Below are positions 1 to 56,382 of a DNA stretch of 56,382 bases, in pieces. The position numbers were made by a program, and so were the translations under genes. The notes beneath the pieces were generated by a model, which did no database searches, was not told the origin of the DNA, and saw only the letters and a list, made by a program, of their open reading frames with translations. This stretch comes from Smithella sp. SCADC (lineage in GTDB: Bacteria; Desulfobacterota; Syntrophia; Syntrophales; Smithellaceae), in assembly GCA_000747625.2 (NCBI GenBank), contig JQDQ01000013.1, positions 1 to 56,382 on the forward strand, written 5' to 3'. The first letter of the stretch is position 1, and each line of letters begins with the position of its first letter.

Positions 1-609
1 CGCCTTGATTCCATTGCGCAGGCCTGTGACAACCTCATTGAACGGCAATTGAGCAAGTGTGAATTTGTCGCCTTTTTCACCTTTCAGATCGCTCAGAAGA
101 AGAGTTAAATCTTTCCCTTTGATAAGGCTTCCGGATTTGCCCTCACCGACCAGATTTCCGTCATTATCTTTGACCTTAAATATGCCTTCACTATTTAATC
201 TGATATCATAAACCGGATCTTTCGCGGTGGAGGAAAATTCTATAATCCTGAAGGTAAGCCCGTCAGACTTTTTAGTTATCTGCCAATCGAGATGCAGCCG
301 CTTGACTACCTGCTCGGCGTTGGTGCGCGATTTGAGTATTTCCAATTCCGCGTTGACGGGATTGGAGGTATTGAGAGCCAGTTCGCCCAGTAGTCCGCCT
401 TTTCCTTTATCGTCTTTCACGTGAAGGGTGGCGGAGGCTTCGTAAACCGGTTTCATCATGAAGGTGTATAAGGCCACGACGATGAAAACGGCCAGAAATG
501 CCAGGATGAATGTTTTCCAGCGCCGCATGATAACGGCGATGTATTCAAAGATGTCTTCCTGCTGGGGACGTATGGGATTACCCGGTGTCATGGGAATGTT
601 GGTATTCAT
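1..609 (-). CDS. Polysaccharide chain-length determinant (Wzz/GumC-type co-polymerase), N-terminal part; the 3' end runs off the window
   Basis: Absent from the ORF track because there is no stop in the window. A reverse-strand ATG at 607-609 opens MNTNIPMTPGNPIRPQQEDIFEYIAVIMRRWKTFILAFLAVFIVVALYTFMMKPVYEASATLHVKDDKG... This gives a short cytoplasmic head, one TM helix and then a soluble region, as in Wzz-domain proteins. It lies 41 bp downstream of the Wza-like gene. Confidence 0.65.
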   Translation of the reverse strand, partial: MNTNIPMTPGNPIRPQQEDIFEYIAVIMRRWKTFILAFLAVFIVVALYTFMMKPVYEASATLHVKDDKGKGGLLGELALNTSNPVNAELEILKSRTNAEQVVKRLHLDWQITKKSDGLTFRIIEFSSTAKDPVYDIRLNSEGIFKVKDNDGNLVGEGKSGSLIKGKDLTLLLSDLKGEKGDKFTLAQLPFNEVVTGLRNGIKA

Positions 610-650
610 GACGCTCCTCTTTCATGCTTTATTCTCTTTTATTTTTTTGT

Positions 651-1826
651 TTAATCACTCAAGTATTTGATGGAAACAAACGGTTGAAGAAGCGCGCTGA
701 AGGCCTGAAGCGACGGCAGTATTTCATTGATGGCGTCATTCCAGTTTCCCAGACCGCTTTTGGGAACGAAGACGATGTCGCCCTGCTGAAGAATCAGAGG
801 CATGGCCTCGCCGCGCAATATTTTATCAAAATCAATTACCATCAGTTCGCCGCGTGTAGTGGAAAGCGAACGGATGATGCGAATGTAACGAAAATCATGA
901 CCGGTGTCGCGCAGTTCCGCGGTGGCAATTGCCTGCGGTAGTGTCAGCCCGCCGGGAGGCATTGCCACGGGCCCGCCTTTTTTGACTGCGCCGAAAACAA
1001 AGACGAGTCTGTTTTTGCTATCGGGAATGTAAATAGTATCACCCGGTTTGAGCCAGACATTATGACGCTGGTCTCCTTTGTTCAGCAGATCATTGATATC
1101 CACCGGCGCTGTTTTTTTATCCCGGATAAGTCTGGCGGAACTTAGATCGGCAGTGCTGTCGTATCCGTTCCCCAAAGCAATGCCCTGTAAAAGATTCAAA
1201 GGTCTGTCCATGTAAAATGTGCCTGAGTTTCTGAATTGTCCCAGTAAATAAAGTGGATGGCTTTTGTATTCCCCGACTTCGACGACAACCCAGGGATCGT
1301 TCAGATATTTTTTGGCGGCTTCGACAATGCGTTTTTGCGCCTGCGATATGGTCAAACCGCCGACCTGAATTTCGCCGAGGTACGGCAGGTGAATTTTTCC
1401 GTTTCCATCAACCCGGCTTCCGGAAGGAACCTGAATTTTGCCTAGTTCGGAATAACTTGTAGTATTGGTCAAACTGGAGAATTCCGGTTTGCCGCTGACA
1501 TTGATAAAGAGAACGTCTTCCGGATCGATGGTGTATTCCGGCAAAGGAGCCGGTTCATTAAGTGGAAGAATTGTTACTGTTTCTTCGGTAACGATCGCGC
1601 TTGAGGCCTTAATTCCGACCGGGGCAGTTGATTCTTGGAAGCGACCCTGATACCATACATACGCTGGCCGTGCTTTAATTCCGCCCGGGATAGTTGATTC
1701 TCCAACAGGAATTTTTTGAACTGTGCCGGGAGATATGTCCCGATACCTGGCGCATCCTGTCAGCATTAGAAATGCTATAAACAGTGTAAATAAAAATGTA
1801 GAAAGGATGGGTTTGTTGCGTGTCAT
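651..1826 (-). CDS. Polysaccharide export outer-membrane lipoprotein (Wza-like; Poly_export + SLBB domains)
   Basis: 391 aa with a lipoprotein signal (FLMLTGC). Poly_export-like core: IDPEDVLFINVSGKPEF...GSRVDGNGKIHLPYLGEIQVGGLTISQAQKRIVEAAKKYLNDPWVVVEV. SLBB-like repeats follow (GDTIYIP, GDIVFVP). Confidence 0.8.
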   Translation of the reverse strand: MTRNKPILSTFLFTLFIAFLMLTGCARYRDISPGTVQKIPVGESTIPGGIKARPAYVWYQGRFQESTAPVGIKASSAIVTEETVTILPLNEPAPLPEYTIDPEDVLFINVSGKPEFSSLTNTTSYSELGKIQVPSGSRVDGNGKIHLPYLGEIQVGGLTISQAQKRIVEAAKKYLNDPWVVVEVGEYKSHPLYLLGQFRNSGTFYMDRPLNLLQGIALGNGYDSTADLSSARLIRDKKTAPVDINDLLNKGDQRHNVWLKPGDTIYIPDSKNRLVFVFGAVKKGGPVAMPPGGLTLPQAIATAELRDTGHDFRYIRIIRSLSTTRGELMVIDFDKILRGEAMPLILQQGDIVFVPKSGLGNWNDAINEILPSLQAFSALLQPFVSIKYLSD

Positions 1827-1874
1827 TTTGATTACCTTAGAGTTTTAAGTAATTAAGTTTTAAGTAATATCTTT

Positions 1875-1936
1875 GTCATTTCGACCGAAGGGAGAAATCT
1901 TTAAGATTCCTCTTCGCTTACGCTCATCGGAATGAC
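1875..1936. repeat. Hairpin-forming intergenic repeat, family A, copy a
   Basis: The left arm gtcatttcgaccgaagggagaaatct is identical to the left arm at 46723. The right arm agattcctcttcgcttacgctcatcggaatgac is an imperfect inverted repeat of it. Confidence 0.7.
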
Positions 1937-2201
1937 ATGCCGTAAAAATGTTCAAGGTGCAAGGTGAATATAAACATTTCCCTGAAACATGAAAATGTTT
2001 TTTAAATGGACGGTTTATACAGCTCCGCCCTCTCAGTTACAAAATAGTAACTGACAGGCATGACGAATATACCCCCCGAAGCAAACTTTGGAGGGTTGGG
2101 TCTTGTTACATCTTTAATATTGAACGGTATTTAATACTCCTTGCATCAATTTCTGTCAATGGATTATCTTGAAAAACATTGCGGAATTATCTTGCAGAAA
2201 A

Positions 2202-2278
2202 TGGTCGGGGCGGAGTGATTTGAACACTCGACATCCTGGTCCCAAACCAGGCGCGCTACCAGGCTGCGCTACGCCCCG
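2202..2278 (-). tRNA. tRNA-Pro (anticodon UGG), CCA encoded
   Basis: Reverse complement: CGGGGCG-TA-GCGC-AGCCTGGTA-GCGC-G-CCTGG-TTTGGGA-CCAGG-ATGTC-GAGTG-TTCAAAT-CACTC-CGCCCCG-A-CCA. This is a full cloverleaf with a 7-bp acceptor stem and TGG at anticodon positions 34-36. Confidence 0.9.
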
Positions 2279-2871
2279 ACATCCAATCTTTCAGCAAGTT
2301 TTTTTCTGAGCCGGGCGAAAGCCTGCCCTCGATGACTTACTTTGTTTTTTATTTCCGGAGACAGTTCGGCTGCCGTTTTTTTCAGCTCCGGCACGAAGAA
2401 AACCGGATCATAACCGAATCCGTTTTTTCCGCGGCGTTCATCAATAATCAAGCCGTGCCACTTTGATTCAAAAGAATCATAACTGCCGTCTGTTCTATAT
2501 AATACAAGAGCGCAGCAAAAAAAAGCTGTTCTTTTTTCCCGCGGAATATTTTTTAATCTCTCCAGAAGAAGGTCTATATTATCGTCGTCTGTTGCCTTTT
2601 CTCCGGCATAACGCGCCGAATAAATGCCCGGCTGGCCGCCTAATTCTTCCACCCGCAATCCCGAATCATCCGCCAAAACCGTCTCGTTGGTAAATTCGGA
2701 AATTATTCTCGCCTTCTTTAAGGCGTTTTCCAGAAAAGTACTTCCGTCTTCAACGATTTCCGGCACATTGGTGTAAGCTTTCAAAGAAACTAATTCGATT
2801 TCCATTCCTTCAAGCATTTCTTTAATTTCTTTGACTTTTCCTTCGTTACCGGAAGCGAAAACGATTTTCAT
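2269..2871 (-). CDS. rdgB: dITP/XTP pyrophosphatase (non-canonical purine NTP pyrophosphatase, Ham1/RdgB family)
   Basis: 200 aa, MKIVFASGNEGKVKEIKEML...ADDSGL.V..LGG.PG.YSARYAG...FGYDP.F. This is the typical RdgB length and motif set. Confidence 0.9.
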   Translation of the reverse strand: MKIVFASGNEGKVKEIKEMLEGMEIELVSLKAYTNVPEIVEDGSTFLENALKKARIISEFTNETVLADDSGLRVEELGGQPGIYSARYAGEKATDDDNIDLLLERLKNIPREKRTAFFCCALVLYRTDGSYDSFESKWHGLIIDERRGKNGFGYDPVFFVPELKKTAAELSPEIKNKVSHRGQAFARLRKKLAERLDVGA

Positions 2872-2884
2872 CCCTTCAGATCAC

Positions 2885-2971
2885 CTACAATTTCTTAAAT
2901 AAATCAACGAGCGCAACAAACGCACCGGTAATTGATGCCGTTCTGGTTCCGCCATCAGCCTGAATAACATC
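2885..2971 (-). pseudogene. rph: Relic of RNase PH (rph): only about 29 codons of the conserved core remain
   Basis: The reverse strand reads [28 protein letters not shown], which matches the RNase PH active-site block ([18 protein letters not shown]). Stops or absent homology flank it on both sides. It sits exactly where rph normally precedes rdgB. Confidence 0.65.
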
Positions 2972-2991
2972 TTTAATCACCTTAATCACCT

Positions 2992-3693
2992 TTAAAATGA
3001 CTTAATGCTCTTGGCCAGAGCCTTGGCAATTTCTGTTTGGGTATTTACAGAAAGCAATTTCTTTTTGTCTTCAGGATTAGTGGCAAAGCCCATTTCCACA
3101 CTCACAGCCGGAACAAGCAAACCATCAGTTACCGGTAAATCAGCCTTCCGCAAGCCCCTGCCCTTTCGCGGGAATAAAGCATTCATGTTTCCCTGAATAA
3201 TTTTCGCCATCCTTAAAGATTCATTCTGACATTTATTTTTCAATGCCGAAGTATTGTCTTTCGCTGCCTTTTTTTCTTTTACCGCTTCCTCGCCGAACTC
3301 CGGATAATAAAGCTCAAACCCGGAAGCTTCTTTGCCAAATCCCCCATTAACGTGAAGACTTAAGAGAATGTCCGGTTTGATTTTTTTGACACTATCTTTG
3401 CGGTCTTCCAGATCCACTGTTTTATCTGAATCACGGGTTAGAAATACTTCCAGATTATTTTCTTTGGCCAGCAGTTGCTTTATCGATAACGCAACTCTCA
3501 GCGTAATATCTTTTTCGGAAACATCTTTATTCAGCTTAATACCCTGTTCCTTTCCTCCATGCGCCGGATCGATAAGGATTATTTTCTTTTTACCCGCAGC
3601 GGATAAATCGCCACTCGTAAAAATTAATAAGGACATTAAAATGCCCATGATCAGCAATATTTTCTTCTTATCCAACATAATTTCCACCTGCAC
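2992..3693 (-). CDS. N-acetylmuramoyl-L-alanine amidase (Amidase_3 family)
   Basis: 233 aa with an N-terminal signal/[15 protein letters not shown]...SLHVNGG...E.GF..N are the zinc-ligand blocks of AmiA/B/C-type amidases. Confidence 0.85.
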
Positions 3694-3760
3694 TGAATTT
3701 GCGCTTGCTTATAGCAGAGTCTCTTTGTTTGTCAACAATCAAATGATAAGCAGATTATTT

Positions 3761-5917
3761 TCAGAAATGCCGTAATCTCTCAATGGATTTAACAAATTTC
3801 AACTGTCTGATTGCCGCCAGGACTTGATTGAGTTGATTTAAGGTATTTATGTCGATTATAAAATTGCAGATAGCAACCATGCCGATTGTTTCTATCTGCG
3901 CGTAACTTATATTGATGTCAAAAGACGAAATAACGGAACTAACTTCCGTCAAAACACCCTTGATATCATCACATACAATTTTAATGTGCACGGGATAAGT
4001 ATTCTCTTCCCTGGCATTCCATTCTATGCCGACAATCCTCTCTTTTCCCATTTTTTTAATGTAGGGACAATTTTTTGTATGCACAATGATACCGCGCCCA
4101 CGCGAAATATAGCCCGATATTTCATCTCCGGGAATGGGATTGCAGCATTTGGCAAAATTTAACAGGACATCGTCCATATCGTCAAGGCCAACAAGCGATA
4201 CTCCCCTGGACTGTGAAGCAGCCCTCCTCTTCTTTATCTTATCGATAATCGGCTCTGGAATACTGACAGGTTCTCCTGCCAGAAAATTATTAACTATGCG
4301 CCTGGCTGAAATCCGGCCGAGACCTACCTGAGAAATTAATTCATCAAGTGTATTTACAGAACATTCGCTGAATACTTTTTTAATTTCGCCAGACTTAACA
4401 TAACTGCTGAACTTTAAATTGTGTCTCCTGAATTCTTTATCCAGCAAATCACGCCCCAAAACCAGATTGTTTTTCTTCTCTTCCAGATTTATCCAGTTTC
4501 TGATTTTGAAAATAGCTCTTGTAGTTACTACATATTTCAACCAGTCTTTGCTGGGATGATGACCTGCCTGAGTTATGATTTCAACTGTCTCACCATTTTG
4601 CAGTTTATACTTTAACGGAACGATACTTTTATTTACTTTCGCTCCGATACACTGATTACCGACATCAGTATGAATGCTGTAGGCAAAATCAATGGGAGTG
4701 GCTCCCTTGGGAAAAGATTTGACGTCGCCATCGGGGGTAAAAACATAAACTTCTTCCGGAAATAACGCCAATTTCAAATTGGTCATGAATTCCTTCGGAT
4801 CTTTTACCTCATTTTGTATTTCCATTATTTCTCTGAGTTTTTTAATTTGATTTTCTTCACTGTTCTTATAGTCGACAAGCCCTTCCTTATAACGCCAGTG
4901 AGCGGCAATTCCTTTTTCCGCCCATTCGTGCATTTTTTTAGTTCTGATCTGAATTTCCACTCTTTCTCCGTAAGGCCCGATCACCGTGGTATGCAATGAT
5001 TGATAATAGTTGGCCTTAGGCATGGCGATATAATCCTTAAACCTTCCGGGCACAGGTTTCCACAAAGCATGCACCATGCTTAAAACTTCATAGCAACTTC
5101 TTTCCTGATCGGAATCAAGGATTACACGAAAGGCAATAAGGTCATAAACTTCGTCAAAATTTATGTGCTGCTCGTGCATTTTTTTATAAATGCTGTAAAG
5201 ATGTTTTGCTCTTCCTTCAACTTTGCATTTGATGGAATATTTTTCCAATTCAGTATAAATAATACTCTTAACTTCTTCCGTATAACGATTACGGGCTTCA
5301 TTGGATTTGGCTATTTTCGCCGATAATTCCTGATAAGCCTCCGGAGCAATATATTGAAAGGACAAATCCTCCAGTTCCATCCTCATCGAGTTAATCCCGA
5401 GACGATTGGCCAATGGCGCATATATATCTATCGTTTCTCTGGCAATATAAATTCTTTTTTCCTTGGGATGGTACTGCAGGGTTCTCATATTGTGAATACG
5501 GTCAGCCAGACGCACCAACAGAATACGGATATCGGCGGACATGGCCAAAATCATTTTGCGAAAATTTTCCGATTGTCTTTCTTCCTGAGAACCAAAAGAA
5601 ATGCGGCTTAGTTTTGTCAACCCACCTACCAGAAAAGCCACATCCTTACCGAATTCATTCTCAATATGTTCCACTGTTGTTAAAGTATCCTCGACTGTAT
5701 CATGCAGCAACCCGCTGATGATTGTCGCGGCATCCATTTTCATATTGGTCAGGATTCCCGCAACTTCCATCGGGTGAGTAAGATATGGTTCACCGGACAA
5801 TCTTACCTGTCCCTGATGCACTGAAGCCGAGTAAATATAAGCCTTTTGAATCATTTCCAGGTCTTCCGGAGGCAGGTAAATCTGGGCTTTATCGATAATG
5901 TCGTTGATCCGCAGCAT
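3761..5917 (-). CDS. rel: Bifunctional (p)ppGpp synthetase/hydrolase (RelA/SpoT homologue)
   Basis: 718 aa with an HD hydrolase motif (HPMEVA...LLHDTVEDT), a synthetase block (YQSLHTTV...EIQIRT) and TGS and ACT-like C-terminal regions. Confidence 0.92.
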   Translation of the reverse strand: MLRINDIIDKAQIYLPPEDLEMIQKAYIYSASVHQGQVRLSGEPYLTHPMEVAGILTNMKMDAATIISGLLHDTVEDTLTTVEHIENEFGKDVAFLVGGLTKLSRISFGSQEERQSENFRKMILAMSADIRILLVRLADRIHNMRTLQYHPKEKRIYIARETIDIYAPLANRLGINSMRMELEDLSFQYIAPEAYQELSAKIAKSNEARNRYTEEVKSIIYTELEKYSIKCKVEGRAKHLYSIYKKMHEQHINFDEVYDLIAFRVILDSDQERSCYEVLSMVHALWKPVPGRFKDYIAMPKANYYQSLHTTVIGPYGERVEIQIRTKKMHEWAEKGIAAHWRYKEGLVDYKNSEENQIKKLREIMEIQNEVKDPKEFMTNLKLALFPEEVYVFTPDGDVKSFPKGATPIDFAYSIHTDVGNQCIGAKVNKSIVPLKYKLQNGETVEIITQAGHHPSKDWLKYVVTTRAIFKIRNWINLEEKKNNLVLGRDLLDKEFRRHNLKFSSYVKSGEIKKVFSECSVNTLDELISQVGLGRISARRIVNNFLAGEPVSIPEPIIDKIKKRRAASQSRGVSLVGLDDMDDVLLNFAKCCNPIPGDEISGYISRGRGIIVHTKNCPYIKKMGKERIVGIEWNAREENTYPVHIKIVCDDIKGVLTEVSSVISSFDINISYAQIETIGMVAICNFIIDINTLNQLNQVLAAIRQLKFVKSIERLRHF

Positions 5918-5929
5918 TAAGTTTCCAGT

Positions 5930-7651
5930 TTATTTGCTTTGTAATTCCTGATCTATAATCTGCTTCACTTGTTGCACTATCTCCTGAAGCGGATATAACT
6001 TATTTTCGCCGGTCTTTCTGATTTTCAATTCAACTTTTCCCTGAGCCAGATTTTTCCGGCCGACAACAACCCTCAGCGGAATTCCGATCAAATCGGCATC
6101 CTTAAACTTCACACCGGCTCTTTCGTCACGATCATCGAAAATAACTTCAATGTTCCCGGCAAGCATGGATTTATAAAGATTTTCCGCAGATTCCATTACA
6201 TCTTCTTCGTTTACATTTACGGGCGTGATAATTACCTGATAGGGCGCCAGGGGCATCGGCCAGATAATTCCGTTTTCATCGTGATTTTGCTCGATACCGG
6301 CAGCCACTGTTCGTCCAATACCAATACCGTAACAGCCCATGATCATGATTTTTTCCTGACCGTTTTTATCCAGGAATCCGGCTTTCATCGCCTTGCTGTA
6401 CTTTGTTCCCAGTTTAAAGACGTGTCCTACTTCAATGCCACGGGCAAATTTAATATCAGTACCGCAGCGGGGACAGTTATCCTGTTCCGTCACAACCCGG
6501 AAATCGGCAAAAGCCTGAATCTGAAAGTCCCTGCCGATATTGACATTCCTATAGTGGTAATCTTCTTTATTGGCTCCGGTGACAAAATTGACCATGTCGA
6601 TTACGGAATAATCCAGAAACACCGGTATTTTAATATTGACCGGCCCGGCAAATCCTCTCGGCGCACCGGTCGCTTTCACGATAATTTCATCGGAGGCAAG
6701 TTCCACTTCGTTTGCGCCTATATAATTCTTTACCTTAATTTCATTGACTTCATGATCACCGCGGATAAGCACGGCGTACTGTTGGCCGTCGGCATTGAAA
6801 ATCAAAGTCTTCACAATATCCTGAGGCTTCACATTTAAAAATTCGCTAACCTCTTCTATTGTCCGCACATTCGGGGTATTAACTTCCTCCAGAGAAAGCC
6901 AGTCATCCTCGTATATTTCTTTTCTTTCCGGACAGGCTACCTCGGCCTTTTCCAGATTGGCGGCATACGAGCACTTTTCACAAAAGACCATCGCATCTTC
7001 ACCGGATTCGGCCATCACCATAAATTCATGAGAATATTTCCCGCCGATGCTGCCGGAATCCGCTTCCACGGGACGGAATTTTAAACCGCAACGGCGAAAG
7101 ATGTTGTTATAAGCGATGAACATCTTTTCGTAACTTTTTTCCGCTCCTTCTTCATCGACATCAAAGCTGTAGGCATCTTTCATCCCGAATTCGCGACAAC
7201 GCATCACACCGAAGCGCGGACGAACTTCGTCACGGAATTTTGTCTGAATCTGATAAAGATTGCGCGGCAACTGACGATAGGTTTTTATATCGTTGCGTAC
7301 CAGAGAGGTAATTACTTCCTCATGTGTCGGCCCGAGGCAGTATTCATGATCATGACGATCGCGAAATCTCAAAAGTTCCTTGCCATAATGCTCCCAGCGG
7401 CCTGACTCCTGCCACAGCTCCGTGGGTTGGACCATGGGCATATGAACTTCCTGCGCTCCGGCTTTGTTCATCTCCTCCCGGATAATTTGTTCCAGTTTGC
7501 GAATAACCCGATAACCCAGCGGCAGGTATGAATATATGCCGCTGGTCAATTTTCTGATCATGCCGGCTCTGATCATCAGTTGCTGGCTGATAACTTCAGC
7601 ATCCGAAGGCACTTCCCTGCCGGTCGGCAAAAACATCTCTGAATAGCGCAT
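5930..7651 (-). CDS. proS: Proline--tRNA ligase (bacterial type with INS editing domain)
   Basis: 573 aa, MRYSEMFLPTGREVPSDAEVISQQLMIRAGMIRKL...FRDE.RPRFG..R.REF.MKDAYSF. Class II aaRS motifs are present. Confidence 0.95.
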   Translation of the reverse strand: MRYSEMFLPTGREVPSDAEVISQQLMIRAGMIRKLTSGIYSYLPLGYRVIRKLEQIIREEMNKAGAQEVHMPMVQPTELWQESGRWEHYGKELLRFRDRHDHEYCLGPTHEEVITSLVRNDIKTYRQLPRNLYQIQTKFRDEVRPRFGVMRCREFGMKDAYSFDVDEEGAEKSYEKMFIAYNNIFRRCGLKFRPVEADSGSIGGKYSHEFMVMAESGEDAMVFCEKCSYAANLEKAEVACPERKEIYEDDWLSLEEVNTPNVRTIEEVSEFLNVKPQDIVKTLIFNADGQQYAVLIRGDHEVNEIKVKNYIGANEVELASDEIIVKATGAPRGFAGPVNIKIPVFLDYSVIDMVNFVTGANKEDYHYRNVNIGRDFQIQAFADFRVVTEQDNCPRCGTDIKFARGIEVGHVFKLGTKYSKAMKAGFLDKNGQEKIMIMGCYGIGIGRTVAAGIEQNHDENGIIWPMPLAPYQVIITPVNVNEEDVMESAENLYKSMLAGNIEVIFDDRDERAGVKFKDADLIGIPLRVVVGRKNLAQGKVELKIRKTGENKLYPLQEIVQQVKQIIDQELQSK

Positions 7652-8793
7652 TAATTATTTTTCCTTTCCTTAATCATCAAACTTATTTCTTCAAGTAATA
7701 CTTTAGCAAAGTCTTCTTCTTTGACTTTTTTAAAGGCTTTTCCCTTTTTAAACAGAATCCCCTGCTTTTTGCCGCCAGCAATGCCGATATCCGCATCGGC
7801 AGCTTCACCGGGTCCGTTTACGACACAGCCCATTAAGGCTACTTTCAAATAATCTTTTTTGCCGGCAAGCGCTTTTTCAATTTTGTCTGTCAAATTTAAG
7901 AGATCAATTTCACAACGTCCGCAAGTCGGACAGGAAACGATATCCGGCCCGATCTTCCTGATGTTCAACGCCCGTAAAATGCCATAGGCGACGGGAATCT
8001 CCGAAACCGGGTTGCCGGTAACAGAAACCCTGATTGTATCGCCGATGCCTTCATAAAGAAGCGTTCCGATTCCCAGCGCCGATTTTATAGCGGCATTAAC
8101 CAATGATCCGGCTTCGGTTACTCCCAGATGCAGAGGATAGCCGGTCCTGGCGGAAATTGCGCGATAAGCCTCTATCATGGTGGGAACATCCGATGATTTC
8201 AGGGATAATTTTATTTTTTTAAAGCCCTGATGCTCAAAAAGATCAATATTCCGTAAAGCGCTCTCTGTAAGGGCTTCCGCCGTTGCGCCTCTGTATTTCA
8301 GCAATAAATCTTTTTGCAGAGAACCGGAATTAATACCAATACGAATTACGGTTTCCCGCTCTTTGGCAACTTCGATGATCTGGCGGATTTTATCAGGAGC
8401 GATATTGCCGGGGTTGATCCTGATGCCGGCTACCCCGTTTTTCATGGCAGCTACAGCCAGCCGGTAATCAAAATGAATATCCGCTATCAAAGGTATTTTT
8501 ATTCTCTTTTTTATATGCGGCAGAGCCTCTACAGCTTCTTTATCAGGCAGAGCAACTCGGATAACTTCACATCCGGCTCTTTCCAGAGATTTAATCTGCG
8601 CGACAGTAGCTTGGACATCGCGCGTATCCGTATTCGTCATCGATTGTACAACAACCGGAGCATCTCCGCCTATTTGTACATCATCAAGGTTTATTTTTTT
8701 TGTTCTTTTTCTCTTGATCGAGGATAAATGTTCCACAAGCGTCAGCTTCTCAATATTTTTTTTATAGACATTTGAAAAACTGCGCCGTGTCAT
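7651..8793 (-). CDS. ispG: 4-hydroxy-3-methylbut-2-en-1-yl diphosphate synthase
   Basis: 380 aa, GGDAPVVVQSMTNTDT...RINPGN...CPTCGRC...GCVVNGPGE. The start codon lies inside repeat copy b, so the N-terminal extent is uncertain. Confidence 0.9.
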   Translation of the reverse strand: MTRRSFSNVYKKNIEKLTLVEHLSSIKRKRTKKINLDDVQIGGDAPVVVQSMTNTDTRDVQATVAQIKSLERAGCEVIRVALPDKEAVEALPHIKKRIKIPLIADIHFDYRLAVAAMKNGVAGIRINPGNIAPDKIRQIIEVAKERETVIRIGINSGSLQKDLLLKYRGATAEALTESALRNIDLFEHQGFKKIKLSLKSSDVPTMIEAYRAISARTGYPLHLGVTEAGSLVNAAIKSALGIGTLLYEGIGDTIRVSVTGNPVSEIPVAYGILRALNIRKIGPDIVSCPTCGRCEIDLLNLTDKIEKALAGKKDYLKVALMGCVVNGPGEAADADIGIAGGKKQGILFKKGKAFKKVKEEDFAKVLLEEISLMIKERKNN

Positions 8794-8869
8794 TTCGAGG
8801 AGTGAAGCGACGAGAAATCTTTTTTTTATATTAATACTTTATAAGATTTCTCCCTACGGTCGAAATGAC
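8789..8869. repeat. Hairpin-forming intergenic repeat, family A, copy b
   Basis: gtcatttcgaggagtgaagcgacgagaaatct - AT-rich loop - agatttctccctacggtcgaaatgac. The terminal 10-bp and inner 9-bp stems are shared with copies a and d. Confidence 0.7.
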
Positions 8870-9014
8870 AAATTGAAATTTATTCAAATGTTTCTTACGT
8901 AGGATTTATAACATGTGAATTAATCTTAGGCAATGAGAAAATTGCATTGTAAACGGCCAACGCAAAGTTTTTATTAAATATTTTTTTAGCTCAGAAATGT
9001 GGCAAAGATGAAAT

Positions 9015-10421
9015 CTACCTGCCCAGCCAGCAATGCAAACATAACTGGTCTGCCGGAAGTCCTATCGCCGCAATCATATCCTCAATCGCCAGATATTTCA
9101 GTGAAGTAATGTTCAAGTCACGACGAATCCAATCAATCATTTGGGCATGTTTAGCCGATTTGGTATCCAGGTACTCTTCCGGATTTTCAATTTCTTTTCC
9201 TTCCAGCGCGCGAATTGCTTTGCGGCCGGCCAACTCCGCCGTCGTTCTTGTAGAAGACGCGTAAATACAGGGAAACATTAAGGGCGGACAAGCAGGTCGA
9301 ATATGAATTTCTTTAGCGCCGTTGTCCCACAATTTCTTGACGGTTAAGTTTTTCAACTGCGTGCCGCGAACGATGGAATCGTCGCAAACAACTATGCGAT
9401 TGCCTTTAATCACTTCCCGCACCGCGCACAGCTTCATCGTGGCCACAAGGTCTCTTATTTCCTGCGCAGGCGGCGTATAACTACGACCGTAACCGGGAGT
9501 ATATTTTACCAGCACTCTTCTATAGGGCAGGCCCGATCCCATCGCATAACCTATGGCATGACCGACACCGGAATCAGGAATACCGGAAACAAGGTCCGCC
9601 TGAACATTATCACGTTTTGCCAGGTAGATGCCGCATCTTTCTCTTGTCCCCTCCACTCTGATACCTTCGTAAGCGGATGACGGATAACCGGTATATATCC
9701 ACAAAAATGCACAAATTTTCTTTTCAGTGCCTTCGGGCTTCATTAATTTTACGCCTTCCGGCGTTAGCAGCACTATTTCTCCCGGTCCCAGGAATTTTAT
9801 TAACTCATAGCCAAGATTTTCAAAAGAGCTCGCTTCGGTAGCCACAACATAAGATTTTTTTTCTTTCCGGCTTTTATTTATACCAATGGATAAAGGAAAA
9901 CGGCCATATTTATCCCGGGCTGCGTATATCCCTTCCGTAGTCAATATCAGCGCGCAAATAGAACCCTCAATTACACCACGCATGGAGGCAATACCTTCCA
10001 CAATATTATTCCCGCGGTTAATAAGGGACGCCACAATTTCCGCGTTACTTACGCCGCCACCGGCCATTTCGCCGAAGGAAGCGCCCTCATTAAGAAGTTC
10101 ATTTGCCAGTTTAGCCTTATTTGTTATCAGCCCGGATGCCGCGACAGCATAAACACCAAATTTTGAATGAAAAACCAGTGGCTGGGGCGTTTCATCGTCA
10201 ATCGCTCCAATACCATAACACCCTTCCATTTTTTTGTAGTCTTCAACGAATCGGGATTTAAACTGAGCCTGAGATATACTGTGGACGGTTTTGTAAAAAC
10301 CTTTTGGTCCCCATACCGCCATACCGCCACTTTCAGTTCCTAAATGCGAATGGTAATCAGTTCCGTAAAAAAGCGTCTGGACACAATTTTCCGATGATAC
10401 AATTCCAAAAATGCCACCCAT
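9015..10421 (-). CDS. Amidophosphoribosyltransferase-like protein (PurF family) lacking the N-terminal nucleophile Cys
   Basis: 468 aa. The PRPP-binding loop VVCDDSIVRGTQ and PurF-like blocks CAFLWIYTGYPSS and PACPPLMFPCIY are present. The N-terminus is MGGIFGIV instead of (M)CGIxGI. A GAGGAG Shine-Dalgarno 8 nt upstream supports this ATG. Confidence 0.8.
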   Translation of the reverse strand: MGGIFGIVSSENCVQTLFYGTDYHSHLGTESGGMAVWGPKGFYKTVHSISQAQFKSRFVEDYKKMEGCYGIGAIDDETPQPLVFHSKFGVYAVAASGLITNKAKLANELLNEGASFGEMAGGGVSNAEIVASLINRGNNIVEGIASMRGVIEGSICALILTTEGIYAARDKYGRFPLSIGINKSRKEKKSYVVATEASSFENLGYELIKFLGPGEIVLLTPEGVKLMKPEGTEKKICAFLWIYTGYPSSAYEGIRVEGTRERCGIYLAKRDNVQADLVSGIPDSGVGHAIGYAMGSGLPYRRVLVKYTPGYGRSYTPPAQEIRDLVATMKLCAVREVIKGNRIVVCDDSIVRGTQLKNLTVKKLWDNGAKEIHIRPACPPLMFPCIYASSTRTTAELAGRKAIRALEGKEIENPEEYLDTKSAKHAQMIDWIRRDLNITSLKYLAIEDMIAAIGLPADQLCLHCWLGR

Positions 10422-10437
10422 TAATTTTATCTCCTCA

Positions 10438-11631
10438 CTATTCTAATTTAGAAACAGCACCCTTAATCCGTTTTATGCCTTCTTCAATATTTTTCAAGGA
10501 AGTGGCATAAGATAAACGTATGTGGTCATCACTGCCAAATGCCACTCCGGGAACAGCGGCCACGTTTGCTTCGTCAAGCAAGTAATCAATTAATTCCGTG
10601 GAATTTGTTATTTTTCTCCCTTTGTAAGAGCGTCCATAAATGCCGGAGACATTGGGGAAGACATAAAATGCTCCTTCAGGAGAAAAACATTTTACTCCTG
10701 GAATTTGTTCGAGGGCATGGACTATATAATCCTTTCGCTTCCGGAATTCGTTCACCATTTGATCGACAATAGTCTGATCTCCGGAAAGCGCTTCCACTGC
10801 CGCTTTCTGAGCAATGGACGCCGGATTGGAAGTGTTCTGACTCTGGATCTTATTTACTGCCGCCACTATCTCTTCCGGTCCGGCAGCGTAACCGATGCGC
10901 CAACCGGTCATCGCGTAAGTTTTGGACACGCCATTAACTACTATTGTCCTGTCCTTTAACTTTGGTTCACAGGCAGCTATATTCATAAAAGGAAAGTCAG
11001 CGTAAAAGATCTTTTCGTAAATATCATCCGAAATAACCAATATATCCTTGTCCAGCAAAACTGCGGCAATGGCTTTTAATTCTTCCTGTGAATAAACCGC
11101 CCCGGTAGGATTGGAAGGACTGTTAATAATCACCGCGCGGGTATTTTTGTTTATGGCAGCCTTTAACTGTTCCGGCTTCATTTTAAAGCCGTCTTTTTCC
11201 TTCGTATCAATAATTACCGGCCGGCCTTCGGCCAGAACTACGATATCGGGATAAGAAACCCAGTACGGAGCAGGAATAATGACTTCGTCACCGGGATCAA
11301 AAAGAACCTGAGCCAGGTTATACAATGTATGTTTTGCTCCACAGGAAACAACGATTTGTGAACGTTTATATTCGAGGTCATTATCACGTTTTAATTTAGC
11401 CGCAACAGCGTCTTTCAGTTCATCCGTGCCTCCGACCGGAGTGTATTTGGTAAAACCTGCTTCAATGGCTTTAATTGCCGCATTTTTAATATTAGCCGGT
11501 GTATCAAAATCAGGTTCACCGGCTGCAAATCCGATTACATCTCTTCCCTGCGCTTTCAAGGCATTGGCTTTGGCAGTTATGGCTAAAGTTTCCGATGGCT
11601 TGATTTTCGCTACCCTCGACGATAATTTCAC
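10438..11631 (-). CDS. Aspartate/aromatic aminotransferase (PLP-dependent, class I)
   Basis: 397 aa, ...GEPDFDTP...NPSNPTG...SKTYAMTGWRIGY... (PLP lysine block SKxxxMTGWR). Confidence 0.85.
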   Translation of the reverse strand: MKLSSRVAKIKPSETLAITAKANALKAQGRDVIGFAAGEPDFDTPANIKNAAIKAIEAGFTKYTPVGGTDELKDAVAAKLKRDNDLEYKRSQIVVSCGAKHTLYNLAQVLFDPGDEVIIPAPYWVSYPDIVVLAEGRPVIIDTKEKDGFKMKPEQLKAAINKNTRAVIINSPSNPTGAVYSQEELKAIAAVLLDKDILVISDDIYEKIFYADFPFMNIAACEPKLKDRTIVVNGVSKTYAMTGWRIGYAAGPEEIVAAVNKIQSQNTSNPASIAQKAAVEALSGDQTIVDQMVNEFRKRKDYIVHALEQIPGVKCFSPEGAFYVFPNVSGIYGRSYKGRKITNSTELIDYLLDEANVAAVPGVAFGSDDHIRLSYATSLKNIEEGIKRIKGAVSKLE

Positions 11632-11634
11632 AAA

Positions 11635-12150
11635 CTACTCCTTACTTTTTTTAGTATTGAATTTATCTATCAGCTTTTGATTAACATTATCCGGTACCAG
11701 ACCTTTTACCGAACCTCCTAAACTCACCACTTCTTTGATTAACCTGGAACTTGTATAAAACCATTTAAATCCGCTCATAAGAAACACGGTTTCTATTGAT
11801 CTTGTCTGCCGGCGGTTCATCAGCGCCATCTGAAATTCATATTCAAAATCAGATAAAGCGCGCATTCCGCGCATTATTATGCTCGTACCGGAAATTTTCA
11901 AATAATCGACAAGCAATCCCGCATAGCAATCGACGCGGACTCCTTTAGTTCCGTTGAACACTTCCCGAATCATTTCCATTCTTTCTTCAACGGAGAACAA
12001 ATAAGACTTGTTGGGATTATAGGCAATGAGAACGATTATTTCGTCAAAGATATTCATTCCTCTTTTAACAAGATCCACATGGCCGTTGGTGATAGGATCA
12101 AACGAACCGGGGTATACTGCGATTCTTTTTTCATTCTTTTCTTGTGTCAT
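11635..12150 (-). CDS. coaD: Phosphopantetheine adenylyltransferase
   Basis: 171 aa, IAVYPGSFDPITNGHVDLVKRG. This is the typical CoaD T/HxGH motif and size. Confidence 0.92.
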   Translation of the reverse strand: MTQEKNEKRIAVYPGSFDPITNGHVDLVKRGMNIFDEIIVLIAYNPNKSYLFSVEERMEMIREVFNGTKGVRVDCYAGLLVDYLKISGTSIIMRGMRALSDFEYEFQMALMNRRQTRSIETVFLMSGFKWFYTSSRLIKEVVSLGGSVKGLVPDNVNQKLIDKFNTKKSKE

Positions 12151-12704
12151 TTCTTCTCCATTTTTAAAAAAGTTAGGGCATTTTCGCCATATTTCCGCTG
12201 ATCTATTTGATAGATAGTATCCTTCCCCGGCTCACTGAAATTTTCTTTTATCGAATGTTGAATTACTAATATTCCATCCTTATGGAGCACATTATGTTTG
12301 CTTAAAGCCTTCAGCGTTACGCCGGTTAAATCCCGGTTATAGGGTGGATCGGCAAAGATGATGTCAAACCCGCATTTTTTTCTAAAAAGATCATGCAGAC
12401 CGAATTCGATATCCTTGTCAATTATCCGGTAGTTACTGTCCAGAGAGCATGTCAGGATATTTTTTTTAATAACTTCAACCAGATTTTTATTCTTTTCTAC
12501 AAAACAAACATCCTGAACTCCACGACTGGCAGCTTCCAAACCGACGCTTCCCGATCCGGCGAAAAGATCAAGAAATGTTTTTCCCTGCAAAATACCCAAC
12601 AAATTAAAAAGAGCTTCTCTAAGAAAATCAGAAGTAGGCCTTTCCTTTGATCTGGAAGGGAAACTCAATGTTCTCCCCCTGGCCTCGCCTCCTGTAATTC
12701 TCAT
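12147..12704 (-). CDS. rsmD: 16S rRNA (guanine966-N2)-methyltransferase
   Basis: 185 aa, MRITGGEARGR.L..P......RPT.D..REALFN...DLFAGSG..GLEA.SRG...FADPPY. It has a 4-bp overlap with coaD. Confidence 0.85.
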   Translation of the reverse strand: MRITGGEARGRTLSFPSRSKERPTSDFLREALFNLLGILQGKTFLDLFAGSGSVGLEAASRGVQDVCFVEKNKNLVEVIKKNILTCSLDSNYRIIDKDIEFGLHDLFRKKCGFDIIFADPPYNRDLTGVTLKALSKHNVLHKDGILVIQHSIKENFSEPGKDTIYQIDQRKYGENALTFLKMEKK

Positions 12705-12748
12705 AATTTTTCACATGAATTAATTATTACTTTCTTGTTATTTTAAAA

Positions 12749-13513
12749 TTAGTGGATATTGATTTTCTTTTCTTTAGATTTTTGAATGAATTTCACTACC
12801 CACCAAATGGGACCGGAAAGAGCATATCCCAACATAATCACAAAAAACATCAACTCCGGCTCCGCTACTATGATAATTGATAAAACGACCAACCAGAAAA
12901 ATATTGTGAATGGTTTCCGCACAAGGAGCTTCATATCTTTGAAGCTGTAATATTTGATACTGCTGACCATCAATAGCGACAAGATAATTACAAATATAAT
13001 TATAAAAATATTATGGAACTTCCCTTCCACTCCGATATAATCGCTACTGAAGAAAATTACGGTGGTGGCCACAACCGAAGCCGCCGCCGGAATGGGCAGG
13101 CCGTTAAATACGCTGCTTTCAATTATACCGATTTGGATGTTATATCGGGCTAATCTCAGAGCGCCACAGAGAACAAACAGAAAGGCGACAATCCATCCCC
13201 ATTTGCCGTAAATAGACATGGCCCATGAATAAGCTAAAAGAGACGGTGCCACACCAAAAGCTATCACGTCGGCCAGGGAATCATATTCGGCGCCGAACTT
13301 GGAAGTCGTATTCGTAAGGCGGGCAATCCGGCCATCTAAACCATCAAAAACAACGGAAAATAAAATAGCAATAGATGCCGGCACGAAATGCTCTTTAAAA
13401 GAAGCAATAATAGAATAAAACCCACAAAATAAGCTGGCCGAGGTGAAAAGATTCGGCAGTATATAAATCCCTTTTTTCATCCGCATTTTTTGGGGTGAAT
13501 TTTCTGTATTCAT
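12749..13513 (-). CDS. pssA: CDP-diacylglycerol--serine O-phosphatidyltransferase
   Basis: 254 aa. The CDP-alcohol phosphatidyltransferase motif is DGLDGRIARL....FGAEYDSLAD. It is multi-TM and ATGA-coupled to psd. Confidence 0.85.
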   Translation of the reverse strand: MNTENSPQKMRMKKGIYILPNLFTSASLFCGFYSIIASFKEHFVPASIAILFSVVFDGLDGRIARLTNTTSKFGAEYDSLADVIAFGVAPSLLAYSWAMSIYGKWGWIVAFLFVLCGALRLARYNIQIGIIESSVFNGLPIPAAASVVATTVIFFSSDYIGVEGKFHNIFIIIFVIILSLLMVSSIKYYSFKDMKLLVRKPFTIFFWLVVLSIIIVAEPELMFFVIMLGYALSGPIWWVVKFIQKSKEKKINIH

Positions 13514-14151
13514 GACAAATATCCTAAGACTGTTTCGCCTGCTTTAACTTTATCTTTCAATTTTACTGAAATTCGAGAATCATCGGGCAAATAGACATCA
13601 ACCCGTGAACCAAAACGAATTAATCCTACCCGCTCGCCTTTTTTAACAATTGTACCCACGTTGACCCAGCAGACAATACGACGGGCGATAAGACCGGCTA
13701 TCTGCACCATCCATAGAGAACGTCCGTCTTCGGTACGAATCATAATTTCATTGCGTTCATTATCAAGCGAAGCCTTATCTAAATTAGCAGAAAAGAATTT
13801 CCCCTCATGGTAATTAATTGCCTCTATTTGACCCGAATACGGAGCACGATTGACATGGACATTAAAAACATTCATGAAAATACTGATTTTTTTAAATTTC
13901 CCCGAAATAGTCCCATTTACTTCGACATTTTCTATTTTGATTATTTTACCATCGGCAGGAGAAATTAATACTTTTTCCTCGTCCTGAAAATATCTATCCG
14001 GATTGCGGAAAAACCAGATAATAAAAAATGTAATAAATGCAAATAAAATTGTCAGCCAGCCAATACCGAAAAATGCAATAAATACAGTAGTGACCAGAGA
14101 TAAAACGATAAATGGATAACCACCACGAGCAATTACACTATCATGTTTCAT
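13510..14151 (-). CDS. psd: Phosphatidylserine decarboxylase proenzyme (short, PssA-coupled type)
   Basis: The track ORF (13510..14208) was trimmed to the ATG at 14149-14151 (MKHDSVIARGGYPFI...). C-terminal blocks RFGSRVDVYLP and GETVLG resemble the Psd family with a GS(T/R) cleavage site. Confidence 0.8.
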   Translation of the reverse strand: MKHDSVIARGGYPFIVLSLVTTVFIAFFGIGWLTILFAFITFFIIWFFRNPDRYFQDEEKVLISPADGKIIKIENVEVNGTISGKFKKISIFMNVFNVHVNRAPYSGQIEAINYHEGKFFSANLDKASLDNERNEIMIRTEDGRSLWMVQIAGLIARRIVCWVNVGTIVKKGERVGLIRFGSRVDVYLPDDSRISVKLKDKVKAGETVLGYLS

Positions 14152-14408
14152 AAAGCATTTATCTTTTCTTATTAACTGATTGCATTTAACATGATACCGG
14201 GGCAGCAAATATAAGATTTCGCTATAAACGGCTCAGCATTAAATGAGCGTTTTTTGTTATATCAATTGAGTGTTCTTGTCAATAAATCTTTAATTTTTAT
14301 ACAAAAACAAATCAAACCAACCATTTGTTTACCCTTGCATACATTGGTTATATTTTATATAGTAAAGACCATTCTAAATCAATGATTTATCTTCGCCGGC
14401 TATTGGCT

Positions 14409-14753
14409 ATGCAAAAAATAAAAATCGAAGATATTGGCGATTTGTTGTCCCTGAATGGTGACAGACAAAGTTTCCGTCACGACGTTCTGACTATCACCAG
14501 GGAACACTGGCCACCGTCTTCAAATTTAAACAATAAGATTCCCCAAGACGTCGCCCTCTTTTTGAGGCCTGCTCCGTTTATGCAATCCGATAATCCACAA
14601 ATAAAAGCACAACAGCTTCTGCAGCAATTTGCTCTTGCGGATTGGGCTGACGAATTGATTGAAGCTTATTCACACGGAATGAAGCAAAGGCTCATTATTG
14701 CTTCCGCTCTGTTACATGATCCCCGAATATTGATTATTTTTAACCATAATTAA
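14409..14753 (+). pseudogene. Decayed ABC-transporter ATP-binding gene (signature region retained; Walker A and Walker B lost)
   Basis: ...QQLLQQFALADWADELIEAYSHGMKQRLIIASALLHDPRILIIFNHN* matches the ABC Q-loop to signature segment (YS.GMKQRL..A.AL.HDP..LI.DEP). It ends where the Walker B DEP should be. No GxxGxGKT lies upstream. Confidence 0.6.
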
Positions 14754-14862
14754 AGAAAATACTTTTATCAGTATCGCATACTTTAATGGTTTTTCTAAAT
14801 CGCAGACAACGCCAAAGCGACTTTTTGCGCCGGTTAAATACAAAGGTTATAACTGGGAAAGT

Positions 14863-15099
14863 TTGCTGAATTTTCTTCCGCGGGAATCAAAAGCTTTTGC
14901 GGTTAAGGAAATCCGTACTTTTTTCAGGGACTCAGCACAATGGCCGCAATTATTTCTAATGGCTGATATACGCACTCAGAGTATTTCTTTACTGCAATTA
15001 ACCTGGTCGGTTATTTCCTTTGTCTTTGCTTTTTCGCTCTGTCTGCTTGCCATATTTTATCCAATTTATCTCGGTGAAAAAAAACTAAGAATCAGATGA
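14863..15099 (+). pseudogene. Possible remnant of the cognate ABC exporter permease
   Basis: The open frame (extendable to 14734) reads ...LLNFLPRESKAFAVKEIRTFFRDSAQWPQLFLM... followed by one TM-like segment. K[ED][IL]R.FFRD..QW.QL resembles a conserved block of multi-TM putative ABC exporter permeases. Only about 80-120 codons are present. Confidence 0.35.
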
Positions 15100-15230
15100 A
15101 CGATTTTACTTCAACCTTCCAGTAACACTTCGAACCTTCCATTGAAAGATTAATTTTAAAGACTTAAAATTATCTTGATTTTACCTAGCAAAAAAGCTAC
15201 ATATAATGTGTATTAAAATTAAATTTACTA

Positions 15231-15277
15231 AGATTTCTCGCAGAGTATAATCCCGCGTATGCGGGACTCGAAATGAC
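15231..15277. repeat. Family A repeat, copy c (solo right arm with an internal hairpin)
   Basis: agatttctcgcagagtataatcccgcgtatgcgggactcgaaatgac. It shares the agatttctc...tcgaaatgac ends with copies b and d. The inner palindrome is tcccgc-gtat-gcggga. No left arm was found. Confidence 0.55.
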
Positions 15278-15357
15278 ATCAGTGTGAAGCCATTACTGAA
15301 ACATTACACCAGCTATAATTGGTTATGAAACAGTAAATTAAGATCATCGGGAGAAGA

Positions 15358-15897
15358 ATGGAAAAAATCTGCATCGTAAAAAGACGGCGAGAACAAGCTC
15401 AACCGGATGTTAAATTTAAACCTGCACCGCCGGATAATATAATTAATATTCTTCCATCTCCAGTTGCAAAAAGCGACACCACTACCGGTAACCAATCTCA
15501 ACTATCCCCTCATAAAAAAATAGTAGAAGAGTTTATGGACGATTCCTCGTCCGTCATTTCCATTATTATGACAAAAGAGCAGTCCGCATTACTACAACAG
15601 TCGGAATACATAAAAGAATTATTAGGAGGGGCAAAGAAAGATCCGTCACTGGACATAAAAATCAATCATGATGGCCAATTGGCTCTTAATTTTCGTTATA
15701 ATGAATCAATTCTGTTAAGAATGCTTTGTTCTGATCAGGTCTGTCAAATACTTCAAATCAGCAAAAGCTTCCTACAGAAACTTGTTAATGAAAAAAAACT
15801 GAACAGCTATAAACTTGGCAGGATGAGACGCTTTTTACTGGAAGACATTCTGGAGTATTTGAGTAATGACGAAGAATTCGCACAACTTAAAAAATAA
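15358..15897 (+). CDS. Excisionase/MerR-type helix-turn-helix (HTH_17-like) DNA-binding protein, function unknown
   Basis: 179 aa. C-terminal MLCSDQVCQILQISKSFLQKLVNEKKLNSYKLGRMRRFLLEDILEYL resembles excisionase-family HTH domains. The N-terminal 100 aa are low-complexity and unassigned. A GGGAGA Shine-Dalgarno precedes the ATG. Confidence 0.6.
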   Translation: MEKICIVKRRREQAQPDVKFKPAPPDNIINILPSPVAKSDTTTGNQSQLSPHKKIVEEFMDDSSSVISIIMTKEQSALLQQSEYIKELLGGAKKDPSLDIKINHDGQLALNFRYNESILLRMLCSDQVCQILQISKSFLQKLVNEKKLNSYKLGRMRRFLLEDILEYLSNDEEFAQLKK

Positions 15898-15971
15898 CGA
15901 TTACTTATTTAATTATTTAACATTGAATGGTAAATTATCTTTATTTTATATAGTTTATTAGGAGAATACAG

Positions 15972-17705
15972 ATGTACTGCGAATATTGGAATCTGAATAA
16001 ACCGCCTTTCGATAATGTTCCTGATTCTTCAATGTATGTAGACTGTCATGAATCCATGGAAGATGTCATTTCTGAGACAATTTTTGCTATCAAGGAAGGC
16101 AATGAATGTTTCGCTGTTATTGTAGGCGATGTGGGCGTAGGCAAAACTCTTTCTTTGCGAATTATAATTGACTCACTGGAACCGGAAAAATATAAGGTCG
16201 CGTTAATCACCAATCCCTCTCTTTCCTTCATACAACTGTTAAGAGAAATTATCGGACAAATAACCGGCAAACAATGTCAAGAAACAACGAAAGTTGATTT
16301 GCTGGAAATATTCAATCGTCTTTTATTTGAAACAAATGATCAGGGTAAAAAGATCGTAATTGTTATTGATGAATCCAATGTTCTATCTTCCCGGAATCTT
16401 GACGATCTGCGCCTTTTAACCAATATGCAGGATGATGATCGCAATCTCTTCACATTGATTCTTGCCGGTCAGATGGAACTTGCACAAAAATTAGAACATC
16501 CTAAAAGGGCCAATTTATTTCAACGGGTCGGCACTTATGGCCATATAGAAAAACTGCCTTCAGAGGAAACTGTTCAGACTTACATTGAATCGAGACTCAG
16601 GCTGGCCGGGACTCAGGAAAAGATATTTGCAGATGACGCCATTCCTGTAATTTGGGAATTTTCTGAACATGGCGTTCCCCGTCTTATTAACAAAATTTGT
16701 AAACTTTGTTTGAAAGCAGGAGAAACAAACGAATTTAAGATGATATCCGGCGAAATTGCCTCGCAAATAGCCGACCGTTTCCAAAAATTAAGCAAATTTT
16801 CTTTTCAAAAACACAAAACACAGAGCCCTCCGGAAATTGAACTGCCTCAAGAAAATATTCCTGAACAACCGGAAGTCTTAGCCGTTGAAAAGAAAGTGGT
16901 ACCCTCAGACGAGCCGGAAGTTAAAGAGTTGAAGAAAAAACCTAAATCTTCAACTCCCAGGAAAGCTGCATCTAAAGTAAAAGCTTCTTTAAAACCTATT
17001 CCTTCCCAACCGGAAGCTACAACTGCCGAAACTGAAGCAGCTTCTCCAACGCAGGCTCCTTCAGTATCTGTTCCTCCTGAACCGGAAATCATTGCCGTAG
17101 AAGAGAAAGTGGTGCCTATCGTAGAGGTTTCTTCAACGCCTGTTCCGTCCCGGCTGGATACTACGACTGATGAAACTATAGCACTACCTCCAAAACAAGC
17201 GACGGCAGTCCCCCTTTCTTCTCAACCGGAAGTCGTTCCCTTTGAAAAGAAAGTTATACCACCCTTAAGAGCTTCCGCAGAAGATATTCCTCTTCAAGGA
17301 AAAGCGAAGGCTGCTGAATCAAAGGTCGTACCTCTGGCACGCACATCCACAACTTATGTTCCGCTTCAACAAGAAGCTAAGGTTGTTGAAACAAAAACAG
17401 TACCTCCGATACAAGCTTCTTCAACTCCAGAAACAAATGAAGAACAGCCGATAATAGCTGAACAAGAGGTTTATGAAGAGGTATTAATCGGCAAACAGAA
17501 AGTTAAAATGTCGATTCCTGATAATGTTATACGACAGGCAAAACTGGCAAATACCGAAAGTAAAAACAAACTGGCCGGATATTGGTCAGCGCAAGTAATT
17601 AAAGAAAATCCGCATGTCATGCATTCACCGCTTATTGATCCGGTTTCCATTTGGTTTGAAATCAAAAGTGTTATTTTAAACAAGTTCAACGGCACCTCGT
17701 ATTAA
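15972..17705 (+). CDS. ExeA/GspA/MshM-like AAA+ ATPase with a long repetitive Pro/Glu/Val-rich C-terminal extension
   Basis: 577 aa. N-terminal block FDNVPDSSMYVDCHESMEDV...AVIVGDVGVGKTLSL (Walker A), VIVIDESN (Walker B) and HGVPRLINKICKLCL are typical of ExeA-type ATPases. Residues of about 290-500 carry degenerate repeats ([PQ]PE[VI].A.E.KVVP). No TM segment was seen. Confidence 0.75.
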   Translation: MYCEYWNLNKPPFDNVPDSSMYVDCHESMEDVISETIFAIKEGNECFAVIVGDVGVGKTLSLRIIIDSLEPEKYKVALITNPSLSFIQLLREIIGQITGKQCQETTKVDLLEIFNRLLFETNDQGKKIVIVIDESNVLSSRNLDDLRLLTNMQDDDRNLFTLILAGQMELAQKLEHPKRANLFQRVGTYGHIEKLPSEETVQTYIESRLRLAGTQEKIFADDAIPVIWEFSEHGVPRLINKICKLCLKAGETNEFKMISGEIASQIADRFQKLSKFSFQKHKTQSPPEIELPQENIPEQPEVLAVEKKVVPSDEPEVKELKKKPKSSTPRKAASKVKASLKPIPSQPEATTAETEAASPTQAPSVSVPPEPEIIAVEEKVVPIVEVSSTPVPSRLDTTTDETIALPPKQATAVPLSSQPEVVPFEKKVIPPLRASAEDIPLQGKAKAAESKVVPLARTSTTYVPLQQEAKVVETKTVPPIQASSTPETNEEQPIIAEQEVYEEVLIGKQKVKMSIPDNVIRQAKLANTESKNKLAGYWSAQVIKENPHVMHSPLIDPVSIWFEIKSVILNKFNGTSY

Positions 17706-17735
17706 AAATGAGGCTATGAAATAGTTATTAAATCT

Positions 17736-18632
17736 ATGGATAAAGAATCTTCAGAAAATAAAACTGCTCAAAACTCCTGTAATGCTTATCCGAAATATAA
17801 TAAACTGACCATTGCCAGCCGCAAGAAGGATATTGAAAAAGCCAACAAGTCCACTGAGGATTATACCAAACTGGGTTTCATTCATCTGGAGAATAAAAAT
17901 TATGATGAAGCTTTAAACTATTTTCAAAAAATTGCAGAACTCGAGCCAGATAATCCTAAAACATTCATCAATATAGGATATATATACGAAAAAATGGATA
18001 TGCTCGATTCTGCAAAAAAATGCTACGAAAAATCACTGAAACTAAAAGCGGATAACATCGAAGCAATTATCAAAATCGGCAATATACTGGAGCGGCAAGG
18101 TGATTATCATCATGCCGTCAAACAATACAAAAAGGCTATCGGGATCGCTTCGCAAGATGTAGAGCCACGTTTTTGTTTAGCAACCTTATACGACAGACAC
18201 GATATGTATGATGAAGCAGCGGATGAATATGAAAATATTATCAAGATTAACCCGCTGCATACCAAGGCTCTTTACAATTTGGGCAGAATTTATTTTCAAT
18301 ATGGAAACTATGCTAAAGCCTCAAAGAATTTTAAAACTGTCTTAGAACTGGAGCCGGAAAACGCCGATGCCTGGAATGATCTGGGTTCTGTTTATGAAAT
18401 AACTAATAACTTTAGCGAAGCAATATCAACGTACAGCAGGGCCCTGGAAGTTGATCCTTTTCACGAAGAAACCAACTTTAATCTGGCCAACATTCAATAT
18501 TCATTATATTTGTCATACCCCCAAAGCATTGACCTTAATGATATTATCCAACGTCTTAATTTTGTCCTTGTTCGAAATCCTGATAATAAAAAAGTCTGGA
18601 AACTTCTCAATGAAATAGACTCATCACAATAA
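17736..18632 (+). CDS. Tetratricopeptide-repeat protein
   Basis: 298 aa with about 6-7 consecutive 34-aa TPR units (e.g. YDEALNYFQKIAELEPDNPKTFINIGYIY, YAKASKNFKTVLELEPENADAWNDLGSVY). There is no signal peptide. Confidence 0.8.
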   Translation: MDKESSENKTAQNSCNAYPKYNKLTIASRKKDIEKANKSTEDYTKLGFIHLENKNYDEALNYFQKIAELEPDNPKTFINIGYIYEKMDMLDSAKKCYEKSLKLKADNIEAIIKIGNILERQGDYHHAVKQYKKAIGIASQDVEPRFCLATLYDRHDMYDEAADEYENIIKINPLHTKALYNLGRIYFQYGNYAKASKNFKTVLELEPENADAWNDLGSVYEITNNFSEAISTYSRALEVDPFHEETNFNLANIQYSLYLSYPQSIDLNDIIQRLNFVLVRNPDNKKVWKLLNEIDSSQ

Positions 18633-18655
18633 CGTCTATTACGTAACCCGGTTTA

Positions 18656-19351
18656 TTATTTTTTAAAAAATGCTTTTTTCGGATGAGCATCTGCTGAACG
18701 CAGATAGACAGGCACAAATGTTTCCGCATCAAGTATTTCATTTCGATTGAATTTTTCTATTCCTAAAATAGCCACAGATGAAGCGCGAATATATTGCTGC
18801 TGTTGTGAAGCAACAAAAATATTTTTTTTCTTTGTGCCTCCGATAATATCTGCATATTTGATTGCCCCGTCACCGGCAAATAACACGTTCTGTTTAAAAT
18901 CAGGATCAATGTCCGCCGGATTTACAACTTCGTCTGCGCCTATTTGTTCCAAAAGACTTTTCTGATTATACCGGAAGTACGCGACATAAACCTGTCCCCT
19001 TCCGGCGTCCATTACAGAACAAATGATTTTTGAATTGTGGCTTACATTCAATGCAAGAGCCGCAAGAGAAGAAACTCCGACGGCAGGCTTTCCTGTTGCC
19101 AGCATCAATCCTTTGAGCGTACCGGCTCCAATACGCAGTCCTGTAAACGAACCGGGACCAATCGTACAGGCAAATAAATCAACATCGGCAATTTTTATTC
19201 CTGTCTGAAGGCAGGCTTGATTAATAACAGGCAAAAGCACTTCCGAATGATTTAAATCAATATTGATTATGGTATCATAAAGAATAGCATTATCCCGTAA
19301 GATTGCTACAGCAACGGTTTGGAAAGAAGTATCAAAAGCTAAAGTCAGCAT
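18656..19351 (-). CDS. tsaB: tRNA threonylcarbamoyladenosine biosynthesis protein TsaB (YeaZ)
   Basis: 231 aa, MLTLAFDTS......A.......................GPGSFTGLRIG. This is the ASKHA-fold TsaB pattern. Confidence 0.85.
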   Translation of the reverse strand: MLTLAFDTSFQTVAVAILRDNAILYDTIINIDLNHSEVLLPVINQACLQTGIKIADVDLFACTIGPGSFTGLRIGAGTLKGLMLATGKPAVGVSSLAALALNVSHNSKIICSVMDAGRGQVYVAYFRYNQKSLLEQIGADEVVNPADIDPDFKQNVLFAGDGAIKYADIIGGTKKKNIFVASQQQQYIRASSVAILGIEKFNRNEILDAETFVPVYLRSADAHPKKAFFKK

Positions 19352-19354
19352 GGC

Positions 19355-20446
19355 TCACTTAAAATATTTTGTAATATCATTGATAAATTTTAAGTTTAAC
19401 CGCTCAATGTCAATAAAAATCACAAAAAGCATCAGCATTAACAAAACGGCAAAACCGATTTGCTGGGATAGTTCTTTTACTTTCATGCTTATTTCTCTTC
19501 TGGTTACAATTTCAATCATATAGAAGAAGATATGGCCGCCATCGAGAACAGGGATGGGGAAAAGATTAATTACTCCCAGGTTTATGGAAAGCACGGCCAT
19601 AAAAAGAATGAAAGGAATTATGCCTTCTTTTACCTGAGCACCGGCGACCTGAGCAATAAAAATCGGACCACCCAAAGTTCGTGGCGAAATAACACCCTCA
19701 AAAATTTTAACCACAGAAATAACTGTCAGTTTGCTAATCTCCCAGGTCTTGTTTAATGAGGAGATGATCGCATCCCAGGGATTCTTTTTTTCTACTACCA
19801 TATTTCCGGCCGGAGCAACTCCAATAAGGTATGTGGCTACCTCTTCACCAAAAATATTCTTTGATTTAGATAACCTTGGCTTAATTACAATATGCTTCTT
19901 CTCCACTCCCCTCTCGATAACAACATCCACTTCCTTACCTTTACTCTCAGCTATTACCGGCCTTATATCTTCCCAAAAGATAATTTTTTGTCCATTAATG
20001 GAAATGATTTTATCGCCATTCATCATACCCGCCTCCATAGAGGCGCTTTCTTTTTGCACTGTTCCAACGACAGCGGTCAGGTTAGGTAAACCGTACATAA
20101 AGACGATAACAAATATTAATATAGCCAATAAGAAGTTAAAAACGGGACCAGCTAAAACAATCAACATGCGTTTCCATATCGCCTGCTTAAAAAACGATCT
20201 TTTTTCATCTTCCGGCGATAATTCTTCATTACCCGACTCACCCAGAAGTTTGACAAATCCGCCCAAAGGTATCCAGGAAAGCGCATATTCAGTTTCTCCA
20301 ACTTTCTTACTTACGATCTTCGGACCAAACCCCAGAGAAAACTTGAGAACGCCAACATCGAGAATTCGAGCGGCCAGAAAATGACCAAATTCATGAACGA
20401 AAATAAGAACACCCAGTAATATTATAAAAGAAATTAAGGTAACCAC
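19355..20446 (-). CDS. rseP: Site-2 (RIP) zinc metalloprotease RseP
   Basis: 363 aa with an HEFGHF zinc motif at the N-terminus, a PDZ region and NLFPIPVLDGGH near the C-terminus. Confidence 0.92.
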   Translation of the reverse strand: MVTLISFIILLGVLIFVHEFGHFLAARILDVGVLKFSLGFGPKIVSKKVGETEYALSWIPLGGFVKLLGESGNEELSPEDEKRSFFKQAIWKRMLIVLAGPVFNFLLAILIFVIVFMYGLPNLTAVVGTVQKESASMEAGMMNGDKIISINGQKIIFWEDIRPVIAESKGKEVDVVIERGVEKKHIVIKPRLSKSKNIFGEEVATYLIGVAPAGNMVVEKKNPWDAIISSLNKTWEISKLTVISVVKIFEGVISPRTLGGPIFIAQVAGAQVKEGIIPFILFMAVLSINLGVINLFPIPVLDGGHIFFYMIEIVTRREISMKVKELSQQIGFAVLLMLMLFVIFIDIERLNLKFINDITKYFK

Positions 20447-21606
20447 TACATTATCCTTTCTATTATTTTGCTAGTTTCTCTTCTTGCCCACAAATCGGCT
20501 TGCAGGATATCATCCAACGAAGGATTATTAATTGAATTATGAAGACCAAGAACCGTTTCAATGATCTTAGGCAAATCAATGAACCTGATTTTCTTTTCCA
20601 TGAATGCAGATACGGCAACTTCATCGGCGGCATTTAAAACAACCGGAGCCGTGCCGCCGCAACGTCCTGCCGCATAAGCAAGACTTAAGCAGGGAAATTT
20701 CTTTATATCCGGATTGCGAAATTCCAAATTTCCTGTTTTTACAAGATTCAAAGATGGAAGATCATTGATTATCCTTTCCGGATAAGTTAAGGCATAAGCA
20801 ATAGGTACTTTCATATCCGGGATTCCCATTTGCGCCAAAAAAGCTCCGTCAACAAATTCCACCATGGAATGCACTATGCTTTGCGGATGAATTAAAACAT
20901 CGATATGGCTGAAATCAACATTAAAAAACCATTTAGCCTCGATAACCTCTAATCCCTTGTTCATCATCGAAGCAGAATCAATAGTTACTTTCTTCCCCAT
21001 CTTCCAGTTGGGATGGCGCAATGTTTGACTGAGACTGACTTTCTTCAATTCATTGCCGGTGAAATTTAGAAAAGGCCCCCCGGAAGCCGTCAAAATTATC
21101 CGCCTTAAATTTTTACTCTTCTGTCCTTCCAAACATTGAAATATTGCGCTGTGCTCACTGTCAACTGGAATAATTTTTACTCTTTTTTTTATCGCTCTTC
21201 CGGTTACAATCTCTCCAGCCATTACCATCGTTTCTTTGTTGGCTAAAGCGATATCTTTGCCCGCTTCAATTGCCGCAATCGCCGGTATTAAACCAGCGGA
21301 ACCTGAGATAGCTGAAATGACGACATCCGCCGAAGGAAATGAAGCAATCTCTTTCAATCCTTCCTGATCATAAAATATTTTAACCTTATCTTTAGTTGTT
21401 AAGGAATCACGAAGTTGAAGAGCGCTTTCTTTGGCGCTTACAGCAACCACTTTGGGCTTAAATTTTTCTATTTGTTTTTTGAGCAGCGCTATATTTTTCC
21501 CGGCGGCAAGCGCCACGACTTGAAAACGTTCAGGATTTTTTCCAATAACATCCAGCGCACTGCATCCAATCGAACCTGTTGATCCCAAAATCGTTATTTT
21601 TTTCAT
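20446..21606 (-). CDS. dxr: 1-deoxy-D-xylulose 5-phosphate reductoisomerase
   Basis: 386 aa, ILGSTGSIG...ALAAG.N...L..Q...F.P....VDSEHSAIFQCL...ILTASGGPF...HPNW.MG.K.TIDSA.MMNKGLE. Confidence 0.95.
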   Translation of the reverse strand: MKKITILGSTGSIGCSALDVIGKNPERFQVVALAAGKNIALLKKQIEKFKPKVVAVSAKESALQLRDSLTTKDKVKIFYDQEGLKEIASFPSADVVISAISGSAGLIPAIAAIEAGKDIALANKETMVMAGEIVTGRAIKKRVKIIPVDSEHSAIFQCLEGQKSKNLRRIILTASGGPFLNFTGNELKKVSLSQTLRHPNWKMGKKVTIDSASMMNKGLEVIEAKWFFNVDFSHIDVLIHPQSIVHSMVEFVDGAFLAQMGIPDMKVPIAYALTYPERIINDLPSLNLVKTGNLEFRNPDIKKFPCLSLAYAAGRCGGTAPVVLNAADEVAVSAFMEKKIRFIDLPKIIETVLGLHNSINNPSLDDILQADLWARRETSKIIERIM

Positions 21607-22437
21607 TTATCCAATTATAAACATCCGGTAATAATAAACAAAGGGAGCAATAAAAAGCAGGCAATCCAGACGATCAAGGATGCCCCCGTGACCGGGCAGA
21701 ATTGAACCCGCATCCTTAAGCCCGTAATTTCTTTTAACAGCAGATTCACAAATATCGCCCAGCTGCCCGATAATACTGCCGGTAAAAGCAAGAATTATTA
21801 TTTGCGTAACCGGTATTTCCGGCAGGAAGTAGTAACTGAAGATCAGACAAGCGCTTGTGCTTCCCAGGACCAATCCAGCCAAACCTTCCACAGTTTTACC
21901 GGGACTGACAAAAGGAGCGAGTTTATGTTTACCGAAATGTTTACCCGCATATAACGCAAATATATCACCAATGAAGGCAAGGAATAACACAAAGAATATC
22001 CATTCTATTCCTTTATCCATTATTCGTAATGAAATGAAATATGACATTAAAAAAGGTATGTACATCATACCGAAGATTACTTTAGCAACGGATAGGACAT
22101 CAAACTCTGCTTCTTTAATCGACAGGACAAATAGCATAAAAACAATCAAGACGGAGAAGGACAGTATGGCAAGTAAATGCTGACTATTTCCCAATAAGAC
22201 TGACAAAGGAATCATTACCGCCAGAATCAGACCTTCAATTTTTTCCTTTACAAAACCTTTCCCGAAAACCATGTGATTGTATTCCCAAACTCCGCCCATG
22301 ATAAAGAAAATAACAAGAGCCGCAAATATTTCTTTTGAACCGAACACGACAATTAAGACTAATACAGGCGCCAGGATAAGACCTGTCACCCATCTTTTTA
22401 ATAATGAATTACTTTCCCCGGACGTATTTTCGGACAT
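21607..22437 (-). CDS. cdsA: Phosphatidate cytidylyltransferase
   Basis: 276 aa, multi-TM. The C-terminal signature is SAVKRNYGLKDAGSILPGHGGILDRLD. Confidence 0.9.
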   Translation of the reverse strand: MSENTSGESNSLLKRWVTGLILAPVLVLIVVFGSKEIFAALVIFFIMGGVWEYNHMVFGKGFVKEKIEGLILAVMIPLSVLLGNSQHLLAILSFSVLIVFMLFVLSIKEAEFDVLSVAKVIFGMMYIPFLMSYFISLRIMDKGIEWIFFVLFLAFIGDIFALYAGKHFGKHKLAPFVSPGKTVEGLAGLVLGSTSACLIFSYYFLPEIPVTQIIILAFTGSIIGQLGDICESAVKRNYGLKDAGSILPGHGGILDRLDCLLFIAPFVYYYRMFIIG

Positions 22438-22452
22438 TTATTTTTCTCTTAA

Positions 22453-22531
22453 CATTTCACTCTTCACGATTCACCATTCACCCTTTACTATTTACTATTC
22501 ACTTTTCACTTCTTTTCTTTCAACTGTTCAC
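22453..22531. repeat. 7-bp periodic tract, about 11 units of NNTTCAC (GTGAANN on the minus strand)
   Basis: catttcac tcttcac gattcac cattcac cctttac tatttac tattcac ttttcac ttctttt ctttcaa ctgttcac. It spans the uppS-cdsA intergenic gap and the last codons of uppS. Confidence 0.75.
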
Positions 22532-23246
22532 TGGTCAGGCCAAAACGTCTTTCACGTTTCTGATAACTGGCAATTGCTTTAAAAAGATCATCCTTTGTAA
22601 AATCAGGCCAGAGAACATTGGTAAAATAGAGTTCCGTGTAAGCCATCTGCCAGAGCAGGAAATTACTGATGCGATATTCGCCGCTGGTACGAATCAACAA
22701 ATCCGGATCAGGAATTCCGGAAGTATACAAATAACGATCAAAAGTTTTTTTATTAATATCATTTATATCCATTTTACCTGTTATATTATCCTGAACAATT
22801 CTTCTTACAGCGCTGATAATCTCATCTTTTCCACCGTAACTCAAAGCCAGATTTAAAACCATCTTGTCATTCTTTGCCGTGCATTCTTTTGTCTGTAAGA
22901 GTTTCTTTTGTACAGCCGGATGCAAACGATCTATTTCACCGATTGTTGTGAGCCGGATTCCCTGTTTTTGCAGTTCCTTTGCTTCTTTGGTCAAATATTC
23001 ATCCAAAAGGAACATCAAAGCTTCTACTTCTTTTGCCGGACGTTCCCAATTTTCTATGGAAAAGGCATACAGGGTTAGATATTCAATACCTATTTCGCGA
23101 CACGCTTTGATGACAGTCCTGACAGCTTTGGCGCCTTGTCTATGTCCGCGAATTCTGCCTATGGCATGTTGTTTAGCCCAACGGCCATTACCATCCACAA
23201 TTATGGCTATGTGCCGGGGCAATTTATTCCAGTCAATTTTTATCAC
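22506..23246 (-). CDS. uppS: Undecaprenyl (isoprenyl) diphosphate synthase
   Basis: 246 aa, PRHIAIIVDGNGRWA...GH..G...LT.YAFS.ENW.RP..EV..LM...IRTSGE.R.SNFLLWQ.AY.E. It is a cis-prenyltransferase. Confidence 0.93.
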   Translation of the reverse strand: MIKIDWNKLPRHIAIIVDGNGRWAKQHAIGRIRGHRQGAKAVRTVIKACREIGIEYLTLYAFSIENWERPAKEVEALMFLLDEYLTKEAKELQKQGIRLTTIGEIDRLHPAVQKKLLQTKECTAKNDKMVLNLALSYGGKDEIISAVRRIVQDNITGKMDINDINKKTFDRYLYTSGIPDPDLLIRTSGEYRISNFLLWQMAYTELYFTNVLWPDFTKDDLFKAIASYQKRERRFGLTSEQLKEKK

Positions 23247-23380
23247 TAATCAGGCTCCAATTAATTGTCACTCTAATAGACAGAGCAATTTTTTTCAACA
23301 GGGAATCTCATTTCGTTAAATATTAATAATATCTTTTAAAATTAGCCCTTAAATAAAACAATGCATTGGACAAGTACGCA

Positions 23381-23411
23381 TAAAAACAAATGGGGAGTTT
23401 TCGACTCCCCA
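23381..23411 (-). terminator. Rho-independent terminator after frr
   Basis: The minus-strand RNA is AUGGGGAGU-CGAAA-ACUCCCCAU followed by UUGUUUUUA. The stem is 23391-23398 / 23404-23411. Confidence 0.7.
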
Positions 23412-23436
23412 TTGATGTATTTATGAAAAGTTTGGT

Positions 23437-23994
23437 TTAAATCTCCATTATTTCTTTTTCTTTGGCTGCAAGTACTTTGTCTGTTTTTTCGATATATTGA
23501 TCAGTTAATTTTTGAACTTCATCCTGTGCGGTAAAAAGCTCATCCTCCGCCATTTTATTGTTTTTTTTTATATTTTTTAATTCTTCATTAGCATCCCTGC
23601 GGGCATTACGTAATTTGACTTTTCCTTCTTCCGCCATCTTTTTAACAACCTTAACCAGTTCTTTGCGACGTTCTTCCGTTAACTGTGGAATAGCAAGACG
23701 AACGACTTTTCCGTCATTTGACGGCGTCAAACCTAAATCCGATTTTTGAATAGCCTTCTCAATTGCACCAATTACCGAGGCATCCCATGGAACAATAAGA
23801 ATTAGACGGTTTTCCGGAATAGAAATATTGGCAACTTGATTAAGGGGAGTAGCGGCACCGTAATAATCAACCTTTATTCCATCCAGAAGCGCAACGGATG
23901 CTCTGCCTGTTCTCACTCTGCTGAAGGATTTACTTAGACTAACAATTGTTTTTTCCATTTCGTCTTTAAATTTTTGAAAAATAGTTTCTTTCAT
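23437..23994 (-). CDS. frr: Ribosome recycling factor
   Basis: 185 aa; ...RTGRA....L....V.YYG..TPL.Q.A.I..P......I.PWD...I..IEKAI..SDLGL.P.NDG...R...P.LTEERRKEL.K. Confidence 0.95.
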   Translation of the reverse strand: MKETIFQKFKDEMEKTIVSLSKSFSRVRTGRASVALLDGIKVDYYGAATPLNQVANISIPENRLILIVPWDASVIGAIEKAIQKSDLGLTPSNDGKVVRLAIPQLTEERRKELVKVVKKMAEEGKVKLRNARRDANEELKNIKKNNKMAEDELFTAQDEVQKLTDQYIEKTDKVLAAKEKEIMEI

Positions 23995-23995
23995 A

Positions 23996-24724
<729 letters not shown>

Positions 24725-25330
24725 CTATTTTTTAATTTCCTCTCCCAGTTGAAATCTTGCAAATCTGCGAATAACAACATTCTCACCGGTTTTGGATATG
24801 GTGTTACTTAAAAGCGTCCCGATAGTAATATCCGTGTCCTTTATGAATTTCTGGTCAACCAGACAGACTTCTTCGTAATATTTTTTGAGTTTACCTTCAA
24901 TTATCTTATCCCATATTTTTTCCGGTTTTTTCTCTTCCTGCAACTGACTGCGGTAAATTTCTTTCTCCCTTTCTAAAACGTCGGCTGGAACTTCATCCGG
25001 CCGGACATAAAGCGGATTTGATGCCGCGATATGCATGGCAATATCTTTGGCCATTTTTTGAAAATCATCTGTCTTTGCCACAAAATCAGTTTCGCAATTT
25101 ATTTCCACCATCACGCCAATTTTGCCACCCATATGAATATAAGAAGCTACCGTACCATCTTTAGCAGCTTTAGAAGATCTTTTCGTTGCCGCCGATAAAC
25201 CCTTTTTTCTTAGATAATCGATTGCTTTTTCAAAATCACCGTCCGTGGCTTTTAATGCTTCCTTGCAATCCATCATGCCCGTACCGGTTTTTACTCTTAA
25301 CTCTTTAACCATTGCTGAAGTTATTTCCAA
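24725..25330 (-). CDS. tsf: Elongation factor Ts (short form)
   Basis: 201 aa; ITSAMVKELRVKTGTGMMDCKEAL...G.FEKAIDYLRKKG. It sits in the conserved rpsB-tsf-pyrH-frr order. Confidence 0.93.
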   Translation of the reverse strand: MEITSAMVKELRVKTGTGMMDCKEALKATDGDFEKAIDYLRKKGLSAATKRSSKAAKDGTVASYIHMGGKIGVMVEINCETDFVAKTDDFQKMAKDIAMHIAASNPLYVRPDEVPADVLEREKEIYRSQLQEEKKPEKIWDKIIEGKLKKYYEEVCLVDQKFIKDTDITIGTLLSNTISKTGENVVIRRFARFQLGEEIKK

Positions 25331-25398
25331 TTTTAATTCCTCCCTTAACCTATTAATAGATCCACTATATTTTATAGCTGTTTGAATGATTCGCCGGT

Positions 25399-26205
25399 TT
25401 ATTCTTCTGATTGTGCAACTTTATCTTCCATTTCTATGCTTTCGGGAATATCCGTTTCTTCCGGCTTGGTTTCGACAATCACATTTGTTTCTTTATTGGA
25501 TTCTGCCGTCAGCTTTTCTTCCAGACGCTTTTTCCCTTCCAAAACCGCATCGGCAAATTTAGAGGTAAACAATTTAATCGCTCTGATGGCATCATCATTT
25601 CCCGGTATAATATAATCGATAGCATCAGGATCACAATTCGTATCAACTATCGCCACTATCGGAATCCTTAACTTTTTCGCTTCATTAACCGTTATATGTT
25701 CACGGCTGGGATCAACGATAAAAACAGCCGCCGGTGTGGATTTCATGTTTCTGATCCCACCTAAAACATTTTCCAGTTTTTCCTTTTCCTTTTGCAATTT
25801 GGTTATTTCTTTTTTAGGAAAAGCTTTAATGGAGTCATCATTGAACATGTTCGTCAAGGTGTTTAAACGATCAATACTCTTTTTAATTGTAGCGAAATTC
25901 GTCAACATTCCGCCGAGCCAGCGTTGATTGACATAAGGCATGCCGCAGCGCAGAGCATCCTCCTTAATGGCTTCCTGTGATTGTTTTTTTGTCCCCACAA
26001 AAAGCACTTCTTTGCCCTGACTGATAACATCAATCACAAAATTATACGCCGTCTGAAACAAACCGACGGTCTGCTGAAGATCGATAATGTAGATGTTGTT
26101 TCTTGCCCCGAAGATGTATGGTTTCATCTTGGGATTCCATTTGTTTGTCTGATGTCCGAAATGAACACCCGCTTCCAGTAAAAGTTTCATTGAAATTGCT
26201 GACAT
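25399..26205 (-). CDS. rpsB: 30S ribosomal protein S2 (acidic C-terminal tail)
   Basis: 268 aa; [38 protein letters not shown]... Confidence 0.95.
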
Positions 26206-26390
26206 ATTTATCTCCTTATTTTGTTTTTTCCTCCATCTTCTTCAACTTGCGCGGCAAACTTAAATTTAAGCAACATACCGGCAATCCGAAGATGTGCGAA
26301 ATTTATCTGTCGGCACTTAGCATAAACATTCTAAATAATCAAGTTTAAATAACCGTTTCCGGCAATAAAATTAATGCTTTTTAGAGGCGA

Positions 26391-27590
26391 TCAGGTCGTG
26401 TAATCGGCGTTTATTTTCACATAATCGCAGGAAAGATCAGAGGTATAAACAAAATATGATTTATCTCCTGCTCCCAATCCAACGTGCACATTGATCCTGT
26501 CTTTTTTAAATATTTCTTTCAATTCGCTTAAATTAAAAGCAACGGGAGAATCCTGATGAAACACCATTTTGCCGCCAATGGACAGGCTTACTTTTTCTTT
26601 CTCCATGGATATTCCGGAAGAACCAAGGGCGGCAATTATTCTTCCCCAGTTAGGATCCTCTCCGAAAAAAGCCGTTTTGACCAGATTGGAGTTCGCGATA
26701 GCATAGGCGGCAGACCGCGCATCCGATTTTGATTTAGCGCCTTCCACCATAATTGATATAAATTTGGTCGCTCCTTCGCCATCTTGAACAACAGCCTGGC
26801 AAAGTTCCGTTAAAACCTCGGATAACATGTCACGAAAACGCTGCAGGCGGGCTTGCACCTTCTCCAATGGATTATTGCCGGCTAAACCATTAGCCATGAT
26901 AATCGCCATGTCATTGGTGCTCATACAGCCGTCAACACTGATGGAATTAAATGTAGAATTAATGACCTGATGAAACACTGTGCTCAAAGCTTTGGAATCG
27001 ATTAAAGCATCGGTCATTACATAAGTCAGCAAAGTCGCCATATTGGGTTCAATCATCCCGGCTCCTTTGGCGATACCGCAAATGGTAATATCTTTTGCTC
27101 CGACCACGCCTTTGCGGATGGCAACCTTGGGATATTTATCCGTTGTCATCATTGCCGCTTCCGCATCCTCAATTCCGGCCTCGTTTAATCCTTTAACTAA
27201 TTTACCGATGCCGCTTTCTATCTTTTTTAAGGGAAGTCTCTTTCCTATCACTCCCGTCGAACTTACCAGGACTAATTCATTTTTTATTTTCATTTCTCTG
27301 GATAAAGCCGCGGAAACAGCCAATGCATCCCTGTAACCTTCTTTCCCTGTTGCCGCGTTGGCACAACCACTGTTGGTAATGATCGCCTGAGCTATGCCTC
27401 TTTTAACACGTTCTTCATTAATCAGCAGCGGCGCCGCTTTAAAGGTATTTTTAGTAAATACTGCCGCCACTTTTGCGGGTACGGTAGAATAAATCAAGCC
27501 CAGGTCTTTTTTATCGGTCCCCTTAATACCAACGGCAATTCCATTGGCTAGAAAGCCGGGCACATATATTTTTGTTTTATTTTTAACCAT
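26391..27590 (-). CDS. argJ: Bifunctional ornithine acetyltransferase / N-acetylglutamate synthase
   Basis: 399 aa. GFLANGIAVGIK, the autoprocessing site ATLLTY (P.MATLL) and the DLSCDYVKINADYTT C-terminus are typical of ArgJ. Confidence 0.9.
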   Translation of the reverse strand: MVKNKTKIYVPGFLANGIAVGIKGTDKKDLGLIYSTVPAKVAAVFTKNTFKAAPLLINEERVKRGIAQAIITNSGCANAATGKEGYRDALAVSAALSREMKIKNELVLVSSTGVIGKRLPLKKIESGIGKLVKGLNEAGIEDAEAAMMTTDKYPKVAIRKGVVGAKDITICGIAKGAGMIEPNMATLLTYVMTDALIDSKALSTVFHQVINSTFNSISVDGCMSTNDMAIIMANGLAGNNPLEKVQARLQRFRDMLSEVLTELCQAVVQDGEGATKFISIMVEGAKSKSDARSAAYAIANSNLVKTAFFGEDPNWGRIIAALGSSGISMEKEKVSLSIGGKMVFHQDSPVAFNLSELKEIFKKDRINVHVGLGAGDKSYFVYTSDLSCDYVKINADYTT

Positions 27591-27617
27591 AACACCACTT
27601 CCTTTTTTTCTAATAAC

Positions 27618-30143
27618 TTAAGCGCCGCAACATTTCTTATATTTCTTACCGCTCCCGCAAGGACAGGGATCATTCCTTCCGGTCTTGGCGCCTTCATGCT
27701 TAACCGTTTTTGATTCGGGCACATCTTCCCCGCGGCTCATAATATAATCCTGCTTTTGCTTCTGCCGTATTTCTTCTACTTCTTCCTCTCTCTGGATTCT
27801 AATCAGGCAAAGTTTTTCGAGTACATCCATTTTAATGCGGGCAATCATTTCCATGAACATCTCATACCCTTCCCGCTGATATTCCCTGACCGGATCCTTT
27901 TGAGCGTAACCGCGCAGACCGATTCCTTCTCTTAGATGGTCCATCGCCAGCAGATGTTCTTTCCACTGAGTGTCTATCGCCTGGAGCATGATTACCTTCA
28001 TCAGGTAATCCATAAGCTCCTTGCCGAATTCATTTTCCTTATTATGCAGGAGTTTTTGGACGCCTTCAATTATAAACTCCCGAATGGATAATTGAGGAGA
28101 ATTACTTTGCCCGAAATTCACCAAATCAAATCTAATATTGAACTGCTTGAACAAAGCATCCTCAAATCCTTTAAGGTTCCATTCCTCCTTATTTTCTTTC
28201 TCATTCATAAATTCGGACAAAAGATCATCGATGATTTCTTCAATCATCTCATTAACATCTGTCCATAAGTCTTCGCCACGCAGCACTTTTTTACGCTGTT
28301 CGTAAATTACTTTACGCTGCCTGTTCATTACGTCATCATAATCAAGCAGATGTTTGCGGATATCAAAGTTTTGTCCTTCGACACGCTTCTGGGCATTTTC
28401 TATGGCCCGGGAAATATATTTATGTTCAATCGGCTGATCCTCTTCAATGCCGATTCTATCCATAATCCCGGATATTCTCTCCGCGCCGAATATACGCAAA
28501 AGGTCATCTTCCAGAGAAAGATAAAAGCGCGAAGACCCATTATCGCCCTGCCTTCCGGATCGTCCTCTTAACTGGTTGTCAATGCGGCGGCTTTCATGAC
28601 GTTCGGTGCCTAAAATATGCAGTCCTCCCAATTCCGCCACCCCTTCTCCCAGTTTAATATCAGTGCCACGGCCAGCCATATTTGTGGATATCGTAACCAT
28701 TCCCGGCTGGCCGGCATTAGCTACTATCTCCGCTTCCTTTTCATGATTTTTAGCGTTCAGCACATAATGCTTAACCCCGGACTTGGTCAGATATTTGCTG
28801 AGGAGTTCAGATTTCTCTATCGAGATAGTCCCGATCAAAACCGGTCTTTTCTCCTTATTTAATTCTTTGACTTCTTTAATGACGGCTTTGATTTTTTCCT
28901 CTTCTGTTTTATAGATTAAGTCGTTGTAATCATCACGAATCATCGGCATATTGGTCGGAACAACCAAAACGTCAAGATTATATATTTTCTTGAATTCGGC
29001 CGCTTCCGTATCGGCGGTTCCGGTCATTCCCGCCAGTTTCTTGTACATTCTAAAATAATTCTGAAACGTGATGGAAGCCAGCGTTTGATTTTCTTTTTCA
29101 ATTTTCACCTTTTCTTTCGCTTCCAGTGCCTGATGCAGGCCGTCACTGTAGCGTCGTCCGGGCATTACTCTTCCCGTGAATTCATCAACAATTATAACTT
29201 CTCCGTCTTTCACCAGATAATCCACATCTCGTCTAAACAAAGTATGGGCGCGGAGAGCCTGATTGACATGATGAACGATTTCTATATTGCGCGGTTCATA
29301 AAGATTTTGCACATTCAAAAATCCCTCAACATGTGCAACACCTTCTTCGGTAAGAACAACCGTTTTGCTTTTTTCTTCTATCGTGTAATCAGCATCTTTT
29401 TTCAATCGGGGGATGATTTGATTAATTTTATAATATTTATCCGTTGACTCCTCGGAAGAACCGGAAATAATTAATGGGGTCCTGGCTTCATCAATCAAAA
29501 TACTGTCAACTTCATCAACGATAGCATAATTGAACTCGCGTTGAACATAATCATCCAACGTAAATTTCATGTTGTCGCGAAGATAATCAAAACCAAATTC
29601 ATTATTGGTTCCGTACGTAATATCACAGTGATAGGCTTCTCTTCTCTCGGGATCATCCAAACCATGAACAATCACACCAACGCTCAGGCCCAAAAATTTA
29701 TAGATAGGCCCCATCCATTCAGCATCTCTCTTGGCCAGATAATCATTGACCGTAACTACATGACATCCCTTTTGCTCCAACGAGTTAAGATAAAGAGGCA
29801 TCGTCGCGGCCAGTGTTTTTCCTTCACCTGTTTTCATTTCGGCAATCTTACCTTCATGTAAAACAATTCCGCCGATTACCTGAACATCGAAAGGCCTCAT
29901 CAGTAAAGTACGGCGGGAAGCCTCCCTGGCCACAGCAAAAGCTTCCGTCAGAATATCATCAAGAGTAAAACCATTTTTTAATTTTTCCCTGAAATAAGGA
30001 GTCTTGGCCCGCAATTCTTCATCAGTTAAAGACATCATCGCCGGTTCGAAATTATTGATTTCATCTAATAGCAATGACAACCGCTTTAATTCCCGGTCAT
30101 TTTTTGTTCCCACAATTTTTTTAAGTATGTCTTCCAGAAACAT
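27618..30143 (-). CDS. secA: Preprotein translocase ATPase SecA
   Basis: 841 aa with DEAD-like motor blocks ([39 protein letters not shown]) and a C-terminal zinc finger [14 protein letters not shown]. Confidence 0.97.
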
Positions 30144-30288
30144 TGATTACCTTTTTTAAAAAAAAACCGGCAATCTTACCGGTGAGTTTAAATATTTGAA
30201 TTTTATTGACAATAAAAGCTCATGCTTCCGGGATGAAATTTTCCGGCAATGAAAACGATTATTGTTACCTGCCTACACGATCAGACGA

Positions 30289-31191
30289 TCAACTGCTTTT
30301 CAAGTACTTTTTAGGATTTACCGGAAAATTGTTGACAAACACTGCATAGTGAAGATGCGAACCTGTACTGCGGCCGGTATCGCCAACATAACCGATAATA
30401 TCTCCTCTTTTAACCCTCATTCCTTGTTTTACGGCCATTTTGGACAAATGGGCAAAACCGGTAGCCAAACCACGGCCATGATCAATTTTTACAAAATTAC
30501 CATCCTGTGAATCATAGGCACTGATAACCACGATTCCATCTGCCGGCGCAATTACTTCCTTACCAAACCGGGTCGATATATCCAATCCTCTATGAAATTC
30601 CACACCTGATCTGAAAGGTGATTGTCGCGCTCCGAACTCCGATGTAACCCAGCCTTTTACGGGCCAGATGGAAGGAGTACAAGCAAGGATAGATTTTTGT
30701 TCATGCAGGAAAGCTAATACTTCGCTAAAGCTTTTTTCCCGGTAGCCGGCATCTTCATTAAGTTTTTCGATGCCTTGACGCATTCCGGCTATTAATTTCT
30801 GCTGGTCCTGATCCAGCAAAGACTTTATCTTTGTTTCATTATCAGATCCGCCGACACCCAACGGCAGTTTTTTATCCCGGCTTGTTTCATATGCCAGAGT
30901 TCTGATTTTTTTATCAACTTGCCTGAGCTCTTCCATTCGATCTGAAAATGCGTCCATTTTCATGGCCAGATCCCGAAACTGCTGAGACTGCTCTTTTGTT
31001 TGCTGTCTTAATCTTGCCAGCTCAGCCCGGTCTCTTTTGATACTGGCGTAATCATAGACAACATAGAGAGTTACCAGAATGATGAGAACGGAAGCAATAA
31101 GAATATTACGGATAATAGTTTTGGGAACAGATATTTTTTTAACTCCGCTCTTGCGGTTAGGAATAATCATCAATGTAAAGTGATCCGGCAT
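30289..31191 (-). CDS. M23 family metallopeptidase (EnvC/NlpD-like, N-terminal TM + coiled coil)
   Basis: 300 aa; HRGLDI...DHG.G..T..AHL....V..G..V..G..IG.VG.TG.STG.HLHY. This is the LytM domain. Confidence 0.85.
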   Translation of the reverse strand: MPDHFTLMIIPNRKSGVKKISVPKTIIRNILIASVLIILVTLYVVYDYASIKRDRAELARLRQQTKEQSQQFRDLAMKMDAFSDRMEELRQVDKKIRTLAYETSRDKKLPLGVGGSDNETKIKSLLDQDQQKLIAGMRQGIEKLNEDAGYREKSFSEVLAFLHEQKSILACTPSIWPVKGWVTSEFGARQSPFRSGVEFHRGLDISTRFGKEVIAPADGIVVISAYDSQDGNFVKIDHGRGLATGFAHLSKMAVKQGMRVKRGDIIGYVGDTGRSTGSHLHYAVFVNNFPVNPKKYLKSS

Positions 31192-31367
31192 TATTTCTTT
31201 CCCTTGATATTATAGATAAGATTAGCAAGTATTCTGATTTTAGATTCGCATTAGCTATCACAGAAAAAGATTCAAAGTCAAGGATAACTTGATACCACGT
31301 TATTACTTGATTTTTTTATATTTTTGCCATATTGTACAGCCTAAATCCTAAAAGAATTAATGATTCT

Positions 31368-32159
31368 ATGAAGATAAAAAAATCATTACCAATAACCTTG
31401 TTATTTTCAATACTTCTGCCGTTTTTATCCCTGCAGGGATGTGTTTTTGCTCCTTTAGCATCAAAATTCAATGCCGGAGATTTTTTAATATCCCGGGGAA
31501 ATAGAATCGGCCAGTCTTCTCAAATTATCCTCGTCAGAGACAATAGCTTTCTTTTTTTCACCAAAACAACTCTTTACGCCATGGAAAAGCGTGAAAATAA
31601 ATGGCAGGCCGTTTTTGAACCTTTTGACGCCGTAGTCGGGAAAAACGGCTTTGCGCCTGAAGGAGAAAAAAAAGAGGGTGACGGCAGAACACCTTCCGGC
31701 ATTTTTCCTGTTAAAATGACCTTCGGCTATGATGAATCTATAGAAACAAAAATGCCTTACCGTCAGGCTTTGGCCGACGATATCTGGGTTGATGACCAAA
31801 ACGCCGAAGATTACAACCGCTGGGTGAAAAAATCCGAAACGCGTGCGGTATCTTACGAGATGATGAAACGTGATGACGATCTTTACAAGTATGGAATTGT
31901 CATTGAGTATAATACGGACCCTGTAATAAAAGGAAACGGCAGCGCCATCTTTCTGCACATCTGGAAAGGCGAAGGCATACCTACGGCCGGATGCGTGGCT
32001 GTTTCCGAAGAGGATATCATTAAAATTCTCGGCTGGCTCAATCCTGCGGCATCGCCGCTTATCATTACCGGCATCACAAATAATGATAAGGAATGGTGGC
32101 ACTACACCCTGACAAACGAACCTTATCCCGATACTTACTTTGATTTTGTTATCGAGTGA
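31368..32159 (+). CDS. L,D-transpeptidase-family lipoprotein (YkuD catalytic domain)
   Basis: The track ORF starts at a TTG at 31332. I place the start at ATG 31368 (MKIKKSLPITLLFSILLPFLSLQGC, lipobox). The catalytic block is SAIFLHIWKGEGIPTAGCVAVSEEDI (H...G.TAGC). Confidence 0.75.
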   Translation: MKIKKSLPITLLFSILLPFLSLQGCVFAPLASKFNAGDFLISRGNRIGQSSQIILVRDNSFLFFTKTTLYAMEKRENKWQAVFEPFDAVVGKNGFAPEGEKKEGDGRTPSGIFPVKMTFGYDESIETKMPYRQALADDIWVDDQNAEDYNRWVKKSETRAVSYEMMKRDDDLYKYGIVIEYNTDPVIKGNGSAIFLHIWKGEGIPTAGCVAVSEEDIIKILGWLNPAASPLIITGITNNDKEWWHYTLTNEPYPDTYFDFVIE

Positions 32160-32164
32160 AAAAC

Positions 32165-33403
32165 ATGAAGATAAAACTGCCTCCGTTTTTTAAATCATAC
32201 GGCTTTTCGATCATCCTGATTATCTCGATTATCATCGGATCATTTTTAGGAATCATCTATCAAAAGGATGCTATTGTTTTTAAACCATTCGGCGATATTT
32301 TTCTGAATCTCCTCTTTACCGTGATCGTGCCTCTGGTTTTCTTTTCCATTTCTTCCGCCGTCGCGGGAATGACCAACATCCGGCGTCTGGGAAAAATAAT
32401 GGGGTCCATGATTTTTGTTTTTGTTATTACCGGCCTGATCGCTTCGATGGTTATGATCATCGGCGTTATTCTTTATCCTCCGGCAACAGGCGCTCATGTA
32501 AATTTAGGCAATGGGGTAAATGTCGAACACTTAAAAGCTTCCGAACAAATGGTGAAGGCTTTTACTGTTTCCGATTTTGCCGATTTATTATCTAAAAAGA
32601 ACATGCTGGCACTGATTATCTTTGCCATTCTCACAGGACTGGCAACTTCGGCGGTAGGTGAACGCGGAAAATCTTTCGCCAACTTCCTGACTTCGGGAAG
32701 CGATGTGATGATGAAACTTATTTCTTTCATCATGTACTACGCTCCCATCGGCCTTTGCGCCTACTTTGCCTATCTGGCCGGTGTCTTCGGACCGGAGTTG
32801 CTGGGTTCTTACGCCAGGGCGATGGTTCTTTATTACCCGACAGCTATTTTGTATTTCTTTATCGCTTTCACTATCTATGCTTTTATTGCCGCCAAAGGCG
32901 AAGGCGTGCGCCGGTTCTGGCGCAATATCATTCCGGCCTCGCTTATTGCTTTGGCGACAGGAAGTTCGATGGCAACAATTCCCGCTAATCTGGAAGCTGC
33001 AAATAAAAACGGCGTGCCCAAGGATATAAGCGAAGTTATCATCCCCATCGGAGCAACGATGCATATGGAAGGCTCTTGTCTTGCGGCCATTTTAAAAATT
33101 GCTTTCCTGTTCGGTATATTTAATATGCCCTTTTCCGGAGCACAAACAATTCTGACCGCTCTGGGCATTGCCCTGTTAACCGGTGTTGTAGTCAGTGGCA
33201 TCCCCGGCGGCGGAACAATTGGGGAACTGCTGATAATTTCCTTTTATGGTTTACCGCTGGAAGCCTTTCCGATTATCACGATGATCGGCACACTGGTCGA
33301 CGCACCGGCGACAATGCTCAACGCCGTCGGCGATAACGTCTCCAGCATGATTGTCGCACGCATGCTGGGCGGCAAGGATTGGATCAAAAGAGGTACAGGC
33401 TGA
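32165..33403 (+). CDS. Dicarboxylate/amino acid:cation symporter (DAACS/SDF family)
   Basis: About 412 aa, multi-TM. Family blocks: GSSMATIPANLE (SSSAATLP-like), IGATMHMEGSCL and DAPATMLNAVGDNVSS. Confidence 0.85.
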   Translation: MKIKLPPFFKSYGFSIILIISIIIGSFLGIIYQKDAIVFKPFGDIFLNLLFTVIVPLVFFSISSAVAGMTNIRRLGKIMGSMIFVFVITGLIASMVMIIGVILYPPATGAHVNLGNGVNVEHLKASEQMVKAFTVSDFADLLSKKNMLALIIFAILTGLATSAVGERGKSFANFLTSGSDVMMKLISFIMYYAPIGLCAYFAYLAGVFGPELLGSYARAMVLYYPTAILYFFIAFTIYAFIAAKGEGVRRFWRNIIPASLIALATGSSMATIPANLEAANKNGVPKDISEVIIPIGATMHMEGSCLAAILKIAFLFGIFNMPFSGAQTILTALGIALLTGVVVSGIPGGGTIGELLIISFYGLPLEAFPIITMIGTLVDAPATMLNAVGDNVSSMIVARMLGGKDWIKRGTG

Positions 33404-33404
33404 A

Positions 33405-33529
33405 AGAGTGCTGGATAAAATCCGTTCCATTTTTGTGATTTTTTCAAATTCAAACAGACAGTAAAATCCTCCAGTTCGGCTGGTTCAGAAACTAAAGACA
33501 AGCTGGAAGGGTTGTTTAAGAAAGGCTAA
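33405..33529 (+). pseudogene. C-terminal fragment (codons about 54-94, with a 1-nt deletion) of a diverged second copy of the zinc-ribbon gene at 35542..35826
   Basis: RVLDKIRS / FCDFFKFKQTVKSSSSAGSETKDKLEGLFKKG* aligns with RVVDKTRSNFCDFFRFKQSGKSSSSAGSGTKNKLEDLFKKS* of the intact gene. It begins 2 nt after the symporter stop. The same attcatactggat motif follows both copies. Confidence 0.75.
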
Positions 33530-33593
33530 ATTCATACTGGATTTACCCTGAAGGGCACTCCGCCCGCCTTCGCGTGACAGGGCGGGGCATAAA

Positions 33594-33938
33594 TTATTCA
33601 GCAGACAAGCTCTTATCAAAAATTCGTTCGCCCGTTTCGATTATCTCTTTAATATACGGATCAGTTTCGTCAAAATCCGACCGAGCAAAAGTGTGCGGTT
33701 CAATGCGCAGATCAATATTCCACCTTAGTTTTCTGAGTTGTACATCTTCATCGAAGCCATCAATATCATCCCGATCAAGGAATACGGCCAAATCAATATC
33801 GCTTTCAGAATTATAAGTGTCTTTGGCATAAGAACCATAAAGATACAACCGCCAGACAGCAATATTGTTGCGTTTCAAATTCTGCAAATAATCTTTTATT
33901 TTTTTATAAACTAATTGCTTATCTTTTCGAGCAGCCAT
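33594..33938 (-). CDS. Nucleotidyltransferase-domain protein (MNT-type partner of HEPN)
   Basis: 114 aa; LYLYGSYAKDTYNSESDIDLAVFL is the GS-x10-DxD minimal nucleotidyltransferase motif. Confidence 0.85.
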   Translation of the reverse strand: MAARKDKQLVYKKIKDYLQNLKRNNIAVWRLYLYGSYAKDTYNSESDIDLAVFLDRDDIDGFDEDVQLRKLRWNIDLRIEPHTFARSDFDETDPYIKEIIETGERIFDKSLSAE

Positions 33939-34303
33939 TTTCTAAAACCATTAACCTTGGATATTTGATTTTCCGTAAACTGACGAGTAGCCTTTTTTTG
34001 AAATCTCTTTTTATAATCAGGGTATCTCGCCCGAAGATTGAACGTTGTCAATTCTTCTAAAATTATCTTTTGATCTTCAGATAAATCCAGCGCCGCTTTA
34101 TCAGCAATTTCAATAAGATTATGAATACGAGGATAATTTACATCAACTTTTATTACATAATACGCCTTCAATAACTTTTCTATAACAAGATGACTTAAAA
34201 AAAGCGACCATGAGTAATGACCGTTAGCAAAGAGACTTTGCATAACATTATAGTCCAAATCAGATGATTCGACCCAATATTCGACTATCTTTTTTCTCTC
34301 CAT
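33911..34303 (-). CDS. HEPN-domain protein
   Basis: 130 aa; ...WVESSDLDYNVMQSLFANGHYSWSLFLSHLVIEKLLKAYYV...RIHNLIEIA...LTTFNLRARYPD. This is the HEPN (PF05168-like) pattern. It overlaps the MNT gene by 28 nt. Confidence 0.8.
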   Translation of the reverse strand: MERKKIVEYWVESSDLDYNVMQSLFANGHYSWSLFLSHLVIEKLLKAYYVIKVDVNYPRIHNLIEIADKAALDLSEDQKIILEELTTFNLRARYPDYKKRFQKKATRQFTENQISKVNGFRKWLLEKISN

Positions 34304-34357
34304 GTAAGTAATTTACATGATTAAAAAGGATTAAGCAATACCTAACTAAATCTTTAT

Positions 34358-34410
34358 TTAGACGGCGCAGGGCGAATGGCAGCAGGGAAGTAATTCCATT
34401 TTGTATTTCC
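34358..34410 (-). pseudogene. arnD: Orphan 3'-terminal fragment (17 codons + stop) of a diverged arnD copy
   Basis: The reverse strand reads KYKMELLPCCHSPCAV*, against KYKMELLPGRHSPCAV* at the end of the intact arnD (36087-36139). Identity is about 85% at nucleotide level, and four of the six differing codons (of 17) carry only synonymous changes. Confidence 0.7.
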
Positions 34411-34459
34411 GTATGATCTTGGACAATTTATATCCCTATTACATGGTTATGAAAGCTTC

Positions 34460-34489
34460 TTGACATTTACCCGACACAACTTGTATCTT
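34460..34489 (+). promoter_or_regulatory. Sigma70-like promoter (TTGACA-18-TATCTT) placed 7 nt before the ATG; duplicate of the promoter at 35505
   Basis: TTGACA at 34460-34465, TATCTT at 34484-34489, ATG at 34497. The geometry is the same as in the intact copy. Confidence 0.5.
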
Positions 34490-34496
34490 CACTTTT

Positions 34497-34655
34497 ATGA
34501 ATATCTGCCACAAATGTATAAAAGAAATCGCAGATGATCTTTTTGCCGGACGGCAATCGCAATGCCCTTCCTGCGGCGTTGATTTGCATTGTTGTCTGAA
34601 CTGCTTTTTTTTGCCATCGGTGATAATTTGGATGAAGGAGGATGAAGCGCTATGA
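34497..34655 (+). pseudogene. Truncated N-terminal copy (codons 1-38 homologous, 52-codon ORF) of the zinc-ribbon gene, ATGA-overlapped with the acyltransferase gene
   Basis: MNICHKCIKEIADDLFAGRQSQCPSCGVDLHCCLNCFF, then unrelated LPSVIIWMKEDEAL*. The intact gene reads MNICHKCKKDIPDDFFVGRQAQCHSCGADLHCCLNCSF. The stop TGA (34653-34655) overlaps the ATG at 34652. The ORF is too short to appear in the track. Confidence 0.7.
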
Positions 34656-35383
34656 AGGCTTTTCTATCCCGTAAAATATTAATTATGCTGGTAAGCTTAT
34701 ATGTGACACTCAGAATCACCGTCATCGTTTTGTACTGGGTGAGCTTCAAGGGCGGGTACCCCAGAAAAGACGGGGACGGACTTTTGAACTGGTGGTCGAA
34801 CGGACTGGTAAATGCAGTCCGAATAAAAAAGACGGTCTTCGATCCTTTCAACATCCGCATCGAACAGGGAAAACGCCACATCATCATGTCGAATCACCGC
34901 AGCCATTATGACATTCCCCTAACAATCCTCTCTCTTCCGGCCAGCATCCGCATGCTTACCAAGAAGGAGCTGTTCCGGATACCATTGTGGGGACGTGGCA
35001 TGGCGGCGGGTGAATTCATCTCCATCGACCGTAACAATATCGAGCAGGCCAAGCAGGATTTGAAGAAGGCCCGCGAAAAAATGGAGGATGGGATCGTATT
35101 GTGGATAGCCCCTGAAGGAACCCGTTCACGAACCGGACGAATGGGAATGTTTAAGAAAGGAGGCTTCATACTTGCTATTGAGGCCGGCGCACAGATTATA
35201 CCTATCGGCATCCGTGGTTCCGAGAAAGTCCTGAGGCCCAAGACCTGGGACTTCTTCCTGGATCAGAAGGTGAATGTCCATATTGGCAAGCCGATTGATG
35301 CCTCGGCATACACCGTAGAAAACAAGGATGAACTGATCGAGGCAGTACGGCGTGAAATCAGCATCCTGTGCGGCGAAGCCTGA
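34652..35383 (+). CDS. 1-acyl-sn-glycerol-3-phosphate acyltransferase-like (LPLAT/PlsC family)
   Basis: 243 aa with an N-terminal TM, an NHRSHYD (HX4D) block, FISIDR and APEGTRS. Confidence 0.85.
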   Translation: MKAFLSRKILIMLVSLYVTLRITVIVLYWVSFKGGYPRKDGDGLLNWWSNGLVNAVRIKKTVFDPFNIRIEQGKRHIIMSNHRSHYDIPLTILSLPASIRMLTKKELFRIPLWGRGMAAGEFISIDRNNIEQAKQDLKKAREKMEDGIVLWIAPEGTRSRTGRMGMFKKGGFILAIEAGAQIIPIGIRGSEKVLRPKTWDFFLDQKVNVHIGKPIDASAYTVENKDELIEAVRREISILCGEA

Positions 35384-35504
35384 TTTCAAGACGTAATCAA
35401 CCACGATCAATCAATTTATTCAAGAAGGCGCTGCCTATCAGAGAGAAAATTTAAAATAGGCCTGCATAAATGTTTCACCAAAAAGGCTTCTACATGAAAG
35501 TTTC

Positions 35505-35534
35505 TTGACAAACATCGGACATAATTTATATCTT
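35505..35534 (+). promoter_or_regulatory. Sigma70-like promoter (TTGACA-18-TATCTT) 7 nt upstream of the ATG (a leaderless transcript is predicted)
   Basis: TTGACA at 35505-35510, TATCTT at 35529-35534, ATG at 35542. There is no Shine-Dalgarno. Confidence 0.5.
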
Positions 35535-35541
35535 CACTTGC

Positions 35542-35826
35542 ATGAATATTTGCCACAAATGTAAAAAAGACATCCCGGATGATTTTTTTGTCGGCAGGCA
35601 GGCACAGTGCCATTCCTGCGGAGCTGATCTGCATTGTTGTTTGAATTGTTCTTTTTATGATACAGGTTCTTATAACGATTGTCGTGAATCACAAGCAGAA
35701 CGTGTTGTGGACAAAACCCGCTCCAATTTTTGTGACTTTTTTAGATTCAAGCAATCAGGAAAGTCTTCCAGCTCGGCTGGTTCGGGAACTAAAAATAAGT
35801 TGGAAGATTTATTTAAGAAAAGCTAA
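35542..35826 (+). CDS. Small cysteine-rich (putative zinc-ribbon) protein, function unknown
   Basis: 94 aa; CHKC-x15-CHSC-x5-CCLNC...C...C, 10 Cys in the first 64 residues, then a Ser/Gly/Lys-rich tail. The two diverged fragments elsewhere in the window keep the Cys pattern, which argues that it is a real gene. Confidence 0.65.
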   Translation: MNICHKCKKDIPDDFFVGRQAQCHSCGADLHCCLNCSFYDTGSYNDCRESQAERVVDKTRSNFCDFFRFKQSGKSSSSAGSGTKNKLEDLFKKS

Positions 35827-35855
35827 TTGAAAATTCATACTGGATACCGGCCTCC

Positions 35856-36060
35856 GAGACTGTGTCATAATTGCAAATATTTATTATGCGTTATGAGTAA
35901 TGTCCCCCGCTGGCGGGGGCAGGGGGTGGAAAAGTTTTTGAAACATACGTAATTTTGGTCAGTTGAGAATTATGTGAATTTAATCCACCTCCGTCACTGC
36001 GTGACACCTCCGCCAGCGGAGGACATTTAATGGTTATATTTGTTATTGCGACACAGTCTC
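35856..36060. mobile_element. MITE-like non-coding element (family B) with about 24-bp terminal inverted repeats and nested internal inverted repeats
   Basis: TIR-L is gagactgtgtcataattgcaaata (35856-35879). TIR-R is tatttgttattgcgacacagtctc (36037-36060). The inner pair is aatgtcccccgctggcggggg (35899-35919) / cctccgccagcggaggacatt (36007-36027). A second copy starts at 56330. Confidence 0.7.
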
Positions 36061-36086
36061 TTCTCGGGAATGACAGCATTTAAATA

Positions 36087-36944
36087 TTAAACGGCACAGG
36101 GTGAATGGCGGCCGGGGAGTAATTCCATTTTGTATTTTCTTGCAGGCAGATTTTTAATATCAATTTTGTCTTTGATTGTCTTCAGCGGTACTATTTCTAT
36201 GTTCTGGCTTAGCGTTTTTTCCAAAAGTTCTCTGAATTGATTTTCAAAGAGGCCTCCTTCTACTTCGGCATGAACCGGCAAAACATGTGTTCCACCGTCT
36301 TTAAGAAGACCGGCAATAATCGAGATACCTTTTTGCGCATCAATTTCTTCAAAGCAAGGCAGGTCGGATGGTATCTCAGGAAGATTAGCTATTGCATGGA
36401 TAAAAGGAGTTTTGGCCCGCGTGCAACTCAGATATTCAAATTTATATTCCTTGATTATTGCCAGTACGCGGTCATTAATTGTCCATGAAGGCGCACCGAA
36501 AGCCGTTGGTTTCTTTCCAGTCAATTTTTCGAAGCCACTCATGCCTTTGACAAACCATTCACTAATCCATTTTTCTGATTTACGCGACAGATCATCTTGC
36601 CACCGGCGGTGATCCCAGGCGTGAAATTGAACTTCATGACCAGCGGCGATTATATCATTCACAATGTCAGGAAAGGAAAGCGCTATCATCGGCGCGGGAA
36701 GTAGTGTTCCATATAAAGCCGTTTTCCAGCCGTAAAGAGCGGGCGCGTTTGTCCGCATCATCTTCCTTAAAAATAGCGGATTCTTGATTAGCTGTAATGC
36801 GGCGCGGCCGGAATTATCCGGTCCGATGCTTAAGAAAAATGTTCCTTTCAAATTGAATTGTTTTAAGGTTTGCAAAAGAGAGGGCACGCCGTTTTTCATA
36901 CCCCAGTAGGTATCGACATCTATTTTTAATCCGAGCATCGGCAT
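36087..36944 (-). CDS. arnD: 4-deoxy-4-formamido-L-arabinose-phosphoundecaprenol deformylase (polysaccharide deacetylase family)
   Basis: 285 aa; LGLKIDVDTYWGMKNGVPSLL...FFLSIGPDNSGRA...LYGW...HAWDH..W. It is collinear with ArnD and is the last gene of the arn operon. Confidence 0.85.
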   Translation of the reverse strand: MPMLGLKIDVDTYWGMKNGVPSLLQTLKQFNLKGTFFLSIGPDNSGRAALQLIKNPLFLRKMMRTNAPALYGWKTALYGTLLPAPMIALSFPDIVNDIIAAGHEVQFHAWDHRRWQDDLSRKSEKWISEWFVKGMSGFEKLTGKKPTAFGAPSWTINDRVLAIIKEYKFEYLSCTRAKTPFIHAIANLPEIPSDLPCFEEIDAQKGISIIAGLLKDGGTHVLPVHAEVEGGLFENQFRELLEKTLSQNIEIVPLKTIKDKIDIKNLPARKYKMELLPGRHSPCAV

Positions 36945-36967
36945 AACTATTTTTCACCCTCACCCAA

Positions 36968-36988
36968 CCTCTCCCCTCAAGGGAGAGG
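36968..36988 (-). other. GC-rich intercistronic stem-loop between the arnA decarboxylase gene and arnD
   Basis: cctctccc-ctcaa-gggagagg, a perfect 8-bp stem with no U-tract after it on the minus strand. It belongs to the widespread ...SPLKGEG... type of intergenic palindrome. Confidence 0.5.
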
Positions 36989-37012
36989 AGCTAAAGGAAA
37001 GAAATATATAGA

Positions 37013-38047
37013 TTATATTTTGGCGTTTTTGTTTTCTTTCAGAAACGAATTAAGCGTTAGCCGCATGGATTCTTCCAATCCGATTTTCGGTTCCCAGTTT
37101 AAGAGCTTCCCCGCCTTTTCAATGCTGGGCTTGCGGGTGTAAATATCCTGATAACCCTTGCCGTAAAACGTATCCGCGGAAGTATCAATTATTTTGGAAT
37201 AGGTTTTATCGTTTCGATGATCGGGATGCTGTTTAAACAACTTTTTCAAAATCTGGGCCAGCTCTTTCACCGAACATTCGTTTTGGGGATTGCCGATGTT
37301 GATAATCTGGTTCTTGCAGACGTCATTTTTATTTTCCAGTATTTTCATCAGCGCGTCGATACCGTCGTCAACATAAGTAAAGCAGCGTTTCTGCGTTCCG
37401 CCGTCAACAAGATTTATCGGCCTTTTTAAGAACAGTTCTGCGATGAATTGCGTGACAACGCGCGAACTGCCTTCCTTGGCCGTATAGAGAGAATCGAGCC
37501 TGGGGCCTACCCAGTTAAACGGTCGAAACAAGGTAAACTCCAGATGACCTCTTGTGCCGTAGCCGTAAATCACGCGGTCCAGAAGCTGTTTGCAGCAGGA
37601 GTATATCCAGCGTTCCTTATTGATCGGGCCTACTACCAGAAAGCTTTCATCTTCTTTAAATTCCGGATCATTGCAGGCGCCGTATACTTCAGAGGTGGAG
37701 GGAAAGACAACGCGCTTGTGATATTTGACGCATTTCTTGATAATATCAACGTTCATCTCAAAATCTAGATTATACACGGCGATGGGATCTTCCACGTAAA
37801 GCTTCGGAGTGGCAATAGCCACCAGCGGCATGACGACATCGCATTTCTTGATTTGCAGTTCTATCCATTCCCGGTTGATGGCAATATCGCCTTCCATGAA
37901 ATGAAAATTAGGATTATTCAGAGATTTGCCCAGCCGGTCCGTTCCCAAATCCATCCCGTAGACTATCCAGTCTTTCTTTTTCGCCAGTATTCTGTTGACC
38001 AGATGGTGTCCGATAAATCCGTTCACACCAAGAATTAATATTTTCAT
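37013..38047 (-). CDS. arnA: UDP-glucuronate decarboxylase (oxidative, UDP-4-keto-pentose forming); stand-alone homologue of the ArnA C-terminal domain
   Basis: 344 aa; ILILGVNGFIGHHL...HFMEGDI......KKCDVVMPLVAIATP...FPSTSEVYG...WIYSCCKQLLDRVI..YG....FTLFRPFNW.GPRLD. It is very close to the ArnA dehydrogenase domain. Confidence 0.88.
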   Translation of the reverse strand: MKILILGVNGFIGHHLVNRILAKKKDWIVYGMDLGTDRLGKSLNNPNFHFMEGDIAINREWIELQIKKCDVVMPLVAIATPKLYVEDPIAVYNLDFEMNVDIIKKCVKYHKRVVFPSTSEVYGACNDPEFKEDESFLVVGPINKERWIYSCCKQLLDRVIYGYGTRGHLEFTLFRPFNWVGPRLDSLYTAKEGSSRVVTQFIAELFLKRPINLVDGGTQKRCFTYVDDGIDALMKILENKNDVCKNQIINIGNPQNECSVKELAQILKKLFKQHPDHRNDKTYSKIIDTSADTFYGKGYQDIYTRKPSIEKAGKLLNWEPKIGLEESMRLTLNSFLKENKNAKI

Positions 38048-38964
38048 TTTAGTTCTTTTACCTTTCCGCTTTCAAAATAGTTATTAATTTGTTCGCCTCT
38101 AAGGCGTTTCCCTTTCACTTCAATATCGAGGAACTTTATAGCATTTTTACCCGTTTGCACAAGAATTTCTTTGTCAGTAATAATTAATTTCCCCGGCATG
38201 AATACTTCTTTAGACACTACCGGTTCGGCCCACCAGATAATAATTTTTTCATCATTATCCAAGGAAGCAAAGGCTCCGGGATATGGTTGGGTGACTCCGC
38301 GAATCAAATTGTAAATTTCAACGGCTGATTTTTTCCAGTCAATGCGGCCATCCTCCGGACGTCTTCCGCCGTAATAACTGCCCTGACTCAAATCCTGCTT
38401 CTGCCGCGAATTTTGACCTTTTTTCATCAAAGGCAGCACGTCGTCCAGAAGTTCCTTTGCCGCCCCGCAGAGCTTACCGTTCAAGGTTTTAGCAGTATCG
38501 GAGACGTCTATCACGACCGGCTTCCGGCCGACAATGTCTCCGGCGTCCGGTTTTTCGATCATATAATGCAGTGTTACGCCGGTTTGTTTCTCACCGTTGA
38601 TGATTACCCAGTTGACCGGACATCTCCCCCGGTAATAAGGCAAATATGAGCCATGCAGATTAAAAGCTCCCGCACGAGGCAGATCAAGGATTTTCTGACA
38701 GATCATTTTCCGGTAATAGAAAGAAAATATTATATCGGGATTCATCGCCGCTATCTTCGCGATCCAATCAGGCGAATTGACTTTTTCCGTTGTATATACC
38801 GCGATATTTTTCTGACCGGCCCAGTTCTTAACCGAACCGAACCAGCAATTTTCACCGGGATCATCTTCATGAGTAAACACAGCCGCTATATCGTAACCGT
38901 GACGCGACAGAGCGTCCAAACCGGTAAGGCCCATGTTGTGATAAGCAAACACAACCGTTTTCAT
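38044..38964 (-). CDS. arnA: UDP-4-amino-4-deoxy-L-arabinose formyltransferase; stand-alone homologue of the ArnA N-terminal domain
   Basis: The start was moved to ATG 38962-38964 (MKTVVFAYHNMG...); the track uses a GTG at 38979. FSFYYR......L......AFNLHGS.LP.YRGR.P.NWV..NGE..TGVTLH.M....DAG.I. Confidence 0.88.
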   Translation of the reverse strand: MKTVVFAYHNMGLTGLDALSRHGYDIAAVFTHEDDPGENCWFGSVKNWAGQKNIAVYTTEKVNSPDWIAKIAAMNPDIIFSFYYRKMICQKILDLPRAGAFNLHGSYLPYYRGRCPVNWVIINGEKQTGVTLHYMIEKPDAGDIVGRKPVVIDVSDTAKTLNGKLCGAAKELLDDVLPLMKKGQNSRQKQDLSQGSYYGGRRPEDGRIDWKKSAVEIYNLIRGVTQPYPGAFASLDNDEKIIIWWAEPVVSKEVFMPGKLIITDKEILVQTGKNAIKFLDIEVKGKRLRGEQINNYFESGKVKELK

Positions 38965-38975
38965 ATTAATATTTC

Positions 38976-39917
38976 TCACTGATTATTAGTGTGCACTTTT
39001 TCTATAACATATTCCGGCCGCTTGCGGGCTTCCACATAAATGCGGCCGATATATTCGCCGATAACTCCCAGAGCAAAAAATTGCATGCCGACGAACACGA
39101 ATAAAACGGCAAACAGCGTGAATATTCCATCCGCCGCCCATCTTGCGCCGTAAGCCAGTCTGGCGACGGCCAGAAAGATACCGAAACAGACGCCCAGAAA
39201 AGACATGATGATTCCGCCGTACATGATCAGCTTCATCGGAAAATCAGAAAACGACGCCACAAGATCGAACTGAAGGTTGATCAGTTTACTCAGGGGATAA
39301 CTGGACTTGCCGCCGTATCTTTCTTCATGTTCCACTTCTATTTCTGCGATACGTTTAGCGAAAACCGTCGCCAGCGCCGGAATAAATGTGGCGTGTTCAT
39401 GGCATTGAATCATTCTCTCCACTACGGTACTGCGATAGGCGCGCAGCATGCATCCCCAGTCACGCATGCTGACTCCCGTAATCTTTCGGGCAACGATATT
39501 AATTACTTTTGAAGGAAGGATTCTCAGGAAAGAATCTTTACGCCCTTTTCTTATCGAACCGACAACATCATAGTTGCCCTCTTCCATAAGCTTGACGAGT
39601 TTCGGTATTTCTTCAGGAGGATTCTGTAAATCGGCATCCATCGTAATAATAATATCAGCGTTAACAACCGAAAAACCGGCCATAATGGCCGAGTGCTGAC
39701 CGTAATTGCGGGTCAGTTCCACCACCTTTACATGTTCGTCCTTCGTAAAGCTTTTGAGAATTTCCAGAGAATCATCATGACTCCCGTCATCAATAAGGAT
39801 TATCTCAAAGGTTTTATTCATGCCCTGCATTACCGGCATCAGCCGCTTCATCAAGGCAGACAGATTCGCTTCTTCATTATAAACGGGGATGACTACTGCC
39901 ACCTGAGCTTTACCCAT
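38976..39917 (-). CDS. arnC: Undecaprenyl-phosphate 4-deoxy-4-formamido-L-arabinose transferase (GT2)
   Basis: 313 aa; VVIPVYNEE..L..L..R.........EI.LIDDGS.D.S...L... plus two C-terminal TM helices. Confidence 0.88.
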   Translation of the reverse strand: MGKAQVAVVIPVYNEEANLSALMKRLMPVMQGMNKTFEIILIDDGSHDDSLEILKSFTKDEHVKVVELTRNYGQHSAIMAGFSVVNADIIITMDADLQNPPEEIPKLVKLMEEGNYDVVGSIRKGRKDSFLRILPSKVINIVARKITGVSMRDWGCMLRAYRSTVVERMIQCHEHATFIPALATVFAKRIAEIEVEHEERYGGKSSYPLSKLINLQFDLVASFSDFPMKLIMYGGIIMSFLGVCFGIFLAVARLAYGARWAADGIFTLFAVLFVFVGMQFFALGVIGEYIGRIYVEARKRPEYVIEKVHTNNQ

Positions 39918-41061
39918 TTTTTATAATCTCCTTTATTGCTTTACAGACATACTCTACATCTTTTTCCCGCATATCCGGAAACAAAGGCAACGAAATAATC
40001 TTTTGCGCAGCAAGATCGGTTTCCGGAAGCAGACCAATATTATCCGCATACCCTGCTTTTATATAGTTTAAGGCATGAGCCGGCGGGAAATGCAGACCGT
40101 ATCCGATATTGTAATCGGATAATCTATTCATGAACTCATCCCGATTCACGGCATGAACCTTTATCACAAAAAGATGCCACGCATGGGTGTGATCATATGC
40201 CGGAACTTCAGGCAAATCAATACCGGAAATATCCTTGAGGCCTTCCAGATAAAGTTGAGCCAGCCCGGTACGCTTTTGATTAAACTCCTGCCAGCGCTCC
40301 ATTTGCGCCAATCCCAGCGCGGCCAGCACATCCGGCATATTATATTTATATCCGGGTGCTGCAATATCGTACGACGGATTGCCGCCTTTGCCGTATCTTT
40401 TCCAGGCGTCTCTTTCGATTCCATGAAATCTCAGCAGCCGCAATTTCTTTTCCAGCGCGGCATCGTTCAAGGTGACCATTCCGCCTTCGCCGGTGGTTAT
40501 ATTTTTTATCGGATGGAAAGAAAAGATAGCCGTGTGACCGAAACCGCCGGTGTGAATTCCTTTATAGTAAGTCCCTACGGCATGAGCGGCATCTTCGATA
40601 ACAGTTAAATTATATTTGCGCGCCAGATTATTTATCTTATCCATATTAGCGGGAGCTCCGGCGAAATGCACCGGAATAATCGCTCTTGTTCTCTTGGTGA
40701 TTTTCTCCTCAATCAAATTAGTATTAATATTCAGTGTACCGTAATCAATATCGACAAATACCGGTTTCGCGCCGCTTAATGCGATCATGTTTACCGTGGA
40801 GGCAAACGTCATCGACGGCGTGATGATTTCATCACCCGGGCCAATATTCAGCGCGGATAAAGTAATATGCATCCCGGCTGTGGCGGAATTAAGAGATACC
40901 GCCAGCGTGGAACCTGAAAGCTTGCAGAAGTTATCCTCAAATTCCTTAGAAAGCACGCCTGTCGTAATCCATCCTGATTTTAAACAGGCGGTCACTTTAT
41001 TTATTTCGCTCTTGCCGATTGACGGACGGCTAAATGGCAAAAATTTTTTTCTTACTTTCAA
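39910..41061 (-). CDS. arnB: UDP-4-amino-4-deoxy-L-arabinose--oxoglutarate aminotransferase (DegT/DnrJ/EryC1 family)
   Basis: 383 aa; FLPFSRPSIG..E......L.SGW.TTG.....FE......G......NSATAG.H......FSFH.IKN.T..EGG. Confidence 0.88.
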   Translation of the reverse strand: MKVRKKFLPFSRPSIGKSEINKVTACLKSGWITTGVLSKEFEDNFCKLSGSTLAVSLNSATAGMHITLSALNIGPGDEIITPSMTFASTVNMIALSGAKPVFVDIDYGTLNINTNLIEEKITKRTRAIIPVHFAGAPANMDKINNLARKYNLTVIEDAAHAVGTYYKGIHTGGFGHTAIFSFHPIKNITTGEGGMVTLNDAALEKKLRLLRFHGIERDAWKRYGKGGNPSYDIAAPGYKYNMPDVLAALGLAQMERWQEFNQKRTGLAQLYLEGLKDISGIDLPEVPAYDHTHAWHLFVIKVHAVNRDEFMNRLSDYNIGYGLHFPPAHALNYIKAGYADNIGLLPETDLAAQKIISLPLFPDMREKDVEYVCKAIKEIIKNG

Positions 41062-41074
41062 CGATCATCCTTTT

Positions 41075-42790
41075 TTAATTTTTTATATGAAGCAGATAAA
41101 ACGCTTTATTATCCCAGAGTACTTCCGTTGCAGAAAATTTTTTAGTAATCTCCAATAATTTTTCCTTACGCCGTGTAATGCAATATATATCTTTTTTATC
41201 TTCGCACAACTTAAAAAATTCATCCACGGAGAGGAAGTAATGTTTCTTTTCTTCCCCGGGCATCTTGGCAATACCCTCCGCTAATTCGCCAAAATCTTCA
41301 ACAATCGGTGTTCTTATTTTATTATAAAAATCAATGCCGTAAAAATTTACCCGATATTGATATAAATCTCTATCCTGCGGCACATACCTGGCAATTGCCT
41401 CCCCGGCCACTTTAGCGCTGCGGTAAGGCCCCAGGAAATCATTAATGGGGAAAAGCAGGCTGCCCAGCAACACTGCACAGAGAATATATATGCTGAAAAA
41501 CCAGCCCTTCTTGAATTTTTTATAAATTAAATCCGGCAGGAAAGTCATTAGAAACAGGACAATTAAGGGAACTGCGATATACAGCCACCACTTGTCGGAA
41601 ATCACAATAATAACTTCTTTCTTTAGAATGAGAATCGCAAAAATAATATCATTCTTTAGAATGGCATATTTTTTCAAGATCGGCGGCAGAATCAAAGCAA
41701 TAAATAGAATTAAAGACTGTAAAATAATCGCCAGCCGATAAATTATATTTCGCCATTTTTTTTGTTCCGCCGGCATTTCTTCTTCATACCTTTTGAATAT
41801 AGATCCCGCGAAAAGAGATAATGGTAAAAACACAGGGGTAATGTAAGGTATCAATTTGGATGAAGAGACGGTATAAAAAGCAAAAATCAACAAGAACCAG
41901 GTAATAAGAAATTTATTTTCATCTCTGGTGAATAATGACTCCGTAATGTATTTATTCTTCCAGGCTTTGATTAAATAAAAGATCCAGGGGATTAATCCGG
42001 CGGCAATTATGGGCAGATAGAAATAAAATGGGGCTTCTTTATGGTGCATCTTTGTCGTAAAACGCAAAAAATGCTCGCGAACAAAAAAGAACCACAAAAA
42101 ATCAGGATTTTCTCTTTGAGCCATTATTAACCAGGGACAAACAACCGCTAAAAATATTAATATGCCCACAGGTGAAAAAAACTTCCATATTTCCCGCCAT
42201 CGTCCAACCCAGATAAGCCAGACAATCAAAATTCCAGACGGAAAGAGAACGCCGATGAGGCCTTTTGTTAGAAAGGCCAGAGCGCAGGAAAAATAAAATA
42301 AATAAAGGAAATATTGAGGCGATTGTTTTTGTAAAGCCAGATAACCAAACCACGCGGAAAGGCACACAAAAAAAGTAAGTGGAATATCCAGAAGATTGAG
42401 ATGACCCAATATAAAGGGCAGAAGAGAAATCGTCAACAGCATCGCCGCATACAGGCCTGTCTTTTCATCGCGGAAATGCCTGCCCATGAAATAAGCAAGC
42501 AAAATACAGCCCCAGGCACATAAAGCTGCAAAAAGACGGGCTGCAAAATCGTTTTCACCCAATATTTTAAATAGTATTGCCGTCGCCCAGGAAACCAAGG
42601 GAGGCTTTTCCAGATAAATTGTATTTTTTATATGCGGCGTGACATAATTTCCGGACTGATTCATGGCGCTGGCAATCAGGCTGTAGCGGGCCTCATCCGG
42701 TTCCATTTGCGGCATAACCGAAAGCAAACAGATATAAAGAATAAAGGGTATTAAAAATAATATATACTTTTTTTGCATGATGCTTCTCAT
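41075..42790 (-). CDS. arnT: Undecaprenyl phosphate-alpha-L-Ara4N:lipid A transferase-like glycosyltransferase (GT83 / PMT_2)
   Basis: 571 aa with more than 10 TM segments. The N-terminal block EPDEARYSLIASAMNQSGNYVTPH...YLEKPPL is typical of the ArnT/PMT family. It is the first gene of the arn block. Confidence 0.8.
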   Translation of the reverse strand: MRSIMQKKYILFLIPFILYICLLSVMPQMEPDEARYSLIASAMNQSGNYVTPHIKNTIYLEKPPLVSWATAILFKILGENDFAARLFAALCAWGCILLAYFMGRHFRDEKTGLYAAMLLTISLLPFILGHLNLLDIPLTFFVCLSAWFGYLALQKQSPQYFLYLFYFSCALAFLTKGLIGVLFPSGILIVWLIWVGRWREIWKFFSPVGILIFLAVVCPWLIMAQRENPDFLWFFFVREHFLRFTTKMHHKEAPFYFYLPIIAAGLIPWIFYLIKAWKNKYITESLFTRDENKFLITWFLLIFAFYTVSSSKLIPYITPVFLPLSLFAGSIFKRYEEEMPAEQKKWRNIIYRLAIILQSLILFIALILPPILKKYAILKNDIIFAILILKKEVIIVISDKWWLYIAVPLIVLFLMTFLPDLIYKKFKKGWFFSIYILCAVLLGSLLFPINDFLGPYRSAKVAGEAIARYVPQDRDLYQYRVNFYGIDFYNKIRTPIVEDFGELAEGIAKMPGEEKKHYFLSVDEFFKLCEDKKDIYCITRRKEKLLEITKKFSATEVLWDNKAFYLLHIKN

Positions 42791-42792
42791 TT

Positions 42793-43040
42793 TTATTTCA
42801 CGGTTAAATTAATTTGCTTCCGGTCAAAAAAATATTTTACAGCCATAGTCAGCAATATGCCGATACCGGCTCCGGCAATAACATCGCTCAAATAATGCGA
42901 AGTTAAAATTATTCTACTGATACCCACCGCACCCGCAACGACGAATAACGTCGTATACCCCGACGCGGGAAAAGAATAGTTAACGCAGCAGCAAGAGCGA
43001 ACACTGTTTGCGCATGGCCGGAAGAGAAAGATGTTAATTC
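42793..43040 (-). pseudogene. PAP2 (acid phosphatase / lipid phosphatase) C-terminal relic with an internal frameshift and no start codon
   Basis: The reverse strand reads SFSSGHAQTVFALAAALTILFPRRG, then shifts frame at a G4 run, then reads YTTLFVVAGAVGISRIILTSHYLSDVIAGAGIG...TVK*. PAP2 motifs 2 and 3 (SGH, SR....H...D) are present and motif 1 (KxxxxxxRP) is absent. The stop is 2 nt before the arnT ATG. Confidence 0.7.
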
Positions 43041-43046
43041 ATATTG

Positions 43047-44276
43047 TTAGCTTTGGGCATTAATTTTCTCTAACTCCGGCTGGATAGTTTTAAACACCTG
43101 CGCAGGTTTTATAACTTTAAGACAGACATTATCAATGCACGCTGTTTTGCGATGGTTTGAAGCGCTGACACAGGGCGAACAAGCCAAACCGGCATAAATC
43201 GGCGTAGTCTTACCCAGTGATCCGTAAAGAGCCGGTGTTTCCGGACCGAAGATCACAAAGGCCGGCATATCTGTTATCGCGGCAAAATGCGGTGGTCCGG
43301 AATCATTGGTAACCATCAATTCTGAAACACTGTAGAGCAAAGGAAGTTCGGCAAATTTTACCTTTCCAGCGAAATTGACACATCGGTCACTCTGCCCCTG
43401 CTCCTTGAGCCGCTGGGCCTCTTCCCTTTCGCGCGGATCGCCGGTAATTAAGACGATCGCCCGTGGACAGTACTCCAGAATCATTTTTATCAATTGCGCG
43501 TAATTTTCCCGGGGCCAGCGCCGCTGGATAAGCAGTTCACTGGCATTGGGATTAATCAAAACGATTTTATTCTTGACGGGATCGAATTTTTCAAAACATC
43601 CACAAACAATATCAATAACCGTCTTCTTCTCATCAGCGGAATATCTAACTTTAGCAAGACGTATTTCATCGTCTTCAATCTTCGTCTTGGAGTAAGGAAT
43701 TTCTTCCTGCGGCGACATGAGCGCGTTGACCAGAGCAATAAAATTTTTTGCGATATGAATGTGGGGATTATAAGCGACTTTATGCGACAAAAAATCTCCC
43801 CGGTAAAGTCCTTCATTGTAATAAGCGTGAAACCCCACTTTGTAAGGAGCGCCGCTAAAGCCGGTAAGCAGTGCTGTAACCCTGGAAAAAAGCTCCAAAT
43901 CAATTACCGCATCGATTTTTCTTTTTCTCGTCCAATAAAAGAATTTTATTCCATCCAGCGCCAACGAAAGAAAATTGTCCTCACGGATTGTGTAGATGTT
44001 TTCCTGCGGAACTGTGCTTAATAAATCGAGACTTGGTTTATTTTTTTTGAAAATAGCAAAATGAAGGTTGGCGCCTGCTTCTTTTTGCAGTTTTCTCATT
44101 GCCGGATCAACTAAAATAGCGCTGCCCATTTCCGACAATTCGATAAAAAGAACGTTTTCCGGCGCTTTTTTATCGTGCTTGATTAACAATTTTATAATTT
44201 TTTGACACAAAGAACCTAAAAAACAAAGAGGAACGCCGGCGTAATAATCAATATGGCGCATTGTATCAACTTTCAT
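43047..44276 (-). CDS. Glycosyltransferase family 9 (LPS heptosyltransferase-like)
   Basis: The track ORF uses a TTG at 44408. I trimmed it to ATG 44274-44276 (MKVDTMRHIDYY...). The C-terminal block LMVTNDSGPPHFAAITDMPAFVIFGPETP...CSPC....H....C is typical of GT9. Confidence 0.8.
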   Translation of the reverse strand: MKVDTMRHIDYYAGVPLCFLGSLCQKIIKLLIKHDKKAPENVLFIELSEMGSAILVDPAMRKLQKEAGANLHFAIFKKNKPSLDLLSTVPQENIYTIREDNFLSLALDGIKFFYWTRKRKIDAVIDLELFSRVTALLTGFSGAPYKVGFHAYYNEGLYRGDFLSHKVAYNPHIHIAKNFIALVNALMSPQEEIPYSKTKIEDDEIRLAKVRYSADEKKTVIDIVCGCFEKFDPVKNKIVLINPNASELLIQRRWPRENYAQLIKMILEYCPRAIVLITGDPREREEAQRLKEQGQSDRCVNFAGKVKFAELPLLYSVSELMVTNDSGPPHFAAITDMPAFVIFGPETPALYGSLGKTTPIYAGLACSPCVSASNHRKTACIDNVCLKVIKPAQVFKTIQPELEKINAQS

Positions 44277-44428
44277 AGAATTATCCTTTTTCAAAAGAAG
44301 GAAGAATAAAAATAACGGATTAATATAGGAAAAATGTTTGCAACTGTCAATAAATGAATGCTTTTGATGTTTTGCTTGAGAAAACTTAGCAATACGTGCT
44401 ATTTTCAAGAAAAAAAGTTGACGATCAA

Positions 44429-45586
44429 ATGCGCAAAATTATTAACAGGTATATATTCAAAGAAATTGCCTTCCCCTTTATAATTATTTTATTAGTTCTT
44501 ACTTTCGTCCTGTTGATGGGGAAAATCATGCAAATTATGGATCTGGTCATCAATAAAGGCGTCAATGTTTTTTCCATAGCCCAGATCATCGTTTTTCTAT
44601 TACCCTCCTTCATGCTGTTCACTATTCCGATCGCCCTTTTGATTGCCATCCTGATTGCCATGGGCAGACTCTCCGCTGACAATGAAATAACGGCCATTAA
44701 AACTTCGGGTATCAGCCTGATGCAAATATTCTATCCGGTAGCCATTGCGTCCCTGATCACTTTTATATTGGCCGTCTTTATAAGTTACTTTCTCGTACCG
44801 CAAAGCAATTTCGCCACGAAGCGCCTGCTTTTCAATATTGCGCAACAAAATGCCAGTATCGGAATAAAAGAAAAAGTGTTTAACTCTGACTTTAAGGATT
44901 TTCTCATTTATGCAGAAAAAATTCCTGTAAACCGGAATTATATGGAGGGCGTTATTATATCCGATAACCGTATGATCGGCGAACAAAATACAATTCTGGC
45001 TAAAAAAGCTATCCTCGTTTCCGACGCTGAATCAATGACTGTTAAGCTTAAACTGGAAGACGGTTCCATTCATACCGTGAGCTCCGATTTAAAGCATTAC
45101 CGTAAGATAGATTTTACAAGCTACGAAATTAATCTTGATTTATCCACCGCATTGGCTAATCTTAACGAATCTTCCAAAACCAGCACGGAAATGACTGTGA
45201 GTGAGCTTTTGGAAAGAATGAAAAAACCGGGTTTGGATAAGGCTGCCGTGCGTGAACTGGCCATTGAAGTGCACAAGAAATTTTCCATACCTCTTTCCTG
45301 CCTCTTTTTCGGGCTGCTGGCTCTTCCTCTGGGCATAAGAAGTCACCGCTCCGTAAAATCAAGGGGATTTGCCGTAGGTCTTATTGTTGTCGCTTCCTAT
45401 TATTTACTGCGTATCGGCGGCGAAGCGCTGGTGGAAACCGGCTATCTTTCGCCTGAAGTTGGTGTTTGGACACCAACTTTGGTCTTTGCTTTAGTTGGAA
45501 CTTATCTTCTTTATATGGCCAATAGAGAAATTTCTTTTTGGCAAACTGTAAATGTTTTTTTGATGCGTAAAGGCTGGAAAAATTGA
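44429..45586 (+). CDS. lptF: LPS export ABC transporter permease LptF (YjgP/YjgQ family)
   Basis: The start was moved to ATG 44429 (MRKIINRYIFKEI...). It has 6 TM segments with a large periplasmic loop and is paired with lptG. Confidence 0.85.
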   Translation: MRKIINRYIFKEIAFPFIIILLVLTFVLLMGKIMQIMDLVINKGVNVFSIAQIIVFLLPSFMLFTIPIALLIAILIAMGRLSADNEITAIKTSGISLMQIFYPVAIASLITFILAVFISYFLVPQSNFATKRLLFNIAQQNASIGIKEKVFNSDFKDFLIYAEKIPVNRNYMEGVIISDNRMIGEQNTILAKKAILVSDAESMTVKLKLEDGSIHTVSSDLKHYRKIDFTSYEINLDLSTALANLNESSKTSTEMTVSELLERMKKPGLDKAAVRELAIEVHKKFSIPLSCLFFGLLALPLGIRSHRSVKSRGFAVGLIVVASYYLLRIGGEALVETGYLSPEVGVWTPTLVFALVGTYLLYMANREISFWQTVNVFLMRKGWKN

Positions 45587-45596
45587 GGTTTACAAA

Positions 45597-46676
45597 TTGA
45601 GAATTTTAGATAAATACATATTAAAAGAATTTTCAAGATTTTTCATCATCACGTTCCTGTCTTTTATCGCACTTTTTTTAATTGTCGATTTTTTTGAAAA
45701 AATAAGAATGTTTCTCAGCAACAGTGCTTCCGTCTATCAGATTATATCGTATTTTATTTTTTCGATTCCGATGATCATATCCTATGTTCTGCCGCCGGCA
45801 ATACTTCTGACAACATTAATGACCTTCGGCTCACTTTCAAAATTCCACGAAATTACGGCAATGAAAGCCAACGGAATAAATATTTACCGGATTTCTCTTC
45901 CCGTTATAATTTTCGCGGCTATTGCTGCTGTATTTTTGTTCTATTTCAGCGAAATGATAACTCCGGCATCAATTCAAAAAACCGAGCATGTAATCAAAGT
46001 TGATGTGCAAAAACAAAAAACACCGGGATTTTTCAAACAAAACGAAATCTGGTATCACGGTGAAAACGCGATTTATAATTTTAAAATGTTCGACGTAGAC
46101 AAAAATATTCTACGGGGTGTAACCATCAATTATTTAAATCCCGATTTCACTTTGATGAGTCGCATTGATGCCCAAAGAGCTGAATGGAAAAATGATAAAT
46201 GGTTCTTCTATAATATACTTATTACACGTTTTGATGCTGCGAATAATCCTATTCTGGAACGGTCTAAAGAAAAAGTAATTGCTATCCCCGAACAACCAAA
46301 CGATTTTAAAGTAATGCAAAAAGACGCGGAAAAAATGGGCTACTTTGAATTAAGAAAATACGTTAAAAAGATACAATCTGAAGGATACGACGTAACTAAA
46401 TATCTTGTTGAACTGCAGGGAAAGATTGCTTTTCCTCTGGTGACATTGATTATGATTTTTATCGCTGTTCCTTTTTCCGTGCGCCCGGAACGAAGCGGTG
46501 GAGTAATGCAAAGCGCCGGGATAGGCATTTTTATAGGATTTTCCTATTGGATAGTCCATGCGTTCAGCATGTCTTTAGGGCGTTCGGAAGTACTACCGGT
46601 ATTGCTTGCCGCCTGGGGAGCAAATATATTATTTGGCGCCGCGGCTGCCGTTCTTTTTTACAAAGTCCACACTTAA
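45597..46676 (+). CDS. lptG: LPS export ABC transporter permease LptG
   Basis: 359 aa; (M)RILDKYILKEF... has the YjgP/YjgQ topology. It uses a TTG start with a GAGG 9 nt upstream. Confidence 0.85.
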   Translation: MRILDKYILKEFSRFFIITFLSFIALFLIVDFFEKIRMFLSNSASVYQIISYFIFSIPMIISYVLPPAILLTTLMTFGSLSKFHEITAMKANGINIYRISLPVIIFAAIAAVFLFYFSEMITPASIQKTEHVIKVDVQKQKTPGFFKQNEIWYHGENAIYNFKMFDVDKNILRGVTINYLNPDFTLMSRIDAQRAEWKNDKWFFYNILITRFDAANNPILERSKEKVIAIPEQPNDFKVMQKDAEKMGYFELRKYVKKIQSEGYDVTKYLVELQGKIAFPLVTLIMIFIAVPFSVRPERSGGVMQSAGIGIFIGFSYWIVHAFSMSLGRSEVLPVLLAAWGANILFGAAAAVLFYKVHT

Positions 46677-46722
46677 AACTTTAGAACCAGCACTAGTGCA
46701 TACTTGCAAAAGTTACCGATAT

Positions 46723-46798
46723 GTCATTTCGACCGAAGGGAGAAATCTTATTCAATGATTATAAAGATTTCTCAGTCACTTCGTTCCTTCGAAATGAC
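46723..46798. repeat. Hairpin-forming intergenic repeat, family A, copy d (between the convergent genes lptG and ahcY)
   Basis: gtcatttcgaccgaagggagaaatct - loop - agatttctcagtcacttcgttccttcgaaatgac. Confidence 0.7.
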
Positions 46799-46821
46799 AC
46801 GGTTAATATTGAAATCAAGCA

Positions 46822-48246
46822 CTAGTATCTGTAGTGGTTCTGCTTAAAAGGCCCTTCCTCTGATATACCCAGATAACCGGCCTGTTTTTTTGTCAGTCTG
46901 GTTAATTGAGCATCGAGTCTTTCCAAATGCAGGCGCGCGACCTCTTCATCAAGTATTTTGGGAAGCGTGAAAACGCCTATCTTATGTTTTTTAGTGGCCA
47001 ATTCTATTTGAGCCAGACATTGATTGGTAAAGCTATTACTCATTACAAAGCTGGGATGGCCGGTGGCGCAACCCAGATTAACCAGACGGCCTTCGGCCAA
47101 CACTATTATGGAGCGTCCTGATTTGAGTTTCCATTTATCAACCTGCGGCTTGATGTTTTCTTTTTTGCAGAATTTACTTGTCTCCAGATAGTGCATATCT
47201 ATTTCACTGTCAAAATGACCGATATTGCAAACGATGGCTTCATTTTTCATTTTCTCCATATGCCGGCCTGTAATTACATCACAGCAACCGGTGGCCGTAA
47301 CAAATATATCGCCCGTGTGAACCACTTCTTCCATCGTTCTTACTTCATAACCTTCCATCGCGGCCTGCAGAGCACAGATGGGATCAATTTCAGTAATAAT
47401 CACGCGCGCCCCGAAACCTCTCATGGATTGGGCGCAACCTTTACCCACATCTCCATAGCCGCACAGAACGACTATTTTCCCGGACATCATGATATCGGTC
47501 GCTCTCTTGATTCCATCGGCCAGCGACTCGCGGCATCCGTAAAGGTTATCAAATTTTGATTTGGTGACCGAATCGTTGACGTTAATTGCCGGAAATAAAA
47601 GCTCTCCCTCCGCCTGCATCTGGTATAAACGATGCACGCCTGTGGTTGTTTCTTCGGAAACACCTTTAATTTTCGATGCTATCTTCTGCCATCTGCCGGA
47701 ATCACGTTTAACCGATCTTGCCAGACGGTCAATTATTATTTTGAATTCTTTATTGTCTATTTTTTTCTTCAGCAGTTGCGGATTCTTTTCTATCTTGACT
47801 CCCTGATGAATAAAGAGCGTCGCGTCGCCGCCATCATCAACAATTAAATCGGGACCGGAACCATCCGGCCAGATCAGAGCCTGTTCCGTGCACCACCAGT
47901 ACTCTTCCAGTGATTCGCCCTTCCACGCGAAAACCGCCGCCGAACCATTCCGGGCGATTGCCGCCGCCGCATGGTCCTGAGTGGAAAATATATTGCAGGA
48001 CGCCCAGCGAATATCAGCCCCTAATACCTTGAGTGTTTCAATAAGCATTGCCGTCTGGATAGTCATATGCAGACTGCCCATAATCTTCAGTCCTTTTAAC
48101 GGCTTCTTTTGTCCGTATTTTTTGCGAACAGCCATCAGACCGGGCATTTCGTTTTCCGCCAACTGTATTTCCTTGCGTCCCCACGAAGCCAGCGAAATAT
48201 CCGCTACTTTATATTTTAAAGCCGGATTAATTTCCAGAAAAGCCAT
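46822..48246 (-). CDS. ahcY: Adenosylhomocysteinase
   Basis: The start was trimmed to ATG 48244-48246 ([27 protein letters not shown]...), which has a GGAGGA Shine-Dalgarno. The track extension would overlap panD. NAD block: [10 protein letters not shown]. Confidence 0.93.
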
Positions 48247-48298
48247 TTCTCCTCCAGGATTAACAACATTTTGTCTGTATGAATCACATTTCAGTTTC

Positions 48299-48664
48299 TT
48301 AATGTTTCTTTTTAATTTTATTTTTCCCGTCGACGAATACGCATTTGGGCTCCCACTTTTGCGCTTCTTTATCGTCGGCAATCACATAACAGGCAATGAT
48401 AATCAAATCCCCTTTGGCCACTTTGCGGGCGGCGGCGCCATTGAGGCAAATAGTTCCGGAATTAGGCTTACCTTTAATGGCATAAGTCGAAAATCTCTCG
48501 CCGTTGTCCACATCGTATATCTCAACTTTTTCATAAGGTAATATTGATGCTTCTTCCATGAGCTTTTCATCAATGGAAATACTGCCTTCATAATGCAAAT
48601 CGGCGTCTGTTACCGTTGCGCGATGGATTTTCGATTTCAACATGAATCTTTGCATAGTATTCAT
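48299..48664 (-). CDS. panD: Aspartate 1-decarboxylase (pyruvoyl-dependent)
   Basis: 121 aa; [25 protein letters not shown]. The self-cleavage G-S site is present. Confidence 0.93.
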
Positions 48665-48683
48665 TTCTCCTTAGGGGTAAAGA

Positions 48684-49541
48684 TTATACATTGAGCTTAT
48701 CGCCAAAGACATGATTATCAATAAGTCTGGTCGTGCCTACCTTTACAGCCATCGCTATAACCGACTGGCCATTAACTTCATTGACATCTTTTAGCGTTTT
48801 TGTACTGCATATCTTAATATAATCAATTTTTGTATATGGCGCCCTTTTAATCAATTTTTCTACTTTGCTTATAATTACTGCTGATTTTTTTTCTCCACCG
48901 GAATAAAGTTTCTGAGCTAATTTCAGAGATTTGGATAAAGTTAGAGCTGACGGTCTTTCGTTTTTCTGGAGGTATTTATTACGGGAACTCATCGCCAGCC
49001 CATCTGTCTCACGTACTGTAGGCAATCCTATAATTTGAAGATCCATGTTGAGATCATCAACCATTCTTTTGATGGATATAAATTGTTGAAAGTCTTTTTT
49101 ACCGAAAACTGCAATATGTGGTTTGACAATATTGAACAACTTATTGCAAACCGTGGTTACTCCGCGAAAATGACCGGGACGCGATATTCCGCATAAATTT
49201 TGAGTTACCTTTTCCACATCAACATAAGTCTGGTAACCGGCAGGATACATTTCTTTATTGGAAGGATAAAAAATGACATCGGCATTCACACTTTCAGCCA
49301 TTCTTAAATCACGATCAAAATCACGGGGATATTGGGATAAATCTTCTTGGGGACCGAATTGTGTGGGATTTACATAAATGCTCACAACTACACAATCGGC
49401 CATCTTTTTTGCTTCTTTCATAAGACAGAGATGGCCATCGTGAAAATATCCCATGGTTGGAACAAACGCAATCTTCTTCCCCTGCCTTCTGAGACTTTCG
49501 GAATAAGACTGCATTTTCTTCGCCGATTCAATAACTTTCAT
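48684..49541 (-). CDS. panC: Pantoate--beta-alanine ligase
   Basis: The start was trimmed to ATG 49539-49541 (MKVIESAKKM...IAFVPTMGYFHDGHL). The track N-terminal extension runs through the leader hairpins. Confidence 0.92.
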   Translation of the reverse strand: MKVIESAKKMQSYSESLRRQGKKIAFVPTMGYFHDGHLCLMKEAKKMADCVVVSIYVNPTQFGPQEDLSQYPRDFDRDLRMAESVNADVIFYPSNKEMYPAGYQTYVDVEKVTQNLCGISRPGHFRGVTTVCNKLFNIVKPHIAVFGKKDFQQFISIKRMVDDLNMDLQIIGLPTVRETDGLAMSSRNKYLQKNERPSALTLSKSLKLAQKLYSGGEKKSAVIISKVEKLIKRAPYTKIDYIKICSTKTLKDVNEVNGQSVIAMAVKVGTTRLIDNHVFGDKLNV

Positions 49542-49546
49542 TTTGT

Positions 49547-49580
49547 ATAAAAAAGCCTTTCGTCTTGAGACGAAAGGCTT
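49547..49580 (-). terminator. Rho-independent terminator-type hairpin immediately 5' of panC
   Basis: The minus-strand RNA is AAGCCUUUCGUC-UCAA-GACGAAAGGCUU followed by UUUUAU. It is a perfect 12-bp stem that ends 6 nt before the panC ATG. Confidence 0.7.
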
Positions 49581-49612
49581 GGTAATTTTTTTGAAATTTC
49601 CCTTTCGTCTCA
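49547..49612 (-). promoter_or_regulatory. Putative transcription attenuator (mutually exclusive antiterminator and terminator) in the panC leader
   Basis: Segment 1, UGAGACGAAAGG (49601-49612), is perfectly complementary to CCUUUCGUCUCA. That target is the 5' arm plus part of the loop of the terminator at 49553-49580. Confidence 0.55.
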
Positions 49613-49639
49613 GTCCCTGCGGATCCAAGCGAATGTTTA

Positions 49640-49668
49640 AAACTAACAAACATTTATTTTTTTGTCAA
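49640..49668 (-). promoter_or_regulatory. Candidate sigma70 promoter for the panC-panD-ahcY unit
   Basis: On the minus strand, TTGACA (49668-49663), a 17-nt spacer, then TAGTTT (49645-49640). This would give a leader of about 90 nt containing the attenuator. Confidence 0.4.
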
Positions 49669-49724
49669 GTAAATTAAATTATTGGCCGTATATTATAAGA
49701 CACAAACCATTGTTTTCTTTAACA

Positions 49725-51485
49725 TTATTTAAATATCAATGTTTGTCCCGCGTTTATTTTATCCGTTCCCAGGTTGTTTAATTCTTTTATTTGAGCCGAT
49801 GAAACCGAAAAACGGCGAGCAATCATCGACAGGTTTTCCCCTTTTTTTACCTTATATCGCCCGGAAGAGGCAACTTTTTTCCCTTTATCTTTCTTTTTGG
49901 AATTGAATTGTTCCGCATAGTTGTTCCCTGTTTTCACCGGAATTGTCAGTCTTCTTCCCTGAACCAGCTTCTTCCTGGAACTTAATCTATTCTGTGATCG
50001 AATACTGGAGACGGAAACATGATATTTTTGGGCAATCGAATATACAGTGTCACCTTTTCTCACACGATGTTTTATAAACTCCTTACTACCATGACTGGTC
50101 TGAGTCTCAGCAAAAACAAAACGCGATTTTTCCGCCTGTGGAATATCATTGTAAACTAAATTAAATTTATTTAAAGATTCTTCAGGAAGTCTTAAATTAT
50201 ATTCCCGATCCGGCGTCATCTTATGCCTCAACTCCGGATTAAGCAAATTTAATACTTCCTCCGATACTTCGATTTTTTCTGCAATATCTTTAAAATTCAT
50301 GATTTTGTTTACTTTGCAAGTCTCAAAGGCAATCGGTTTACCCACATCGCGTAAATCGAATCCGTATTTTTGTGGATTTTTTACGATATGAAGCGTCGCG
50401 AGAAATCTCGGAACATAACGAGCCGTTTCATTGGGCAATTGTCTGTACAAATCCCAGAAACTGTCCAGGTAATTTATGTGCTGTCTGGATATAACCCTGA
50501 GAACTCTTCCTTCACCGCAATTATAAGCAGCAAGAGCCGTAAGCCAATCACCAAACATATTATGTAATTCTTTTAAATAAGCGATAGCAGCCCTGGTGGA
50601 TTTTTGCACATCCATGCGTTCGTCAACCCACTCATCGCGGCTGAGGCCGAATTTATAGCCTGTTGAAGGAATAAATTGCCACAAACCAAGCGCGCGCGCA
50701 CTCGAATATGCTTTGATTTTAAACAAACTTTCGACAAGTGGAAGCCATAAAAACTCTTCGGGAATTCCAGCTTTTTTAAGTTCTTTCAATATTGCAGAGC
50801 GATACATACCGGAACGCTGATAAGCGGCAATAAAATTATTGCGTTCTATACCCTGAAAAGAACTGATTTCCTTTTGCACATCAGAATTCATGATTAATGG
50901 TATTTCACTATTCTTACCGTTAAGAACAGTCTTCCTGGAGGAATAAATAGCCAGGATGCGCTGAGAAATTAAAAGACGCAAATCATCTTTTTCCTGAGCA
51001 ATTGACGCATCACCATTGGCATCAAGTATTAAAGAATAAGCTTCATCAAGAGTATCTAATGTTTCTTCTATATCTCCCTTCTCCCATAACTTATCGGCCT
51101 CTTCCAGTAATTCCAGGGCATTTTCCATCATATCCTGCTTATCTTCGTTGCTTGACTTTTGTTTTGTCGAACTACCGTTTGAATTGAAACTCAAAAAATT
51201 ATTATCTTCTTCCTGACCGGCTGATTCAGTTTCTTCTTTTACAGGGGGATCTTCTTTTTTTATTATTTGTTTCGTAATCTCAGAATTGGTAATAAGCAAA
51301 GGTTTTTGGACATTTGCAGTTTGATCTCCGGTAATAGTAACAGGTTTTTGAACAGCTGCATTTTGAGTTTTGGCAACATTAACATGCCTTCGAACAGCTA
51401 CATCTTGAGCACAACCAGACAAAAAAGTAAAAATTAAACTAAACACAATAGTATAAGCAACACATTCGCTTTTAATTTTCGTCAT
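49725..51485 (-). CDS. Membrane-bound lytic murein transglycosylase D-like lipoprotein (SLT domain + 2 LysM)
   Basis: 586 aa with lipobox FLSGC, an SLT block LPLVESLFKIKAYSSARALGLWQFIPSTG and two C-terminal LysM repeats (HRVRKGDTVYSIAQKY..., YKVKKGENLSMIARRF...). Confidence 0.85.
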   Translation of the reverse strand: MTKIKSECVAYTIVFSLIFTFLSGCAQDVAVRRHVNVAKTQNAAVQKPVTITGDQTANVQKPLLITNSEITKQIIKKEDPPVKEETESAGQEEDNNFLSFNSNGSSTKQKSSNEDKQDMMENALELLEEADKLWEKGDIEETLDTLDEAYSLILDANGDASIAQEKDDLRLLISQRILAIYSSRKTVLNGKNSEIPLIMNSDVQKEISSFQGIERNNFIAAYQRSGMYRSAILKELKKAGIPEEFLWLPLVESLFKIKAYSSARALGLWQFIPSTGYKFGLSRDEWVDERMDVQKSTRAAIAYLKELHNMFGDWLTALAAYNCGEGRVLRVISRQHINYLDSFWDLYRQLPNETARYVPRFLATLHIVKNPQKYGFDLRDVGKPIAFETCKVNKIMNFKDIAEKIEVSEEVLNLLNPELRHKMTPDREYNLRLPEESLNKFNLVYNDIPQAEKSRFVFAETQTSHGSKEFIKHRVRKGDTVYSIAQKYHVSVSSIRSQNRLSSRKKLVQGRRLTIPVKTGNNYAEQFNSKKKDKGKKVASSGRYKVKKGENLSMIARRFSVSSAQIKELNNLGTDKINAGQTLIFK

Positions 51486-51673
51486 TTAAACAACTCCTTC
51501 GTTTTGTCAAAACATGCGGCAGAAAAATTTTTCCCACGATCGCATAAATGTCTATAGTTTTTTTTGTATAGCATAGTTTTTATTTTTTCCCAAAATTAAT
51601 TGCTGATCACCGGTCATTTAAGACCATCATGTTATAATTCATTTATCCATTAACTGCCCGTGAAAATCGTAAG

Positions 51674-52787
51674 TTAAGAGCCATTTGTCACATTCATGAG
51701 GTACGCCTGAATAAATTCATCAATATCACCGTCCAGGACTTTATTGGCATTGTTATTTTCCAGGTTTGTCCGGTGGTCTTTAACCATTTTATACGGGTGT
51801 AAGATGTAGGATCTTATCTGGCTTCCCCAGGCGATATCTTTTTTTAATTTATTTTCTTCATCAATTTTTTCATTCTTTAACTGCAATTCCTTCTCATAAA
51901 GCCTTGACTTCAAAAACTTCATGGCCATAGCTTTATTTTGATGCTGGGAACGCTCGTTCTGACATTGAACGACAATACCCGTCGGCAAGTGAGTAATTCT
52001 AACAGCCGAATCAGTTTTATTTACATGCTGGCCACCCTTGCCGCCGGCACGAAAAGTATCAATGCGCAAATCGTCTTCGTTAATTTCGATTTTTATTTCA
52101 TCATCCACTTCCGGATAAACGAAAACTGATGCAAACGATGTATGACGGCGCGCGCCGGCGTCAAATGGAGAAATGCGAACCAGTCTGTGGATACCGTTTT
52201 CCGCTTTGGCATATCCATAAGCATATTCTCCCTCTAAAGTAAACGACACGCTTTTAACGCCGGCTTCATCTCCGGGAAGATAATCTATTACTTTTGTAAC
52301 AAATTTCCTTTTTTCCGCCCAGCGTAAATACATTCGCAATAACATTTCCGACCAGTCCTGAGCTTCTGTTCCACCGGCCCCGGCATGTATGGAAACAATG
52401 GCGTTCATGGAATCCTGTTCACTATTCAGCATCATTTTAAGTTCTTCCTGAGAAACGGCAGAACTTAATTTTTCCAACTCGCCAGCCAGGTCTTGAAGTA
52501 CTGGCTCATCTTTTTCCTGCAAAGCAATACTTCCCAGATTTTCGATATCATTTATTTCGTTATTGAACTTTTCCCATTTCTCTACTTTTTCCGTCAGCTT
52601 TGTTTTTTTCTGCAGAACTTCACGGGCATTATCCTGATCATTCCAAAAGTCTTTTTTTAAAGATACCTCTTCCAAATCTTTTATTTTTAATTTCAATTCA
52701 GGAACGTCAAAGACATTCCCCTATATATTTGATTCTTTTTTTCAAATCCATTACTGTATCCTGTATATTTATACTTTCTACCGGCAT
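51674..52787 (-). CDS. prfB: Peptide chain release factor 2, expressed through a programmed +1 frameshift
   Basis: Frame 0 is ATG 52787 ... MPVESINIQDTVMDLKKRIKYIGECL, ending at CTT TGA C (CTT 52712-52710, TGA 52709-52707). A +1 shift continues DVPELKLKIKDLEE..., which is the 340-aa track ORF. An SD-like AGGGG lies 5 nt upstream of CTT. The SPF and GGQ motifs (GGKGGQHVNK) are present. Confidence 0.92.
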
Positions 52788-54346
52788 TTCTTACCCTCCC
52801 TCTTAAGACTAATCAGAAAATAAAAAATCATTAACAAAAAACAAGCTGCCGCAACAAGATCGCCATATCGAGCGTAAAAAGCCGGCATACTGACAAATTT
52901 TATATAACCTTTCAACGCGTCTTCCCGGAAAATATCTGTTTTCGCGATGATCCTGCCGCCGGGATCGATAATACCGGAAATCCCCGTATTGGCCGCCCTC
53001 ACCAGATAGAGCCTTGTTTCCACCGCTCTGAAAACCGCCATGGAAAAGTGCTGAAAAGGCGCCGAGGTCGCTCCGAACCAGGCATCATTGGTAATATTCA
53101 CCAGTAAATCGGCCGATTCTTTTTTATACATTCTCGCGGCAAACGGCAATATCCCTTCGTAACAGATTAAGACTCCGATTTTCTTATCACCCATGGACAA
53201 AGGATAATATCCGACTCCCGTGCCGAAATCACCCATACCGGCGGTAAGCTTCTTAATAAATGGGAATACATCCCTCAACGGCACATATTCTCCATAAGGG
53301 ACAAGATGTACTTTATCATATTTACCTGCAATTTCACCGGCAGGCGATAATAAATATGCGCTGTTGAAAAAATTATCATCCTGAGCTGAATAACTTACGG
53401 AGCCGAACAATAACCAGCTTTTCGATTTAAGAGATAAATTTATAATCTGGTCGTGCAAACTGTTTATATCCTGAAACTTAAACGGAACAGCTGTTTCCGG
53501 CCAGACAATCAAACTCTCCTTTCCCGGTGAATTTTTTAAAGAAAGTTGCTCATAAATGTTTAAAGTTTCTCTCTGGTAATTTTCATTCCATTTTATGGAT
53601 TGATCGATATTCCCCTGTATCAATGATACTTCCATTCCCTGAGATTGGCGCACCGTTTTGTTAACTTGATCTAAACGATAAATACCGTATCCATAAACTC
53701 CGGCTAAGACAAGACTAACTATGCCGGCTAAAACATATTCCTTAGCAGATCTTTTACTGATAACTTCAAATATTGTTGCATTAGTTAAAACTATCAAAAA
53801 AGACAAACCCAAAACACCCGTCACATCGGCAATCTGAATAAAATAAGTGTTCAGATACTGCGAATAACCAAGATTTTCCCATGGAAAGCCGGTTAGGATA
53901 AATGATTTACCGTATTCCAAACAGACCCACAAAACCGGCGCAGTCCAATAAAGAGGAATTTTCTCTCTGAAATATATAATGCATCCGGCAAACAAAGATA
54001 TATAAGCGCTTAAATAACAAGCCAGAAGAAGCATCAAAATAATGCCGACATATAAAGGCAGATAACCGTAATTGACAATTACAAACGCAATCCAATAAAT
54101 TATTCCGATATAGCCGGTTACTCCGGTGATAAAACCCAGAAGCAAACCCTGGGCAACAGTATTGGCTTTCCTGAGAGCAAAAAACAGAGGAAGGAGAGCT
54201 ATCCAGGCAACAAAGCCGAATCCATACTTGGGAAAAGATAAAAATATTAACAAGCCGCTTAACGCGGCTAAAAAAACAGCATCTCCTGTTAATCCCGTTC
54301 CGGCTTTTGATTGAAAATCATTTTTTGTTCTGGATTTATTTTTCAT
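52778..54346 (-). CDS. lnt: Apolipoprotein N-acyltransferase
   Basis: 522 aa with an N-terminal multi-TM region and a C-terminal CN-hydrolase domain (WPE...ICYE...NDAWFG). Confidence 0.9.
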   Translation of the reverse strand: MKNKSRTKNDFQSKAGTGLTGDAVFLAALSGLLIFLSFPKYGFGFVAWIALLPLFFALRKANTVAQGLLLGFITGVTGYIGIIYWIAFVIVNYGYLPLYVGIILMLLLACYLSAYISLFAGCIIYFREKIPLYWTAPVLWVCLEYGKSFILTGFPWENLGYSQYLNTYFIQIADVTGVLGLSFLIVLTNATIFEVISKRSAKEYVLAGIVSLVLAGVYGYGIYRLDQVNKTVRQSQGMEVSLIQGNIDQSIKWNENYQRETLNIYEQLSLKNSPGKESLIVWPETAVPFKFQDINSLHDQIINLSLKSKSWLLFGSVSYSAQDDNFFNSAYLLSPAGEIAGKYDKVHLVPYGEYVPLRDVFPFIKKLTAGMGDFGTGVGYYPLSMGDKKIGVLICYEGILPFAARMYKKESADLLVNITNDAWFGATSAPFQHFSMAVFRAVETRLYLVRAANTGISGIIDPGGRIIAKTDIFREDALKGYIKFVSMPAFYARYGDLVAAACFLLMIFYFLISLKREGKKCR

Positions 54347-55168
54347 TCAGGCTGTTGGTTTTGAGTTTTTTATTCTTATTTTTTTAATGCTGCGTTCGTC
54401 AGCATTTTCGATGGTAATTTCCAATCCTTCGATTTGAAATTTTTCTCCGGACAATGGAATTCTTCTGATGGAATTTAATATCAGGCCGCTTAACGTCTCA
54501 TATTTGCCTTTTTTCAAGCTGACATTTAAATGTTCTTCAACATTTTCAATTTCTATTCGTCCATCGAATATAATTGAACCATCCGGCAATTGCAAAATTC
54601 CATCAGCCACATTGGTTGTTTCATGTTCATCACGAAGTTCGCCGACAATTTCTTCGAGCAAATCTTCCAATGTAATCAAGCCGGCTGTTCCGCCATACTC
54701 ATCAATAACAATAGCCATGTGTTTCTTGTTTTCTTTTAATTCATAAAATAATAAATGAGTATTTTTTGTTTCGGGTATGTAATAAGGCGTGCTCAAACAA
54801 GCCAGTAAATCATCCTTGGTGATTTGCCTGGACCAGAATTTAAGCATGTCTTTAACATTCAGGACGCCGGCAATGTTATCGATTGTTCCACGATAAACGG
54901 GAATACGCGTATGTCTTGATTCAATTACTTCATTAATAATTTCGTCAATGGTCGCCTCCGTGCTCACAGCAACAATCTCCGTGCGTGGAATCATGATCTC
55001 ACGAACTAAAATATGGGTAAACTCCAGAATGCCTTCTATCATTTCCCGCGAAGAAGGATCTAACAGGCCGCTCTTCTGCGCACCGGATAAGGCAGCATCA
55101 ATTTTGCTTTTAATGTATTTATTGTCGCGCCAGAAAAATAGTTTGAGAATAATTTCTGTTATCTTCAA
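54347..55168 (-). CDS. corC: CBS-pair + CorC/HlyC domain protein (CorC/YbeX-type)
   Basis: 273 aa; REIMIPRTEIV... is followed by two CBS motifs, ...DEYGGTAGLITLEDLLEEIVGE..DE, and the transporter-associated C-terminal domain. It is adjacent to lnt, as in many genomes. Confidence 0.85.
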   Translation of the reverse strand: MKITEIILKLFFWRDNKYIKSKIDAALSGAQKSGLLDPSSREMIEGILEFTHILVREIMIPRTEIVAVSTEATIDEIINEVIESRHTRIPVYRGTIDNIAGVLNVKDMLKFWSRQITKDDLLACLSTPYYIPETKNTHLLFYELKENKKHMAIVIDEYGGTAGLITLEDLLEEIVGELRDEHETTNVADGILQLPDGSIIFDGRIEIENVEEHLNVSLKKGKYETLSGLILNSIRRIPLSGEKFQIEGLEITIENADERSIKKIRIKNSKPTA

Positions 55169-55185
55169 AAATACTTCTCCATGAA

Positions 55186-56058
55186 TTATAAGCCGCGTAA
55201 ATGTTCCGGTCTGATCTGGCCCGGATCTTTTGCTTCGATGACTGAACTAATCATTTTTAATTTTTTTTCTTTCTCCCGTGGTAAATAAGCTTTTACCGGT
55301 AAGTAGTTCGAAGCATGATTGGAAGTGAAGAAACAATTTGTAAAATTGGAATTGGCAATCATCAAATAAAGCTCGCGGATAAAGCCGAATTGATCAGGCA
55401 AAACAAAACGGCCGGCGACATAATCCTCATACATCTCTGTTTCCGGTATTAACATCAGGGTAAGGGCGCCCACATAGTCGGGATCAATATCGCTCAGAAT
55501 TTTTGCCGTATCAATGGCATGCTCAATGCTTTTTTCGATTCCACCCAATCCCAACAACACAGTTACAGAAAGTATTATACCGGCTTCTTTAACGCGCCGC
55601 CCTGCTTCCACCATTTGTTCGTAAGTCACGCCTTTATGAATTTTTTGCAGTAATTCAACATTGCCTGTCTCCACACCTAAATAAATTATCTTTAAGCCTA
55701 AATCTCTTAATTTCTTCAATTCATCAACACTTTTTCTTAATATGCTTTTGGCATTGGCATAAGTTCCTATTCTGTCTAAATTCGGCAGGTTAGTATTGAT
55801 TAATTTAAGTATTTCTTCAAGACGCGGCTGCGGTATGATCAGGGCATCGCCATCACATAAAAACACTCTATCCACATTCTCATACGAACTGGCTTCATGC
55901 AGATCTTTTTTAATTTGGTCCAAAGATTTAATTTTAAATTTCTTTTGCCGGTAGGCTCCGCAAAAAGTGCATTTGTTATTAGAACAGCCGACAGTGACCT
56001 GTAAAAGTAAACTGTAAGCTTCACTTGGCGGCCTTATTATTAATCCTTCATAATCCAT
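55186..56058 (-). CDS. Radical SAM protein, specific function unknown
   Basis: 290 aa; IIRPPSEAYSLLLQVTVGCSNNKCTFCGAY carries the CxxxCxxC cluster motif in an Elp3-like TIM-barrel context. There is no B12-binding or SPASM extension. Confidence 0.7.
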   Translation of the reverse strand: MDYEGLIIRPPSEAYSLLLQVTVGCSNNKCTFCGAYRQKKFKIKSLDQIKKDLHEASSYENVDRVFLCDGDALIIPQPRLEEILKLINTNLPNLDRIGTYANAKSILRKSVDELKKLRDLGLKIIYLGVETGNVELLQKIHKGVTYEQMVEAGRRVKEAGIILSVTVLLGLGGIEKSIEHAIDTAKILSDIDPDYVGALTLMLIPETEMYEDYVAGRFVLPDQFGFIRELYLMIANSNFTNCFFTSNHASNYLPVKAYLPREKEKKLKMISSVIEAKDPGQIRPEHLRGL

Positions 56059-56329
56059 AACTTATTTTGTTTTTCCTTTAACGGTTTATAATACCATTTT
56101 GCATTCAAAGGACAACGCAGCGGCAAGGAGGAGGCTCCGCAGGCGTATTACTAATACGTTGAGGAAACCGACAACCCCTGCCTGCGCATGGGCAGGCTGT
56201 GCCAACAAAGTTAGCCGAAGAAGGCGGAATGGTGTAAGCTTTTATATCAGAATATGCCCAAAAAGCAAGCGATAAGCCAAGGCATAAATGAGAGCTTTGC
56301 ACAACTCTTCTGTTCGTTATACCGGCGAA

Positions 56330-56382
56330 GAAACTGTGTCGCAATTGCAAAATGAGTAATGTCCCCCGCGGGGGTAGGGTTT
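56330..56382. mobile_element. Left end of a second family B MITE-like element, cut by the window edge
   Basis: gaaactgtgtcgcaattgcaaaatgagtaatgtcccccgcggggg matches gagactgtgtcataattgcaaa...atgagtaatgtcccccgctggcggggg at 35856-35919. Confidence 0.6.

Follow-up and report, generated by a model that had tools for sequence, protein, structure and literature searches.

Gene content of the SDF-arnD interval

The window analysed here, a 56,382-nt stretch of Smithella sp. SCADC compared with numbered loci and contigs of relatives (L014 being the closest), carries on its forward strand an SDF-family (DctA/GltP-like) symporter gene (32156-33403; Pfam PF00375, E 1e-96) that runs into C', a 3' remnant of a zinc-ribbon gene (Zn) on the same strand (33390-33542; codons ~49-94 plus a downstream 15-mer), recognised by its similarity to L014/P0005. 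Beyond a GC-rich hairpin (33558-33588) lie two intact reverse-strand genes that overlap by 28 nt and encode an MNT-type minimal nucleotidyltransferase, the putative antitoxin (33594-33938; PF18765/PF01909), and a HEPN-domain protein, the putative toxin (33911-34303; PF05168, E 5e-18). A 12-nt spacer and D' (the final 17 codons, with the stop, of what appears to be a former native arnD) occupy 34346-34408 on the reverse strand (88% identity to the intact arnD end). The forward strand then holds Pup'-P'-N', the promoter and codons 1-38 of an older Zn copy (34417-34611; 80% to 35494-35656), followed by ~15 nt of filler (34612-34626), a plsC cassette with its ribosome-binding site and 3' flank (34627-35450; gene 34652-35383; PF01553, TIGR00530), and the intact Zn gene (35542-35826) with Pup-P and the downstream 15-mer (35451-35845). 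A MITE-like element (35856-36060) separates this gene from a reverse-strand arnD-like deformylase gene (36087-36944; PF01522), the first of the arn operon. Profile matches agree with the gene identities first assigned (SDF symporter, HEPN, nucleotidyltransferase, PlsC-type acyltransferase and ArnD-like deacetylase in an arn operon), with ArnD scoring 206 bits against NCBIfam PRK15394, under the family cutoff, and MNT scoring 38.6 bits against NCBIfam MntA, under its cutoff of 60.

The initial annotation had described three diverged collinear blocks in permuted order, and self-BLASTN and a repeat search return exactly three, all on the same strand and in that order, with no further matches to them elsewhere in the 56-kb window. 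Block (i), 33395-33542, matches 35691-35845 (77%, E 8e-31); block (ii), 34358-34408, matches 36087-36137 (88%, E 1.6e-14); and block (iii), 34449-34611, matches 35494-35656 (80%, E 4.7e-40). We refer to the Zn 3' part as C', the spacer as S', the arnD end as D', and the promoter plus Zn 5' part as P'N'. Block (i) begins ~10-15 nt upstream of the value first given, at 33390/33395 (Zn codon ~49-51), and overlaps the SDF stop codon (33401-33403). In relatives the homology of block (iii) extends upstream to about 34417, so that only ~8 nt lie between D' and the P' region.

Chimeric joins made on repeats could in principle mimic such a structure, and at the MITE some contigs are indeed broken or wrongly joined (L182 departs at 35866, and both L009 and L187 terminate within the element or at its edge). 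However, ~15 contigs from different JGI/ENA samples, produced by independent assemblers, match the window at 98.4-100%, all five junctions (including J1, J2, N'|plsC and plsC|P, see below) are spanned by at least 11 of them, and the repeats, just 77-88% identical, are too diverged for collapse. Because the blocks recur in independent metagenome contigs in this way, misassembly can be set aside, and we regard an artefact as vanishingly improbable.

Separate affinities of the two Zn fragments

The SDF gene is 92% identical at the nucleotide level to those of both L014 and L030 (dS 0.30), and the identity of the left flank is thus no guide to recipient versus donor. Its final four codons and stop (RGTG*) are read out of the fused Zn remnant, and its terminus resembles an SDF 3' fragment found in L014, unlike the functional SDF end of that locus. 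Alignment with the SDF-fragment-Zn region of L014 places a deletion junction (J1, 33389-33395) between SDF codon -6 and codon ~49 of a putatively native Zn allele (Zn°), out of frame, with ~195 nt of L014 (7956-8150) missing in the window. C' retains a stop codon (33529-33531) and the conserved 15-mer downstream of Zn° (AAATTCATACTGGAT), and has a 1-nt deletion at 33429-33430. It is 91.5% identical in nucleotides and 91% in amino acids to the L014/P0005 orthologue, versus 79% to the window's own intact copy; mismatches to L014 number 10/126 in C' and 27/129 in intact C (Fisher p=0.004). Since the dS of C' to L014 (0.27) matches those of SDF (0.30) and arnD (0.21), we take C' to be the native orthologue. 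The two copies differ by 17.5 synonymous and 10.5 nonsynonymous changes (dS about 1.5, omega 0.07), and N' versus N gives an omega of 0.09. These values bear out the earlier suggestion that the differences are mostly synonymous and that the source of the fragments was a diverged homologue that once functioned, and not a recent local copy (omega 0.07-0.15).

L072, another Smithellaceae genome, has an intact Zn-MNT/HEPN-arnD arrangement, with which the stretch C'-MNT/HEPN-D' (33390-34408) aligns collinearly (alignment from 33396). MNT is 97% identical in amino acids and 92% in nucleotides to its L072 counterpart (omega 0.02), HEPN 90% in nucleotides, and the spacer and D' 89% and 90%, respectively. 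HEPN homologues (83-85% aa) also occur at another Smithella locus, the Kef locus, whose copies bound the cassette at 33611-34345; the 12-nt junction between the toxin-antitoxin (TA) pair and arnD is therefore common to the window and L072. This suggests that the pair belongs to the native side and was not, as first proposed, brought in by the rearrangement. The hairpin, absent from L072 (a 33-nt gap in the alignment), had been read as a MITE remnant, yet a BLAST comparison with the MITE found no similarity and its fold is no better than shuffled sequences (z = -0.96); it is unremarkable, and possibly a terminator. Homology to L072 and to the window's own arnD both stop exactly at 34408/34409, and D' (51 nt) is equidistant (88-90%) from that arnD, L014 and L072. 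Homology to Zn-upstream regions begins at 34417 (L072) or 34425 (L030), limits that leave ~8 nt of filler (34409-34416) at an apparently illegitimate joint, J2, between arnD codon -17 and the P' upstream region. No natural gene order places these two side by side, and no microhomology was demonstrated at either illegitimate joint.

P'N' has a different distribution. A promoter scan predicts elements in P' (TTGACA 34460-65, TATCTT 34484-89), and the N' ORF (52 aa, 34497-34655) extends over the start of plsC. At the N'|plsC breakpoint the window agrees at every base with four contigs, L030, L101, L102 and L149, in three of which the N' ORF is broken. L030 reads SDF-265-aa ORF-P'N'-plsC-Zn, collinear with window positions 34425-35841; L102 reads SDF|N'-plsC-Zn-arnD and L149 SDF-382-aa ORF-N'-plsC, whereas L110 has plsC-Zn only. 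C'-S'-D' is missing upstream of N'-plsC in L030, L102 and L149, and the upstream flank of L101 has no match to the window. The best match of N' (114 nt) is 88-90%; against L014 it is 84% identical (dS 0.84), versus 92% (dS 0.27) for C'. The plsC 'home' loci (L100, L103-L125) match only 34635-35415/35450, which sets the cassette ends, and plsC itself lies at dS 0.55 from L030. The cassette thus appears to have been copied, over ~0.82 kb, from an acyltransferase gene on a Smithella chromosome, and the shared breakpoint argues that P'N'-plsC-Zn (34417-35845) is a module older than the window's rearrangement. plsC is plausibly transcribed from the duplicated promoter P'; as the stub-plsC fusion would predate the species, its expression was not rewired by the event seen here, contrary to the earlier proposal.

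The intact Zn gene retains all columns invariant across 27 aligned homologues, and lies at dS 1.0-1.6 (omega 0.07-0.10) from L014, L030 and L102, with 1.6 to L030, in species 92% identical in SDF. No donor allele more than 83% identical to it was found in the databases searched. We infer that it is a functional immigrant allele, which together with the low dS of C' would reverse the polarity of the initial annotation, where the decayed copy was the second one. The MITE call holds: the element has nested inverted repeats of 25 and 21 nt (terminal repeat GAGACTGTGTC...), a second partial copy lies at 56316-56382 and the same terminal repeat occurs in L182. L014 carries a MITE at the same site with its core inverted, and sliding identity to L014 rises across the element from 80% to 97-99%. 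The arnD gene is 94% identical to that of L014 (dS 0.21; 97-99% in its 3' half), which suggests an L014-like gene that is native or recently exchanged. L014-like DNA thus flanks the island on both sides, and the arn operon is a mosaic.

A cargo-exchange hotspot and its probable layered history

The suggestion that this site is a recombination hotspot is supported by synteny: in ~35 Smithellaceae loci the order is M23-YkuD-M15-SDF-[0-8.6 kb variable cargo]-Zn-arnD, and at least six lineages contain partial SDF or Zn duplicates, among them an SDF 3' stub after the cargo (L014, L036, L046) and Zn 5' stubs with differing breakpoints (L022, L036). No integrase was found among most of the larger cargo ORFs, scanned at 12 loci.

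Taken together, the observed blocks, their separate affinities and the shared breakpoints at this hotspot of an uncultured Smithella probably represent a two-layer recombination scar, in which two unrelated leftovers, a native Zn tail with its TA pair and, from an earlier event, a promoter stub joined to a captured plsC, would have come to lie side by side; we infer the direction (which side received the DNA), the sequence in which the events took place and their enzymology. In the older layer, common to other species, a ~0.82-kb chromosomal plsC copy would have inserted in Zn after codon 38, with ~200 nt of the promoter and the 5' part of the coding region duplicated, to give a 'B-type' module, Pup'P'N'-plsC-Pup-P-Zn. 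In the second, confined to this lineage, the native locus would have been 'A-type' (SDF-Zn°-[MNT/HEPN cassette]-arnD, intact still in L072), and a diverged segment of B-type (Pup'P'N'-plsC-Zn-(MITE)-arnD 3' part), originating in a different Smithellaceae lineage, would have integrated through an illegitimate joint on the left, within native arnD 17 codons before its stop (34408|34417), and on the right through homologous exchange in either arnD or the arn operon. Homology-facilitated illegitimate recombination (HFIR) of linear DNA or a single crossover with a circularised fragment would yield an identical product. Zn°-TA-D' would then stand upstream of the incoming module, leaving two Zn genes in the cell, and a later ~0.2-kb deletion would bring the 3' end of SDF up against codon ~49 of Zn°, by then redundant, producing C'. 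The predicted intermediate (full Zn°-TA-D'-P'N'-plsC) is absent from all contigs searched, and the near-identity of the arnD 3' half to L014 would require a crossover within or beside the MITE/D region or a later L014-like overwrite. Plausible consequences are a symporter with a new 4-residue tail and a TA pair that is still intact. The scar would be an unusually readable yet ordinary record of genome shuffling.

The same final structure would arise with the opposite polarity, if a native B-type locus (SDF-cargo-P'N'-plsC-Zn-arnD) had taken up a ~1-kb A-type piece (Zn° 3' end-MNT/HEPN-arnD stub) that replaced the cargo between SDF and P', by way of a left anchor in SDF plus an illegitimate right joint, or of two illegitimate joints. 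Such cargo does vary in B-type loci (the 265-aa ORF of L030, nothing in L102, the 382-aa ORF of L149), the TA pair demonstrably moves between loci, and SDF is equally near to the A-type L014 and the B-type L030. We nevertheless consider this unlikely, as plsC (dS 0.55) and especially intact Zn (1.6) are far more diverged from L030 than SDF is (0.30), and L014-like DNA lies on both sides (C' dS 0.27; arnD dS 0.21, 3' half 97-99%). Moreover, the SDF-anchored version still needs an extra deletion of Zn° codons 1-48, and the other would have to be targeted without any homologous anchor.

Less probable again is an in-situ tandem duplication of ~1.7-2.4 kb (Pup' to arnD codon -17) in a B-type ancestor, followed by loss of the first copy's P'N'-plsC-PNM in a deletion that runs from the end of SDF as far as Zn codon ~49, and by divergence or partial replacement of the copies. 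Its two steps account exactly for the order of the blocks and for the two types of junction, and the D'|P' joint is shaped like a tandem-duplication junction. The copies would, however, have been identical at the start, yet C' and C differ at dS ~1.5 (omega 0.07), the orthologues lie nearer to pseudogene C' (dS 0.27) than to the functional copy (dS >1), the opposite of expectation, and the spacers are unrelated (TA cassette versus MITE), so that the model would have to add two or more replacements of alleles or cassettes. Of the proposed duplication followed by deletions, then, the duplicative joint and the deletion survive in a loose sense. The circular reading, in which [promoter-Zn-spacer-arnD end] was excised as a circle, reopened in Zn, where codons 39-53 were lost, and put back between SDF and plsC together with HEPN/MNT, seems to us very improbable. 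In formal terms the blocks are circularly permuted, and circular intermediates do integrate and make duplications in experiments (PMC3240628), but the N'|plsC joint pre-exists with the same breakpoint in four contigs of other lineages, with no C'-S'-D' in 3/3 visible flanks, the affinities of C' (92%, dS 0.27) and N' (84%, dS 0.84) to L014 differ, and C'-TA-D' matches the intact chromosomal arrangement of L072. N' and C' thus have separate histories and not that of one permuted unit, and the gap at codons 39-53, taken at first for the opening of the circle, therefore reflects two independent truncations.

Comparison with known systems

The ~205-bp element is similar to MITEs and REP-like repeats in being non-coding, in its nested terminal and sub-terminal inverted repeats, and in having several copies with a common terminal repeat and the same intergenic site in a sister species; it differs in that neither a target-site duplication nor a partner transposase was identified, and in that its core is inverted relative to the L014 copy. 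As in HEPN-MNT pairs (classical PF05168 HEPN plus minimal nucleotidyltransferase, related to type VII MntA/HepT), two small overlapping genes are found here, forming a ~0.75-kb mobile cassette at two loci under strong purifying selection (MNT omega 0.02). Here, however, the order is HEPN then MNT, the putative toxin is a PF05168 HEPN and not DUF86/HepT, with no Rx4-6H motif seen when its sequence was inspected by eye, and MNT falls under the MntA cutoff.

In the T6SS clusters of V. cholerae, sequential displacement leaves 3' stubs (PMC5361080). These effector-immunity clusters and Rhs/CDI orphan arrays share with our locus the orphaned 3' stubs and displaced genes left by repeated replacement, a conserved flank as anchor, and HFIR as proposed mechanism (PMC5361080). 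In Smithella, however, the cargo is miscellaneous (plsC, TA, regulators, IS, glycosyltransferase-like) and forms no toxin/immunity series, stubs come from three anchor genes (SDF 3', Zn 5' and 3', arnD 3'), and their persistence is not explained by selection for retained immunity. HFIR itself is described, in PMC3240628 and in references in PMC5361080, from Acinetobacter, S. pneumoniae, P. stutzeri and E. coli conjugation, and single crossovers duplicate 109-950 bp of the anchor locus (PMC3240628). Similar to these cases, the proposed event would combine one homologous anchor with one illegitimate joint, leaving an abrupt non-homologous junction beside the anchor gene, and in related events a single crossover makes a duplicate of 0.1-1 kb of the anchor locus. 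The Smithella case differs in being read from sequence footprints in an uncultured anaerobe, and in that donor and recipient would be two organisational variants of one locus, so that the product resembles a permuted duplicate.

Genes and duplicated blocks of the region

The region carries genes for an SDF symporter (SDF, 32156-33403), an MNT nucleotidyltransferase (33594-33938, minus strand), a HEPN protein (33911-34303, minus strand), a PlsC-type acyltransferase (plsC, 34652-35383) and an ArnD-like deacetylase at the head of an arn operon (arnD, 36087-36944, minus strand), all assigned by Pfam and NCBIfam, together with a gene for a 94-aa Cys-rich zinc-ribbon protein (Zn, 35542-35826). This last protein matched no Pfam, NCBIfam or PADLOC family; eight of its Cys residues are invariant or nearly so among the homologues (P0002-P0120), namely C4, C7, C23, C26, C33, C36, C47 and C64. 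The arnD product scores 206 bits against the PRK15394 profile, under the cutoff of 382, and the arn context is complete, with an ArnA-like formyltransferase and epimerase, an ArnC-like GT2, an ArnB-like aminotransferase and an ArnT-like PMT. Self-BLASTN of 33.2-34.7 kb against 35.4-36.3 kb, with the region also searched against the whole window, returned exactly three same-strand matches, in the order that the initial annotation had given: 33395-33542 with 35691-35845 (77%, E 8e-31), 34358-34408 with 36087-36137 (88%, E 1.6e-14) and 34449-34611 with 35494-35656 (80%, E 4.7e-40). We refer to their left-hand members as C' (a 3' remnant of a zinc-ribbon gene), D' (an arnD 3'-end remnant) and P'N' (the promoter and codons 1-38 of an older Zn copy, P being the intact promoter), and to the spacer holding the MNT/HEPN pair as S'. 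The blocks are real, except that the start of the first moves to about 33390, overlapping the SDF stop codon. About 15 contigs, drawn from different JGI and ENA samples, contain this structure at 98.4-100% identity, and all junctions are spanned in at least 11 of them; on these grounds misassembly is excluded and the junctions are not the chimeric joins that the initial annotation had considered. Likewise, a search by exact MNT protein found the same structure in 23/23 contigs read, with no pre-deletion intermediate or strain variant among them.

The interval between Zn and arnD holds an element (35856-36060) with nested inverted repeats of 25 nt (84%) and 21 nt (90%) and the terminal repeat GAGACTGTGTCGCAAT. 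Related copies lie at 56316-56382 (a truncated copy at the window end) and in three of the Smithellaceae loci compared here, namely L014 (8340-8539), L038 and L182 (reverse-complemented, from 6273), and being short, non-coding, bounded by terminal inverted repeats and dispersed, the element is by all appearances a MITE. The L014 copy occupies the same site between Zn and arnD, with its core inverted relative to the window. L182 leaves the window sequence inside the terminal repeat (35866) and continues with another element and genes for an ABC-2 transporter, a departure to be explained by chimeric assembly or by rearrangement through the MITE. The hairpin at 33558-33588, previously taken for a MITE remnant, found no support as such and was rejected both in that role and as a structured RNA; an Rfam scan of 33000-36500 gave no match. 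Elsewhere in the neighbourhood, all relatives examined have an M15 D-Ala-D-Ala dipeptidase gene separating YkuD from SDF (about 0.7 kb in L014 and L030). The window (31332-32159) has lost this gene by deletion except for the final ~29 codons, joined in frame to the YkuD ORF at a junction near 32070-32080, Pfam M15 positions 171-197 of 199 falling at residues 247-273 of the fusion. Downstream of the arn genes, the order in relatives is an ArnT-like PMT, PAP2 (205-215 aa) and a second PMT. In the window (about 42790-42930; L001 17252-17386) a 44-aa fragment is all that is left of PAP2, and a Glyco_transf_9 gene comes immediately after it, an arrangement that looks like another local deletion or replacement.

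Separate affinities of the two pieces

The right-hand piece of the window, P'N'-plsC-P-Zn (34425-35841), is collinear with L030 (Smithella UBA2180), which between SDF and P' has a 265-aa ORF and no C'-S'-D'. Further loci carry parts of the same arrangement: L102 shows SDF, N', plsC, Zn and arnD within 2.1 kb, L101 and L149 carry N'-plsC, and L110 shows plsC-Zn only. The breakpoint sequence between N' and plsC is the same in the window and in four loci (L030, L101, L102 and L149), and in the three of these four whose upstream flank can be seen, C'-S'-D' is absent. Only the window and L030 retain an open N' ORF; a frameshift, lost Cys or stop breaks it in L101, L102 and L149, and this, together with the common breakpoint, points to one old event whose stub is decaying; translational coupling from N' to plsC was rejected as a conserved feature for the same broken ORFs. 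We relied on the shared breakpoint because the N part (114 nt; distances across 28 copies) is too conserved to place N', which is closest, at 88-90%, to N' of L030, to L036 and to the L022 stub. The P' hexamers found by promoter scan (TTGACA-18-TATCTT) are identical to those of P, and P' plausibly drives plsC. In most Smithella, plsC orthologues (82-92% aa) occupy a 'home' context unrelated to this one, and since these loci match the window over about 34627-35450 only, the plsC cassette measures about 0.82 kb.

The left-hand piece (C', hairpin, MNT, HEPN, spacer and D', 33396-34408) is in turn collinear with an intact Zn-MNT-HEPN-arnD arrangement in L072, at 92% identity in MNT, 90% in HEPN, 89% in the HEPN-arnD spacer and 90% in D', with C' at 77% only and SDF at 75%. 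Homology to L072 ends exactly at 34408, and with identity at 37% beyond this point, we rejected the idea that diverged arnD codons extend D' as far as P'; D' itself is 88-90% identical to the window's own arnD, L014 and L072 alike and is uninformative on origin. The initial annotation had read the degraded copy as a circular permutation opened within the zinc-ribbon gene, with reinsertion of a circularised segment as one option. This mechanism is contradicted by the N'-plsC joint in loci without C'-S'-D' and by the collinearity of the left piece with L072; moreover, the parts do not derive from one copy, C' being 92% and N' 84% identical to L014. Given the separate affinities of the two pieces, the 'missing' codons 39-53 reflect a separate truncation of each piece rather than a single circle having been opened.

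Both genes of the HEPN/MNT pair are intact, and the pair shows strong purifying selection (omega 0.02 for MNT). Its genes overlap by 28 nt and score above their family thresholds (HEPN, PF05168, 65.7 bits, cutoff 22; MNT, PF18765, 45.7 bits, cutoff 26.9), features that identify it as a probable HEPN/MNT toxin-antitoxin pair. Type VII MntA/HepT systems are marked by an MntA equivalog score, a DUF86-type HepT with Rx4H and an antitoxin that adenylylates the toxin; the window's pair departs from this in its profile scores: MNT reaches 38.6 bits against NCBIfam MntA, under the cutoff of 60, and there was no HepT/DUF86 match. PADLOC returned only weak candidate-system matches for MNT, and HEPN and Zn matched nothing in it. 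We thus regard it as apparently of the classical PF05168/MNT type rather than a verified type VII system. Close homologues in other Smithella sit at a Kef-exchanger locus and match the window over 33611-34345 only, which argues for a mobile toxin-antitoxin cassette of about 0.75 kb whose junction to the arnD stop is common to L072 and the window. The closest non-identical pairs (83-85% aa; L189-L198) lie between a Kef-type Na/H exchanger and a CarboxypepD_reg-domain protein, a conserved Smithella position (HEPN at 5001-5393 in L189-L193, L195 and L196), and this locus may be the source of the cassette between Zn and arnD.

The initial annotation had also taken the degraded copy as the second one, and here the polarity appears reversed. 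In SDF the window shares 92% identity (synonymous divergence, dS, 0.30) with its closest relatives, L014 (HGW-Deltaproteobacteria-2) and L030, and its arnD is 94% identical to that of L014 (dS 0.21). C' differs from the L014 Zn gene to a similar degree (dS 0.27, omega 0.15, 91.5% nt) and is thus apparently its orthologue, inactivated only recently. The intact Zn is at dS 1.0-1.3 from L014, 1.6 from L030 and 1.4 from L102 (omega 0.07-0.10), these three being only 0.33-0.65 apart among themselves, and it retains every column invariant across 27 aligned homologues, as would a functional allele of a more distant lineage rather than a fast-decaying copy. That the two copies are xenologues had been rightly suspected (C' against its intact counterpart, dS ~1.5, omega 0.07). 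The plsC gene is at dS 0.55 from L030, above the divergence of SDF, and identity to L014 jumps across the MITE from 80% in Zn to 97-99% in the arnD 3' half. Because Zn and plsC (dS 1.0-1.6 and 0.55) stand against flanks at sister-species divergence (0.21-0.30), and because of the jump at the MITE, we infer that the island 34417-35845 is immigrant DNA with L014-like DNA on both flanks. Sliding-window identity shows the right region to be mosaic, and apart from the jump at the MITE it singles out no breakpoint: 36040-42900 is 71-99% identical to L014 8524-16282 in 150-nt windows, with near-identical tracts at, for example, 36115-36415, 41215-41290 and 42415-42790, and this mosaic arn operon suggests frequent homologous exchange between the two lineages.

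A recombination hotspot between SDF and Zn

Homologues of the zinc-ribbon protein number 457, almost all of them in Smithella or Smithellaceae. We fetched 80 genomic loci together with an alignment of the protein, and read the contexts of individual homologues besides. About 35 of the 80, in closer Smithella relatives, share the Zn-SDF synteny, reading SecA-M23-YkuD-M15-SDF, a variable cargo of 0-8.6 kb and Zn, followed by arnD and the arn operon on the opposite strand. The cargo is mixed (DUF1329/MMPL, LuxR-PAS, GGDEF/HD, TPR-PMT-like, radical SAM, AbiU2 and two IS transposases), and the anchor genes often occur as partial duplicates. In three other lineages an SDF 3' stub follows the cargo, in L014, L015 and L016, in L036 and in L046 (orphan fragments of 130-190 nt before Zn, at L014 7824-7955, also L016 33-164, L036 9125-9270 and L046 9152-9343), and Zn 5' stubs with differing breakpoints occur in L022 and L036. 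The SDF terminus of the window resembles the L014 stub and not the functional SDF end of L014; the stub therefore represents the old native end, displaced by incoming cargo, and the functional end would have arrived with the DUF1329/MMPL cargo. These observations bear out the earlier suggestion of a recombination hotspot, one that appears habitually to leave stubs. A site-specific hotspot with integrase and att site was rejected, since the larger cargo ORFs scanned in 12 loci include no tyrosine or serine integrase (the only recombinases being IS256-like and IS110 transposases, in 2 loci) and the breakpoints are inconstant (Zn codon ~26, 38 or ~50; SDF 44 to 60 codons before its end).

In 4/4 independent stub events the next cargo ORF lies on the strand of the stub: plsC in the B-type loci (P'N'-plsC-P-Zn), and in L022 a TupA-like ATP-grasp gene; L036 provides the other two cases, in one of which an SDF 3' fragment intervenes. 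In L022 an AbiU2-type HEPN abortive-infection gene (7895-8632) is directly followed by the Zn 5' stub (8645-8738; 90% to P'N' of the window) and then the TupA-like gene. It is conceivable, but in our judgement quite improbable, that the interval from SDF to arnD goes beyond a passive hotspot and is a recombinase-independent gene-capture platform in which the Zn promoter and 5' stub are re-duplicated and co-opted to express captured genes. Both the plsC and the HEPN/MNT cassettes are ~0.8-kb copies of genes resident elsewhere in Smithella chromosomes, which on this reading would hint at templated copy-and-insert (template switching) with flanking duplication, rather than classical transfer.

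Proposed history and comparison with known processes

We propose that a native A-type locus (SDF-Zn°-MNT/HEPN-arnD, Zn° being the native zinc-ribbon gene) acquired a B-type segment running from the upstream region of P' through P'N', plsC, Zn and possibly the MITE into the arnD 3' part. Its left end would have been an illegitimate join at the 17th codon from the end of arnD (34408|34417) and its right end resolved by homologous recombination, giving SDF-Zn°-MNT/HEPN-D'|P'N'-plsC-Zn-MITE-arnD. A later deletion of about 0.2 kb would have fused the sixth codon from the end of SDF to codon ~49 of Zn°, leaving C' and the present SDF tail RGTG*. The reverse polarity, a B-type recipient taking in a 1-kb A-type piece, is a less probable alternative that fits the dS pattern less well, and left-flank identity is no guide here, L014 and L030 being equally close. 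Tandem duplication in situ followed by deletion reproduces the block order, but it requires extra replacements, starts from copies identical at birth where C' and its counterpart are at dS ~1.5 (omega 0.07), and predicts the pseudogene to be the more diverged copy, the reverse of what is seen relative to L014 (0.27 for C', above 1 for the intact gene); we therefore do not favour it.

In the acquisition that we prefer, linear DNA would have entered by homology-facilitated illegitimate recombination (HFIR) in the first step; alternatively, a circularised fragment, already carrying the joint of D' to the upstream region of P', would have integrated through a single crossover. As in HFIR, a diverged segment (the island) lies between resident flanks. 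The candidate anchor, arnD with the arn operon, is shared and mosaic (71-99% to L014); L030 ends at Zn and lacks the right flank, and the L102 contig (2.1 kb) extends just 255 nt into arnD. The illegitimate joint of HFIR is usually at a microhomology; here the joint is abrupt, from arnD to the Zn upstream region with ~8 nt of filler. HFIR-type recombination is known mainly from laboratory transformation assays, and the window holds natural footprints consistent with such one-anchor events. What appeared to be a circularly permuted pseudo-copy can thereby be read, step by step, as the history of how an uncultured syntroph exchanged cassettes, and that the intact gene would be the immigrant and the wreck the native copy bears on annotation and orthology-based inference. 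The hotspot lies beside the lipid A-modifying arn operon, and membrane-related genes (plsC, MMPL, PMT-like) as well as defence and toxin-antitoxin genes turn over there in Smithellaceae; the larger cargo ORFs scanned in the 12 loci include no integrase. No new molecular system is revealed here; the region instead offers a clear instance from nature of a type of process already known. HFIR and single crossover are both documented, the latter duplicating 109-950 bp of anchor (PMC3240628), and in leaving stubs the locus is analogous to the 'sequential displacement' of V. cholerae T6SS clusters and Rhs loci (PMC5361080).
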